DNA from: Blepharisma stoltei ATCC 30299
Taxonomy: Eukaryota; Protista; Ciliophora
Length of the DNA stretch: 64,000 nucleotides
Direction of reading: 5' to 3'
Assembly: GCA_965603825.1 (NCBI GenBank)
Contig: CBFDEM010000018.1
Coordinates: 930,001 to 994,000, forward strand
Below the pieces are notes generated by a model. That model did no database searches, was not told where the DNA came from, and saw only the letters and a program-made list of their open reading frames with translations. Made by a program: the position numbers and the translations under genes. Positions 1-64,000 of the stretch are shown one piece after another (positions within the stretch are counted from its first letter, which is position 1; every line of letters begins with the position of its first letter).

Positions 1-822
1 CCAATAGCGAAATCAACTCTTGAGTATTTTTTAAGCCTAAACATACCGCTGTTAAACGTCTATGGAATGTCAGAGTGTGCAGCCCCAGAAACTATGAACT
101 ATCTTCATAATAACAATATATGAAGTGTTGGACAGCCTGTGAATGGGACAAGGCTTAAAATTCTTAGCCAAAGCGGAGAAGAGGTGCCAAGAGGGACCCG
201 CGGAGAAATTTGCATGAAGGGACGTAATAGATTTATGGGCTATTATAAGAATGAAACAGAAACTAAAGCAACAATTGATAAAAATGGTTTCTTGCACAGT
301 GGAGATGAAGGATACCTTAACGAAAAAGGGTTTCTATTCATAACAGGAAGATTCAAAGAACTTATCATTACAGCTGGTGGAGAAAACATTCCTCCAGTTT
401 TAATAGAGGACACCATAAAAGAGGAATGCAAACTAATTTCAAACTGTATGCTAGTTGGAGACCATAAAAATTATTTAGCTTTATTGCTAGCTATTAAAAC
501 CGAGCCTGGACCTGACCTGAGTTTGACCAGAGTTTTATCAGGAGAAGCATTGAGGATTCTTGCAGAAATAGGATCAACAGCAAAGACCTATGATGAAGCT
601 ATGAGTGACCAAAAAGTCAAAAAATATATACAGGAAGGAATTGATAGGGCGAATAAAAGAGCTATTTCGAAGGCTCAGCATGTGAGGAAATGGGTATTTT
701 TGCCAAATGATTTCTCACTGCAAGGTGGAGAATTAACACCGACAATGAAATTGAAAAGGAAATTTGTAGCACAAAAATATGCTAGTCTGATTGAAGAGCT
801 CTACACTAGTCCTAATTTATAA
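1..822 (+). CDS. Long-chain fatty acid-CoA ligase (ACSBG/bubblegum-like), 5'-truncated by window edge
   Basis: Frame 1 is open from base 1 with TGA121=Trp: ...LNVYGMSECAAP...; GFLHSGDEG, ITGRFKELIITAGGENIPP and GGELTPTMKLKR are AMP-binding ligase motifs; TAA at 820-822. Confidence 0.9.
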
Positions 823-929
823 TTAATTATAAAAGTTCTTTAATTGATTATAGAGAAATTCTGATTACAAAATGAGAATTAATTTATTTACAATGGAATT
901 AGTATAAGCATTCTGTATATTATTTATCA

Positions 930-1457
930 TTAATTTTTTGGCTTAGTGATAATCCTCTCTTTTGTTGGGTTGCTGAATAACCGATAATTGAGGATCTTAG
1001 TATTATAACTTCCAAAGCTTAGTGAGCTGTTCAAATCGCTCGGGATATCCACTGAAGCCCCACAGTCTTCAATATTTTTCAGCTCAAATCCTGTCACGTG
1101 CAAACTCTCATTCATAAACAGCTTTCTATTACTGTTATTTGAAGAAAACACCTGTGGACGTCTTAGCATAGGCTTTTTTAACGCACTATCCAACTCGCGC
1201 TCTGACTGGGACGCTAGAAGCTTGCTAGGAGAACTTGGAGCGGTCTTCAAGGCTCTATCATCCCATATAAAGCTATCAGGTGTTTGCCGACTTAAAAAAT
1301 TGTTTTCATTATTGCCAGTCTTCCCAGGTTTTTTTGTGAGGGAGTTGCGACTTGAGAAAGTATGGAGGAGAGTTGGAGTGCTTGGCTTCTTCATAGGATA
1401 ACGGGCATAGTGAGTATCATGGCCCTTTTTTAACGAACTTTTCGAATTCGAATCCAT
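930..1457 (-). CDS. Hypothetical Ser/Lys/Pro-rich protein, 175 aa
   Basis: ATG in TAAATG context, open to TAA, flanked by AT-rich spacers; no recognisable domain. Confidence 0.65.
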   Translation of the reverse strand: MDSNSKSSLKKGHDTHYARYPMKKPSTPTLLHTFSSRNSLTKKPGKTGNNENNFLSRQTPDSFIWDDRALKTAPSSPSKLLASQSERELDSALKKPMLRRPQVFSSNNSNRKLFMNESLHVTGFELKNIEDCGASVDIPSDLNSSLSFGSYNTKILNYRLFSNPTKERIITKPKN

Positions 1458-1675
1458 TTATTTCTTAATAGAACGTATCAATATGTTATGCATAGATTTT
1501 ATAGATTTCAAACTTAATCATAGAGTGCTAAAATTTAAATTAATTTAAGTGTATTGGTAAATTTACTTTAATTCTGTGATATTTTTGATGGCAATTCAAT
1601 ATAAATTCCATAATTTGCTTTATTCCCACACATTCTCAGTAATTTTTCTCTTTCTTATGTTTCAAATTTATACAA

Positions 1676-3664
1676 ATGGAACCCAAAAAATCAAAAACTT
1701 TAAAGTCAACTCGACCAATTTCTGCAGGCAAAAACACGATGGAAGTTATTGCTCCTCGTCAATCCACCACTGAGTCTCAGCGTTCTCGTAAAACTCCTAC
1801 TCGTAAACTTGAAAGAGTTTCCTCAGGATCTACCTCTCCCAGTACCTCCTTGACTGACTTTTCTTCAATTCGTCCCTCCACTCTTGACTCCACAGAAAGA
1901 TCCCGTCTCGAACTCTTAGCCACAAACCCTCTAAAATCTTCTACAAGCATCAAAGAACTTTCCCAAAGATCCCAAGAGCTTCAAGAAATGCTGCGAGAAA
2001 AAGAGGAGCAAATGAAACAAATCCAATCAATTGTGAGCCAAATGCAAGAAAAATCTGAATTATTTGAGGAAGAAGAAAGCTATGAACAAGTAATGGACGC
2101 GTGAAGAGACATAAATGATGAAGGAAGAGAAAAAGCAAGGCAAAAAAGAATCAAAGAGATCGAAGATTTCACAGAAAGCTTGAAAAATCAGAGAGATGAG
2201 GAGGGTAATAAAATTGTGGAATTTCCAGAAGATTACGAAGAAATCCTACAAACAGCGACAGACCATGCAGTGCTCGCAAAAGAGGCAAATCAAGAAGAAG
2301 AAAATGTGAATTGGATACAGGTGTACCAAGCAAAGCATGCAAAGGAGAAAGAAGACACTAAATATAGGCAAAAGATGGAAAGAATTAAACAATTGGACTT
2401 GGTAATTGCTGAGAAAGAAAAGCAATTAAGAGATATCAGAAGCAGGGACTCGGAAAGTGATAGAAGAAGTGTTGATAGTAAGGAATCTGTTTTCATTACT
2501 CGTCCAGGTGCAAAAAGTCAAGCTCATTCTGTTTCTTCTATTAGCACTCGAGCTCAACCGAAGGATAAGATTCTCAAAAATATAGAAGCAGCTTCCAATT
2601 ATAAAGGGCATTATTCTTTAATCGATAGGCTCGGAAATAGCGACAAAACCAAGCTAGATCGGCTATTACAAGAAGCAGATTCGAAAGCAATACAAGAATA
2701 TACAGGCATTATATCAAACGATACCTCTAAAAGATTAGAAGAAATTGATGCCGCCCTCAGGAACATGGTCCCCCAAAGTGATTGGGAATCCAGATCAATT
2801 TCTAATGGAGCCTCCTCTTCTGAAATAAGCTCCAAGAAATCTTCAACTGCTTCTAAAAAATCCAAAGCAAAGCCAGCAGAGCCAGCAATTTTAGAAGAAC
2901 AAGAAAGAAGAAATGACTACCAAAGGATAAAAGAAATCAATAAATCTTTGGCTGAACTAAATATGAGACCTCAAAGAGCTTTGACTGAAGAAGAGCTCCA
3001 GAGTTTAGTTCTTGATGCTACATTATCCATTGAAAGCAGCAATAGAGAAATCCAAAAAGCAATTTTATATGATAACTCCTCAATGATGGATGAAGCTAAA
3101 GAAATAATCAAAAAATTAGAAAATTTGGAAAGCCTTGATGTTGGACAACTAAATAATCTTCTTGGCGATGCTGAAAATGCAGTAGAAAAGTATGAAAAAG
3201 CAGTTGAATTACAAGAAAAGGTGATTGAAAATGAACCCCAATTTGTGAAGGCTAGACAAACACTGGAACAGTTTATGAAAGAATGTGATGAAAAAAAGGT
3301 TGAGCTTGAAGATGCATTAGAAAAATTAAATAAAATGGATAGTCAGATACAGAAAGAGCTCAGGGCGTGCCAAGATAGCGAAGAACTTGAAAAACTGGCT
3401 GAAAATGAGAAAATATATATTCCTGAAGATAAGCAGTTGTCAGTTGAAGAAATAGACCAAGAAATTGAAGCAAAGGTTATGAACAATTATAACCAGCCGC
3501 AATCAAGTTTTAGTGATCTGGCTGATATTAATCCAGAAAATTATCCAACTTTATATTATATGTATGAAAGAGTTCTTCAAGAGCCAGATGGCGATAAGCT
3601 TATAAATCAAGTGACAAATAATGATGAATTTCGTAATAATGAAGAGAAGAATGATGAAGAATAA
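1676..3664 (+). CDS. Coiled-coil protein, FSIP1 (fibrous sheath-interacting protein 1)-like, 662 aa
   Basis: ORFs 1676-2104 and 2180-3664 are in the same frame and join through TGA2102; segments MERIKQLDLVI, KILKNIEAA, RLEEIDAAL and LTEEELQSL resemble FSIP1-family blocks (family call tentative). Confidence 0.7.
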
Positions 3665-4188
3665 AGAAATTAATTTGAAGAAAATGCCAAAAATTAGCAT
3701 CATTGGTTTTATATATTATTGTTCTTTAGAAGCGCATTTCTTCACTTAATTCTTTTAAATTCATACCGTAAATATTTCTTTCACGATTCCATATAGCATT
3801 GCAAGTGCTAAAAAGCCATAAATGATTTCTTTTAATAATTATGTAAGGCAACAATTTTTATAATGGCCAATACTAGAGAGTCAAAATCAAAAAGAATAGA
3901 AAAAAATAAAAAGTGGTAAAACCTTAGCTATCTTAACAAATTAAAGCTCAGAATGTGTAAGCAAAGAGAATTTCTGTAATTATTAGTTTTAAAACCAAAA
4001 GCTTTATTTTTATTTATTTGAATCACTGCTATCTTAATTTAACTTATAGTTTATATGCTTTAGGTCAAAATGAAATTTTAAATTCTGATCACAAGCCTTT
4101 CAAATTTATATTCACTTCAGTAAATTATTATATTGGCCAAAAAACTTATAAATTCTGTTGAATTAGCCGAAATATTAATAGAAATAAA

Positions 4189-5703
4189 ATGGGTGCATGC
4201 ATTTCAAAACATGATAATCAAAGCCAGAATGCTTCAATGCTTCCTATTGTGCAACAAATTCCAGAATTTTATTATTTGTCCCGACTTAGCAAAGAGATCC
4301 TCCACATAAAGCCGCAAGCGATAACTAAGTATTCCCTTGGCAAAAAATTAAAAATTTATGAAGATTCTGCAATAGGGTATCTTTCCGACAATAAAATTAT
4401 GGTTATTGGTGGGAGTGATAAAACTGGCTGTTTAGTTAATAACGCTTATATAATCGATTTAGCCAGCAAACAAGCTTCAGTTATTTCGAAGTTGCCTTTA
4501 GGGTCAAAGGGAGGGCACATATTTCAATATAACAAATATGTCTATTATATCGATGGGCTGATTGAAGGAGAGAATGAAGATTCTAATCTAATGGTAGAGC
4601 CTGCTCCTCTTATGAGATATAGCACAGATGACAACTGTTGGGAATATTATGTCAGCCATAAGCATGCAGTTAAGAAGGAAATAAAAACATTTTTAACAAA
4701 AAGAGTCACTGAAAGACATGATGACTATGAGACTAAAAGGTCTCATATCAGAGAGATTTCATACACAGATCTTATAAATTCAGGTATCTTTTTATATAAT
4801 GGGAAAATTTATTTCATAGGTGGGCAGAGAATCAATACTATAGGAAAATTAAAGTCAACTAAAAAGATTTACTCTTTGGATTGCGATTCACTAGAATTTA
4901 AACTTGAACCATGCAGAATGCCTATAAAAATATTAAACCCTCTATGCGCAGTTCGTTCTAATAATGTTGTTATAGCTGGAGGAATTAATCCGATTGATAA
5001 TAAGCCAAACTATCAAGCTTACACTTTGGTTTTCTCTGAAAAAATGGAATTCAAAAGACTAGAATCAATAAAAGACCCAATTTCAGAAAAATACCCACCT
5101 CTGACAACTAAAGAAGCTTCACTATTTTTTTCGTATCCAAAAGTGCATTATATAGATAATGGCTTATTAAAATGGTCTCAAAAAGATATTGATGAAATCT
5201 CATCAAAAGCAATTATCAACCCTGATAAAAAAATAGAAATTTCAGAAAACAAAGTTGAAGAAAAGAATCCAGTAAAATATCACCATAAAATTTCTACAGC
5301 TCTTCCTCTTGAGGAGCATAATAGCTTTGATAAAGAAGAAGGGTCGCCAAGCTCAAGCGAATATAATGAAGAACCTTTGATTGAACCTATTGAAAGCCAT
5401 AGAATTCAAACAGAAAATCCAAAAGCAACTCATGATAGATTTATTGAAAAAAGCAATTTTGTTTATGAAGAAATAGGACCTGGAGGGTTGAAAAGATTAA
5501 TTAGAGGCATGACATTTGATGTAGATGAGTTTAAGAGGAGACTTACAATTATAGAGGAAGAAAAAATGAAGAAAAAAGATATGGCAACTCATAAAAATAC
5601 AGGGTTCAAAGATTGGATTATTGGGGAAAAAATTGAGGGAGAAGAACAACCTGAAGTAAGAAAAAGAAACGAAGAAATTAAAGTTGTGAGAGATCGCGCA
5701 TAG
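4189..5703 (+). CDS. Kelch-repeat-like protein with N-terminal acylation signal (MGACISK)
   Basis: IMVIGGSD, KIYFIGGQ and VVIAGGIN kelch-type GG motifs; G2/C4/S6 myristoylation-palmitoylation pattern; TAG stop. Confidence 0.75.
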   Translation: MGACISKHDNQSQNASMLPIVQQIPEFYYLSRLSKEILHIKPQAITKYSLGKKLKIYEDSAIGYLSDNKIMVIGGSDKTGCLVNNAYIIDLASKQASVISKLPLGSKGGHIFQYNKYVYYIDGLIEGENEDSNLMVEPAPLMRYSTDDNCWEYYVSHKHAVKKEIKTFLTKRVTERHDDYETKRSHIREISYTDLINSGIFLYNGKIYFIGGQRINTIGKLKSTKKIYSLDCDSLEFKLEPCRMPIKILNPLCAVRSNNVVIAGGINPIDNKPNYQAYTLVFSEKMEFKRLESIKDPISEKYPPLTTKEASLFFSYPKVHYIDNGLLKWSQKDIDEISSKAIINPDKKIEISENKVEEKNPVKYHHKISTALPLEEHNSFDKEEGSPSSSEYNEEPLIEPIESHRIQTENPKATHDRFIEKSNFVYEEIGPGGLKRLIRGMTFDVDEFKRRLTIIEEEKMKKKDMATHKNTGFKDWIIGEKIEGEEQPEVRKRNEEIKVVRDRA

Positions 5704-6059
5704 ATTTGAAATTTTTAATAATTTTCCATTATATTTTGATTAAGAAATATTAATAGCTGAGCTTATAAGCAATATAAAAATAATCATTTAGCATAAACTG
5801 ATATGACAAAATTGATAATTTTATAAAAATGCTAATTTGCCTTCAAATAAAAATTTGAGTATGAATTTTTAATTAATTTTTTTCTCATATTATCTCATTT
5901 CAAATTAAACATTAAAAAAAGCCATTAAAATTATTTAACTGATTAATTTTCTATGCAAATATAAAATCTGACATTTTATTATTTAGCCCATATTACCAGC
6001 AAAAATGCCGTTCCATTTTAGCATATTTAAGCAAAATACAAAAGTAATAATTTATAACA

Positions 6060-6530
6060 ATGGAATCAAGAGAACCAAGGTCAGGCTCTAGAAACACGAA
6101 CAGGGTTATTGTAGATGATAATGAAGGAAGTTCCTCAAGCTCTTCTGAAGACGAAGGACCAGAATTGCCAAAAGAGCTCAAACAAGTCCCGAGTAGTTAT
6201 GCCTCGAGTTTTCAAAAAAAAAGGAAATGCAATTGCACAACCAAATGTTGGAAAGATTGACTTATAATTTTTTTAGCATTTTTGGCTTTTTACTGCTTTT
6301 TGGGATTTTTCATGTGGGCAATGGTCGAACCAATGCTATATGATACCTACACCACTCTAATAATTTGGGGAAGCATTTGGGTTGCTTTTGTTATGTGCAT
6401 TCTGATTGCTGTAATATGGAGGCAACACCAGCTTAAATTAGAGAGATTTAAGCTTGAAGAAGCGGAAAGGCGTGCAGAAGAAGAAAGACTGAAGCCAGTT
6501 CAAGTGAAGGTTGATGAAGATAGAGAATAA
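6060..6530 (+). CDS. Small membrane protein with two predicted TM helices, 156 aa
   Basis: ORFs 6060-6260 and 6282-6530 join in frame through TGA6258 (CWKDWLIIFLAFLAF); two hydrophobic stretches, then a charged helix. Confidence 0.75.
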
Positions 6531-6763
6531 ATAATATAAGTTTTTAACAGAAAGCTTGAAAAAAATAGAGTTGATAAACTATAATGCATTTTCCAATAAA
6601 TTAAAAAATTTCGATATATAAACCTGAGATCTTAAAAAGAATTATTTTATAATATTGCTGATATAAAATATTATTTAAAGCTCGAGTTTCTTGCATTTAA
6701 TTATAGGAAAACCGCCTAAAGAGCATGCTTATCACTTTGAATTATATCATTAAATTATTTATT

Positions 6764-7507
6764 CTAAGTAGCTGAAAGCATCCTTTCAGCATCGTTTGAA
6801 GGTTTAAGCAAGAATCTTTCTCTTTTCGCAGATGTGTCCCTTATAGGAGTTTTCGTTCTTTCTTGCTCAGAAGGGGTAAGAGGAATATATTGCTGCGATT
6901 CTAGCCTATCTAGCCTCGATTTAAGTAGATGAAGCGTCTGCAATGCCTCAGTATGCTCTTCTTGCATGAGTCCAAGCTGAGTTTTAAGCCTTTTATTTTC
7001 CATCTCCAAAGCTTCCACTCTTTGCTCATACTCTGAATGTTTATGAGATTTTAAATCCTTTTTCACTCTTTTTATAATTTGTCTCAAATCTACAAGTTCA
7101 CGCTGTAAGACTGAGTAAACGTTTTCAGGCAGTTTGTCAGGCATAACTTCAGTTTGTGCATATTGGCGGGCTTTCACATTTGATTTTTGATTTTGAGTTT
7201 GTCTGCTTGGGTCTGCTGTTGCTAAAAGCTTTTTTAAGTTCTTTATCGTTTCGTTGTACTCTGTCCTTAGTCTTTCTGCTCTTGCTTTGACAGCTTTCGG
7301 TGTCAATGACTCGCTCCTTAGCTGTGAGCACTTAGCCATAACTTGAACCATGTTCATTTTCAAAGTTCTCAATACTTCCACAAATCTCTCTCGAATTTGT
7401 ACAGGAATTGAGGTATCTTCTTCAACTTTTTCTTTGCAGGACTGAAGCCCTTCAAGCTCTTCTCTCAGCGTGGATTCCCATTCTCTTACTTCTTCCAAAA
7501 TATCCAT
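6764..7507 (-). CDS. Hypothetical coiled-coil protein
   Basis: Likely ATG at 7507 (MDILEEV...; the longer track ORF begins at a non-ATG codon in the AT-rich spacer); heptad-rich; TAG stop. Confidence 0.75.
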   Translation of the reverse strand: MDILEEVREWESTLREELEGLQSCKEKVEEDTSIPVQIRERFVEVLRTLKMNMVQVMAKCSQLRSESLTPKAVKARAERLRTEYNETIKNLKKLLATADPSRQTQNQKSNVKARQYAQTEVMPDKLPENVYSVLQRELVDLRQIIKRVKKDLKSHKHSEYEQRVEALEMENKRLKTQLGLMQEEHTEALQTLHLLKSRLDRLESQQYIPLTPSEQERTKTPIRDTSAKRERFLLKPSNDAERMLSAT

Positions 7508-7623
7508 GTAATAATTTATTGCATTTCCATAAAGTTTAAAATTTACGAAGTCAAATAATAATTTTATTAACAAAATGGCAAAATTTTAAAATAAAAAACT
7601 ATAAAATTCGTTATACAATGCAT

Positions 7624-8142
7624 TTAATCTTGTCTTGGACGCTTCACAGGTTCACCACATGTTACTGGAATGAATCCAGACATGTCGCACTGGTTGTTTT
7701 CTGAGAAATTCCTCAAAGGCCCATACTGAGAGCTATACCCTGAGGCTTGCTGAGGATAGGAAAACCCTTCATTTGACCTCCAGTAATGATTTTGCTGGAC
7801 ATTTATTGCCTTATTTAATTCTCCCATGTACTTCACGTAAGCACTATATTGCATCATCTGCATGTACTTGTAGTAAAACTGCAAGTGCATATTAGGTTGC
7901 AGGTTTGGCTTAGAAATCGCTTCAGGCTGGACTTTTGAGGCTCCAAGCTTCTCTATTTTGATGAAATATTTCTGGGCATGCGATCGAATTTGCGCCCCAG
8001 TTCGGGTCACGACATGCTCTTCTACCTTTTTCCAGTTCTTCCCATACAGTTCGATTGCCTTTAAGAATCGTTGATGCTCTTCATAAGTCCAACGGCCTGG
8101 CCTTTTCCCGAGCTTTGCTGAATCGCTGAATTCATGGTCCAT
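7624..8142 (-). CDS. SHAQKYF-class single-Myb transcription factor (CCA1/LHY/RVE-type domain)
   Basis: GRWTYEEHQRFLKAIELYGKNWKKVEEHVVTRTGAQIRSHAQKYF. Confidence 0.92.
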   Translation of the reverse strand: MDHEFSDSAKLGKRPGRWTYEEHQRFLKAIELYGKNWKKVEEHVVTRTGAQIRSHAQKYFIKIEKLGASKVQPEAISKPNLQPNMHLQFYYKYMQMMQYSAYVKYMGELNKAINVQQNHYWRSNEGFSYPQQASGYSSQYGPLRNFSENNQCDMSGFIPVTCGEPVKRPRQD

Positions 8143-8998
8143 GTTTATTTATTGGATTTATTGTTAAATGGATGTTAATTGAACTGAAATTTACACAAAA
8201 CGGTTTTGTTCACCAGCATAAAAATCCAAGGCTTAAAAAATTAATTTGAAATGTAAAAAACAGAAATCTAAAAATAATAAGTATCTTTATTTGTCTAAAA
8301 TAAGATTCAAGACTGAAAATTTCCCCTTCAATTTCTTATAAAATTTCGTATAAAATTGGCACGTCAAAGTATTTGTAATGTGTTTCAACAAAAAAGAAAA
8401 GTCTAGAATCCCTGTTGAATTTAAGATATTAGCAATTTATTCAACAGCAAGTTTAATGGGAATTCAAAATTTAACTATGGATGCGGAAAACCCTTAAAAA
8501 TTCTTGGCATTTGAGAAATCTCTAATGTTTTACCGATAAGTTTCTAATGAATTCAAAGCATATTACCAATTTTTTATAAATTTAACTTTTAAAAATTAAT
8601 TCGAATTAAAAGATTTTATGGCACCAGTTCTTTCAAGGCTTAATCTGACAGTTTAGAGCTATCAAAAAATTGCCAAAATTTCCTAAGATCTATATGATAT
8701 GAAGAAAGATGGATAAAATTCAATATCGTAATTACTGATAGGACATTTACCAAAAATTATAATTGGAAGACTTATAAAACAATTAATAAGAGAGAATAGA
8801 AAGATAAAATAGAAAATTTAGCTTATTTAAAGAATTTTATCCTATGGAATGCTTAGCTAATTATCAATTTTTTAATCGCATAAATATGTGAAAAAGTTAT
8901 AATAAATCAACAAAATTAATCTCAGATATTTAACTTTAAATATTTAATTTGGTAATACTTGGGGGCATTGAGCTAAAATAGTTACTAAAATTATAGTT

Positions 8999-9634
8999 AT
9001 GGAAAATTTAGACATATGCTTGACTCCAAATTCTCTGAGAGACATGCTCAAAAAAAGGGCCAAGCTTCCACTCTATTTGCAAGTTCTAAGAATAAGAGAG
9101 ATAAGACAAACATATCTTAAAATAGAATTATCAGATTCTAGTTGTATTTTTAATGGAGTCGGAACAAAGACAGCAGCATTTAAAAGCTCAATTCATTATG
9201 GTTTCACACCTATGTGTTTGATCCAAGTTAACTCTTATGACATTATTACAAGCAAAGATGGAAGCGATAAAGTAATTACTTTAGAGAATTTTTTTGTAGT
9301 AAGTCCTCAAACAAGCATCATAGGAAATCCAAAATGAATAAGCAGAGTCAATAATTTTTTTGATGAAAATCCAACAAGTGTTTCAGATAATAACTCCAAT
9401 AAATCAGTGCAAATAGTTAGTGAGATGGAGAAAAGTGCAAGCGAATCAAATCATTCCGAAGGCTCAACTCTTTTTCAAGGGCAAAAAATAGCTCAACTTA
9501 TTGAGGATACAAATAAAATGCTATATGAAATTAAAACTGTTTATGATTCAAGATTTAATCAGTTGGAAAGCCAAATGCAAGGATTGCAAGCAGCAATGCA
9601 GAAAATTATTGATAATTTTAAAATAAATAGTTAA
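8999..9634 (+). CDS. RPA70 N-terminal (Rep-A_N) OB-fold-like domain plus C-terminal coiled coil, 211 aa
   Basis: ORFs join in frame through TGA9335; LTPNSL...LQVLRIREI...YLKIELSDS...LIQVNSY...ITLENFFVV...IIGNPK parallels the RPA70N pattern. Confidence 0.65.
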
Positions 9635-9722
9635 GTTGATTTAATGCCTGATACATAAAATACTAAGAACCTTAAATATAAATGAAGTCGTTTAGGCCCC
9701 CCTTCTCAAGGTAATAAAATAA

Positions 9723-11873
9723 ATGTCTGACAGTGAGAGTTCTTATGAAGATAGTAATGTATCTGACGAAGACTATGAAGCAGAAGTCTCCAAAAAGCGA
9801 TCAAAAAAATCTTCAGCGCGTCCAACTAAAAGACTAAAGAAAACCAGATTTGCAATGAGCAAATTCATTGATGACGCTGCAGAAAGTGGAGATGAAGAAG
9901 AAAGTGACGTTGACTCTGAATTTGAAGCTGAACGAGTTGAAGCTGAAAAATTAAGTAAATCTCTTCATAAGAAGCGAAACAACGCTATTGATACCATGGA
10001 GCCAGAAGAAATCGCTCGTGAGCTCGAACGCAGAGTCCATAGAGTTTCTTTTTCTGCAATTCCTAAAGATCTCGCACATTTATCTCAGCAACAGCAACTT
10101 CCCTCCATTGAGGATCCCAAACTTTGGCTCGTTGCTTGTCGAAGCGGCAAAGAAAGAGAAGCTGCTATAAATCTGATCCAGAAAGCCTTGCAAAGAGCTC
10201 AAGAAGGGTATGCCCTTGAAATCTTCTCAGTTTTCGCTTCCAATTATGTCAGAGATTATATATATGTTGAGGCTTATAAAAAAGCCCATGTCATCACAGC
10301 TGTAAAAGGGATCCACGTGCTCTTTGACAATAGAATATCAATTGTGCCTATTGAGGAAATGGTTGATGTGTTTTCTATGGACAAGTCAAAAAAGCAGACT
10401 ATTGAGCAAGGAATGTTTGTCAGAGTTAAAAATGGGGATTATAAAGGAGATTTAGCACAAATTGTATTAGTGGAAGAACATAGGGGTAAAGCAACTGTGA
10501 AATTAGTCCCAAGGCTTGAAAAAACTGGAAATAAAAAAATAAGGCCGCCTGCTAAACTTTTCAACCCTAATGATTATAGAGATTATGAAAGAAAAAGAGA
10601 CACAACCTCTCATGAGCTGTATTTCCAATGAAATGGTATGAGCTTTCACAACGGATTTTTATATAAAACTGTAGCACTTAGAAGTTTACAGATAGAAAAC
10701 GTCAGCCCTTCTCTTACAGAAATCCAAATTTTCCAAATAAATAATCAAGAAGATTTAGAAGACCAAAAAGCTCCTATAATTCAAGCAAGAAAAATCCTAT
10801 TTGTGCAAGGTGATAAGGTCAGAGTTACAAAAGGTGATGTCAAAGGTCTCACTGGGATCGTCATTTCTTCTAGCGACGGGATGGCTTCAATCGCTCCATT
10901 TGTTGAAGAACTTTGTGACCAGCAGCTAGACTTCCCAATCGACGATCTTTCAAAGTTCTTCGAGATAGGCGACCATGTAAAAGTAATTTCAGGAAGATAC
11001 CAAGGAATAACTGGAATGGTAGCAGCTTCCAAAGAAAGCTCATTAGACATGATCTGCGATGTCTCGAAAAATGTCATTACAGTTCTCAGCAATGATTTAA
11101 AACTCAGCGATGAAGTAAGCTGCGGGAATGGACAAATTGATAATTTAAGGGTCAATGACATTGTATGTTTGAATAATGATAAAGCTTTTGGCCTTGTATT
11201 AAAAGTAGACAGAGATTGCATAAAAGCCATCATGGACAATGGAGAAACTCGAACTGTGTGGTCTCATGAGATAGCAAGAAAATTTAACCCGAATAAAGCA
11301 TCAGTGATTGATAGGGATGGAAATACTTTGAAGTCAGGAGACATGGTGAAAGTCACTTTTGCGAGACATGAAAGACACGACAAGTCAGGATCAGTTAGAA
11401 ATGCCTTAAGAGGGATTTTGTTTTTGTATATGCCTGATTCGATTGATTCTAACTGCATTATCCCAATAAAAGCGAGCTATTGCATATTATTAGGAAGTGA
11501 CAAAAACAAGCCACAAACCCAAGGAGTATCTAAAAAGGAATGGGTTGGAAAAGCAATCAGATTAACTGCAGGACCTTACAGAGGATATACTGGGAAAATA
11601 ATAGATCTCATAGATAAAAGAGCAAGAGTTGAACTAAACACAATTAGCAAGACTATCACTGTAGATATTGAAATTTGTGCTGAAGTAGGATCTGCTGCAG
11701 ATGGGTTAGGGCTTCAAGCTCCTCAAGACAATCTTTCAAGAACTCCTGCACACTCGCCTGGATATCCAATGGGAACTCCTGCTCATGATATTGCTTCACC
11801 GTGGGGCGAAACTCCAAGGCATGACCCGTTCAGATCAGACTGGGCACGCTCTCCAAGTGCGAAAAGATTTTAA
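9723..11873 (+). CDS. SPT5: Transcription elongation factor SPT5
   Basis: Acidic N-terminus, LPSIEDPKLWLVACRSGKE (NGN domain), several KOW motifs (GDYKGDLAQI, GDHVKVISGRYQG, GPYRGYTGKI), TPAH repeats; two ORFs join through TGA10629. Confidence 0.95.
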
Positions 11874-11955
11874 TATAGGAATTGAAAAATTAACAAATTT
11901 CACATTTTTAAGAAAATATCAGTAAATTAATTTTTATCATGTTATACTCTGTAAG

Positions 11956-13506
11956 CTAGAAGTTTCCTCTAGAATCTCTGCGAGGAGGTCGCGAGTTTGG
12001 CGTGGTATCTCTTGCAGGCCTTCTTCCTTCTCTTTGATTGCTATCATACCGCTTTAAGATATTTTCAAATGAGAAATAGTCTTTTTCAGCTTCTTTTTGG
12101 TTTTCCCTTAATATTTCAATTGGTTTACGAACAGGGGAGTTTCTGGATATTCCTTCTATTCGATTTTTTGGGGATTCTCCCATTAAATAAGTGCGGGTTC
12201 TTGAGTTTGGCCTTAGGCAGACTTCATTTCTCAAAAGTGGTGACTTTCTTGAAAAATCTTCTTCAGGCTTTTCATTTGATCTTAGCCTTGTTCTTTCTTC
12301 TTTTTCAAATGGTGATATATTATTATCCCTTGGCTTTAAATCTGCTAATGCTCTTCTTGGAGAAAAATTTGTAGCTGTTGTTTTTTCTCTTTGAATTGTA
12401 TTTATTTTTCTTGGAGATCCTTTTTCGTGTTTTTTAATATTTGTTTCAGCTCTGTTTACTTTTTCAAATCCTTCCTCTAAAAAGCTCTCAAAGTTTTTAA
12501 ACCTTTTTGGTTCCTCAACTCCTATATTTTCTTTTTCAGCAATTTGTCTTGCCTCTTTGATTTTCCTTTCTTTTACTTCAATTTCTCCTTCTCTCTTCTT
12601 CAAAGCTTCTTTTTGTTGGCTTGATTTTTCTTCTTTTTCTTTAAGAACCTCTTCTTGCTTTTTTAAGTTTGCTGCAACTTCTTTTAGTTGTTTTTCTTTT
12701 AATCTCAGCGCAATCAATGGTTTTTGCAGAATATCTTGAACACTAGGCCGAGTTTGCTGATTGAGAGATAACATTTCACTTATGGTGTTCTGAAGTTCTT
12801 CAGAATATCTAAATGGAATTCTCTCAGCCCTGCCCTCTTGGATCTTTCTTGCTAACTCCAAATGCGATCTAGCTTGAAATGGCGGATGAAGTGCAGCAGC
12901 TTCATAAATCAAGCATCCAACAGACCAAATATCCGATTTCTCGTTATATCTTGACTCTGATATCTGTTCCGGAGACATATAGTAAGGGGTTCCCACATGA
13001 GTGTAAGCATAAACTGAATCCTCCCCCATGATTTTGCTGAGTCCAAAATCTCCCAGCTTTACATTTAGCCCTTCATCTAGAAATATATTCCCTGGCTTTA
13101 TATCTCTATGTATTATTTTCCCAGCCTCTCTTTCATGGCATGCCAACAGCGCAACACAAACCTGCATAAGAATTTTTCATATCAGCTCCTCATTAAAATA
13201 ATCATTATTCCTCCTATTCCTCTTGATAATGGCCCCCAAATCTCCTCCAGCACAGAATTCCATCACAATATAAATAGTTGAATTCTTTTTATCAATGATC
13301 CTATCATAATATCTCACAATATTCGGGTGTTTCATTTCCCTCAAAATATTAACCTCCGCGACAAGCTGCGCTTTTTCCTTTTCATTCATTTTCGCAAAAC
13401 TGATTTCTTTCCAGACAAGCTCTTTCCCATCCGCCTTCCTGCTTATTCTGGAGACCTCTCCAAAGGATCCTTTCCCAATTCTTTCAATGACTTCATACTT
13501 TTCCAT
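11956..13506 (-). CDS. NIMA-related kinase (NEK2-like) with C-terminal coiled coil
   Basis: IGKGSFG, LVWKEI, HRDIKPGN, DFG, GTPYYMSPE; joined through TGA13177 (EELIWKILMQ, a conserved NEK Trp). Confidence 0.93.
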
Positions 13507-13563
13507 TTCAAATTGAATTATGAATTATTTCGTTTGAATGGCATCTATAAATAATAACTGAAA

Positions 13564-14139
13564 ATGTTTAAGAACACGTTCCAGTCTGGATTCCTCTCGA
13601 TCTTGTACAGCATAGGAAGCAAGCCTCTGCAGATTTGGGACAAAAGTGTGCGAAATGGACACATAAAACGAATAACTGACCAAGACATCCAAAGCTCTGT
13701 GCTCGAAATCATGGGAACCAACGTAAGCACCACCTTTATAACTTGTCCAGCAGACCCCAACAGCACCTTGGGAATCAAGCTGCCCTTTCTTGTGATGATT
13801 ATCAAGAATTTGAAGAAATACTTCACCTTCGAGGTGCAGGTCCTCGATGACAAAAACATCAGGAGACGGTTTCGGGCTTCCAATTACCAAAGTACCACAA
13901 GGGTAAAACCTTTTATTTGTACAATGCCTATGAGGCTGGACGAGGGTTGAAACCAAATCCAGTTCAATTTGTCGGATTTTACAAGGCGAGCCTACGGAAC
14001 CAATTATATTGAAACACTCAGGGTGCAGATTCATGCAAACTGCAGGATGAGGAGAATTTATTTCTCAGATAGACTGTACTCCGAAGAAGAGTTGCCGCCT
14101 GAGTTTAAGCTCTTTTTGCCGCTTCAGAAACAGAGTTAA
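13564..14139 (+). CDS. CFAP20: Cilia- and flagella-associated protein 20 (BUG22)
   Basis: [27 protein letters not shown]...; TGA13948 lies in the invariant LDEGWNQIQFNL; continues to [15 protein letters not shown]. Confidence 0.97.
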
Positions 14140-14176
14140 TTAACTTAAATAGGTGAGCTTATATAAAAATTTTTGT

Positions 14177-16003
14177 TTACATTAAGGAGCAGCTGTTACA
14201 GCTGGATTTTCCGAATTTTTCTTCATCGAGAGGTGATATAAACGTTGACCTAGAAATTGCGCTTGTGACGTGATTTAAGTCTTGCTCTTTTGCTCCTACA
14301 TGGTCTGATAAGCAGGCATATAGCACAGGGTCAGCTATCACTTTGTTGTAAAACTCTGAAAATACAACAGAACCGTTTGTGCTTGAAATTAGAGCTTTCA
14401 TTTGTGTGTAGATTTGCTCAGCTTTTTGCTTAAGCAAAGGGTCGTAGCATTCTCCTAGTGCTTCTATATATGGGGAAAGAAGATTTTGGGTTAAAAGATT
14501 TAGTTCGAGCTCGTGCAAAATTCCGGTGTGATTTGAATCATAAGAGTCAAAACAAAGTTTAAGCTTATCGCTGAAAGTGCCTTTGCTTAAAACTGATATG
14601 CAGATTGTGAATTCTCTGAAGTCAAGATACCCAGAGCGGTCTTCATCGAATTGGTCAAACAACGATTCCGCACTTTCGGCAAGGCCAGGAACTAAATTTT
14701 GAACCAATCTTACGAATTCAGGCTTTGCCAAGCCAATATCTCCGCCTCCATACTTTTCCACCTCTTGCTGAATACTGTCAGGCAAAAACACAGTTCCCCT
14801 TCTTCTTATATTTACATTCGGTTTTTCTTTAGGCTCTTTCCTTTTTTGTTCTATCATTTTCGTAAATTCGCTTTTTAAAATATCGATTTCTTCTTTACTG
14901 AAATTTGAACAATTTTCCAGTTTCTTTTCCAAAATTCTTTCGCTTTTCTGCCATTGTTTAGCCCTATAATCTCTTGCTCCTCCTCGGAGTCTCCTAACTC
15001 GGACTTCTGTGATTTCTTTCATTAAATCATCATAAATTAAGCTCAGTTGAGGAGCAATTCTTTGTCCAGCCATCTGCTGAAGAATTTTTAAAGGGTGTTC
15101 GCCTTTCTTGACATTTCTTTCAAAAATAGAGACAATGCTTACAACTCCTCGTATCAGTGCGATTGAGCCCTCAGAAGCTAGTCTATCCCATAAAAATACA
15201 AGACTTTCTAAATCTACTGTATTTACAAACATTTGAATAAGAGGCTGCATTGAGAAGAAATCAGAAAATTCATGTGAAGTTAAGCATGAGGATTTCATTC
15301 CTGGAATCAAATGGTCAAGCAAGCCTGCAATTACAGTTGATTCAATAAAAAATCCATTTAATGAATTTCCTCTCTTTGCACCATTATAAAAATCAGGCAA
15401 AAGCCATTTTTCAATTAAATATGAGAGCATTCAAAACGCTGAGTTATGGTCAAGAAAAACCAGAAGCCACATACAAATATAATTCATTCCTTGGCAATAT
15501 CCAACTTGAGGGTTTCTAGATGTATAAGCTTTAAGGACTTTATAAATATCTTCTCTATATGTACCACCGATGATTCTCAGCAATAATTCATGAATTTCTC
15601 AATTGAATACTTCTGGGTCTGATCTGCCAGTTGTGACGTCTTTAGTAATGATTTCTTCATCATCTGTTGATAGAGGGAGAATTAAATAAGTGTTTATATC
15701 CCCAGGCTGGTTTTCCATAAAACTTCAGGCTCCGCTGCTTTTCATCCAAGACTCTCCTCTTTTAGTCATCTGGCACCATTTGATGCCTTCTCTCTCAATA
15801 AAATCTTCTAGAGAAACAATTAGTGAATGGCAGCCTGTACAAACTTCATATTCCCCTTTCCCTTCTTCACAAGAATATAGCAAAGCTTTATTTGATGCAC
15901 ACTGATGGCAAAATCACTCTTTACAAATTTTACATGCAATTTGGTTATCATTTTCTGACTGACAATTAAAGCACTTTCCCTTTTCTTCTTCTATAACTTC
16001 CAT
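14177..16003 (-). CDS. TBC Rab-GAP domain protein with N-terminal FYVE-like Cys8 zinc finger, EF-hands and C-terminal CaaX (CSLM), 608 aa
   Basis: ATG16003, open through four TGA (15914, 15725, 15599, 15431); CFNC..CKIC..FCHQC..VCTGC; LKAYTSRNPQVGYCQGMNY; EF loops DEDRSGYLDFREF and DSNHTGILHELEL. Confidence 0.85.
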
Positions 16004-16307
16004 TTATGCCAAATCTCAATACTTTTTCAAACTAAAAAAAGCCAATTTTACTTAAGCAGTAATGCAAGATAAGATTAATAATATTTATAAAAATCAATAA
16101 ATGAGCGATACTAAATGCATGGCAAATATAAATCAATGAAAAGTAGCCTAGCGATTAATGTGATTTAGAAAAGATTCTTATTTTTTGAATGAAATTAATT
16201 CAAATTGAAGAAGTTGGGAACTGCTGATTCGGGGATCGTTATTTTGCAATTTAATTACAAGAATGCTAAAACTATAAATAATTACGTAATGGTAATTCAC
16301 TATAAAA

Positions 16308-18125
16308 ATGACCGAAAAGTTGGCCCAAATAAGAGAACTTATGAGTTCTGAAGGCCTTGACGCTTATTTTCTCCCGAATAACGATTTTCATAATGTAATG
16401 CATAACCAGAACGAAAGCTTATGTGACCATGATAAGCGAATGGCATTTATATCTGGATTCCAAGGATCAAATGGGCAAATTTTAATTACAAAAGAATATG
16501 CTTTACTTTGGACTGATGGGAGGTTCTGAAAAACTGTAAAACTTATTTAGGCTGAAGAGGAACTTGATCCTGGATGGGAGATTATGAAGATGGCCATAGG
16601 CTACCCAACTTATTGTGATTGAATTATACACCATTTACCATCTGGAAGTGTGGTCGGCTACGATCCTGCTTTAATATGTGCCGAAAGTGTACTAGCAAGA
16701 ACGCAGTATTTTGAGGATAAAGGATTCACTTTTAAACCGCTTACTAAAAATCTCGTCAATTCTATTTGGACAGACAGGCCAAAAATGCCAGATGAGAAGC
16801 TTTTTATTCACGAACTCAGGTATGCAGGAATAACAGCCGAACAGAAGATATTTATGGTCCTAAACCAACTGCATAAACTTGGTTCCAATTATCTCTTCAC
16901 TCCAGTATTAGATGAAATAGCCTGGACGCTCAATTTGAGAGGGAAAGATATCCAATACAATCCTTTATTTTTCTCATTTTTGCTACTTCATGCCACCTAT
17001 CCTAGCTATCAAGCGATCTTATTTGTTGACCAGGAAAAGGTTAATGGGATTCAAGAATACTTAGAACATAACCATATAGAGGTCCAACCTTATGAGTCGG
17101 CTTGGGATTATCTGAATAAAATTGAAGAAAGCGTGATAATTGATAAAAATGAATTAAATTACAGTTTTTATAAGAATATCAAGACTCCAGTTCACTATTC
17201 TGGGCTTATTGCAAAAATCAAAGTGATCAAAAATCCAAGAGAAATGCAAGGATTTAGAGAAAGTCATATAAGAGACGGAGTTGCCATATCTAAGTATATA
17301 TCATGGATGAAAAGCCAGCTGGATGCTGGAGCTGATCTAACGGAATGGTCTTCTGTTGAAAAATTAGACGAGTTTAGAGCTTCAGAAGAGCTTAATTCTG
17401 GACTTTCTTTTGAAAATATATCTTCGGTAGGGCCAAACTCAGCTATAATCCATTACGCTCCTACCCAAGAAACCGCAGCAAAAATAACCAAAGATCAAAT
17501 TTATCTTCTTGACTCTGGAGGCCAATATTTAGATGGCACTATTGATACTACACGAACATGGCATTTTGGCGAGCCTACAGACTGGGAAAAAGAATGCTAT
17601 ACAAGAGTTCTTCTAGGAAACTTAGATGTCGAGCGACTTATTTGGCCTGAATACAGCAGAATAAGTGGCAATGAAGTCGACATGATGGCAAGGAAATGGC
17701 TGTGGGAAGTAGGCCTGGATTATCCTCATGCAACTGGGCATGGTGTTGGGTATTTCTTAAATGTCCATGAAGGCCCACATCGAATGTGTAAAGGTAGCAC
17801 TGAGCCGTTTGAAGTAGGAATGAATATAACAAATGAGCCAGGATATTATGAAGAAGGACATTTCGGAGTAAGGGTCGAAAATATTCTTTTAGTGGTCATG
17901 CATCCGTCTTTTCCAGGATTTTTAGGCTTTGAAAATGTAACTATGGTCCCTTATGATAAAAATTTGTTGGATTTCAAATTGTTGTCACATAGAGACATTG
18001 CGTATATTGATGCGTATCATAATAAAATTTGGAGAAATTTGAGTCCGATTTTGGAAAATAGAGGAGAAAGCATAGCTTTAGAATGGTTGAGAGAAACAAC
18101 GTCTCCAATAAATCGTAGAGATTAA
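16308..18125 (+). CDS. XPNPEP1: Xaa-Pro aminopeptidase (aminopeptidase P, M24B); 2 introns
   Basis: FISGFQGSNG, WTDGR, DSGGQYLDGTIDTTRT, HATGHGVG, VHEGP, NEPGYY, GVRVEN; TGA16527 and TGA16620 read as Trp. Confidence 0.93.
16395..16409 (+). other. 15-nt intron, in frame and stopless (GTAATGCATAACCAG)
   Basis: Fits GTAA-N5-A-N3-AG; removal restores DFHNNES spacing like the family DxHxSEY motif. Confidence 0.7.
16536..16550 (+). other. 15-nt intron (GTAAAACTTATTTAG)
   Basis: Removes an in-frame TAG and gives WTDGRFWKT|AEEELD. Confidence 0.88.
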
Positions 18126-18339
18126 TTATTCTATTTCTTATAATTGAGAAGATTCCTGTCCTATTTATAAATACATAAAGTAAGTAATAAATAAATCAGA
18201 CAAGCATTGATGTAAATATGCAATCACAGAGTTTCATAAAATAAGCCAGCCCTTGCCATGATAAAGAAACCAGTTAGTGAGGTAAAAAGTGTCTTCGTTA
18301 AAATTAATTAAATAATATAAGATTATAGTTTGAAATTTG

Positions 18340-19335
18340 TTAATTTGAGTATATATACAGATAAATACGTGCTGTAATCTTCTTTGATAAGTTAAAAACC
18401 GTGAATTCGTTTTGCTCAGGTATTATAAAGCTGTCCCATTGGCTCATGTTATATGATTGCCCATTCAAGCGAAGTTGAAAGCCATGCCGCTCTGAGCGTA
18501 GCACCATTCCTCTGATTGAAGCAGAAGACTTTGGAAACGTGAGGCCTTTATGTTTGGGAAAAGAAACTTGTTTTACCTCATAATTAGGATTTGAAAAGAT
18601 TGAAAAAGTTTTTATTGAATCTTCTATAATGAAACTTGCATTTTTGCTTCTTCAAAAAAGGTTATAATGAGCAACAATGCTGCTTCCTGTGATTGCATCT
18701 GCAATAACTAAGCTGCCTTCAACTTCTTCTAAAATAGTCGAATTTGGCTTTTTCCTTTTATTTCCTTTAGTTATAAACTTTTTCTCAACGTTTTTTGCTT
18801 TTTCAATTCCCACAAATTTACCTTTTGAATCATAAATCATTTTTTCATTGAGCCAATGCCTCAGCCTTGGGACTCTGTTTCTGACTGGATACCTGCCATT
18901 AGCAAAAGTTTGTTTTTCCAAGTTTGTCTCTTCTTTATCTGAATCACTTGTTGAAAGCTCACTTTCGATTATTTCATATCTCTTCCTTTTCCTGCTTTTA
19001 ATTTTAATTGCTTTTGGCTTTTGTGATGAAATAGAGAAATCAAGCACTTTTTGTTTATATGCTTGAATAACACTAGAACAGTCAGATCTATCTGAAGGAA
19101 ATTTGATTTTGGTTTGAAAAAGGCTGCATTGTGAGTCAGACTGACTTTCATCCATTTGACTGAATAAGTCATTCATCTCGTTTCTCAATTTTTGGAAGTA
19201 CATGCTGAGACGAGGGCCTCTGAAAGATGATGAGCGCCTTTTGCTAGATATTGACCATTTCGATGAATGTGAGTGGCTACGATGCCGTTTAGCTGATGAG
19301 CATCGGCTTCTTCTGAAGAAATAGAGATCTTCCAT
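18340..19335 (-). CDS. CENPC: CENP-C/Mif2-like inner kinetochore protein, 331 aa
   Basis: CENP-C motif-like RYPVRNRVPRLRHWLNEKMIY; reading through TGA18652 adds a cupin-like C-terminus (...MSQWDSFIIPEQNEFTVFNLS...) ending at TAA 18340-18342. Confidence 0.75.
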
Positions 19336-19738
19336 TTTAAATTTTCAATTCTAAGCGCTATAACGTAATCGTAATATTAAATATGAGAAGCTAAATTTAA
19401 CAACAATTTAACTTTGTGAGCACCATTATCTTTCTAGGTATTAATTTTCCATTTCAAAATATTCATTTTCTTAATTTTCTTCATTAAATAAATAAAGAAA
19501 TTATTTATAAAGGCTTTGCTATAGTAGATTGACTAAATTATTTAGTCGAACGTTTAAATGAAAACTATTTGTGTGTGGAGGTCTTAAAGATTCACTTTAA
19601 AAGGTTTATTTCAAATAAATGTGCACATACTTTAACCCAGTCATCATACTATTATTTTCCTCAACATACACAAATCTACTATTTTTCACTTTCAACATGA
19701 TTTATTATTAAGAAAATTTCATAAATATTCTGGTTAAC

Positions 19739-20620
19739 TTAAAGCACGTCACGTGACCAGTATTGTCTATTTCCACCTCTATTAAAGGTAGGACGATAAA
19801 TATTGTCGTCTGGGAATGGATATTTCAGTCTATAGTTTGGATCTTTAAGTCCCTGCCTAATTGGGAACAAGTAATCCATGATATCATTATCTTCCTCTAC
19901 TTCTGCTTTTTTCTCAGGATCAGAAGAATTGATTAGCTCATCAAGAACCTGGTTTCCAGGGTCGACTCCAAAGCTGATGTGGTTGAAGAGCTGTTCCTTT
20001 GTGAAGTACATCCCATAGAAATAAGGCATAACTCTTGGGAACTCATTCCAATACTTTCTCAATGTAATATTTGGGAGCATAGCCAAAAAGAAAGTGTCTA
20101 ACCCTGTATAAGTCCAGTCATCATCAGCCATTCTGAAAATCTTGTTGTCGTAGTCTTGGTATTTTTTGACAAGACCAAGGTTAGGACCTGGCCCTTGCTT
20201 TTCAGGGACTTGCATACCCCAGGTTCTCCAGTTTCTTGCTCTCGTGTTTCTTGCCTCCATGAGGATTTGATAGTAAGGATCTCTATTTTTGGCGTAAACT
20301 GGGAACCTAATTTTCAACCTATCGTCCGTATGCATATCTGATATGCAGCCACCTCTTCTCTTCAGTTGGCCAACTGTGAAGTCTACGTATTGGGACATGA
20401 ATCTACGCCAAAGGCTGGACGTCCAGATCCATCTCCAGATTTTGGTGCCATTTGTGGGGTTCCATCTGAGATGAAGGTCTCTGTCCTCAATTTGAGGCAT
20501 GATATTGTATGGAAGGCAAAATTCACGCTTGATAAAGAACCATTTCCCATTCAATTTGTGAGGAGAGAAGAACTTGAGCTGATACCAAAAGATAGGGTTA
20601 AGCCATGCAAATATGGACAT
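19739..20620 (-). CDS. Hypothetical aromatic/Trp-rich protein, 293 aa, possibly a mitochondrial complex subunit
   Basis: Clean ATG-TAA ORF, higher GC than neighbours, 13 Trp all TGG; function is a guess. Confidence 0.75.
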   Translation of the reverse strand: MSIFAWLNPIFWYQLKFFSPHKLNGKWFFIKREFCLPYNIMPQIEDRDLHLRWNPTNGTKIWRWIWTSSLWRRFMSQYVDFTVGQLKRRGGCISDMHTDDRLKIRFPVYAKNRDPYYQILMEARNTRARNWRTWGMQVPEKQGPGPNLGLVKKYQDYDNKIFRMADDDWTYTGLDTFFLAMLPNITLRKYWNEFPRVMPYFYGMYFTKEQLFNHISFGVDPGNQVLDELINSSDPEKKAEVEEDNDIMDYLFPIRQGLKDPNYRLKYPFPDDNIYRPTFNRGGNRQYWSRDVL

Positions 20621-20689
20621 TATTTATTATTACAATTCAATTTAGATTGGTTTAAAAATATTTCGCAAATTGCATTGGAGGAACATTAA

Positions 20690-22552
20690 TTATTTCGTCT
20701 CGGAAAAAAAAGATCTTGAGTCTCTATACAGTTTGGGGTTGGATTCTGTCACATTGAATCCTTTAGTTTTCAAGGTTTCTTGGAGTTCGAGGCTTGGAAA
20801 AGCAGAACAGTTCTCGTTGTAGCTTGGAGATATTTTTTCACTATAGCTCACAAGTGATTTAAAAGAAGCAGACATGGGGCTTAGGATTTTGCCAGAGGAG
20901 CCAAAGCTGAGCTGAAGAATTTCGCTGTGCCGATTTCGCTTGGATTTTTCTAGTAACGAACTAACGACTACACTTTCAGCTTCACCTGGAAGAAAATCAT
21001 CAAGAGACTCTTTGTCTGAGCGAGTTTTGATAGTCTCAGCTTGTTCGATTGCTTTTCTATGGATAGATAGTTTTTCTAAGCATGATAGTCTTTCTTCAAG
21101 CTCATTGGTTTCGGCTTTCTTGGTTGATAATGGAGATGTGTCACCATTTGTTAATAAGTTTTTAGAAATTGCTGAAGGAGTAGAAGGTTTGGTGTAAGCT
21201 CTTTTCGGAAACTTGGAATAAGATGTAGACATTCTTGTATTCAGTCTTGAAGCAGACTCTGATCTTCTAATAGGAGTGTATGGGCCATTTTCTTGAAAGT
21301 TGGTTGAATTGTTAAGTTTTTGGACATTGTCACACAGCTCTTGCTTCAAATCAACTATAGATCTTTGATGGTTCTCTAAATTGATAATCCTTTCTTCGAG
21401 TTCTAGATAAGCTGCAATATTAGTTGTTTCTTCTTTTGTCGTTTGCTGCTTGGACAAATCTGAACACTTATGCTCTAATTTTGTAACTTTGTTTCTGACT
21501 GCAGTGCTTAATTTTTGATGGTTGCCTCTGACTATTAGAATTTCGTTGCTCATTTGGTCGAGTTTTGCTTTTAAGTCTTCTTGAGCTTTTAAAAAAGTTT
21601 CACTTGTGGAGTTGATTTCTTTGGATATTTTGATGTTTGCATCCTTAAAATTATAGAGTTTGGATTGAATAGTTGAAATATTGCTTTGTAGCTCTTTAAT
21701 CATAGCTTTTAGATTTTCCTGCATTTCTTTTAGGGAATCAACTGATAAAAAGGTTGGTTTCAAATTTTCTTCTAATAAAGTTAGCTTACTTTCTAGGTCT
21801 TGTGTCTTTTTGCTGCTTAATATCATTTCAGCTTTGATTGCTTCAATTGATTTGTCTGAGCTTTCCCTTTGTTCATTAATAATTGGTATCTGATCTTTAA
21901 TTTCTATCAGAGGTTTTAGGCTTTCATTTATTCATTCTTTTACCTTATGCTCAAAATTCTCTTGAAAATCCTTTGCTGAATTGCTTTGATCGGCCAGCTT
22001 ATTTTCGATGATTGAAATTTTTGTGCTCACTTCTTTATAGTTATCAACAGATTCATTTGAAACTTTGCTTAATGCAATAGAGAAACTCTCAAATAATTTA
22101 TAAATTTGATGGTGCTCCACATTAGATCGTCTATCAGTGCTTCTTGAAGTTCTCGGATCTTCATTCCTTGATCTGTTAGTATCCATTAGTCTAGGAGTTT
22201 CGTTAAGGCTGCTTTCTGAATAGACAAGGTTTCTTAATGAATCTTCAATGGAATAATTTGAGACTATATCTTCACTGAGCTCGGCATCTATTTTTTGGGA
22301 TAAGTCTCTTGCACTTGGACCATAAGCTTGCTCTATTAGTTCTTCTTCGTTGGTTTTATCTTGAGTGTCAGATTTGGATTGATTATAAAACGTCAATTCG
22401 AATTTGTCATTTATTTGAGGATTCTCTTCTATTCTGATTGGCCCGTTTTGATGTTGTGAATCTGCGTCAACAGCTCTTGGAGGAAAAATATATTGATTAT
22501 AGTTTGGGCTTAAATCTTGAAAAGCGTAGTGAATACTGGGGTTCATGTACAT
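20690..22552 (-). CDS. Hypothetical coiled-coil protein, 620 aa
   Basis: ORFs 21932-22552 and 20690-21826 join in frame through TGA21932. Confidence 0.8.
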
Positions 22553-22954
22553 GGGTTTTATATATTAAGAGGAAAATAAATTTAATCATTATTTTATATT
22601 TTATCATAAAGGAGTCGCTCAATTTAGGCTACTATGCTACGATATAAGTATATAAAAGGCATGAATATTATATATCAGATTAAGCATAATTATAATTCTT
22701 TGTATTTAAGAAATTAAAAACTGCACATGAATAATCCTCTATTAATCTTGAATCAGATTATAGTTATAAAAATATGCAATCTTAACTCCCTTTTGCCATT
22801 ATAAGCAGATTCAAGATCAGCAACTTCTATATAGAAACAATCAGCTTTTTCTCATTCTCAAAAATTTTTTCTTTATTTATCCTGAATTCTCTATCTCTCT
22901 GCATCTCTGCACATTTGATATCCTTAAGTAATGGCTTTGGATAATAATTATAAA

Positions 22955-24460
22955 ATGGTTATGAGAGCACGTGCCTGGCCTCTCGTTCGCTCCTTAGTGC
23001 GATTCAACTCCAACCTCACTACAACTCGCAATCCTTCAGCTTACGTTCTCGACCCAACTTCAGATGTTTCTCAATTTTCAAAGAGCAAGCTAGTTTACCA
23101 CGGAGAGCTCGAGGACGGAGTAATTCCTGAAGCACTCAAGTACTCGTATCCTTGCAACCAAACTACTCTTTCTAACGGACTTTTAGTTGCTACAGAAGCA
23201 AGCCACAACGCCTTAGCCCACTTATGCGTCGTTGTTAAAGCTGGTGTGAGAAATGAAAACTTCCAAGTCAATGGTATTGGTCACTTTGTAAGGAAACTTA
23301 GATTTAAAGGGACTGAACAAAGAAGCAAACTTCAGCTCGCAGGAGACGTCGAAAATATTGGAGGGGAGCTTAGAATTAAGGCTGGAAAAGAAGTCACTGA
23401 GTTCCACATTGAAGTCCCAAAGGCTTATACTGCAAAGGCAATGGAAATTCTTGCAGATGTAGTTCTCAGCTCTAAGTTCAACAAAAATGCTATTGAAGAG
23501 CAAAAGGCAGAAAGCTCTGAAGCACTTTTTGACACAGCAGATAATAAAAGGCTGATTTTAGAAAACATCCACTACACTGCATATAGAGATCACATGATTG
23601 GACAGCCAATTAGAGGAAACCAAAAAAGCATCCAAAATATTACTCAGGACGCTATTAAAGATTATATTGATGCACACTATATTGCTCCAAGAATGGTATT
23701 GACAGCTACAGGAAATGTAGACCACAAACAAATTGCTGAGCTAGGAGAAAAATACTTCGGAAAAGTTGCTAAGTCTGGAAGAGAAATCACAGGAGATGAT
23801 AGGCCAATTTTCACTCCTTCCACAGTCACAATCAGAGACGATGATGTCGATTTAGCTCATATGGGCATTTTCTTCCAAGCTCCATCATGGAACCATGAAG
23901 ACTTTTATGCTTTCCAAATGCTCGTAAGACTTTGTGGAGACTATGTTCCTGAAAGAGACTCAATCATAAATCATGCATGGCTACAATATAACTATTTCCA
24001 TACCTGGTTTGGAGAAATTGAAGATTTCGGAGGACACTCAAATCACTACTTCCCTTATAGCAATGCTGCAATATGGGGGCATTATACTCAAAGCTTAGAT
24101 TTGTCAGCCTTTATTTCCCCTCAAGCTTGTTTATGTGGAACAAAGCGCTACACTGACTATATTATGGAATCTGAGCTTTACAGAGCAAGAAATCGTTACT
24201 ACAACGACTTACTAAATAACACCAACTTAGGATCATGGTCAAGCGAAATCGGCCATGAATTATTGTACGCCAAGAGAAGAATCCCAAGATCTGAAGTCGC
24301 CAAAAGAATTTCTGTCATGGGCTCCAGACATTTGGAAAAGACCTTCGCTAAGTGGCTCTGGGATTGCGAGTTAGCTGTTGCAATGTATGGTCCAGTCTTC
24401 ATGCAGATCAGATTCCATAGTGTCTACCGAGGATACATGAATGGAGGTAACGTGTGGTAA
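22955..24460 (+). CDS. Mitochondrial processing peptidase beta / cytochrome bc1 core protein 1-like (M16B), zinc motif degenerate
   Basis: TTLSNGLLVATE, AGVRNE, NGIGHFVRKLRFKGT, HYIAPRMVLTATGNVDH, RRIPRSE; Arg-rich presequence; ATG22955 preferred over 22931 (AAAATG context). Confidence 0.88.
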   Translation: MVMRARAWPLVRSLVRFNSNLTTTRNPSAYVLDPTSDVSQFSKSKLVYHGELEDGVIPEALKYSYPCNQTTLSNGLLVATEASHNALAHLCVVVKAGVRNENFQVNGIGHFVRKLRFKGTEQRSKLQLAGDVENIGGELRIKAGKEVTEFHIEVPKAYTAKAMEILADVVLSSKFNKNAIEEQKAESSEALFDTADNKRLILENIHYTAYRDHMIGQPIRGNQKSIQNITQDAIKDYIDAHYIAPRMVLTATGNVDHKQIAELGEKYFGKVAKSGREITGDDRPIFTPSTVTIRDDDVDLAHMGIFFQAPSWNHEDFYAFQMLVRLCGDYVPERDSIINHAWLQYNYFHTWFGEIEDFGGHSNHYFPYSNAAIWGHYTQSLDLSAFISPQACLCGTKRYTDYIMESELYRARNRYYNDLLNNTNLGSWSSEIGHELLYAKRRIPRSEVAKRISVMGSRHLEKTFAKWLWDCELAVAMYGPVFMQIRFHSVYRGYMNGGNVW

Positions 24461-24683
24461 GTAATAGAACTTACTTATTTAATTTTTATTCTCATAAATT
24501 ATATAAGTCAAAATCAAAAAAAATGTCAGGACGTGAATTGTGTTAAATGGACAAAATTGGGTTTTTCACCCTCAAAATGTGAAGTAAATAATATAAATTT
24601 ATTTTCCAAGTTAAAAAATTATTATTAAATTATCTCCATTTCACTGGCATTCTAATTCCATTCTAAATTAATAAACCATAAAT

Positions 24684-25538
24684 ATGAGTTTTCAGCCTGA
24701 ATTAAGGCCTATCCTTCCTTCAATTAACCTTATTCCTGCACAAGAAGGCTGTATATACCCTATAATACCCATTTATTCGCCTCTTGTCCCAATTCCCATC
24801 CAAAATCTCCAACCAGAAGCAAAGCCCAAATATAAAAGGACGTGGAAGCGTAACCAGGTCGAAGCTTTATATGCCTTTGCAAAGCTCTATTGTGCGCAAA
24901 ATGGCAAAAGCCTCGAAAACCTGCAGCTTCCTGACTTTATTGAAATTGCAAAAAGCACTGATAAAACTGCTGAGCAATGCAGGGTGAAGCTCCATGAAAT
25001 CCATGCATCTGGCTCTTTGAGATCTGGGACTTGGTCCGAAGTCGAAGATGGAATGATAAAAGACATGGCTTTGAGCCAAAAACTGAAATGGGGGCAAATC
25101 GCAAGTCAGGTGAATTCGAAGGTTCATAAAAACATGAAAATAAGAACAGGAAAACAGTGTAAAGAAAGATGGAATAACCATCTTAATCCACATGTAAATA
25201 GAGGTGAGTGGACAGCAGTAGAAGATTTAAAGCTTTTAGAGCTTCATAAAGAACATAAAAATCATTGAAGTTTAATTTCTAAAGAAATGACAACAAGAAC
25301 TGAAAGTGCAATAAAGAACAGAATCAAGTCACTTATGAATAAAGAAATGCAAGATGTAAATAATATAAACAACCCGTCGGCAGCGGTTGATAGACTTATC
25401 ATGAAGAAGAAGATTGAAATTTCAAATCTTAAAGATGCACAGGATAACGCAAGTCCAGGAAGTGGCTCGAATTATAGTCGTGCTACAATGAAACAGCCAA
25501 CCTTTTCTGATCTTGCGATGGGATTGTTTCCTAACTAG
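24684..25538 (+). CDS. Multi-repeat Myb transcription factor (degenerate R1 plus R2R3)
   Basis: GTWSEVED...RTGKQCKERWNNHLNP...GEWTAVEDLKLLELHKEHKNH-W(TGA25266)-SLISKEMTTRTESAIKNR. Confidence 0.9.
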
Positions 25539-25565
25539 CTAAATAGTGTAAATAAAGCATTATAT

Positions 25566-26048
25566 TTAGTGTTTAAACAGAGCCCTTTTCTTCCAGTCGC
25601 TTTTCAAAAGACGTATGGGCCTATTGCAAATATATTTTCCATTCATTTCTTTCATAGCTTTTATGTAATCATCAACTGACCCAAAACTTATAAACCCATA
25701 TCCTTTACTTTCCCCTGATCTCTTGTCTAGGACAATTTTTACTTTCAGGACAGAAGGATATTTCCTGAATGCATTTTTTAGCTTCTCTTCTGTGACTTCG
25801 CTACCTAGATCCCCTACAAAAGCTCGATAGTCATTTTCTGGCCAGTCTTCCATAGTGGGATCAGTCCATTCTTCATCTCCAGATTTTCTAAAAACTCTTC
25901 TCTGGGTTTTCTTTTCTTCTTTTGTCTGTTTTGGTCTTATATTAGGCTGCTCTGGGGGCAAAGTAGCAGGAATAGGCATTCCGTTTGGAAGCTTAGATAG
26001 ACCTTCTCCTGTGCTAAGTTTTAACTTCTTAACTGGCTCTCCTTCCAT
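25566..26048 (-). CDS. RBM42: RNA-binding protein 42-like (RRM)
   Basis: WTDPTMEDWPENDYRAFVGDLGSEVT, SKGYGFISF, AMKEMNGKYICNRPIRLLKSDWK. Confidence 0.9.
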   Translation of the reverse strand: MEGEPVKKLKLSTGEGLSKLPNGMPIPATLPPEQPNIRPKQTKEEKKTQRRVFRKSGDEEWTDPTMEDWPENDYRAFVGDLGSEVTEEKLKNAFRKYPSVLKVKIVLDKRSGESKGYGFISFGSVDDYIKAMKEMNGKYICNRPIRLLKSDWKKRALFKH

Positions 26049-26296
26049 AATAAAAATAATATAGCAGTGATTCGAGAATTATCTCTCTGAAAAACAATCT
26101 TATAATGATTTCTCTTAATAATAGGAACTATTTGTAATAAACCAAAAAAACAGATTATATATTGTAGCTCTTTAAATTCGTCAATAGTATTTCCCTAGTA
26201 TCTATAAGTAATCGCACTAAATTTTCCTTTAATATTAAAGTATTATTAATGTCTCTGATAAAATACACTTTTAAAGTTTGAATTTTTTCTAAAATA

Positions 26297-28144
26297 ATGA
26301 TTAATTTAACTGGATTTTCAATCCCTGAATCTTTCGTCCGAGGAGAAAAGCCTATCCAATTCCGCACAATCAGGGCGATGAACAAAGACAAGCTCGAAGA
26401 AATCCGTCGAAAAGAAGTACGGCTCCGTCAGCAGCTAAGAGAAAGGTTTATTTCTGATAAATACAGTCCTACCCGGATATCAATACTTGAAAAACCCACT
26501 AAGCGATTCCATCAAAATGAGCTTTTTATCTCAAGCGAAAAAAAGAAAATTGTGAGGAGAGCACTCGATCTTAAAGCCAAAACAATCAAGTTTTCACGTC
26601 CCTCAACTTCCCCTAATAATGAAGGATTGCTATTGCAAACATGTGCACTTGTTCAGAGCAAAAATACTCACTCTGATGATAAACTGAGCATAAATCTGCC
26701 TTTATTTTTCTCAACCCCTCAGCTTCCGAAGATAAATAACACATTAGAAAACTGAAAAATCTGCAATGGGATACCGAAAGATTCAAAAATATTCATAATA
26801 AACGGGAATTACCCAGTTCTAAGAGAAGCTTTCTTGCAGAGAGGATGAGCAGAGAATACGGACCCTGAAAGCATGCATTTTGATATAAAGTGAGCCAGAA
26901 ACCCAAGAGTCCCAGCTGATATTCGTGACTGGCAAATGATCAATCATTTCCCACGGAACATTGAGCTGGCAGCTAAATGGAATTTTTGTGAAAACATAAA
27001 AAAGCTCCCCAAGAACACCAAATTCAACCCACTGAAATTCTTCCCTCGGTGCTTTAAAATTGGATCAAAAGAAAACGAAGAGTTCTATGAGCACTATAAA
27101 GCGTTAAAAGCATTAGGCATTCTTAAAAGCTACGTCGAGGGTAAAGAAGATTACTGCTATGAAAAAATATTAGTCTCTAGTAGAGTGTGCCAACGATGAG
27201 CATTTGACATAGAAAAGAACCCAACTGGTGAAAGAGCCAAACCTTTATCATTAGTCTTAACTATTGAGTGGAGAATTTTAAATTCAAACAACCAAAACGA
27301 AATGGCAAGCGAGCTTTCTAAGCTTCATTTACAAAGTATACCTTCTGCTCAAGACTTGCCTTCCTATGCAGCAAGCTCCCTTTCTGCTATAAAGAATGCT
27401 GATCCACAATTTTATATCAATGGCAAAAGAGATATCTGGATTGTAAAGCCAGGAAGAAAATCAAGAGGCAGAGGAATCGCTTTATTTGATAATATTGACC
27501 AAATAAGGCAATACACAAGCGGGTCAAAGTATTGGGTCATTCAAAAGTACATAGAAAACCCTTTGATAATTCAGAAGAAAAAATTCGACATAAGACAGTG
27601 GGTGCTTATCAGCAATTCAGACCCTTTAACTGTTTGGATTTACCAAGATTGCTACCTCAGATTTGCAGTTGATGACTATCAGCTTGACAGATTGGAAAAT
27701 AAATATATGCACTTAACAAATAACAGCATTGTAAAAAATTCTGATAATTTTGAAGATGCAGAAATCGTAGGCTGTATGTGACACATAAATCAGCTTAAAG
27801 AGTACTTTGAAGAGAATTGGCAGAGAAATGTATGGCAGGACGAAATTTTTCCAAAAATCAGGAAAATCGTAAAAATGTCACTTATGTCAGTAGGGAATTT
27901 AGGAAGAAGGCAATCGTCGTTTGAAATATTTGGGTATGATTTGATGATTGATGAAAATCTACAGCCTTGGTTGATAGAAATTAACTCAAGCCCAGCTATG
28001 GATTACAGCACACCAGTGACTGAAGTCCTTGTCAAAGAAGTCTTAAGAGATGCAGTCAAAGTTGTAATTGACCATGCAGCTGACGATAGCTGTGACACTG
28101 GCAAATTTGTCTTATGCTATAAAGCAAGATCCCGTATTAAGTAG
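26297..28144 (+). CDS. Tubulin-tyrosine-ligase-like protein, TTLL3/8-type (tubulin glycylase), 615 aa
   Basis: One frame through five TGA (26753, 26846, 26891, 27197, 27779); GNYPVLREAFLQRGW, INHFPRN, WIVKPGRKSRGRGI, KFDIRQWVL, HLTNNSI, FEIFGYD, WLIEINSSP. Confidence 0.88.
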
Positions 28145-28206
28145 AATAGATATCCCATATGTAAAAGAATTATATTTACAATAAATAAATATTATGCAAG
28201 CAATGA

Positions 28207-30651
28207 TTATTGCAAAATGCTTCCTCCAAGCCTTCTTCGCTGAGTTGCATTTTCAAGCTTCTGAGTTTCAATTCCAAGCTCTTTCCAAACATGCTTTAAC
28301 AGTTTAGCAGACTCTTTCCAGCACTTTTTGAGGTCTTTATTAGACTTGTGCAGCGTGACGATTTCTTTTTCTTTTTCTTCAAGTTTGCCATTGAGCTTGG
28401 CAATTTCATCTAAATAGCCCTGGATTTCTTTGGCAGTGTTTGCTTTGGTGATTTCGTTTATTGTATTGCTTTTTAGACATTTTAATTTAGCAGCAAGCTG
28501 TTCTCGCTCATTTTGAAGCTCATTCAAAGCTTCTTCTGTCTGTGTGATCATCTGAGTGATCTTTCTATCGTTTTCATATTTAACTCTGTCTAGCACTTCA
28601 TGGTGCTCTTCTTCTAGGATTTTGATAGTCTCAGCTTTATCTTTCAAAATTTCTTCGATTCTCTGATCTTTATCGTTTAGTCTCAAGGCAAGGCCAGCTT
28701 TTTCTGATTTTTCAGTTATAAGCTCTCTTTCTAGCTCAATGAATTTGATATGATAGTCTTCGTTGACTTCTTGTTTCTGTTTTTTTAATGATTCTATTAC
28801 TTCCATAGAGACTTTTTCTTTCTCAGTCAGCTCTTTGACCTTATCACTCAGCAATTTCTCATTGAGGGTCTTTTCTCTTATTTTTATTTCTTTTTCATTC
28901 GCAGTGTTTTGGAGAACTATTGTTTCTTCTCTACATTCAATAAACCGTCTGTACATTAAGTCTTTTTCCTCATGAAGCTTTTTGATTTCTTGTAGAAATC
29001 CTTCTTTAGATGATTTTAATTTATCGTATTCATATTGAAGCTGCTCCATCTTGACTTTGTCTGTTTGACTATTTGCAAGTGACTCTTGCAAGGCATTTAC
29101 TTGCATTTTCAGAGCGTTTATTTGCTCCATAAGATTACTAATGATTTTCGTTCTTTCAAATTTGTAAGATTCGAAATCTTCTTGAAGCATCTTTAGCCCT
29201 TCATTTTGGAGTTTGGACTTTGTTTTGTATTTTTCACATTTTTCTTCTATCATCGATTTCTCTTTGGCCATGGTATCCATGTGCTCAAGAGCTAGCGAGT
29301 TTGAAGGCCTTTTAGTTGTTGATCGATTGAAATCTTCTTTTTTATGCTCATTTTTTGCTAGCTCATTTATTTCTTCTCCTAGTACAGTTAGCCCAGTTAA
29401 TCCTCTATGATATGAAAATGAGTCATCACTCATATTTGACCCACACTCAAGCCTTCTTTCTATCTCCAGCTCCTGCATCTTGGTCTCTGCAAAATTTAGC
29501 TTATCTTCCAGATCATGGCATTGCTTTGTCAACTGCTTAATTTGCTTTTCCTTATTTTCTAACGCAAAAGCCAAAGACTCAGATTTTTCTTTTTCATGCA
29601 CCAGCTGGTCTTTTATAAAATTTGCCGTTTTTGCAGCTTTATTTAGGTCAATAATTTCTTCTTCTAACGAGCTTACCTTTTTTTGCAAATACTCACTTTG
29701 CTTCGTTACTTCAGATAGCTTTTTTGTTGCATTTACCATATTTTCGCATTTCTTTTTATATGTATGTAATTGCTTTTCTGCTTGTTGCAATCTAAAAACA
29801 TTTGAATTTGCGACGTCTAATTCATCTCTTAAGCTTGCAATTTCACTTTCATATCTTCTTTTAGCTTCACTTAGCTCTTCTTGTATTACTGATAGTTTGC
29901 CTTCTTTTTCACTGATTTTGGATTCTAGCTCTATAAAAGTAATATTAGGGGATAATAATGATGGTGATTTTCGCACCAATTCGCTTTCTAAATTGCAGTT
30001 CATTGCTTTCAGCTCATCTCTTTCACTGGCGATTTCATGCTTTTGTGTCGCCAGCTGTGATAGCTCTTCTTGCATTGCTTGGATTTTGTATGTAAGTCGC
30101 TTCTTTTCGTGTCGTAAAATGTGCACTTCTTTCCGCTCGGGGTCTGGAGGTGGTGGCTGATTTGTTGGAAGTTCATTTCCTAAGACTTTTTGAATAAAGA
30201 ACATAAGTTGCGTTTGGCATTTTTCATCCAATTGCATTATAGGATGAATGAAATTTTCTTTTTGAGGTGAATTTAATATTGCGAAAACAACGAGCTCCAT
30301 TAAGCTGACTATATCATCAGTTGACTCTTTTCTTGCTATATTTGCAAGGTCAATTTCTCCAAAACGATCATGAGGAGCTTGTACAACCTGGTCTAGATAA
30401 GAGTCAATTGTTTTTTTGAGCCTTCGGAGGTTAGCTAGCTTTAAAGCTCAGTTATCACGTGCATCAAGCGTTATGCACTCTATGTCAAAATGATCTGGCG
30501 ACCTTTATAAGTTTTACAGTTTAGCCATCAACTCATAGAGCAAAATGCCATCAGATAGTTCTGATATTTTTTCACAAGGATGGCTCAAATTCATTTTGTT
30601 AAGCTACATAAACCTTACCCATTGAATCAGACTGTAGGAAATATCGTCCAT
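28207..30651 (-). CDS. HOOK-family protein (N-terminal HOOK domain plus long coiled coil); 2 introns
   Basis: Spliced N-terminus SLIQW|LNKM...ELSDGILLYELMAKL|SPDHF...DN-W(TGA30448)-ALKLANLRRL matches the HOOK domain and runs in frame into ORF 28207-30300. Confidence 0.85.
30503..30517 (-). other. 15-nt intron (GTAAAACTTATAAAG)
   Basis: Removes an in-frame TAA in the HOOK domain; A at position 10. Confidence 0.85.
30604..30618 (-). other. 15-nt intron (GTAAGGTTTATGTAG)
   Basis: Removes an in-frame TAG after SLIQW; A at position 10. Confidence 0.85.
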
Positions 30652-30931
30652 TTAATTCTAAACTTTCTGTATTATATGCATTCAGTTGCTATCTTAGAAA
30701 TAAAATGTAAATAAAAAAAATTATTATTGAGGGAATGAAATGATGATTTTTGGGCGATCTTAAGAAAAATAAGCTTTCTTTTAGCTTTTTTCTTGATTTT
30801 GACAAAATAATTTAATTTTAGAGGGCGATATTTAATAACAAAATTAACTAACTAAAAATATTAACTGCAAATCTCTAAATGAATAAAAAAAACTTTAAAT
30901 AATTATAAGCAGCTAATTACTTTTGAAGATA

Positions 30932-32041
30932 TTAATGAATATGTGATTTATTTTGTCTGATTATTTTCGCAGTCAAAGCATAAGGCTCAGATTCATCAAT
31001 TTCAACTGAATTCTCAATGTCTTCCCACATTTTTCTGACTATGTCAAAATATGGATGGCCCATAGCTTCTTTAGGGAGCAGTCTATCTATATGGTCATAC
31101 ACAAACAATTTTGATAAAAGATCAATTGCTTGTGGATTCGCTAAATGGCTATTTTCATTTGTAACAAATAAATTAAGACTCTGCTTGCTTTGATATACGA
31201 TTTTTTTCTCAAGAGCCCTATCAATGTCTACCCTATGCTTTGCTATATACTCTCCTAAAGCTTCTGACCCTAAAACTGCAATAATCTTCATGAGCTGGTC
31301 TTCATTGTCTTCTCCTTGGAAAAATGGTTCTTTTTTGAAAACTATTCCAGCCATCATGCACGCCAGGCTTCAAGAATCAAGTGAATAATTATAATACCTA
31401 TGGCCTACTAAGAGCTCTGGGCCTTTAAAATATCTAGACGCGACCCTAACATGATATGGATGTCCATGAATGTAATATTCTGCCAAACCCCAGTCAATAA
31501 TCCTTATTTTTCTTTTGGGGTGGTCAAACATAATATTGTGTGGTTTGATATCTCTATGGATTACGCCTTTTGAATGGCAATAATCCAAGGTTTTAAGAAT
31601 TTCATACATATAGTATCTCACATCAAAGTCCCCTCATTGATTATAAAGCTCTCTGAAATCTTCACCTATAGAATACTCAATAATAAGTGCTGGAGTATTT
31701 GTAATTCGGTCCCTTACAATGTCGATAAATCTTGGGATTGATGGATGGCCTGTAAGCGTTTTTAATATGCTGATTTCTCTTGCTATTTTGTTTATGCCGA
31801 CTTGTCTTAAGAATTTTATAGTGACTCGATCATATGTCAATAGATTAACACCTTCATATACTTCAGCATATTTTCCTTGGCCGAGCTTGTTTACAATCTC
31901 ATAATCGTCAAGCCTGCCAATCTCAAAGGCCCGAAATTCATAATTATAAAAATCTCCTGGCACTCCTTTATTGACATTAGCGTAAAGTCTTGGTTGCATT
32001 CCATAGTTAAACCTCTTTAAAAGGTTTTTGATTCCAATCAT
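30932..32041 (-). CDS. Casein kinase II alpha-like kinase (divergent), 369 aa
   Basis: [47 protein letters not shown](TGA31370)-SLAC; second TGA at 31634. Confidence 0.9.
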
Positions 32042-32430
32042 AAATTTTTTAATTATTTTATAAAATTAATTAAAGTTGATTACAGCTAGAACGAATTCAA
32101 TATTGAATAATTAGAAGCTCTTAAAAGCTGTGGGATAGATGATAATACTATAAATTCTTAGAAAAAATTATTAGCTCTATATCATCAATTTGCAATTTAT
32201 TTATTGCGTAAAATAGCTTTCAAATTTTCGATTTGATTATTATAACAACACCTATAAATAATTTTAAAGTTTTCAAGAAGATTAAAAGCCTATTCAAATA
32301 TTCTTATATTCCAAACAAAGCAAATATCCCTAAAATAATTTTCCTCTATTGAATTTTTGCCTTTCACTTCTCTGCAAACACTCTTGATACTCCCAGATTA
32401 AATATAAATCACGAGTATAATAATACTTAA

Positions 32431-32967
32431 ATGTCAAGCATTTACAATTGGAATGTACCAATCACGGTGCCTCCAGTCCATGATACAACGCCGTGTATGG
32501 ATTACATGATTGCTTATGAAGAGTGCTTAGTAGATGCAGTTCCCCGCAATATGGAAGTCTTTCACCCTAATTGGCCTACCATGTGGCCTCGCCTTCTTAC
32601 AGATGGAAAACTAAGACCTGATCTTTTAGACGACGAAACAGCAGAAATTGGCCCTGTAATGGACAGAGCCTTTACCTGGATGAAGCCTCTCTCTGAAAGT
32701 GTAAAAGAAAAACTTTGGGAATGCGAAGAAGAAAGATTCCTCTATAAAGGCTGCCTTAGAAAGCTATTATCCAAAAAAAATGACCCTAGAACTAGATATC
32801 CATTTTGGCAGCCTGAAGAACACTCCACTAAAGCACTTGGGAGACGTTTATATGTAGATCCAAGAAATAGATATCCAAGTGATATGAATCATGATGTCAA
32901 AGAAAGCGACCAAGATTATGTCAGAAGACGATGGGCTAAATTTGTTGAGGAAGGAGGAGACTTATAA
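32431..32967 (+). CDS. Twin-CX9C protein, probable mitochondrial intermembrane-space/respiratory-chain subunit
   Basis: CMDYMIAYEEC and CEEERFLYKGC are both CX9C; 7 Trp, all TGG. Confidence 0.7.
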   Translation: MSSIYNWNVPITVPPVHDTTPCMDYMIAYEECLVDAVPRNMEVFHPNWPTMWPRLLTDGKLRPDLLDDETAEIGPVMDRAFTWMKPLSESVKEKLWECEEERFLYKGCLRKLLSKKNDPRTRYPFWQPEEHSTKALGRRLYVDPRNRYPSDMNHDVKESDQDYVRRRWAKFVEEGGDL

Positions 32968-33021
32968 ACCCAAAACATTCTTAAGACTAAGAATCAGTTT
33001 ATTAAATACAGGCAATTTATA

Positions 33022-35592
33022 TTACCTAAATTTACTTGTTGTATGGGGACGCATATAAGGGATAGAAGATCTCCAATGTATTGAGGAAAAACCTTTGACT
33101 GCAAGTTTAGAGCTGAGAGGATTAAAGTTGCTGAATTTTTCAATACATTTGGAAAAGCTTTCTCCATCAGATTCAGCTTCAGCATAGTATCCTTGTGATT
33201 GATCCTGCGTTTTGATTGTTTGAAGAGTGGAGATGATATCGCTGAGAAGTCCTCTTTCTCTTCCTACAATGCAGGAAACAATGTCTTGAGCGATTGTGTT
33301 GGATGAAGATTTTAGCATTTCTTCAAGCTGGATGATAGAGCACTTGCCGATGGTTTGATTACGAACTTCTTCAAGCATGTCATTTTCTGAATCGGGTTGT
33401 GAAGAAGCGCTGTAAACTTTTTTTCTTTTCATTTCTTTCATTTCAGATAGACGAACTTCTAATTTTTGCAGTAAGGTTCCAGCTTTGTGTGCTTCAGGGT
33501 TTTCCCAAGCGTGGTGGCAAATGAATTTATCAATTGATTTTTTCCACTCTTTTCTGAGTCTTTCTTCTGGAATTGTCTTAATAAGATCGATGACCCTTGA
33601 AACATAACAGATCAATACATCATCTCCGGTGACCACAATTTTATCAGTTTGAGGTTGCTTGTGAGTGCAAGGAATTTCTGAAGAACCTTGAGACTTGCAC
33701 TGTATGCAAGAAAAACTGTCAACTTTGATTTTTTTGTTTGAAGATTGCTCATTAGCATCTTGATTTCGATTATCATTTGCGGGGGGATTGCTTTGATCTA
33801 CACAGGTGTTTATTTTTATATCCCTTTTTAGCAGCGATGTAGTTTGAGGACGTGTAAAATTTTTGACTGAAGATGATGAGTGGAGATCTGCAGAATCATT
33901 AAAAAGAGCATTGTAAAGAGCTTTGTTAATGGGCCGTATTGTTGAAAAATATTGGTCGTAATAGTCACAGTCCTTGGCAGGATAAATTCGTAAAAACCCT
34001 CCTCTTCTATCATATTCTTCTATGGCTTCTTTTATTACATCTTTGAGCTTTGATCTGCTGTTCGTATCCTTCCTTTTCATAGATGGAGATTGAGCTCTCG
34101 CAGGCTGACTGCTGACTCCCCTAAATTTATTAGAATATTGGCTTTGCCTAAACCTTATTCTTGCTCTAATCTTACTAGGATTTTCTTTTTTTCTGTCATA
34201 AACCCTTACCCCAATTAAATTAAAAGCATCTGCAATCAAATTTCCTTTGATATGCAAATCCAAAGGTGCATCAGTCGCCAAAGAAGGGCTGAGGTTTACT
34301 TCTAGCAGCCACGGCTTTAAGTTAGAATCCAGTAAAACATCAAACCCAAACAAATCAAAACAGTTATTTCTATGCAGTCCAAGCTTTCTAGCATTATCAA
34401 TAAGAATTTCTTCTACCGAAAGAATCGCTTTGACAACTAGTTCATAAATCCTATTCCACATCAGATCAGTATCTATCCCAACGCTTTCCAAATGCTTCAT
34501 TAGCGCATGTAAGCTTCATTTATGCCCCACATCATCTTGTCTTCAGTCATTGTTCTGCACAAATTTATCATTGTTTTTGTTTACACTATAGTTCGTCAGA
34601 TGGATAAAATGATTGTTTTTGTTCCCAGGAGTATAAGGTTCACTTGCGAACCTTGCCAAGCCTTCTTCATATATATAAATTTTCAATGGGTCGATACTTG
34701 TTATGAGAACATAAAGTCTGATATCAAATTTTAGACCATTGATAAGCAATGGGTTTTGAATGTATTGGGAAACTATACAAGGCTCATCAGTTGGAACATC
34801 TTCAACGTTTTCAATCAAATAAATTCCTCGCCCTCTTGAACTTGCAGATGGCTTCAATATCCATTGAGCAGTTTTATCTCGATAAAATTGATTATAAAAG
34901 TCAGAATACTCATCAGGCAGGATAAAGGTATCAGGTATAAAATCAAATGCTTGCTTACCAAATTTTTTCTGCATGGCTACAATGTTAGCACACATCCTGT
35001 CTTTTCTAGTCAATTCAAAAGAATTTGGGAAATGATTGATTCTCTGATACTCATTTAAACCTTCATATAGGTAAGGCTTAGCACTTGATCCTATTCACAT
35101 AATATTCCAATCGTGCGAATCTGTATAATTAAACCCTGATGCTTCAAAAATTGATCGGACAAGTTTTGCATCTGTTTTATAAATCCTATATAAGAGTTCG
35201 TGTGGCTGCAAAAAATTCCCCTTACAGTAGGAATTTTGAGGCAGAGAATTCTTTACTAATTGCTGCTCACTTACTGGCATAAACAGTATTAAAGAAGGTC
35301 GATAGTCTTCTTCTTTTTTTAGTTTGTCAAGCTTTTGTCGGCAGGCAGCTTCAAATAATTTCAAAAATTTTGTAGATGTCCCTCGTTGTGTGTGTAGGCC
35401 TTGCCCTGGCCTCCCAACTGTTTCTATAGAGATGCCTTTTCATGAATTTTTTTCGTGTTCTTGATTGGCTTTAAGCAGCCTCAATGCTGAGTTGTCTGAA
35501 GTTCCTCCTTTTGGAGCTACTGTGACTATTGTGAATTCTGTGTTTGAAGATTTTGGAGTTCTGTGCGAAATTGACTTAGCTCTAAATGACAT
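33022..35592 (-). CDS. Tubulin polyglutamylase, TTLL4/5-like, 856 aa
   Basis: One frame from ATG35592 through TGA 35440, 35095, 34543, 34516; QRINHFPNSFELTRKD, WILKPSASSRGRGI, KFDIRLYVL, EEGLARFA, HLTNYSVNK, GHKWSL, LLEVNLSPSL. Confidence 0.9.
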
Positions 35593-36075
35593 TGATTAAT
35601 ATTTCTTTAAATTATTATTCTATTTTTCTTATTTGGCTTGTGTGAGGTCTTAAGAATAGAAATTCATGATAATGAGAATAGATATAAAACGCTTACTCAA
35701 TGATTGATTTTTAATGACTACTTCTGGAATTAAAACAAATGATTGATTTGTGGTGATGCCATCTTAAGAAGTTTTATGGTTTGCGAATTAAATATAACTG
35801 AACAACTTTTAATTTTTTATATTTTAATTTTAAGTTTCAAGAAAATTTTGGAAAAAGTTTTAAATTAGCATAACATCGAAAAATTAAATTATTTCGTAAA
35901 TCCACATATTTAGTAAAAATTTGCATTCGTTGTTTTCAGTGAAAATGTAAGGCAAAATAATTGCATTGATAAGTATAACTATACGAATTTGCGATGGAGT
36001 TTCAAAAAGATAATCTAATAAATAGCTTTGCAGAAATCATTGGGGCTTTGTCATCTTTATAAAAATTATAAAATA

Positions 36076-37182
36076 ATGAGTATACCAAAATTTACAACTG
36101 ATTCGCATATTATCTTCAGCACAATTTGCAAACAGCTTGAGTGTCCAATATGCACGATCTCTAAATCTACTTCGAATTTTACTACGATTAAAGCCTGTGG
36201 ACATTCGTTTTGCAGCTTTTGCATTCAGTCTTATTTACTTAATCAGATTGACATGGGCAAATTCTATCCTTTAAAATGCCCAAACTTTGAATGCACGTCA
36301 GAAGATATTGATATTGAAGAATTTCAAGGATTGCTTACTGATGAACAATTTCAGCAATTCGCAAGACTAAAACAAAGAGCTTTGCTTGAAAAAGATCCAA
36401 ACTTCAGGTGGTGCCCCAAGCCTGACTGCAAAGGATATTGCTACATTGAGAACTCAAATATGAACTTAAAATGCAACTTGTGCAGCTTTGAATTCTGCGC
36501 AAGCTGCAAAGAAGCTTGGCATACTGGAATCTGTATATCTGTTGAAGATGGGCTTAGACAATACGCAAAAGACAAAAATCTTAAAAAATGCCCTTCTTGT
36601 CATTCTTATGTCGAAAAGGTATGGGGATGTTCCACTATTGTTTGCAGGTGTGGAGTAAGCTTTTGCATGAGCTGTGGAAATCTTCTGGACGATAAGCACG
36701 ACCCAATTGTTTGTACACTCGGAGGAAACTATTCTAACGCTTCATGGGGTATGATTCTTTTATTTCTTGCCGCCTGAGTGATTTTTCCAATTGATTCCTT
36801 TATTTTGATTGTTCATATTGGAGAAAATTGGGGAGGGCCTGAAATTGAAGATAAATGTGATCGATATATCTGGGAGCATCGAAAAGTATTTTATGTCATA
36901 GCGTTTTTATTGTCTCCAATCTTTACTGTGCTGCTTCTGATTCTGTTTGCCGGAATATTTTCAAATGAAATCTTAAATGAATATTTGAAAAGTCATTACA
37001 TCGAAGAGAGACTTAACTGAAAAGTTTGGCTTGCAATCAAAATTGTTTACTATATCCTTAGCACTATCATTATACTAGTATTGATTGTTCTAGTCTGGCT
37101 AATATTTCATGCTCTTTTGCCTTTGTTTGGTTTAGGGCTATTAATAGCAAAATTGGTTTATATCTGCAAAAAAGCTAAATAA
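36076..37182 (+). CDS. RBR (RING1-IBR-RING2) E3 ubiquitin ligase with C-terminal transmembrane region
   Basis: CPIC..CGHSFCSFC..CPNFEC; RWCPKPDC..CNLC..FCASCKEAWH; KKCPSCHSYVEKVWGCSTIVCRCG; reads through TGA36775 and TGA37018 into hydrophobic helices; TAA 37180. Confidence 0.88.
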
Positions 37183-37216
37183 TGCATTAATAAAAACTTA
37201 TTCCAAACTTTGATAA

Positions 37217-38686
37217 TTAATTATTTTTAAAATTTTCTAATTCTCTTCTATACATCCCCAATATTTCTTCATACTTTATTAAAAGATTTTTCATGTAAGC
37301 GAACTTTTCTTCGTACTTCTCTTGATCTTCTTGTGCATTCTGTTGAAATTGTAACAGCTTAGTTTTAAGCATATAATTTTCTTCAAGTTTTAACTGTGAT
37401 TGTTTAATTAAATCATCAAAATATTTGAATTTATCAACTTCTGAAGCTATTACTAATTCACAAAGACTAATCATTCCAGCAAATATTAGACCTATCATTT
37501 TTGATTCTTTTGGGATTTTTTTCGCTGCATCATTTAGTACCATTGTTAAATAGTCGAGATATTTTCTATGATTTTCCTCACATATACCTTTGACGTCTAG
37601 TATCTGAAGGTCTTGATTAAGCATACCTATTTGTTCTTGAATTATTACATAAATTTCATTATCAGCAGACATGAAATTCTTGAAGTTTTCAGGTCTTTCT
37701 TTGCCTTTGAAATTTGGAGTCATTGGAAGATTCGATGATTTTGAGCTATTTCTGCTTAATTTAGAGATACTTGATTCTTCAGCTTCTAAATATGAGTCGA
37801 CTTCATTATCGATGGAAAAATTAGTATTTTTATTAAAAATTTGACTTCCATGATGCATGTGACTTGGCTGAAGCTGCTGGGAGCCTCCTAAAGAGTCTAC
37901 TCGCTTTTTTCATGGTATTGTTAAATGAATTAAATTTGTGGCAGGGGTTTCTAGTGATACCTGCGCTGATTTGTTTATAGATTCAACTTTTATTATCTTT
38001 GAGTTGAGTTTTTTAGCATACGTTGATACACTTTCGTTCAAAGTTGAGATTTCAAGGAAAAGTGATAAGGAGTTAAGCTTTTGGCTTAAACTTATATTAT
38101 CAGAATTTTCACAATAGCTGCAAATACGTTTTTTTGATTGAGAGGGAAAGAGGCTGTAGTTTTTACAGCTCAAACACATTTTAGGCACCCCTGAAGTCAA
38201 GTCAAGGTCATAATATTTTTTTCTTGGTAATTTAGTGTCTCCATAAGATTTTCCTTTGCAATTGCAGCCACATAAAAGGCAGCATTGAGAAGTTTCATTT
38301 TTTTGTACTGCTTCAAAAAGTTCAGCTATTTTTGATTTTAGCGAAGATAAGTTATTTAGCGAAGAAATCAGTTTTTTATAAAGAAACCTTTCTTTTTCAT
38401 CAGCATTTTCACATGGCGAATCTTCTCTATCCTTCTCATATAAATCCAGTAAATTTTTCGCAATTTCTCCAATTGGCATTTCTTTGCTTAATTTTGACCC
38501 TTGTTGCATTTTTTCAGACTCCGAAAATCTTCAAATTTCAGATTTCAGATCTTTTGTGGATTTATTTGGAGTCAACGATCTAGAAGCTCTCTGTTTAGAT
38601 TGTGACGGAGACCTAGAATGGTTTGGTGGATTCTTATTATATCCAATTTTTTGTAGGGAGCTTCGTCCTTGGCTTATGTCTTGCAT
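37217..38686 (-). CDS. Hypothetical protein with Cys cluster and coiled coil, 489 aa
   Basis: ATG38686, in frame through TGA38531 and TGA37910; CCLLCGCNC...CLSC...RICSYC. Confidence 0.72.
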
Positions 38687-38710
38687 TTAATTATTTAATA
38701 AATTAATTTA

Positions 38711-39481
38711 TTATTGCATTTGTTTTACTTGCTTCAATGTAAAAATCGTTCTTTTACGAGGACTTGAACTGAAATCTTTTCCATAAGTTGACTTGTATTG
38801 GCTTCTTGCAGACTCAGTTTGAGAATAATCTAATGATTTATTCCTTGATTTTATTGTAAATTGCTCTCTTTTAAAAGGCTTGAAGGTATTTCTATGTGTA
38901 GTTTCGCCATAGAAAAAGTCATTTATTCCAATTATTCTGCTTGTTGGAGATTCTAATGGCTTATTTTCGATAATTTTATCAGGCAGAGAAAAGCTGTCAG
39001 CATATGTTGTATTTGCTTTTAGCTTTATATCAATAGGCTCAGTAAGCAGTTTGGGCAGCTTTTTGAGTGGTGGAGGAGTTTTCCAGTCCTGAAAGTTAGA
39101 AGAATATGTCGATGTTGCTAAAAATTTTGGCTTTCACTTATGGTTGTCATCAATATTTAAACTTTTATTTAGTCTTTCCAAAGGTTTTTCGCAAAAATCT
39201 TCTTGCTTTGTAGTTCTCAAATCCATCTTCTGTCGACTATGTAGGAGCTCTCCTTCTAATTTTACTGGTTTAATAGGTGAAAAAGGTTTACTAATAAACT
39301 CTTTTTGGTATATTGACGAGTACATAGCTTTTGATCACGGCCTATCACGAGGAGTTAAAGACGGGCAGAGATGCTCTCCACAGCTGCATAGATAGCAATA
39401 GCAGTTTCCATTTCTATGATTAATTTCTCCAACTGGTGGGATATCTATGGTATCAAGATCGCATTCTCTTTTCTCTTCCAT
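38711..39481 (-). CDS. SAXO/FAM154-like microtubule-stabilising protein, 256 aa
   Basis: N-terminal CYCYLCSCGEHLCP and repeated Mn-type motifs (SIYQKEF, TTKQEDF, STYSSNF, TTYADSF, TTHRNTF, STYGKDF); TGA39335 and TGA39134 read as Trp; mostly missed by the ORF track. Confidence 0.8.
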
Positions 39482-39577
39482 CTTTCACAGTTATCCTCAA
39501 ATTTAAATTCTACTACAAAGCTGCTATAATAAAAATAACTGAGAATTAATTATTGTTCGTGATAATTATAACGATCG

Positions 39578-40564
39578 CTATGATACTTTTGCGAGATCGA
39601 CGAGTTTGACCCTTTGGATTCCTTGGATTAACTTTGTTGGCCAGATTTTATGGTGCCTCATTTCGACTTCCAGCTTATTTTTGAGACTGGTTTGGGGTAA
39701 AAACGTTTTCCTAACTTGTGAGTAGTATTCTTTCATCTTGTGAAGCTTTTCGCTGTCTTTTTTTTGCACTCTATATTATAATTACTTTGTGAGGGCTATA
39801 TCTCTAAATGAGTGGTGATAAGGAATATGCTCTTTTCTTAGTTCGTCACTAGATGAATTCAAATTGTTTTTTACTAAATAAGAGTCGGAAAGGTCCCTTA
39901 ATTCTTTTATTGTTGACTCACTTCTTTTGTGAATCTTTTCAACATCATTTCAAGTTCTTTTTTGAGGAGAAATGCTATTTACTGATCTTCCTCCCGGTGA
40001 TTTCTCATTCTTTTTCTTATCTCACGATTTATTTCCTATCATATGAATCAGTACCGTGTCTTTATCCGATCTTTTCAATATAAAAGGAGGTGGTATTTTT
40101 TCAATGATATTCGGTTTTATTTCTTTCATTATTTCAGCTTCATTTGCCTCACTTTCTTGATTTACCAGGCCACCTGGTAACTTTTTAATCGTTTTCTTCT
40201 TTTTTAGCAATGAAATTTTTTCTGTTTCAGTTGATTTATGGTTTAAATAATAAGGGACACTATCATATTGTATCGAAGCGTCAGAGACTTGCTTTTTTGG
40301 AGGAGAGTATATTGATAAATTATTATTTGAAGAAGCCAAACTGCTTTCTTTCATCTGCACTTTTTCTCGTTTAGCGAGTTCTGCGATATAGCTTTCTTCT
40401 AACTCAATAAAGTTCATAAGAGATCCATCAACTGTTTTTTCTTGAGACTCGTCTCAAGAAATTTTGTCACTTTTCCAGAGAGCCCGGGCTTTTCGGATTT
40501 CTTCTGCTTGCTTGAATTTTATCATTTTAGATTTCACGATCTTTTGTGGGTTTGGTCAGAGCAT
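39578..40564 (-). CDS. Hypothetical basic protein; 1 intron
   Basis: Continuous frame through TGA 40556, 40454, 40022, 39950 plus a 15-nt intron, joining track ORFs 40022-40417 and 39578-39769; start could be ATG40525. Confidence 0.7.
39771..39785 (-). other. 15-nt intron (GTAATTATAATATAG)
   Basis: Removes an in-frame TAA and joins ALTK|VQKKD; A at position 10. Confidence 0.8.
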
Positions 40565-40710
40565 TGTGATAATTAGAGTTTATAATGAATTATTTTAATG
40601 CAATTTTTGGAATTTGATCATTTAATATAAAGACAAATATTAGCAATAATATATAACAGATTAAATTACCCTTGAAGCATTATTTCTTTATTGTGGTTAA
40701 CATCATGAAG

Positions 40711-42747
40711 TTAAAATTCCCAAGAAACAGTTGGCACAATTCCATTTTTGAATGCCTCCCAATCTATCTCTGATAAGAATTCATGAGATTTTATTTCAGC
40801 AAATTTAGGACGTCTGGAGGTATCTCGGTCTAGTAGCTTTTTTATTAAATTTTTTGCACATTTTCCAACATAATGAGGGAATTTTAGTTTTGCAGAGACA
40901 ATTTTGTGAAGAAGGTTTGTCATATTTTCTGAATAGTAAGGAGGGTATCCGCTGAGCATTTCGTATAATATGCAGCCAATTCCATATATGTCGACAGATT
41001 TATTAATCCCTGTTTTATTAAGCATTTCAGGAGATAAATATGCGGGAGATCCACAAAATGACATAGAGACATCTTCATCTTTCATATTTTCTTTTGAAAG
41101 CCCAAAATCTACTAGTTTTATGTGCCATTTATTATCAAACATAATATTTTCGGGCTTCAAGTCTCTAAAAATGACGTTATTTTCATGCAAATATTCGATT
41201 GCCACAATGAGTTCTGCTATATAAATTTTTGCATACCTTTCTGGCAGATAGTTAACTTTCTGAAGTAAATCACTGAGAGAGCCATTCTGACAGTAATCCA
41301 ATGCTAAATACAACATTCTTGCAGTTTGAAATGAATAATAAAGCTTTATTATAAATGGAAAATCAGCAATGCTTAAAACATGGACTTCAGCAATTGCATA
41401 CTTTGTGTATCCTTGCCTTATTAATTTCTCTTTGAGCATTGCTTTTAGTGCATATGTTTCTTCAGTATTTTTTTTCTTAGCCAAATAAACGACCCCAAAA
41501 CTTCCAGTACCAATTTGCTGAATTATTTCAAAATCATCATATCCTACATCACCAATTGTTGAAAAATCTCCTAATGCAGATTCATATTTAGTATTATAAG
41601 TTTTCGACCTGTTTTGCCTGTATAGAAGTGCTCCAAAAATATTTCTAACCCACACATTTGCAGCTTCCTCTGATTCCACTATAAAATAATTCGGCTTACC
41701 CATTTTCATAGATATCTGAAACCTAAACCCATCTTTTTTATTGAATTTATCTTTGCACCTTTTGATCTCTTGAGCTTCATTTAATTTATAAACCTTAGCT
41801 GCTAAAGAATCTCTACATTTATCTTTATTAGCAAATAAACACAATTCTCCTTCTAAAGGCTTTAAAACAGCTCATACTTTTTTGCTTCCAATTAATTTAG
41901 GGATGCTTAGATATCCTTCAAAAGTTTCTGGCAAATCTGAAGTATCTCCCATATATTTACACAATAAATCCTTGATATTTTTATTGACTGTAACTTCAAC
42001 AGGGAGCTGTCCCATTTTATTCTCAATAGAATAGTTTGCTTTAGCTTGTAGAAGGAGATCGACAATTTCCAAGCTTCCACATAAGCAAGCACAGTGCAAA
42101 GGGGTTGAATTCGCATCAGTCTCATTATCTACAATAATATTTTTATGTCTCAACAATAAATCTGTAGCTGCTAAATGCCCTTTAATGCAGCTTAAATGTA
42201 GAGCAGCCCAATTTCCATCTCGTGTCAATTGATTTACATTTATTTTGTACCCAAATAACAGTTCCATAAGTTGCGTATAGTTGTTATATGCTGCATAATG
42301 GATAGAAGTCCATCCTTCAGAGCTATAGGTCATGGCTAATTCTTGGTTGTACTCAAGTTCCCTTGCAATTTCACGATAGTTGCCTGATTTGCAAAGGTTG
42401 AAAAATCCTTCTAAAGGATCTACAGTGGAAAAGACATTGAAAGACTGACTTCTGATATTTTCAATTACTGGGATAATTCTGCTTCCATTCAGATTTTGGC
42501 TCTGTATCCTTCTTTCATTAGGGAGTCTTAAGCATAGACAAGAGTGATTCGCAATTCCATAAAATTCTAAATTATATTCGTCATCTAATATCAGCTCAGA
42601 ATCGTTCAGAACAAATTTAAGGATCTGGTCCTGGGCTGGAATTCCTAAGTGGCTTTCTATCATTGTTTTTATGTAGCCGATACTGCAATGTGGCTCAACT
42701 TTGAACTCTAGTGTGCGATTATTTTCGCTTTTGATAAAAATCTTCAT
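40711..42747 (-). CDS. Ubiquitin-like + ankyrin repeats + PH + AGC-family Ser/Thr kinase, 678 aa
   Basis: MKIFIKS...GIPAQDQIL (Ubl); GWTSIHYAA, WAALHLSC, STPLHCAC (ANK); FEGYLS..KKV-W(TGA41872)-AVLK..WVRNI (PH); IGTGSFG, FRDLKPEN, DFG, SFCGSPAYLSPE. Confidence 0.88.
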
Positions 42748-42938
42748 ATAATAATTATTTGAGAAATTAAAAATAGCAGATTATATCAAATATTGATTAT
42801 AATGATCCTGACGAAATCCATAATTTTCTTCAGATTTTTAAAAGCTACTATATAATAAATCCTAAACTCCTAATTCTTAAATGCATACATTTATTTAAAA
42901 CAATTTGTCAACAATTAAACTCAATATTTTAATTGTAT

Positions 42939-44516
42939 ATGGAGAGAAGGCTTGATCTGCTGGAAACCAAACTTAGCAACCTTACCAACGAGCTGAATGG
43001 AGGCAGTTTCCAAAATTATCTGTCTGATTTCATTAAATCTCACATTGATGAATGACTTTCAGATACTCTCACAGTAAGCTGCATAAAAGAAGAAATTGAG
43101 AGAAGATATAAAAGAAATCGAACTGAGCTACTAGAATTTGTGAAAACAAACAATAACACTCAGCATGAAGTCAGAGAGCTTCAACATAAGTTCAAAGTTT
43201 GCTTTGAAGATATTCAAAGGCTCCGTGTTTCAATAGACGATGTTTCTAACGATCTTAAATACAGAGCATATCAGTCAGATTTGTTTAAGGTTGAAAAAGA
43301 GCTCCATACAATGTGCCCGCTGTCTTATGCTCAGCAGCTAGCTGCTGAACTAAGAACAATGGCAACTGCTGAAGAGCTTATTAAGACACAAAACAATATA
43401 AAAGCTGCAACTGCTGAAATGTACTCAACATTTCTAGACAAAAGTGAACTTAAAAAAGAAATGTCTCGCATTCAGAATCTTGTTAATGAATTGTTCTATG
43501 GATATGCAAAAACTGAAAAAGTCAATGAAATTAGCGAAGCTTTAAGTGAAAGATGCAACCAAATAGAGCTTACTAACAAAAAAATCTCTGAGCAGCAAGA
43601 AAAATCTGCTGCGAATCTGAAACTTTTAATTTACGAAAATTCCCAAGAATTATCAACTAGGGTCAAAAGAGAAGATATGGATGAAGTTCTGAAAGAGCTT
43701 TCATACAAAGCCACAATTGCTGAATTTTGCAAGCTTCAGTCTGAAACTTATCCACGATTAACAAATTTCGCTATTGATTTAGAAAAGTTCAATAGAATCC
43801 AACAAGAACAAGAAACCGCTCTAAGCCGACTTGATGAAATTATCCTCCAAAAAGCATCAAAAGTAGACGTTAGAGATTTAACAAACAAAGTAAAATCAAT
43901 CACAAAGCATATTGATTTGGAGCAAAAAATTGACGATTTATTAGAAAAAATAAAATTCATATCATATCAAGATGAAGAAAGAGATAAAGGAATGAAAAAA
44001 CTTCAAAATCAATTACATGAGATCTGAGACTTTTATACTAAAAAGAGAAATGATGCAGATGATCGAAAAATGATAAAGGATCAGATCATTGAGCTCAATT
44101 CGATACTTTCTTATAAAATTGATAAAGATGATGTTGCTAAAAGTCTAGAAGAAAAAGCTACGGTGGAAAGTGTGAAAAGTTTGTCAGTTTCAATTGAATC
44201 GGTTCATAAGCAGATGAAGCTTCTTGCTGTGCAGCTTGGAGCTATTCAAAAAACATTTTCAAGCTCAAATAATGATAAAGGAAGCACAAGATCGAAAAGG
44301 GACCATTTTTATAAGATAACACAGAGATTGGTGGAATATATAGTTCGCTCTCAGCCAATTGCTGATAAGTCAGTAGGGGAAGAGTTCAAGTCTTTTCTTA
44401 GGCTTCCTGAAACAATAAAAGTGACTTCTCCTGAGCCGTTGAGGACGATGACCCCAAACAATCGTTTGCTGACTCCTCATCGTAAAATTTATTACTCGTT
44501 TGAGAATCCTGTATAA
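42939..44516 (+). CDS. Hypothetical coiled-coil protein, 525 aa
   Basis: ATG42939, in frame through TGA43053 and TGA44025 to TAA. Confidence 0.78.
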
Positions 44517-44897
44517 TTTAGCTGTGCTAAGTTAATGCATTTAAAATACCTTTTGATAAATTTAAGTTAGCTAAAGAGATTTAATATTCTTTGATATTTA
44601 AAGTAAATAGTTATTTGACACTTAGTTAAAGAATGCATGAAGTTTACTTCTCTGCCCGCATGATAAAGAAAAGGTTAAAGAGGCGAAAAATAAGCTCCAA
44701 GTGCGCAAGCTAGGCAATAAGATCATTCAAATTAAAAAGCAGCTATTTGAAGGAGATATTACCATTTTAAAGCAAAAAAGAGAAGCCTTAATTTCATCTA
44801 CAAAAACACGAAAATTATATTTGCAATTTAATTTATTTAAGATTCTTTGCTATTCAAACTATCTAATGATTAGATTTTCATATTAATTATACTCTGC

Positions 44898-47207
44898 TTA
44901 TTGGCAGTAATTATGATACGCACGTTTTAAAGAGTCATAATCAATTTTAGCATGTCCTTGTGGGAATAATTCTCTTATTAGCTCATTGCTTTCAGTAGTT
45001 GAGAGTGGGTAATCTAGCATTTTATTAAACCCTTTTACAGTTTCGTCCTTTGATATTAAGCAATCCTTATTTCTATCAAAAATCTGAGTATATACCTTTA
45101 TAAAAGCTATGTTATGTGCTTCCATATATTGATCCATTGCTTTAAATAAGGTTGATACACTTCTTTGGCTGGTTTTTGTATATGCCTGAATGTCAAAGCT
45201 CATATCATATTTTCTAAAAAGTTCCAAAAACTCATTATATGAAATTCTATCATCGCCTGAAGTATCCACAATTGATAAAAGTGCTTCTACTTCATCATCA
45301 CTGATATCAAATTTCATTTGACGTAAAACCCTTGCGAATTCTTGCTTTGATATATACCCATCATTGTCAGTGTCAAATACCTTGAAAGCATCATATAAAT
45401 TGATTCCGCTAGATTTAATAGCGTTTACTACAATTTCCAGAATATTTCTTCTTTGGGGAGCGCTTCCTCTGGATTTTCCTTTTTCTGGGGCTGGAGGGAT
45501 AGAATCTTGATTGCTGATTACGTCTAAAAATTCATTGTAACTTATTAAGCAGTCTTTATTTCTATCAATTTCGTTGAAAATCTGCTCAATTTCGAGACTT
45601 GTGGCTGCTAATTTAAACCCTGAGCAGATTTTTTTGAATTCTTCTATAGAAACGACTCCATCTCTGTTTATATCAAACATCTGGAACATATCATAAGGCG
45701 AAATCCCGCTTGTTTTCATCATTCTTTTGAAGACATTTATAGAATTGCCAGTTGGCTGTATAAACTCAATAAATTCATGCAAAGAGATCATTCCGTCTTT
45801 GTTGAGGTCTGCAGCTTCTATGAGAGCTTCAATGTCTTGAGTTTTTAAATCTAAATTTAAATGTCTTAAAGCTGATCTAAATTCATCAATATTAAGCTGG
45901 CCATTAATATCATGGTCAAATGCTCTAAAATAAGCACCTATTGTAGTGCCTTTATATTGAAGCTGAGACTGGATATGCTCTCTTAGGATTGAAAGAGGCG
46001 GCATTGGATTTGGGTCTACATACACTCTATTATTTGAATTATTTGAAATGTAATTCCTGTGATCAAAATTCCCTTCCATTGCATCACAAAATCCTTGATA
46101 ATCCAAGTAACCTCTTGGATTCTTAGGCAAATAGTCCCACAAGCACTCAATTTCTTTTAAAGTTAATCCCAAGTTCATTTTTTGGAAAACTTTAAAAAAT
46201 TCTTGCATGGAAATTTGATTGTCTCTATTTTCATCAAAAACTCTGAAAGCATGGACTAAAGTGACTTGGCTGTCTTTAATAATATTTCCAACTCTGATAA
46301 AAATAGATGCTGGATTAAACTCAGCTGGGATTAAATATCTTTGGTGAATTATGTCACAAAAAGTCCTGTAGTCAATCATCCCAATTCCTCTGGGGTCAAA
46401 ATATGTATAGATTTTATCAATTTCATCATCCCTCAATCCAAGCCTCATTATTTTAAATGTTTCTTTAAATTCTGAAGCAGATATAATTCCATCCTTATTG
46501 CTATCAAATGCTTCAAAAGTTTGCCAAATGCTGAGATTTTTTTCTTGAATTCTTTCTCTAACCCTATTAAGCACATTTTCTTTCCACTGTTCAAATTCAG
46601 CAGGATTCATTATGCTTTGGTCTAAATTAGAGAACAATTCACAAAAAATCTGTTTCGTAATTCCTCCTTGAGCGAGGTCACATTTATTGATGAATGTTTG
46701 TATTTCCTCTTCAGAAAGACAAAGATTGAGTCTATTCGTTAAAGCTTCTCTTATTTGGTTTGGAGACAAAATCCCAGCATTTTCCATGTCGAAAAATAAA
46801 AAAGCATTAATTGTGTTTAATTGGCGATTTCTTAAAGCATTTTCAATTTTTTGAAAGACTGCTACTTCATTTGGAAGAATTTCCTGCAAATTACCCTGCT
46901 TTGGAGGAAGACCCAGATGATATGAATGCTCAGGCATTGGAATATTATATGCAGGATTATTGCTTGGATAATACAGATCTCTATCTTTTAATGTATGGCT
47001 CATTGAATCTTGCCTATAATTTTGATTTTCTTCATATCCTGTGGTTGTTTTGGAATACTTCAAATCAGGCAAAGAGTACTCGAAATTATTAGGAGAATGC
47101 TCTGGGTATGTAGGATCATAATCACGAAATTGAGGAGGCCTTTGTGCGTTACCACTTCGGTGTTGGAGTTTATTTACATCACGATATCCATCATAAGAGC
47201 CAGCCAT
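44898..47207 (-). CDS. Multi-EF-hand calcium-binding protein (about 14 EF-hands), 769 aa
   Basis: Loops include DSNKDGIISASEF, DENRDNQISMQEF, DLNKDGMISLHEF, DINRDGVVSIEEF, DTDNDGYISKQEF, DTSGDDRISYNEF. Confidence 0.9.
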   Translation of the reverse strand: MAGSYDGYRDVNKLQHRSGNAQRPPQFRDYDPTYPEHSPNNFEYSLPDLKYSKTTTGYEENQNYRQDSMSHTLKDRDLYYPSNNPAYNIPMPEHSYHLGLPPKQGNLQEILPNEVAVFQKIENALRNRQLNTINAFLFFDMENAGILSPNQIREALTNRLNLCLSEEEIQTFINKCDLAQGGITKQIFCELFSNLDQSIMNPAEFEQWKENVLNRVRERIQEKNLSIWQTFEAFDSNKDGIISASEFKETFKIMRLGLRDDEIDKIYTYFDPRGIGMIDYRTFCDIIHQRYLIPAEFNPASIFIRVGNIIKDSQVTLVHAFRVFDENRDNQISMQEFFKVFQKMNLGLTLKEIECLWDYLPKNPRGYLDYQGFCDAMEGNFDHRNYISNNSNNRVYVDPNPMPPLSILREHIQSQLQYKGTTIGAYFRAFDHDINGQLNIDEFRSALRHLNLDLKTQDIEALIEAADLNKDGMISLHEFIEFIQPTGNSINVFKRMMKTSGISPYDMFQMFDINRDGVVSIEEFKKICSGFKLAATSLEIEQIFNEIDRNKDCLISYNEFLDVISNQDSIPPAPEKGKSRGSAPQRRNILEIVVNAIKSSGINLYDAFKVFDTDNDGYISKQEFARVLRQMKFDISDDEVEALLSIVDTSGDDRISYNEFLELFRKYDMSFDIQAYTKTSQRSVSTLFKAMDQYMEAHNIAFIKVYTQIFDRNKDCLISKDETVKGFNKMLDYPLSTTESNELIRELFPQGHAKIDYDSLKRAYHNYCQ

Positions 47208-47250
47208 TTTATTATTGCTTCAAATAAATTAAAATGAGTTCTGGAAGATT

Positions 47251-48304
47251 TTATACAAAGCTAATTAGCAAAGGCACCCCACTATCACCTCCAGTTATTA
47301 ATTTTCTTCTTCCAGGAGTTGTGGCAATACAATTAATACCACCTTGATTATCAGCCCCAAAGCCAAATGTGACTTCTTCAGTGTCTGTATTAAAAACAAT
47401 TACATTGCCATCTGAACAGCCAACAGCTACTAAATTTTCAAATAATTCGCCACAGAGGATTTGGCCTGGTGCATTCATTTTACTTCTAACCCTAAAGTTC
47501 ATAAAAGCGTCTAGGACGTTTACTGCTTTATCAGAGCTCCCTGTTACAAGGGTATTACTTAAGCTAGGCATTATGAAGTTGATTGCTCCACCATGGACTT
47601 GGGAATTGAAAACAGGTGAAGAGGTCCTCATGTCTGTAATAGCGACTTTTCCGTCTTTCCCTCCAGCTGAAGCAATAAAATTCATTTCCCCTCCATCTGA
47701 AGAAAGGCATACTTTATGTATTGCGCCATTATGAGGGACTGTTGATAGTACATTATTGCCTGTATTTATGTCCCAAAGAGTTAGCTGTCCTTGCCTATCT
47801 CCTGCAGCAACAAGAGAATTGTGCCATGCAAAATCCATGACAGGGCCGGAGCACTGCATTCTTTGTAACACGTTAATTCTATGCAAATCCCACACTATTA
47901 GTGTTTTATCATAGCTTGCAGATATTCCGATGTCATTTTCATCTGTTGCAACTTTAGATATCGATGCCTGATGCTGGTTAAGGTTTTCGCATCTTACTAC
48001 TCTTCGATCTCATAAGCATAATGACCCATCCATAGATCCAGAAAGAATTCTATTATCTTTTAAAAAAGCACAGCAAGATACTCATTCCTGATGACCAAAG
48101 TTTTTATTGTAAAGCTGCCTCAGATGTGATCCGCGGTTTGTATCTCATACTCTAAGTCCATGATCAGCAGATGCTGTCACAGCTAGCTCGTTTTGAGTTG
48201 CTATGGCAAAAATCTGAAATAATATTTACAGAGCGATCGTGAGGAGGCCGAAGCTCTTTGTCGCTGACTGGGCCTGAGAGTCATGCAGGAGGGTAGCTTT
48301 CCAT
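47251..48304 (-). CDS. WD40-repeat protein; 1 intron
   Basis: ATG48304; TASADHGLRV-W-D, GHQE-W-VSC and SGSMDGSLCL-W-D use TGA (48145, 48082, 48010; also 48281); SASYDKTLIVWD. Confidence 0.88.
48214..48229 (-). other. 16-nt intron (GTAAATATTATTTCAG)
   Basis: Removal restores the frame between exon 1 (25 codons) and the WD repeats. Confidence 0.82.
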
Positions 48305-48396
48305 AATTTAAATAAAATAGCTATTTTTCTTTTTGCTTGATATAAACCTAATTGTTTTAATTAGCTTTTAAAAGAGAAATTTAATTAAAATTGTTA

Positions 48397-49227
48397 CTAA
48401 TAATCCTGCTCCATAGCATCTTCATTGATTTTGCTTTCAAGGTTTTCTCCATATTGAATACTCTGATCAATTTGGTATACCACATTTCTAATAGAGTCTT
48501 CATCTGATAAATCCAATGGTATAAATTGGACTAAATTAAACTCAGTCAGAACTTTTGCAATGGACTCTGTAAATGATTTAAATTTCGCAGAATACGCACT
48601 TTTAGCAATACCTAGTGCAATTTCACTTGGATCTGTATCAAGCATCTCTTCAAGTGATTCTTTATTAGATATTAAATCACATTTTGTCAATATGTTTGTG
48701 TGTGGGACTTCTAATTGATTCATGGCAGCTAAAGCCATTAAAGAAGCAGAAATATATTTTGTAGGGTCTGATAAAAATGTACAGTCAATGCAGTAAACTC
48801 CTCCAACACTAAATCCAATATCTTTAAGTGTCTTTACAAAGTCTTTCATAACTGTCATATGTGTATATAACTCTATTTGTCCAGGGCAGTCTATCAAAAT
48901 ATAATCATCATCTCCTAGCCCATCAAGCTGGTCACGCAGCCAATCTGTGTTTTCTATAAGATATCTGAGTAAATCTTACTCTATAGCTGTCACTAAGCCT
49001 CCATTAGGGCCTAATTCGAGTTCTTGCATAACATCATCAAGTGTGACTAGCTCTCGGATATCAATATCACAGCGATATTTAAAGTACTCAGCAGCCGGAT
49101 CTAAATTCATCACTCTTACGGTCCTGCCAAGTGTATCAGCATGCTGTTGGATTATATTGCAATACATTGACTTCCCAGACCCAGCTGGACCCATCACTAT
49201 TTGTGCATATCGAAAATATTGAGTCAT
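48397..49227 (-). CDS. GPN3: GPN-loop GTPase 3; 1 intron
   Basis: [45 protein letters not shown]. Confidence 0.92.
48965..48979 (-). other. 15-nt intron (GTAAGATTTACTCAG)
   Basis: Removes an in-frame TAA and gives GGLVTAIE|YLIENTDWL. Confidence 0.9.
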
Positions 49228-49260
49228 TATAATTTTTATTAGGAAATATCACATTATAAT

Positions 49261-51733
49261 CTAATGAAAAGCAGGTCTACGCTGAGAGCCAGGGATAGGT
49301 GCCGGCTTGCTTGTGTCTTTTTCCATAAGCAATTTGTATAAATTTTTAGCCAAAAATGCAGCAGGGCTTGGTTTTTCTTGAAGCTGTGCTGATGTGTTGA
49401 CTTTCAGGAATTTTTTGGTATTGTTTGTATATCTCAGTCTATTTCTGCCTTCGCTGCTTTGTTGTCGTTCTCTTTTTGGTTTTACTTGATGCATATTACT
49501 GAACGCTCCTTTTTGCATCTTTAAGTCATAGTTCTGATCTCGCTTAGAAGGAGATGAAGACTTTGCTGGAACTTGTGAAAATGACCTTAATGAGGTAGCG
49601 GCTACTGCAACTTTTTGTGAAATTTTTGTGTCTTCAGGTGTTTTTTCGCTAGGGTAGTTTTCGAGAAAGCGGATAGTTTCTATATTTGGGGAGGTTGGCC
49701 GAGATCTTGACTGGCTTCTTCTCCTTTCAGTTCTAGCTTGATCAAGATCAGAAATATTGCATTTTATTGGGGTTCTACTTCTATAAATCACTGGGGAGTT
49801 TGAAGAAGACAAAGGGGCAGGAGACCTCTGACGACTTTTTCGTTCGCTTCTTGCTTGCTCTAATTTTGTGGCAGCATGCTTAACAGTTTTATTTGATTGG
49901 CAAAGACTTGGTTTGGGATCTTCGAGTTCTCTGGAAAAACTGTGTGACTCAGGAGTTCGAAATTCAGGAGAATTAGCTTGCTTTGTTCAAGGTGGCGAAT
50001 CATGTTCTGGGATTTCAAATTTATTGATAATCTCTTTCAAGTTTATTATTTCGCTTTGCAAGCTTGCAATTATGGTGTCTTTTTGTTTACTTTCATGCTT
50101 GGCTTTGAGCATTTCCTCTTTATATGACATGTTTTCTACTTGCAAATTGAGTCTTTGCATCCTAGAGCTTCTCAATTTTATCTGCAGCTCCAAAATATCT
50201 CTTTTCTTATCTTTATTTAATTCCCCAGCCAATTGCATTAATCTCGTTTTTTCTTGTATATTTTGATGCAAGTTTGCCAGTAACTCTTTTCTTGTATCCT
50301 CATTTTCTTTAATAATTTGATTAATTGTCGCTATATATGAATCTTTATTATCATTTTTTTCTTCTAAGGCAGATTTTAATAGAGCTTTATTTTTTTCATT
50401 CAGGGCTTCAATTTCTTTGACGTTTTTCTTAATATCCCAGTGCTCTTCAAAGTTGGCTTGCAATTGGCTTTGTAAATCGTAATATATTTCTTCTTGCAAG
50501 CTTTTTTCTTCATCAGCATTTTCTTCTATTGAAATATTTGGAGTCTTTTGGTAAGCCAATTTCCAGTTGCTTTCGTCTCGTTTGAGCTGCATTGACAAAA
50601 ATTCTATTTCTTGTCGGAGGCTTGATATGATTTCTTTATACTCAGAAACGTGAGCTTCCACTTCGGATATATTTTGAGAGGTTTTATTTATGATTTTACG
50701 AGCTCTCTCAGCGTACTTTAAAGTATTCAGCGTTTCGTCAATATAATGAAGAGAAGGCGAAATGCAGGCTATCATAATTGTTTTAGTGTTTCCTCCTAGA
50801 GCTTCTTTTAAAATTCTAGTAAGCTTTGAATCTCTGTATGGGACAAATTTACCTTTTTTTCTAGAATCGCTTAAGATGTTAATACAGTTTACGAGAGCCA
50901 ATAATGATCGATTTATGTTTCCACCTTCAATAGACCTAAGAGCTCCTCTACTTTCAGTAGCTGATATTTTTTCACTTCCAGCCAAATCGATTAAAAATAG
51001 CTTGGAATATATTATCTCTTCGATAACATTTCTAAAATTTGAATTCTTTTCGATAGATATTTGAAGAATGACATGTGAACGAGTTGATGCATGATTGGCA
51101 TCTGTATAAGCGATAACTCTTTTAGAGTCGCCTTCTTGAATTAGCTGTGAAGCATACTGATTATCATCAATTTGATACTCACTGATACCAGAAAGAATGG
51201 TACCTTTTAGGGGATCTTCGATAACTAAGATATTTCTTGACTTTTCATTCAATAAATCTATAACTTTTTCGTTATAGATTTCAAAATAACTTATTTTTAT
51301 TGTTATATGGTTCTTATCGGATTTTGATCTTGAAAATAAATCCTCTATAGCTAATAAAGATAACCCCGGATCTCTCGTATGAGTGCATGGGTCGCCTATC
51401 ATTGTAAATGTTTTTCCAGCCCCAGTCATCCCATAAGCAAAACAAGTAGCATTAAATCCATTTAGCACACCTCCAATAATAGGATAAAGCGTTTCCTGAT
51501 AGATGTGATTATTTCTGTGATTTTCTGAAAAAATCCTATCAAATGTATAACAATGATTTTTTTTATGATTTCACCTCTTTTCTGTTATTAAAATCTATAT
51601 AGGACATTACAGTAGAATCGTGAATTTTCAGCTTATGAGACCTGCTTTTATTATTTTGCGGGGAATTTTCTCTGTCAAGTAATGGTCTCACTCTTATAAA
51701 TACTTTAAATGCACTTTCTTCATCTTTATTCAT
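49261..51733 (-). CDS. Kinesin with N-terminal motor (kinesin-8/KIF18-19-like); 1 intron
   Basis: KVFIRVRPL, YTFDRIF, FAYGMTGAGKT, STRSH, LIDLAGSE, NINRSLLALVNCINIL, VPYRDSKLTR; TGA51571 and TGA49987 read as Trp, joining tail ORF 49261-49812. Confidence 0.9.
51595..51610 (-). other. 16-nt intron (GTAATGTCCTATATAG)
   Basis: Removal puts the VRP exon in frame with the motor domain. Confidence 0.85.
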
Positions 51734-51801
51734 AATATATCTCTAATTAAATTCAACATATATAAAGAGAAGTATTTTGATATGTTTAAAACATTATTAA
51801 G

Positions 51802-52554
51802 CTACTTATTTTCAATATCATTGAATCTCTGTGAAAGGAAAAGCTTTTTGGAGTAGCTTGGACTTGGGAAATTTTTAAAATTGTAGTTCTTAGGGATACT
51901 TTTGCATATTTTTGGCCTGGGAATTCGATTTTTACGAATTGGAGGGATCCCATAGCCGGATTTTTCTTTCGTTGCTAGTCCTCTGGGAGTCAATATAAGG
52001 TCATCAATGTTTCTCTCTTTTCTATATCGATTTTCAATATGTGAAAAGCATCGAGTTTGTGTTTCTTCAATGAAATCATTGCGGTTTTCGCATTCTGAAT
52101 TTTTTGAAAATTTATATTTCAGTAAATTATCTTCTGTAATATGATGCTTTTTAGGGCTTTCTTCTAGCTCAACAGGCTGCTCTATAATCCCTGTCGATTT
52201 TTTGATAGTAGACCTACCATTTCTGTTTTCAGTTAAAATGAAACTATAACTCTCTTTAGAGCATTTTAAATCTTCATCGTCACTGCTGTTCTCAGTAGAC
52301 AAACTCGTATCAGTTTCTTTTGTGGCAACTTTAATGAGTCTTGGCTTCAATTTCTTAGCAAATAAGTGCAAACGTTGCTTTATTTGAGAAATTTCTTGGT
52401 TGAGATTGAAGGAATTAGAGAAAAAGTGGCAATTTGATGATGAGCTCGGTCTTGAAGTAAATGGAGCGTGAGAGCAGCTAATTTTTGGAGGAGAATCAGA
52501 AGAAGATTGGCTTCTTGGAAGAATAGGTTGGAAAGATCTGTGAATAAAACTCAT
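51802..52554 (-). CDS. Hypothetical Ser/Lys-rich protein, 250 aa
   Basis: ATG to TAG ORF between AT-rich spacers; no domain recognised. Confidence 0.65.
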   Translation of the reverse strand: MSFIHRSFQPILPRSQSSSDSPPKISCSHAPFTSRPSSSSNCHFFSNSFNLNQEISQIKQRLHLFAKKLKPRLIKVATKETDTSLSTENSSDDEDLKCSKESYSFILTENRNGRSTIKKSTGIIEQPVELEESPKKHHITEDNLLKYKFSKNSECENRNDFIEETQTRCFSHIENRYRKERNIDDLILTPRGLATKEKSGYGIPPIRKNRIPRPKICKSIPKNYNFKNFPSPSYSKKLFLSQRFNDIENK

Positions 52555-53017
52555 ATATGTCTGTTAAAAATCTAAAGAATTAAAGTAATGACATGCAATT
52601 TAAATGAATTTTAATTTAATATGAACAGTCGACAAAAAATTTTACTATCATTAAAGAGTTTTGAATGCGTAAGTGTCATTTTACAGTTATAAATTATAGG
52701 ATTCAATGCCTAGAAGATGATAACAAAAAATATTTGTATTGAGGAAGCATTTATAAGAAAATATCTTATGGCTGTTATAAAATTAAAAAACTAGGAGATT
52801 TAATGAGCAACCTATTATTTGAGCATCTAAATGATACTAATCTAACTATGATAAAAAATTTTTTAGACATAAAATTATCATCTTAAAATATATGTATGAA
52901 TCAAGTCACTAAAGAGCTCGTTTTGCATCTTAAAAGCTAAAATCATTTCGATTATAATAATACTAAAGCATCCTATTTATTCACTTTTAATTCCTTATAA
53001 GTTGAATAAATAAATAT

Positions 53018-54040
53018 ATGAATTCCCCTTTAGGAATAACTTGTCATGCTTGGAATAATATCCGAACCCAAATTGTTGTAGCTACCAACTCAAGTGTGCT
53101 TGAAATTTACCAAGTGCGTGGCGAAGAATGGGACAAGCTCTATGAGCTTAAAGAGCATAACCAATTAGTAAGTGCTGTTGACTGGCACCCGATCACAAAT
53201 AGGATCATTTCTTGTTCTCACGACCGTAATGTAGTCGTATGGGAGTTCGCACAAGAGTGGAAACCAAACCTAGTCAACTTTTATCAAAACAGAGCTGTCT
53301 TAGACGTGTCTTGGAGCGCAAGAGGAGATAAATTCGCAGTTGGGACAGGCTCGAAGCTTGTTGGAGTTGGATTTCCTAGCCAAGTATTGCAAGGCTGGAC
53401 AACTAAAAAGTCGAGATGCACCACTTCATCAGTAACTTGTATCAGATTCGACCCATCTGGATTAGTTGTCGCCGCCGGAAGTACCGATATGTCAATCGTG
53501 GTGATGACTGCTTATATCCCAGAAGTTGATAGCTCACAAACTGCATCAGGAAGGTTCGCATCAATTAATACATTTGGAGATGTTATTTACAGTTTAGCAG
53601 CTGACGCATGGGTTAACTCTTTATGCTGGTCTCCTGATGCTACATGGATCGCTATTGCAACTCATAAGCCATCAATGATTTTCACAGATCTTCAGACACC
53701 TCAAAAAATTGACCTTAAAGGGAGACCTTTCTTGTCTACAACATTCATAGGCGAAAATAAAATAGTTGCAGGCGGATTTGATTTCCTTCCTGTTTCCTTT
53801 GAGCTTGCAGGCAATTCATGGAGAGAAGGGAAAAAATATGAGTCATTTGAAGAAGCAAAGGCACCAGCAGGAGGAGTCAAAAGCAGCTTCCAAATAATAA
53901 GAGACCAACTTGATCAGAAAAAAGGAAGAGCACAGCTAAGCACACGTCATAAAAACTTTATAACGTCTATCAGAGCAATTAACCAGTCAGGATTTTCAAC
54001 TTCTGATATTTTGGGGAATATTTACTTATGGACGTCTTAA
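53018..54040 (+). CDS. ARPC1: Arp2/3 complex subunit 1 (p41, WD40)
   Basis: GITCHAWNNIRTQI, LKEHNQLVSAVDWHPITNRIISCSHDRN, WKPNLV, KFAVGTGSK, AAGSTD, HKNFITSI. Confidence 0.9.
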   Translation: MNSPLGITCHAWNNIRTQIVVATNSSVLEIYQVRGEEWDKLYELKEHNQLVSAVDWHPITNRIISCSHDRNVVVWEFAQEWKPNLVNFYQNRAVLDVSWSARGDKFAVGTGSKLVGVGFPSQVLQGWTTKKSRCTTSSVTCIRFDPSGLVVAAGSTDMSIVVMTAYIPEVDSSQTASGRFASINTFGDVIYSLAADAWVNSLCWSPDATWIAIATHKPSMIFTDLQTPQKIDLKGRPFLSTTFIGENKIVAGGFDFLPVSFELAGNSWREGKKYESFEEAKAPAGGVKSSFQIIRDQLDQKKGRAQLSTRHKNFITSIRAINQSGFSTSDILGNIYLWTS

Positions 54041-54201
54041 TTAATTATTCTGAAAAAAATGAATCATTTCTGATAAATAAAACTTCATAAATTTATAAGT
54101 GGGATCAAAGTAGGTGCCTAATAATCCTGCATAAGAAAAATAGAGATATTATAAGAGATTTCCATATTTTTATTTAATAATTTTGAGATAAAATCATATT
54201 A

Positions 54202-56040
54202 ATGCTAAGATTTACCAAAAATCAATGTGAAACTCCTAAAGGAACTGCTAAGCAAGGAAAAACCGGAATAAGACCAAGCACAACTCGTGCAAGCTCAAGC
54301 AATTATAAATCATTTAATGTAAGCTCTCCTACTAGCAGTAGTCCAAAGCTCTTTACTTCTACTTTATTCCTAAATTCTGGCCTAAAATCAAGCCGAACTA
54401 TATCAAAAAATCAGCCAGCCAAGCCCCAGCCCAAATTAAAAGCAAAGCCCAGCCTAATAACTCACATTGGAAAATCTAATAGAAACTCTCCAGTACCAGT
54501 AAATGATAAAAAAGAGGTTCAGCGCTCGAAAATAAATATATCACTCAATAATTTATCAATCAATTCTGCTAATATAGACGCTAAAACGCCAAGCTTATCA
54601 ATGGCAAGACCTGAAATCTCTAAAGATCCCTATATTATGAATGAGAATCCCATGTCCTCAAAGTTAATTGTTGAAATTGAGCCTTCTAATGGGAATACAG
54701 AAAGAAATACTCAAAACTCCTGAGCAGATATTGAGCTGCCTACAACTCCTGGGACCGTGCTTAAACTATTTAAAGACAAGCTAACTGAGTATGAGCAGGG
54801 TGAAATCTTGATTTACAATAATATTTATTATTGCGGTATTAACTCAAAAAAAATAAAGCCAAATCCGAAATCGAATTTTAATTATGGCTATGATAATGAA
54901 AGTGGAGATTATGAAATAGTTTTAAATGACCATATTGCGTATAGATATGAAATCATTGAAATAATAGGGAAAGGCAGCTTTGGGCAGGTTTTAAAAGTAT
55001 ATGATTATAAGAGAAAGACATTATTAGCACTAAAAATGATTAAAAGCCAATCGAGGTTTCAGAAGCAAGCTGAAGTGGAAATCGAAGTTTTGAAATTTTT
55101 GAAGAAAAAGGACGAGAAGGACAATCACAATATTATTCATATCGAAAGCTACTTTACGTTTAGGCATCATATTGTAAGCTTTACTTAGTGCATGACTTTC
55201 GAGCTTTTAGGCAGCAATCTTTATGAATTTTTAAAGTTAACCAATTTTCAAGGTTTTTCATGCAATCTTATTAGGCGCTTCGGAATGCAAATACTCAAAG
55301 CGCTCAAATTAACTGAAAAAAATCAAATTGTGCACTGTGATCTAAAACCTGAAAATATTTTGCTAAAATGTTCAAATAGATCCCATATAAAAATAATTGA
55401 CTTTGGTTCATCATGCTTTATTGACAAACAAATATATACATATATTCAAAGCAGATTTTACCGAGCTCCTGAAATAATATTAGGCCTACCATATAGTTCT
55501 GCCATTGATATATGAAGTTTTGGCTGCATTTTAGTTGAATTATTTTTAGGAAGACCCCTTTTTCCAGGCGAAAATGAAGCTGATCAGCTGCTCTGCATAA
55601 TGGAAGTATTAGGAACCCCCAGCGAAGAATTATTATCAAGATCGACGAGGAAAAAAATGTTTTTTAGTGCAAATAACGAGCCTAAAATTTCTGCTAATTC
55701 AAGAGGGAAAAAAAGATATCCTCGCACAAGAGATCTGAGAGAAATATTGCGAGGAGCAGAAGTAGGTTTTATAGAGCTAATGTTGGCATGCTTAGAATGG
55801 GATCCTGATAAAAGAATTACTGCAAAAGAGGCCCTAAACCACCCATGATTTTCAGATGAAGGCATCTGTTCTATTACTAAAGTGAATTCTGTAAATAACA
55901 TTGCAACACTTAAAGGACAGACAGCAAGCGATCCATACAGAAGACGAGCGAGTGATCATATGATCCAAAATCCAAGTTTCCAGGTTAAGCTAACTGCAAG
56001 GAAAGTTGGAAAAGAATCTAGCCATTTTTACGAAAACTAA
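54202..56040 (+). CDS. DYRK-family kinase (DYRK2/4-like); 1 intron
   Basis: DH box [53 protein letters not shown](TGA55513)-SFGC, NHP-W(TGA55846); also TGA54721. Confidence 0.93.
55174..55188 (+). other. 15-nt intron (GTAAGCTTTACTTAG)
   Basis: Removes an in-frame TAG and gives the conserved FRHHI|CMTFELL. Confidence 0.92.
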
Positions 56041-56078
56041 AAAATAAAATAGGATTTTCAATGAAAAAAACCATTATC

Positions 56079-57140
56079 TTAACGCACTTGAGGAACTTGC
56101 CCAAGCTGAGGAAGATGATTTTCTGATTTTCTTGAGTCTCTTCTTAACTTTTTAGAAAGGCCAACAAATTCAATTTTAGGATCATATGCTCCTGGGCCGG
56201 GAACTATTCTCATGTGTTTTTCTTCATTTGTGAGCTCGAATCTTTTACTTTTCCCTATCACCATTGCGTGTGATTTTTCAGTGACCACCGTATCATAATT
56301 GCCTGGTCCTGGAGCATCAGTGTTGAGCTTTTCTGTTGATTTATGCCCAAGAGTATAAGCTGGGCCATGTGACTTTAAAGAAGTTATTAAATAATTTCCA
56401 GGGCCGGGGGTATCACTTTTCTTCCAAATTTCTTCTCTTTTGGCAGTTAGAGTAGGGGCTCTGATTTCTCTGGTATCAGGTATATTATAAGCACCAGGCC
56501 CAGGAGTAAGATCTCTTTCTTTTCGAGGGATTCGACTCATTAGGCTGAACCCAACTTTATCAGTAAATTTCAAAGGGATATTATAATCTCCAGGACCTGG
56601 AACATCCTGGTGCTCTATAAAAGGCCTTCTTTTCGAAGTCCCAATTATAGTAGCAGTTGTTGAAGCTCGTTCATTCATTGTATAAGCTCCAGGCCCAGGA
56701 ATCTCAGGGTCTGGTCGTTTAAATCTCATTTCTTTTCCCACACTTACAGAGCGCACATACCATTTTCTATTAATGTCATAAGCCCCTGGACCAGGAACAT
56801 GATCTAGCTGTTTTGGTAATGTTCTCCCCATTAGCAATGCCGCTTTTTTATCAAGACTTACAGGAATATCATAGGCTCCAGGGCCAGGAGAGTTATCCAG
56901 TCTCAATTTTTCCCTAGATTCAGTTCCAAACCTGACAGTTGATCTTTCAGTAACCGAGCCAGTTTCATAAGTTCCAGGACCTGGATTTTTATTTAAATTT
57001 TCAGGAGATGGGTCTCTTTTTGACGTCCCGAATTTATAGGATGGAACTTTAATATAGGCTAAGGATTGGTTGTACTGCCCAGGTCCAGGAATGTCAAAAT
57101 TGGGGTCTTTGATGTTTTTACTTGATGCTGAGAATTTCAT
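56079..57140 (-). CDS. SHIPPO/ODF3-type PGPGxY-repeat axonemal protein
   Basis: Ten PGPGxY repeats spaced about 31-38 aa apart. Confidence 0.88.
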   Translation of the reverse strand: MKFSASSKNIKDPNFDIPGPGQYNQSLAYIKVPSYKFGTSKRDPSPENLNKNPGPGTYETGSVTERSTVRFGTESREKLRLDNSPGPGAYDIPVSLDKKAALLMGRTLPKQLDHVPGPGAYDINRKWYVRSVSVGKEMRFKRPDPEIPGPGAYTMNERASTTATIIGTSKRRPFIEHQDVPGPGDYNIPLKFTDKVGFSLMSRIPRKERDLTPGPGAYNIPDTREIRAPTLTAKREEIWKKSDTPGPGNYLITSLKSHGPAYTLGHKSTEKLNTDAPGPGNYDTVVTEKSHAMVIGKSKRFELTNEEKHMRIVPGPGAYDPKIEFVGLSKKLRRDSRKSENHLPQLGQVPQVR

Positions 57141-57204
57141 AATTTAATTAAGAAAAGCTTAAAAATAAAAAGTGACAGTAATTTATATGTAATTTTTAGT
57201 TATT

Positions 57205-58854
57205 TTAAGCTTCAATTTCGTCAGGAGCAGCTGCGACTGGTCCACTCTTTTTCTCAGGTTTTGAAATTCCACTGACTACTTCATCAATTCTTAGCAGCAT
57301 GCAGGCAGCTTCAATTGCTGTTTTGAATGTTTGCTTTTTAACAGCTAAAGGTTCCCAAACTCCTACAGTTCTCATATCAGCTAGTTTCCCTGCATTCCCA
57401 TCAATACCCCAGAATGGAGCGTCTGGGTTATCTTCAGCGTGCTTAGCCCTAAGCTCAGTTACAATTCTTACAACATTGCACCCACAGTTTTGAGCCAAAG
57501 TTCTTGCAATAACTTCAAATGCTTGGGCAACCGCTTGGAATGGCAATTGCTCAATCCCTTCAATAGTCCTTCCTATTTTGGTTAGTTCATTGGCAACATG
57601 CATTTCAACAGCGCCTCCTCCTGGTACAAGTTTAGGCTCGATCATCACATTTCTGGCAACCGCCATGGCATCATGCATATTTCTTTCGATTTCATTGAGA
57701 ACATCTTTAGTTGCACCTCTAAGCAATATAGAGCAAGCCTTTGGGTCTTCACAGTCTTCCATAAACGTATAATATTCATCCCCTATCAGTTTAATCTCAA
57801 ATTTATGGCATTTTGTTCCGACGTCGCTTTCTTGCAGCTCTTCAGGACGATTAACAATTGTAGCTCCAGAAACTCTTGCAATCCTATTATTATCAGTTTT
57901 TCTGATTCTTCTGATAACTGAGATGTTTTGTTTAAGAAAATAATGTTGTGCTAAATCAGAAACCCCTTTTTCTGTAATAACTACGTCAGGGTTAAGACGC
58001 ATAATTGCCTGGCATAGCTTTTCAACTTCTTCTTCCTCTAATCTTAATAAAGTATTAAAGTCTTCTTCTTTAGTCATCTCTACATTTGTCATAGACTCAG
58101 CTTTTTTATATTCTAGCGGGCAGTCTAATAAGATAACTCTTGGGTTTTCTATATATCTCCTCATCTTAGGATGTGTGACGTCTTTATTAAACATGACTCC
58201 TCGTAATACTCTAGACTCTTCTATGTCCCCTCCAGGTATTTTTTCGATTTTTGCATATCTTTTGACGTCTACTTCAACTTTTCCATTGTTATTGATATAA
58301 ACTGTTTTTACAGCTTCAGTTGCTAAATCAACTATTAAATTGCCCCATCTGCTTGAAAATTTCGTCCCAATGCAGCTTTGGGCGATGACCGATAGAGTTT
58401 CTTTGTCTTCTATTGAGACTAATTTTGATATTGAGTCTGCCGATTTTAAGGCGGCTTCTAAGGCTTTGAAATAGGCACTTACTACATTTATTGGGTGTAT
58501 TTTTTGATTAAGAAAAGGCTCTGAGACTCCCATAAGTTCGCCAGCGAGAATGATGACTGAAGTTGTGCCATCTCCGACTTCTTCATCTTGAGTACGGCTT
58601 AAATCAATCATGGTTTTGGCTGCCGGGTGTTTTACGTCGATTTCTCTAAGGATCGCGTTACCATCATTTGTTAGAACAATTCCACCCATAGGATCAAGAA
58701 GCATTTTTAGCATGGATTTTGGCCCAAGAGTGGTTCTAATAATGTCAGCAACAGCTTTTGCAGCACGAATATTGGCTAGCTGGGCTTTCTTGCCTTCTTC
58801 ACGTTGTGTATTCTGGTTAAGAACGATCACAGGAGCTTGATTCCCAGGTAGCAT
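57205..58854 (-). CDS. CCT3: T-complex protein 1 subunit gamma
   Basis: [54 protein letters not shown]. Confidence 0.97.
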
Positions 58855-59200
58855 TTTATTATTAAATAGGAATTAAATATTAGTTTGGTTTTAATATCAA
58901 GGCTCCACTGTTTTTTAAAAGATATTAATATCTAATAATTTGATTGAATTCATCAAATTGCTTCACTTATAACTTAGAAAAAGAGATTTTTTTGAAATTT
59001 AGCAAGTATAAATCAATTTAATTGTTGATTTAGATTCTTTTAGGAATTTGGTGAATAACTAAAGCATTATAGTTTCTCATTGAAAAAAAAATATATTGAA
59101 TTAGGATTTTGCAGATTTTCACTAATTTAAGTAAAAAGGCAAATTTTATATAGATTAGTTATACACGAGCATCAAAGCTAGCTCAACCTTTACTCTTCGA

Positions 59201-59788
59201 CTAAGTAAAACCATTTCTTGTGCTTTTATTTAAATCTGCTTCAAATAATTCTAGAAAACTCTCTTCCAATGAAGGGTCAAACTCATTCCTTTTTCTATCC
59301 TTAGAATAATTTTTTCTTGCACATTCGATATAGATCAACGGCGCCCCAAATTTTAAAATTAAATTCGAAATCCTTTCAGCTTTACTTAGGATCTGATGAT
59401 TTTCATCCCTAAATATTAGTTTATCATCCAAGTAGAAGCATAGTTGGTAAAGAATATACTCCTTTAATTCGCCAATTGTATCAATTTGATACAAGTACTC
59501 TATAATTATAAGTCCAAAGTCAAATTTTAGAAGCAATGGGTTTTCATCAATATATAGAGATAGAGTTTGTACTCCTTCAGGAATAAGATCTCCAAGTTCT
59601 ATATCTTCTTTTAGGATAGGCTCTAAGGGTGAGTCATGGGCAGGGCTAAATAAAAATATAATCCAATTAGGATCTCGCTTTAGTTCTGATTTTATATACC
59701 ATCTCTTCAGCTTTCTTAATTTCATTGACCTTTGACATACTTCCTGAATTAGGTTGTCTTTCCGAATTAAATGCACATCTATATCCAT
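59201..59788 (-). CDS. Hypothetical protein, possibly two tandem ubiquitin-like folds
   Basis: ATG to TAG ORF; two ~75-aa halves with a beta-beta-alpha pattern (MKLRKLKRWYI; DTIGELKEYI...KLIFRD...QIL). Confidence 0.6.
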   Translation of the reverse strand: MDIDVHLIRKDNLIQEVCQRSMKLRKLKRWYIKSELKRDPNWIIFLFSPAHDSPLEPILKEDIELGDLIPEGVQTLSLYIDENPLLLKFDFGLIIIEYLYQIDTIGELKEYILYQLCFYLDDKLIFRDENHQILSKAERISNLILKFGAPLIYIECARKNYSKDRKRNEFDPSLEESFLELFEADLNKSTRNGFT

Positions 59789-60027
59789 TAATAGTATATA
59801 TGATAAATTAATTGTAAGGCTTTGGTTTCAATGACTCTGATTTTTCTGAGTTAGAATTTATATTTTCATTTTAATCACAATTTTAGATAATTTGTTGGTT
59901 GCAACTGAAATACAATCCAGAAATAAAAGCTGGCCTTTTCTGATTTATTTTTGATTGATAATTAACTCATGAGTACAGATATTTAAAATCAATTAAATGA
60001 AAGTATATTCGTATTAAACATAAAATT

Positions 60028-62025
60028 TTAACAACTATACGCAGGAATGCTATAGACCAAGTCTTCAAGATTTTCTAAAACACACTCAAATTCTTCACAA
60101 GAGTCTTCTTTCATCTCACTGATAATTTTTAGCATCTCTCCCCTGATATTCTCATTTTTTAAATTAACTTCTCCACACATTTCTCTTAACTTTGCCTCAA
60201 ATCTCCTTTTTAATTTCATCAGTTCTTCATCTTTTCTCGCTATTTCATGCTTAAAAAATGAGCTGTCTTGTTTAATCTTTTCTTGCAACTGCTGAAATTC
60301 AGTTTTTTTCTGTTTCATTTTTTGTTCTAAATGAAGGCGATGCTTTTTTTCTTTCCCTAGCTCATGATTGAGGCTGACTAATTGAGAATTCAGCTGATTT
60401 GATATTTCTTCTGATTGGGTTCTATGCATACTTTGATGTGCTGTAATTTGTGTTACTTGCTCTCGAAATTCATGCAAAGCGTCCTCAAGGATCTGCTTTT
60501 CTTTCATAACAGCCTCAAGCTTTTGTTCTTGTGTCTCTAATATATTTTTTAGTCTTAAAATTTCTTTTTCTGAAATGTTATTTTTTTCTTTTTCCATGTC
60601 TAATCGTTTTTGATACTCTTTACTATATTTTTGTTTAGTTTTGGCTTTGGCTTGATTTATTTTTTCGTCATTAGATTCAAGAATATTTTTTATTTCTTGT
60701 AAATGAGTTTCCCTTATTTTCGATAGTCTTTTGCTGAGTTCTTTTTCATTTTCTGAGATTTTACTTATTTCAATTTCTTTTTCTTTGGCTTTTGTTTGCT
60801 CGTTTTCAAGTTTTTCTTCAAGCTCGATTATATGTTGTGCTGACTCTTCATGGAGTTTTTGCTCATTCAATAAACTTTGTTTGAGATTTTCAATGGTTTC
60901 ATGGCTTTCAGATAGCAAATTTCTTAGATTTGCTTCGACTTGTTGGGCTTCTTCCAATCTATTTTTGAAATTTAAGCTTTCTTCTTCCAAAGTAATTTCT
61001 TGTTTTTCGCAAAGACTTGTCTTATCTTCCAACAAATGAGTTAATGTATCAATTTCTTGTCGGGCGTCTTCTAAAGCCCTTATATCTATTTTTGATCCTG
61101 CCAGCTCTTCTTGCAAATTTTTAACGTAATCCTTTAGGCTTATGTTTTCATTTCTCACTTTATTATGTTCTTCACTGCTAATTTCTACAGTTCTTTGAAT
61201 TTCTTCAATTGATCTTGTAAGCTCTTGCTTCAGTTCACTCTCCTTCATTGCATATCTTTTTTTTAGTTTCGCTTCAAACTCGTTATATTTCTCTTTCATT
61301 TCATTTTCTTTGTTTTCCAGCATTTCTTTTTCTTCTCTCAAGCACTTTTGATAGTCTTCTTGGGCTTGCTTTAAACTGACTGTGACGGTTTCAGCGATTT
61401 TAGCTTGAGCAGTTAATCTTTCACATTTATAGACTAAATCGTCATATTTTGTCTGCCATTCTTCAATTTCGCTTTTTAAATCAGAATTTTCGTTTTCGAG
61501 CTTCAATGTTTTGGCCTCATATGTGCTTATCTTTAAATTCAAGTCTTGGAGCGCTTTATTTTTTTCCATAGATTCTTCTTTGAAAATTTCAATTCTACGT
61601 TTTAGTTCTTCGTTTTCTTGAGCAATTATAGATATTTGCTGAGTATGCTTATTTCCTGAAGTTTTAAGGATTGAAAGCTCTTTTTCAATATTTTCTTTGT
61701 TTTCTTTTACTAATTCGTTTTCCTCTTTGTAAGCTAGAACTTTAGTTGACAGCTCTTTATTGCGTTTTTCAATAGACTGATTTTTTACTTCTAATTCTTT
61801 GCATCAAAGCTCTGCTTCTCTTCTTTGCCGCTTTTGCAGCTCGATTTCTTCATATAGATTTTCTACCGTGTCTCTCCATTTCACTAACAAAGCATCTTTC
61901 ATCCCATAAGCGCTGTCTTCTAAATTTTGATAGTCTTGTGTGTTTGAGTTAATGGATGACTGGCTTAGAAGCTCTTTTGGCTCAGTGACAACTGTCTCAC
62001 TTAAATTGATTGTTAATTTTGACAT
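60028..62025 (-). CDS. Long coiled-coil protein, 665 aa
   Basis: ORFs 61804-62025 and 60028-61569 join in frame through TGA61804; E/K/Q/L heptads throughout. Confidence 0.82.
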
Positions 62026-62174
62026 TTAAATTCTAAAATTGAATATGTCGCAATATTTTACTCTGCAATGTTTATCTATTATCTTGCAAAATATTATTAT
62101 AAAGCCTGAGCAGGCACATGGAAATATTAAGATAATTAATGCTAAAAATGAGGAAATTTAATATTATAATCTCT

Positions 62175-62825
62175 TTAAACTAATTTTTTATTCAATACAT
62201 TCTGCAGCCAGCTTTTAGCTAATTCAAGTTCTTTATCACTAATTCCATGTGTTAGATAATCTTCAGTTGTGTATGTCAAATTGCACCCTGCTAAACTTTT
62301 TTTTGCAGTTTGGGCAGCATATTCTTCACTAACCATAGAATCATTCTTCCCGTGATACATAAATATAGGAACTTTTTTTTTATTCTCAGGGACTTGAAAA
62401 TCAAAGACATATCCACTTAAAGCAATTATAGCATCAATTTTTCCAGGGTAATGAACAAGTCCAGTATACAACGACATTGCAGCTCCTTGAGAAAACCCAC
62501 CAAGAATAATTGAACTGCAAGTTTTACTTTCTTCTTCAATAGTTGAAGTTATTAATTTAGCGCTTTCTATGGCTTCATTGTTAAGAGCTCTAGAGCTGAT
62601 ATCTACAATATCAAATCAACTAGTCATTTGCATACCAAAATTTAGAGTTACAGGCCTAACAGGAGCAGTAAGTAAAACAATTTTTGCATTTGGCAAGAGT
62701 TCAAATCCTTGAAAAAGGTCTAAAAAGCCATCAGCAGAGTCACCTAAACCGTGAAGTCAGACTAGAGTATGTGCATGGATAAGTGGTTTGATAATGATAT
62801 TTTGCCCTACTCTTAAAATGCTCAT
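62175..62825 (-). CDS. Acyl-protein thioesterase / lysophospholipase (APT1/LYPLA family), 216 aa
   Basis: LV-W(TGA62757)-LHGLGDS, APVRPVTLNFGMQMTS-W(TGA62616)-FDI, GGFSQG, HGKNDSMV, LTHGIS. Confidence 0.92.
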
Positions 62826-63036
62826 TTATGGTTTATATCATACTGGAATAATATAGAAATGTTTCTTAGTATCTCAACAGGTTATAGCGCCAAAATAAAT
62901 TCAAAAACCAAAACTCCTTCTCTTTGCTTTGATAAAAACTTCTACTATTATGACATTTGAATTACTTAATAAAAATTGTGTAGTATAATTAAGTATTTTA
63001 TAAATTTTAAATGAAATAAGAATTCCAAAAATTTAA

Positions 63037-64000
63037 ATGTCAAAACGAAAAAGTGAATTTTACGTTGACAATAAAATTCAAAGCATTAGAGAAGATTTAC
63101 AGAAGTTGACTTCAGATTATAGAGCCACAAATGCTAGAGAGCAAAGCCCGATTGAACAATTTTTAGAATCCAAATATTTGGATCCTACATTTAAATTAAG
63201 TAAAGTTACTGAGTCCCATTTTCCTGGCTCAAAAGACTCTCAAGACACTGCTGCAGGCAATTATCATAGAGAAAATCAACTAAAGGTCTCACAATCAGTT
63301 AGTGATCTGAGAAAGCATAAAGGACCATCTTTGGAATCTGCTCAAAACTCAAAACCATATACCCAAAACTATGATGAGATGGAAACCTATAACAAGAATC
63401 CCATGAGAACTTCTGAAATTATAGACCCTACTGTATCCACTGCTTATAGAGGAAAAAGTGGTTTCGCAACTGATAGGAATAAAGCAGATTTTTATAATGA
63501 ACGAAATATAAAAGATCCCTCTTTGAAAAAAGTAAAAAGGACTTTAGAAAATAAAGAAAACTATATATCACCGATAAGCGATTTGGCAGCCTCAGCAAGG
63601 GGATTAGAAGACAAAGCAAATGAACTGGAAACTGCAAAAAATGCATTGTTTCAAGAAAACTTGATACTCCATAAAAAATTAGCAAGTCTTGAAAAAGAGA
63701 TTAAAAATTTTGAGCCAGAATCATCTATGCAGAATGAAATAAAATTGCTGAAAGCAAATAATCATGAGCTTGAAAAACAATTAACAATTTTAAAAAAGGA
63801 AAAAATAGGATTTTTAAAAGAAATTGATCAGAAAAGCTCAGAGTTAAGATCGGCAATTATAAAAATTAAAGAATTAGAAGAAAAAATTCAAGAGCTAAGC
63901 AAGCTGCTGCCAACTAGAATTAAGCATAAGTCTTTGAATTCAGATTGGAAAGAAAATACAAAAGGCTCATTAAAAGAATACAAAAATGAAAATAATAAGC
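63037..64000 (+). CDS. Hypothetical coiled-coil protein, 3'-truncated by window edge
   Basis: ATG63037 (MSKRKSEFYVDNKIQSIREDLQKL...) open to the window end; missing from the ORF track because no stop is reached. Confidence 0.75.
   Translation, partial: MSKRKSEFYVDNKIQSIREDLQKLTSDYRATNAREQSPIEQFLESKYLDPTFKLSKVTESHFPGSKDSQDTAAGNYHRENQLKVSQSVSDLRKHKGPSLESAQNSKPYTQNYDEMETYNKNPMRTSEIIDPTVSTAYRGKSGFATDRNKADFYNERNIKDPSLKKVKRTLENKENYISPISDLAASARGLEDKANELETAKNALFQENLILHKKLASLEKEIKNFEPESSMQNEIKLLKANNHELEKQLTILKKEKIGFLKEIDQKSSELRSAIIKIKELEEKIQELSKLLPTRIKHKSLNSDWKENTKGSLKEYKNENNK

Follow-up and report, generated by a model that had tools for sequence, protein, structure and literature searches.

Gene ends and genetic code of the window

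The stretch of DNA analysed here, referred to as the window, comprises 64,000 nucleotides (positions 930001-994000 of contig 18) of the macronuclear DNA of Blepharisma stoltei, taken from an assembly of 41.46 Mb in 64 contigs with about 34% G+C. In this ciliate UGA is translated as Trp, and only UAA and UAG serve as stops. With TAA and TAG as the sole stop codons the window resolves into 40 long, coding-looking and non-overlapping open reading frames (ORFs), and both the use of UGA for Trp and the presence of tiny introns of 15-16 nt agree with the published macronuclear genome of strain ATCC 30299 (bioRxiv 10.1101/2021.12.14.471607). Ten proteins translated from contig 1 of this assembly are identical to proteins listed by NCBI and UniProt under B. 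stoltei. Among coding sequences (CDSs) rebuilt from public gene tables, 82 that contain TGA have an open frame whose length is exactly that of the annotated product, and the inner "stops" that are frequent in kinase-domain matches throughout the genome are TGA only. Every annotated gene end examined carries TAA or TAG, a regularity that is partly built in by construction, since the annotation was made with code 4.

One intron of 15 nt (GTA...TAG, 55174-55188, plus strand) has its terminal TAG in frame and creates a false ORF end inside a gene for a DYRK-like kinase; another of 15 nt (16536-16550), which like the first has the form GTAA...TTTAG, also ends with an in-frame TAG and splits an XPNPEP1-like gene. 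Because the intron TAG is in frame, a plain ORF scan cuts both genes at false stops. The end of ORF 54181-55188, which is formed by the TAG of the former intron, was excluded from the counts, leaving 39 true ORF ends.

The TGA that lies nearest to any gene end in the window belongs to a gene for an RBR-type (RING-IBR) E3 ligase (36076-37182, plus strand), a single exon of 368 codons that encodes a protein with a hydrophobic C-terminal tail. Direct reading of the sequence gives a frame unbroken from the ATG at 36076 to the TAA at 37180-37182, and the public annotation at the matching place lists a 368-aa product with PF01485 (IBR) and zf-C3HC4 domains, which bears out the RBR identity proposed when the window was first read from its letters alone (hereafter, the sequence-only reading). 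This in-frame TGA, read as Trp, occupies 37018-37020 on the plus strand, 54 codons (162 nt) before the stop, precisely as that reading had it; the other in-frame Trp TGA of the gene, at 36775-36777 on the same strand, lies 135 codons before the stop. Second closest in the window is a TGA on the minus strand (39950-39952), 56 codons before the TAA (39782-39784) of ORF 39782-40579, while the DYRK-like kinase gene has a TGA at 55846-55848 (plus strand), 64 codons (192 nt) before its TAA at 56038-56040. The list of nearest TGAs in the sequence-only reading was thus right about the RBR and DYRK genes; its remaining entry, a TGA 189 nt before the stop of a CFAP20 gene, was not located by us in the window, and the 56-codon case had been missed.

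Genes that converge in the window do so at very short distances. The TAA of the RBR gene (37180-37182, plus strand) is separated by 34 nt from the TAA of its convergent neighbour (37217-38686, minus strand), and the stop-to-stop gaps of convergent pairs are 27, 34, 38, 54 and 62 nt, the three closest pairs being 25538/25566, 37182/37217 and 56040/56079 (27, 34 and 38 nt, respectively). Since convergent stops stand only 27-62 nt apart, the 3' UTRs must be very short, or else overlap on opposite strands. The median 3' UTR reported for heterotrichs is 21-26 nt (bioRxiv 10.1101/2022.04.12.488043).

Trp codons before the stop in the window and in a second sample

In the 39 terminal ORFs of the window we counted 44-47 TGA and 142-145 TGG codons for Trp, i.e. 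about 24% TGA, close to the manual count of about 53 and 156 (about 25%) made originally. Over all 39 gene ends the last 53 codons contain no TGA and 27 TGG (last 50 codons: no TGA, 25 TGG), so that the claim of the sequence-only reading, namely zero TGA against about 30 TGG in the final 53 or so codons, holds on recount. A run test that is free of any cut-off, with labels pooled over genes, gives P = 3.5e-4 for the event that the 27 Trp codons nearest to stops are all TGG. This pooled value flatters the result, because TGA use varies strongly among genes; when the TGA and TGG labels are shuffled within genes, which takes out between-gene differences in codon bias, P is 0.006 when the last 50 codons are considered and 0.09 when only the last 30 are. 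The density of TGG is not lower near stops, hence it is the choice of codon that shifts, and not the supply of Trp that runs short.

A second sample was assembled from 87 annotated gene ends outside the window, which had played no part in the forming of the idea. Its DNA came from 200 kb of contig 1 and from the public gene tables around 12 proteins; one contig region supplies most of it, as a word search found only one Kelch-protein paralog by which to move to other contigs. The public record that carries the gene tables, GCA_914767885.1, is identical (locus L022) to positions 14273-33304 of the window save that its 22 kb contain nine additional blocks, each about 80-660 nt long and several situated within genes. 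These blocks are germline internally eliminated sequences (IESs), and the record is a MAC+IES assembly, whose loci hold germline insertions relative to the window and whose genes are therefore not directly translatable. Gene ends were mapped back onto macronuclear DNA, or single deletions were solved, which yielded the 82 rebuilt CDSs; genes with an ambiguous tail were counted only to the limit of the open frame. One germline insertion, within the gene at L026:12723-17727, contains an ORF (L026:13629-14708, plus strand) for a 359-aa transposase of the DDE_1/Tc5 type. This germline-limited ORF has TGA codons 8, 33 and 46 codons before its stop; avoidance of late TGA is not seen in this single gene.

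The base that follows TGA suggests that the gene sample is representative: it is A in 52% of 143 cases (35% after TGG), and A follows 52.1% of the 44,087 TGA codons reported for the B. stoltei genome (bioRxiv 10.1101/2023.10.09.561518, supplement).

Part of the 200 kb of contig 1 is taken up by some 17 paralogs arranged in tandem, each encoding a protein of about 1150 aa with ANF_receptor domains (PF01094), in loci L002-L012 (G000:C1:100001-205000; e.g. C1 sample positions 1597-5079, 10510-14085 and 25914-29384). These paralogs are unusually rich in TGA, which makes up 57% of their Trp codons (6-19 per gene), and have no Trp codon of either kind in the last 55 or so codons; for the latter reason they are uninformative on depletion. 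One member of the family is broken (L032:10001-15201; C1 sample positions 30322-33603, minus strand): its ORFs, in shifting frames, match residues 3-273, 292-498, 496-684, 687-959 and 956-1097 of a full-length paralog. The annotation splits this broken gene into small separate genes, the "stops" of which are not gene ends.

Crude ORF ends from the 200-kb contig 1 sample show no depletion of TGA; many of these ends are false, and we discarded them as a test because introns with in-frame TAG, pieces of broken genes and the family of about 17 tandem paralogs all yield false ends. The same observations bear on the explanation that the whole effect is an artefact of gene models, wrong ends or frames (from tiny introns, broken genes and code 4 predictions) having distorted the TGA counts near stops. 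In favour of such an artefact speak the 15-nt introns, whose in-frame TAG makes false ORF ends, the broken ANF-receptor gene annotated as several genes, and the crude ORF ends themselves. False ends, however, place TGAs close to presumed stops, and would dilute a depletion rather than create one; moreover, the result in the window is true of every ORF end irrespective of the gene model, and the 82 rebuilt CDSs have the exact annotated length and an open frame. We therefore consider an artefact of gene models very improbable.

In the 87 gene ends of the second sample the last 50 codons contain 11 TGA and 38 TGG (22% TGA) versus 88 TGA and 116 TGG (43%) further up (one-sided Fisher test, P = 0.005). 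Expressed per 1000 codons, TGA occurs 2.55 times near the stop versus 4.82 times further up (P = 0.024), and the within-gene shuffle gives P = 0.035. Under a strict filter, which removes the broken-gene locus and all products under 150 aa and leaves 59 genes, the Fisher test on Trp choice gives P = 0.017 and the TGA rates near the stop and further up have a ratio of 0.65 (P = 0.18). The direction of the effect thus replicates, with a magnitude of about two-fold; the sample taken alone is underpowered, and its support (P of 0.02-0.05 with stricter filtering of genes) is suggestive only. The bins of codons 31-50 are likewise low in TGA (4 TGA, 27 TGG), although with such small numbers the sample does not fix the boundary of the zone.

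The 11 late TGAs of the second sample lie 1, 2, 2, 2, 12, 21, 30, 34, 37, 40 and 48 codons before the stop. Well-supported cases include a 552-aa DHHC/ankyrin protein encoded at L031:5450-7896 (12 codons before the stop), a 716-aa protein (34 codons) and a 981-aa protein with a dynein-light-chain domain (37 codons). The statement that TGA is absent from the last 50 or so codons of every gene is accordingly true of the 39 gene ends of the window, with none in the last 53 codons, but elsewhere gives way to a thinning of about two-fold. The sequence-only reading had also noted that in several genes all TGAs lie in the 5' half. This skew is present in the window (30 of 44 TGAs, P = 0.002) but not in the second sample (41 of 86, P = 0.69), and a general avoidance of TGA in the 3' halves of genes was rejected on that ground. 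The span of 50 codons and the 5'-half skew are peculiarities of the window, and the window with its zero late TGAs is an extreme case of a statistical effect of about two- to three-fold.

Codon specificity of the thinning

The manner in which the window was chosen calls for a rival explanation, according to which chance, aided by selection of the window, accounts for the zero count, and the remainder reflects a compositional drift toward G-ending codons unrelated to termination. The window was among about 700 read from the genome, it was flagged for having no late TGA, and the cut-off was picked after looking. From the observed rates we estimate that a two-fold depletion leaves a window of 39 genes without any TGA in the last 53 codons in about 3% of cases, so that some such windows are expected. 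The failure of the 5'-half skew to replicate and the non-significant rate ratio in the filtered second sample point in the same direction.

The drift itself is observable. In the 126 gene ends of the window and loci L023-L032, the last 50 codons show a mild and general displacement of A-ending codons by their G-ending synonyms. The A-ending share falls near the stop, compared with codons further up, from 0.65 to 0.53 for TTA/TTG, from 0.85 to 0.74 for GCA/GCG, from 0.61 to 0.50 for GTA/GTG, and from 0.63 to 0.52 for CTA/CTG, and this common movement toward G counts in favour of the explanation by chance and drift. GCG and CGT are about two-fold commoner near stops in the same set.

TGA nonetheless goes further than these pairs. 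Its near/far ratio of 0.43 is the lowest among the codons that occur 60 times or more in the 126 genes, and the near-stop odds ratio of TGA/TGG is 0.32 versus 0.81 for 12 other A/G-ending pairs pooled, a significant difference (z = -2.7, P = 0.003); when the comparison is restricted to the second sample, the odds ratio of TGA/TGG is 0.39 (P = 0.026). The thinning is thus specific to TGA beyond the general codon drift, although the gradient from A to G in third positions may be part of the signal. Against chance and drift as the full explanation speak, besides this specificity, the replication of the direction in DNA that was not used for the idea and the published finding of depletion over all predicted genes of the species (bioRxiv 10.1101/2023.10.09.561518). 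Taken together, we regard chance combined with drift as quite unlikely to be the whole story.

Proposed competition between release factor and tRNA at late UGA codons

The depletion has a precedent in the same genome. Swart et al. (2023, bioRxiv 10.1101/2023.10.09.561518, Fig. 2b and Extended Data Fig. 2a) reported that in B. stoltei UGA is depleted genome-wide from 25-30 codons before UAR stops, and read this as the result of competition between eRF1 and tRNA-Trp, in comparison with Condylostoma, karyorelicts and Blastocrithidia. Organism, assembly, phenomenon and interpretation are the same as here; the published effect is a depletion with an onset at 25-30 codons, whereas the sequence-only reading proposed that every gene lacks UGA along its last 50 or so codons. 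The effect in the window is therefore real, partial and already known with the same explanation, and the suggestion that a cryptic feature of the lineage had been met falls, because both the depletion and its reading have been public for this genome since 2023. What the present analysis adds is limited to an independent check on a small scale, the caution that UGA is depleted only in part, a control for codon drift, and a set of genes with late UGAs that can serve as natural test cases.

The reading that we favour, and consider fairly probable, is that each UGA is contested by eRF1 and a tRNA, that nearness to the poly(A) tail shifts the balance to release, and that selection removes late UGAs. 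The chain of events may be pictured as follows. Along roughly the final 25-50 codons of CDSs, UGA-Trp codons are under-represented. UGA, being without a cognate tRNA, would be decoded by a near-cognate tRNA-Trp(CCA) whose anticodon stem is shortened, while the main eRF1 would retain weak recognition of the same codon. With 3' UTRs of a few tens of nt, a late UGA would come to lie near the poly(A) tail and the PABP-eRF3-eRF1 complex, a proximity that would tilt the competition at UGA toward termination; late UGAs would then give rise to truncated proteins and would gradually be replaced by UGG. The role of poly(A) proximity in this scheme follows the model in bioRxiv 10.1101/2022.04.12.488043.

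Our own data show that late TGAs are thinned, that TGA is affected specifically, that gene ends lie close together and how many eRF1-type genes there are; the properties of the tRNA, the assay of eRF1 and the depletion curve for the whole genome come from published papers, and termination at UGA in the cell is the step of the competition model that we infer. The eRF1 N-domain (eRF1_1) is found at four loci in the genome, which fits the three eRF1 paralogs and Pelota of the literature (bioRxiv 10.1101/2023.10.09.561518). No tRNA-Trp gene was found in the window and the sampled DNA; according to the same preprint, the tRNA-Trp(CCA) of B. stoltei has an anticodon stem of 4 bp, and the only tRNA cognate to UGA predicted in the macronuclear genome is that for selenocysteine (supplement). 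The eRF1 of B. japonicum recognises UGA weakly in vitro, as relayed by a citation in that preprint. The proposal of the sequence-only reading that UGA is purged from 3' coding ends through residual termination is thus consistent in direction with the specificity for TGA, the short gaps, the eRF1 genes and the published interpretation, but it applies to a partial depletion and not to an absence, and its termination step in vivo is of the conjectural kind just described.

Several of these facts can also be accommodated by an explanation from the kinetics of translation, in which reading of UGA by a near-cognate tRNA is slow and is costly shortly before the stop, owing to ribosome queues or to interference with termination and recycling, and in which UGA is never read as a stop. 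The prediction of no UGA-cognate tRNA for translation at these codons agrees with such an explanation, and so does the partial character of the depletion, which matches a mild kinetic cost. The A that follows 52% of TGAs is a further point in its favour, as this context is tied to incorporation of Trp at UGA in yeast read-through (bioRxiv 10.1101/2023.10.09.561518). On the other hand, a purely kinetic cost offers no obvious reason for a dependence on distance from the 3' end that extends over 25-50 codons, a similar zone exists in Condylostoma and in karyorelicts, where UGA demonstrably acts as a stop near transcript ends, and the weak recognition of UGA in vitro by a Blepharisma eRF1, as cited there, counts against it as well. 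We regard the kinetic explanation as unlikely, and return to competition between release factor and tRNA as the preferred reading.

The closest relatives of the proposed situation are Condylostoma magnum and Parduczia sp. (Swart et al. 2016 Cell, PMC4967479; Heaphy et al. 2016, PMC5062323) and the karyorelicts (Seah et al. 2022, bioRxiv 10.1101/2022.04.12.488043). They share with Blepharisma the use of UGA for Trp inside genes via a non-cognate tRNA-Trp(CCA), the depletion of in-frame UGA before the true stop and very short 3' UTRs. In these organisms, however, UGA is a working terminator and the depletion zone extends over about 10-20 codons, whereas the annotated genes of Blepharisma end in UAA or UAG and, in our data, show no geometric tail of TGA before these codons. 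In Blastocrithidia (Kachale et al. 2023 Nature, as summarised in bioRxiv 10.1101/2023.10.09.561518) UGA is read as Trp, as in Blepharisma, by a tRNA-Trp(CCA) with a 4-bp stem; that summary also mentions an eRF1 substitution at position 67 and a depletion of both UGA and UAA before stops. According to the same account Blastocrithidia differs in being a trypanosomatid in which the condition arose independently, all three stops have been reassigned, and UAA serves also as a stop.

A thinning of late UGAs in a genome that does not use UGA as a stop is the trace that an "ambiguous intermediate" in the reassignment of stop codons should leave, a state in which release factor and tRNA compete for a codon long after its reassignment. 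Blepharisma would then form a bridge between heterotrichs with the standard code, such as Stentor, and the fully ambiguous codes of Condylostoma and the karyorelicts.

A separate matter is whether UGA still works as a weak terminator at some gene ends in the form of double stops (UGA followed by UAA). If it does, the code of Blepharisma is weakly ambiguous, as in Condylostoma, and not cleanly reassigned; we hold this to be highly doubtful. In the second sample there is no excess or geometric tail of TGA at 3-30 codons before TAA or TAG, and therefore no mark of many genes that truly end at UGA; none of the 87 gene ends has a TGA at codons 3-11 before the stop. One or two codons before TAA, by contrast with an expectation of about 0.8, TGA is present in 4 of the 87 annotated genes, namely L024:7393-7632 and L025:3794-4033 (both minus strand), L031:1291-3243 and L032:14135-14728 (both plus strand). 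As candidates for real UGA stops these are mostly deflated: one is a piece of the broken ANF-receptor gene, and two are predictions of 79 aa that match no family. The sole solid case is the gene at L031:1291-3243, which encodes a 395-aa protein and has its UGA at the second codon before the stop. Loss of the last one or two residues is probably harmless, which would explain why TGA is tolerated at such positions but not why it is in excess there.
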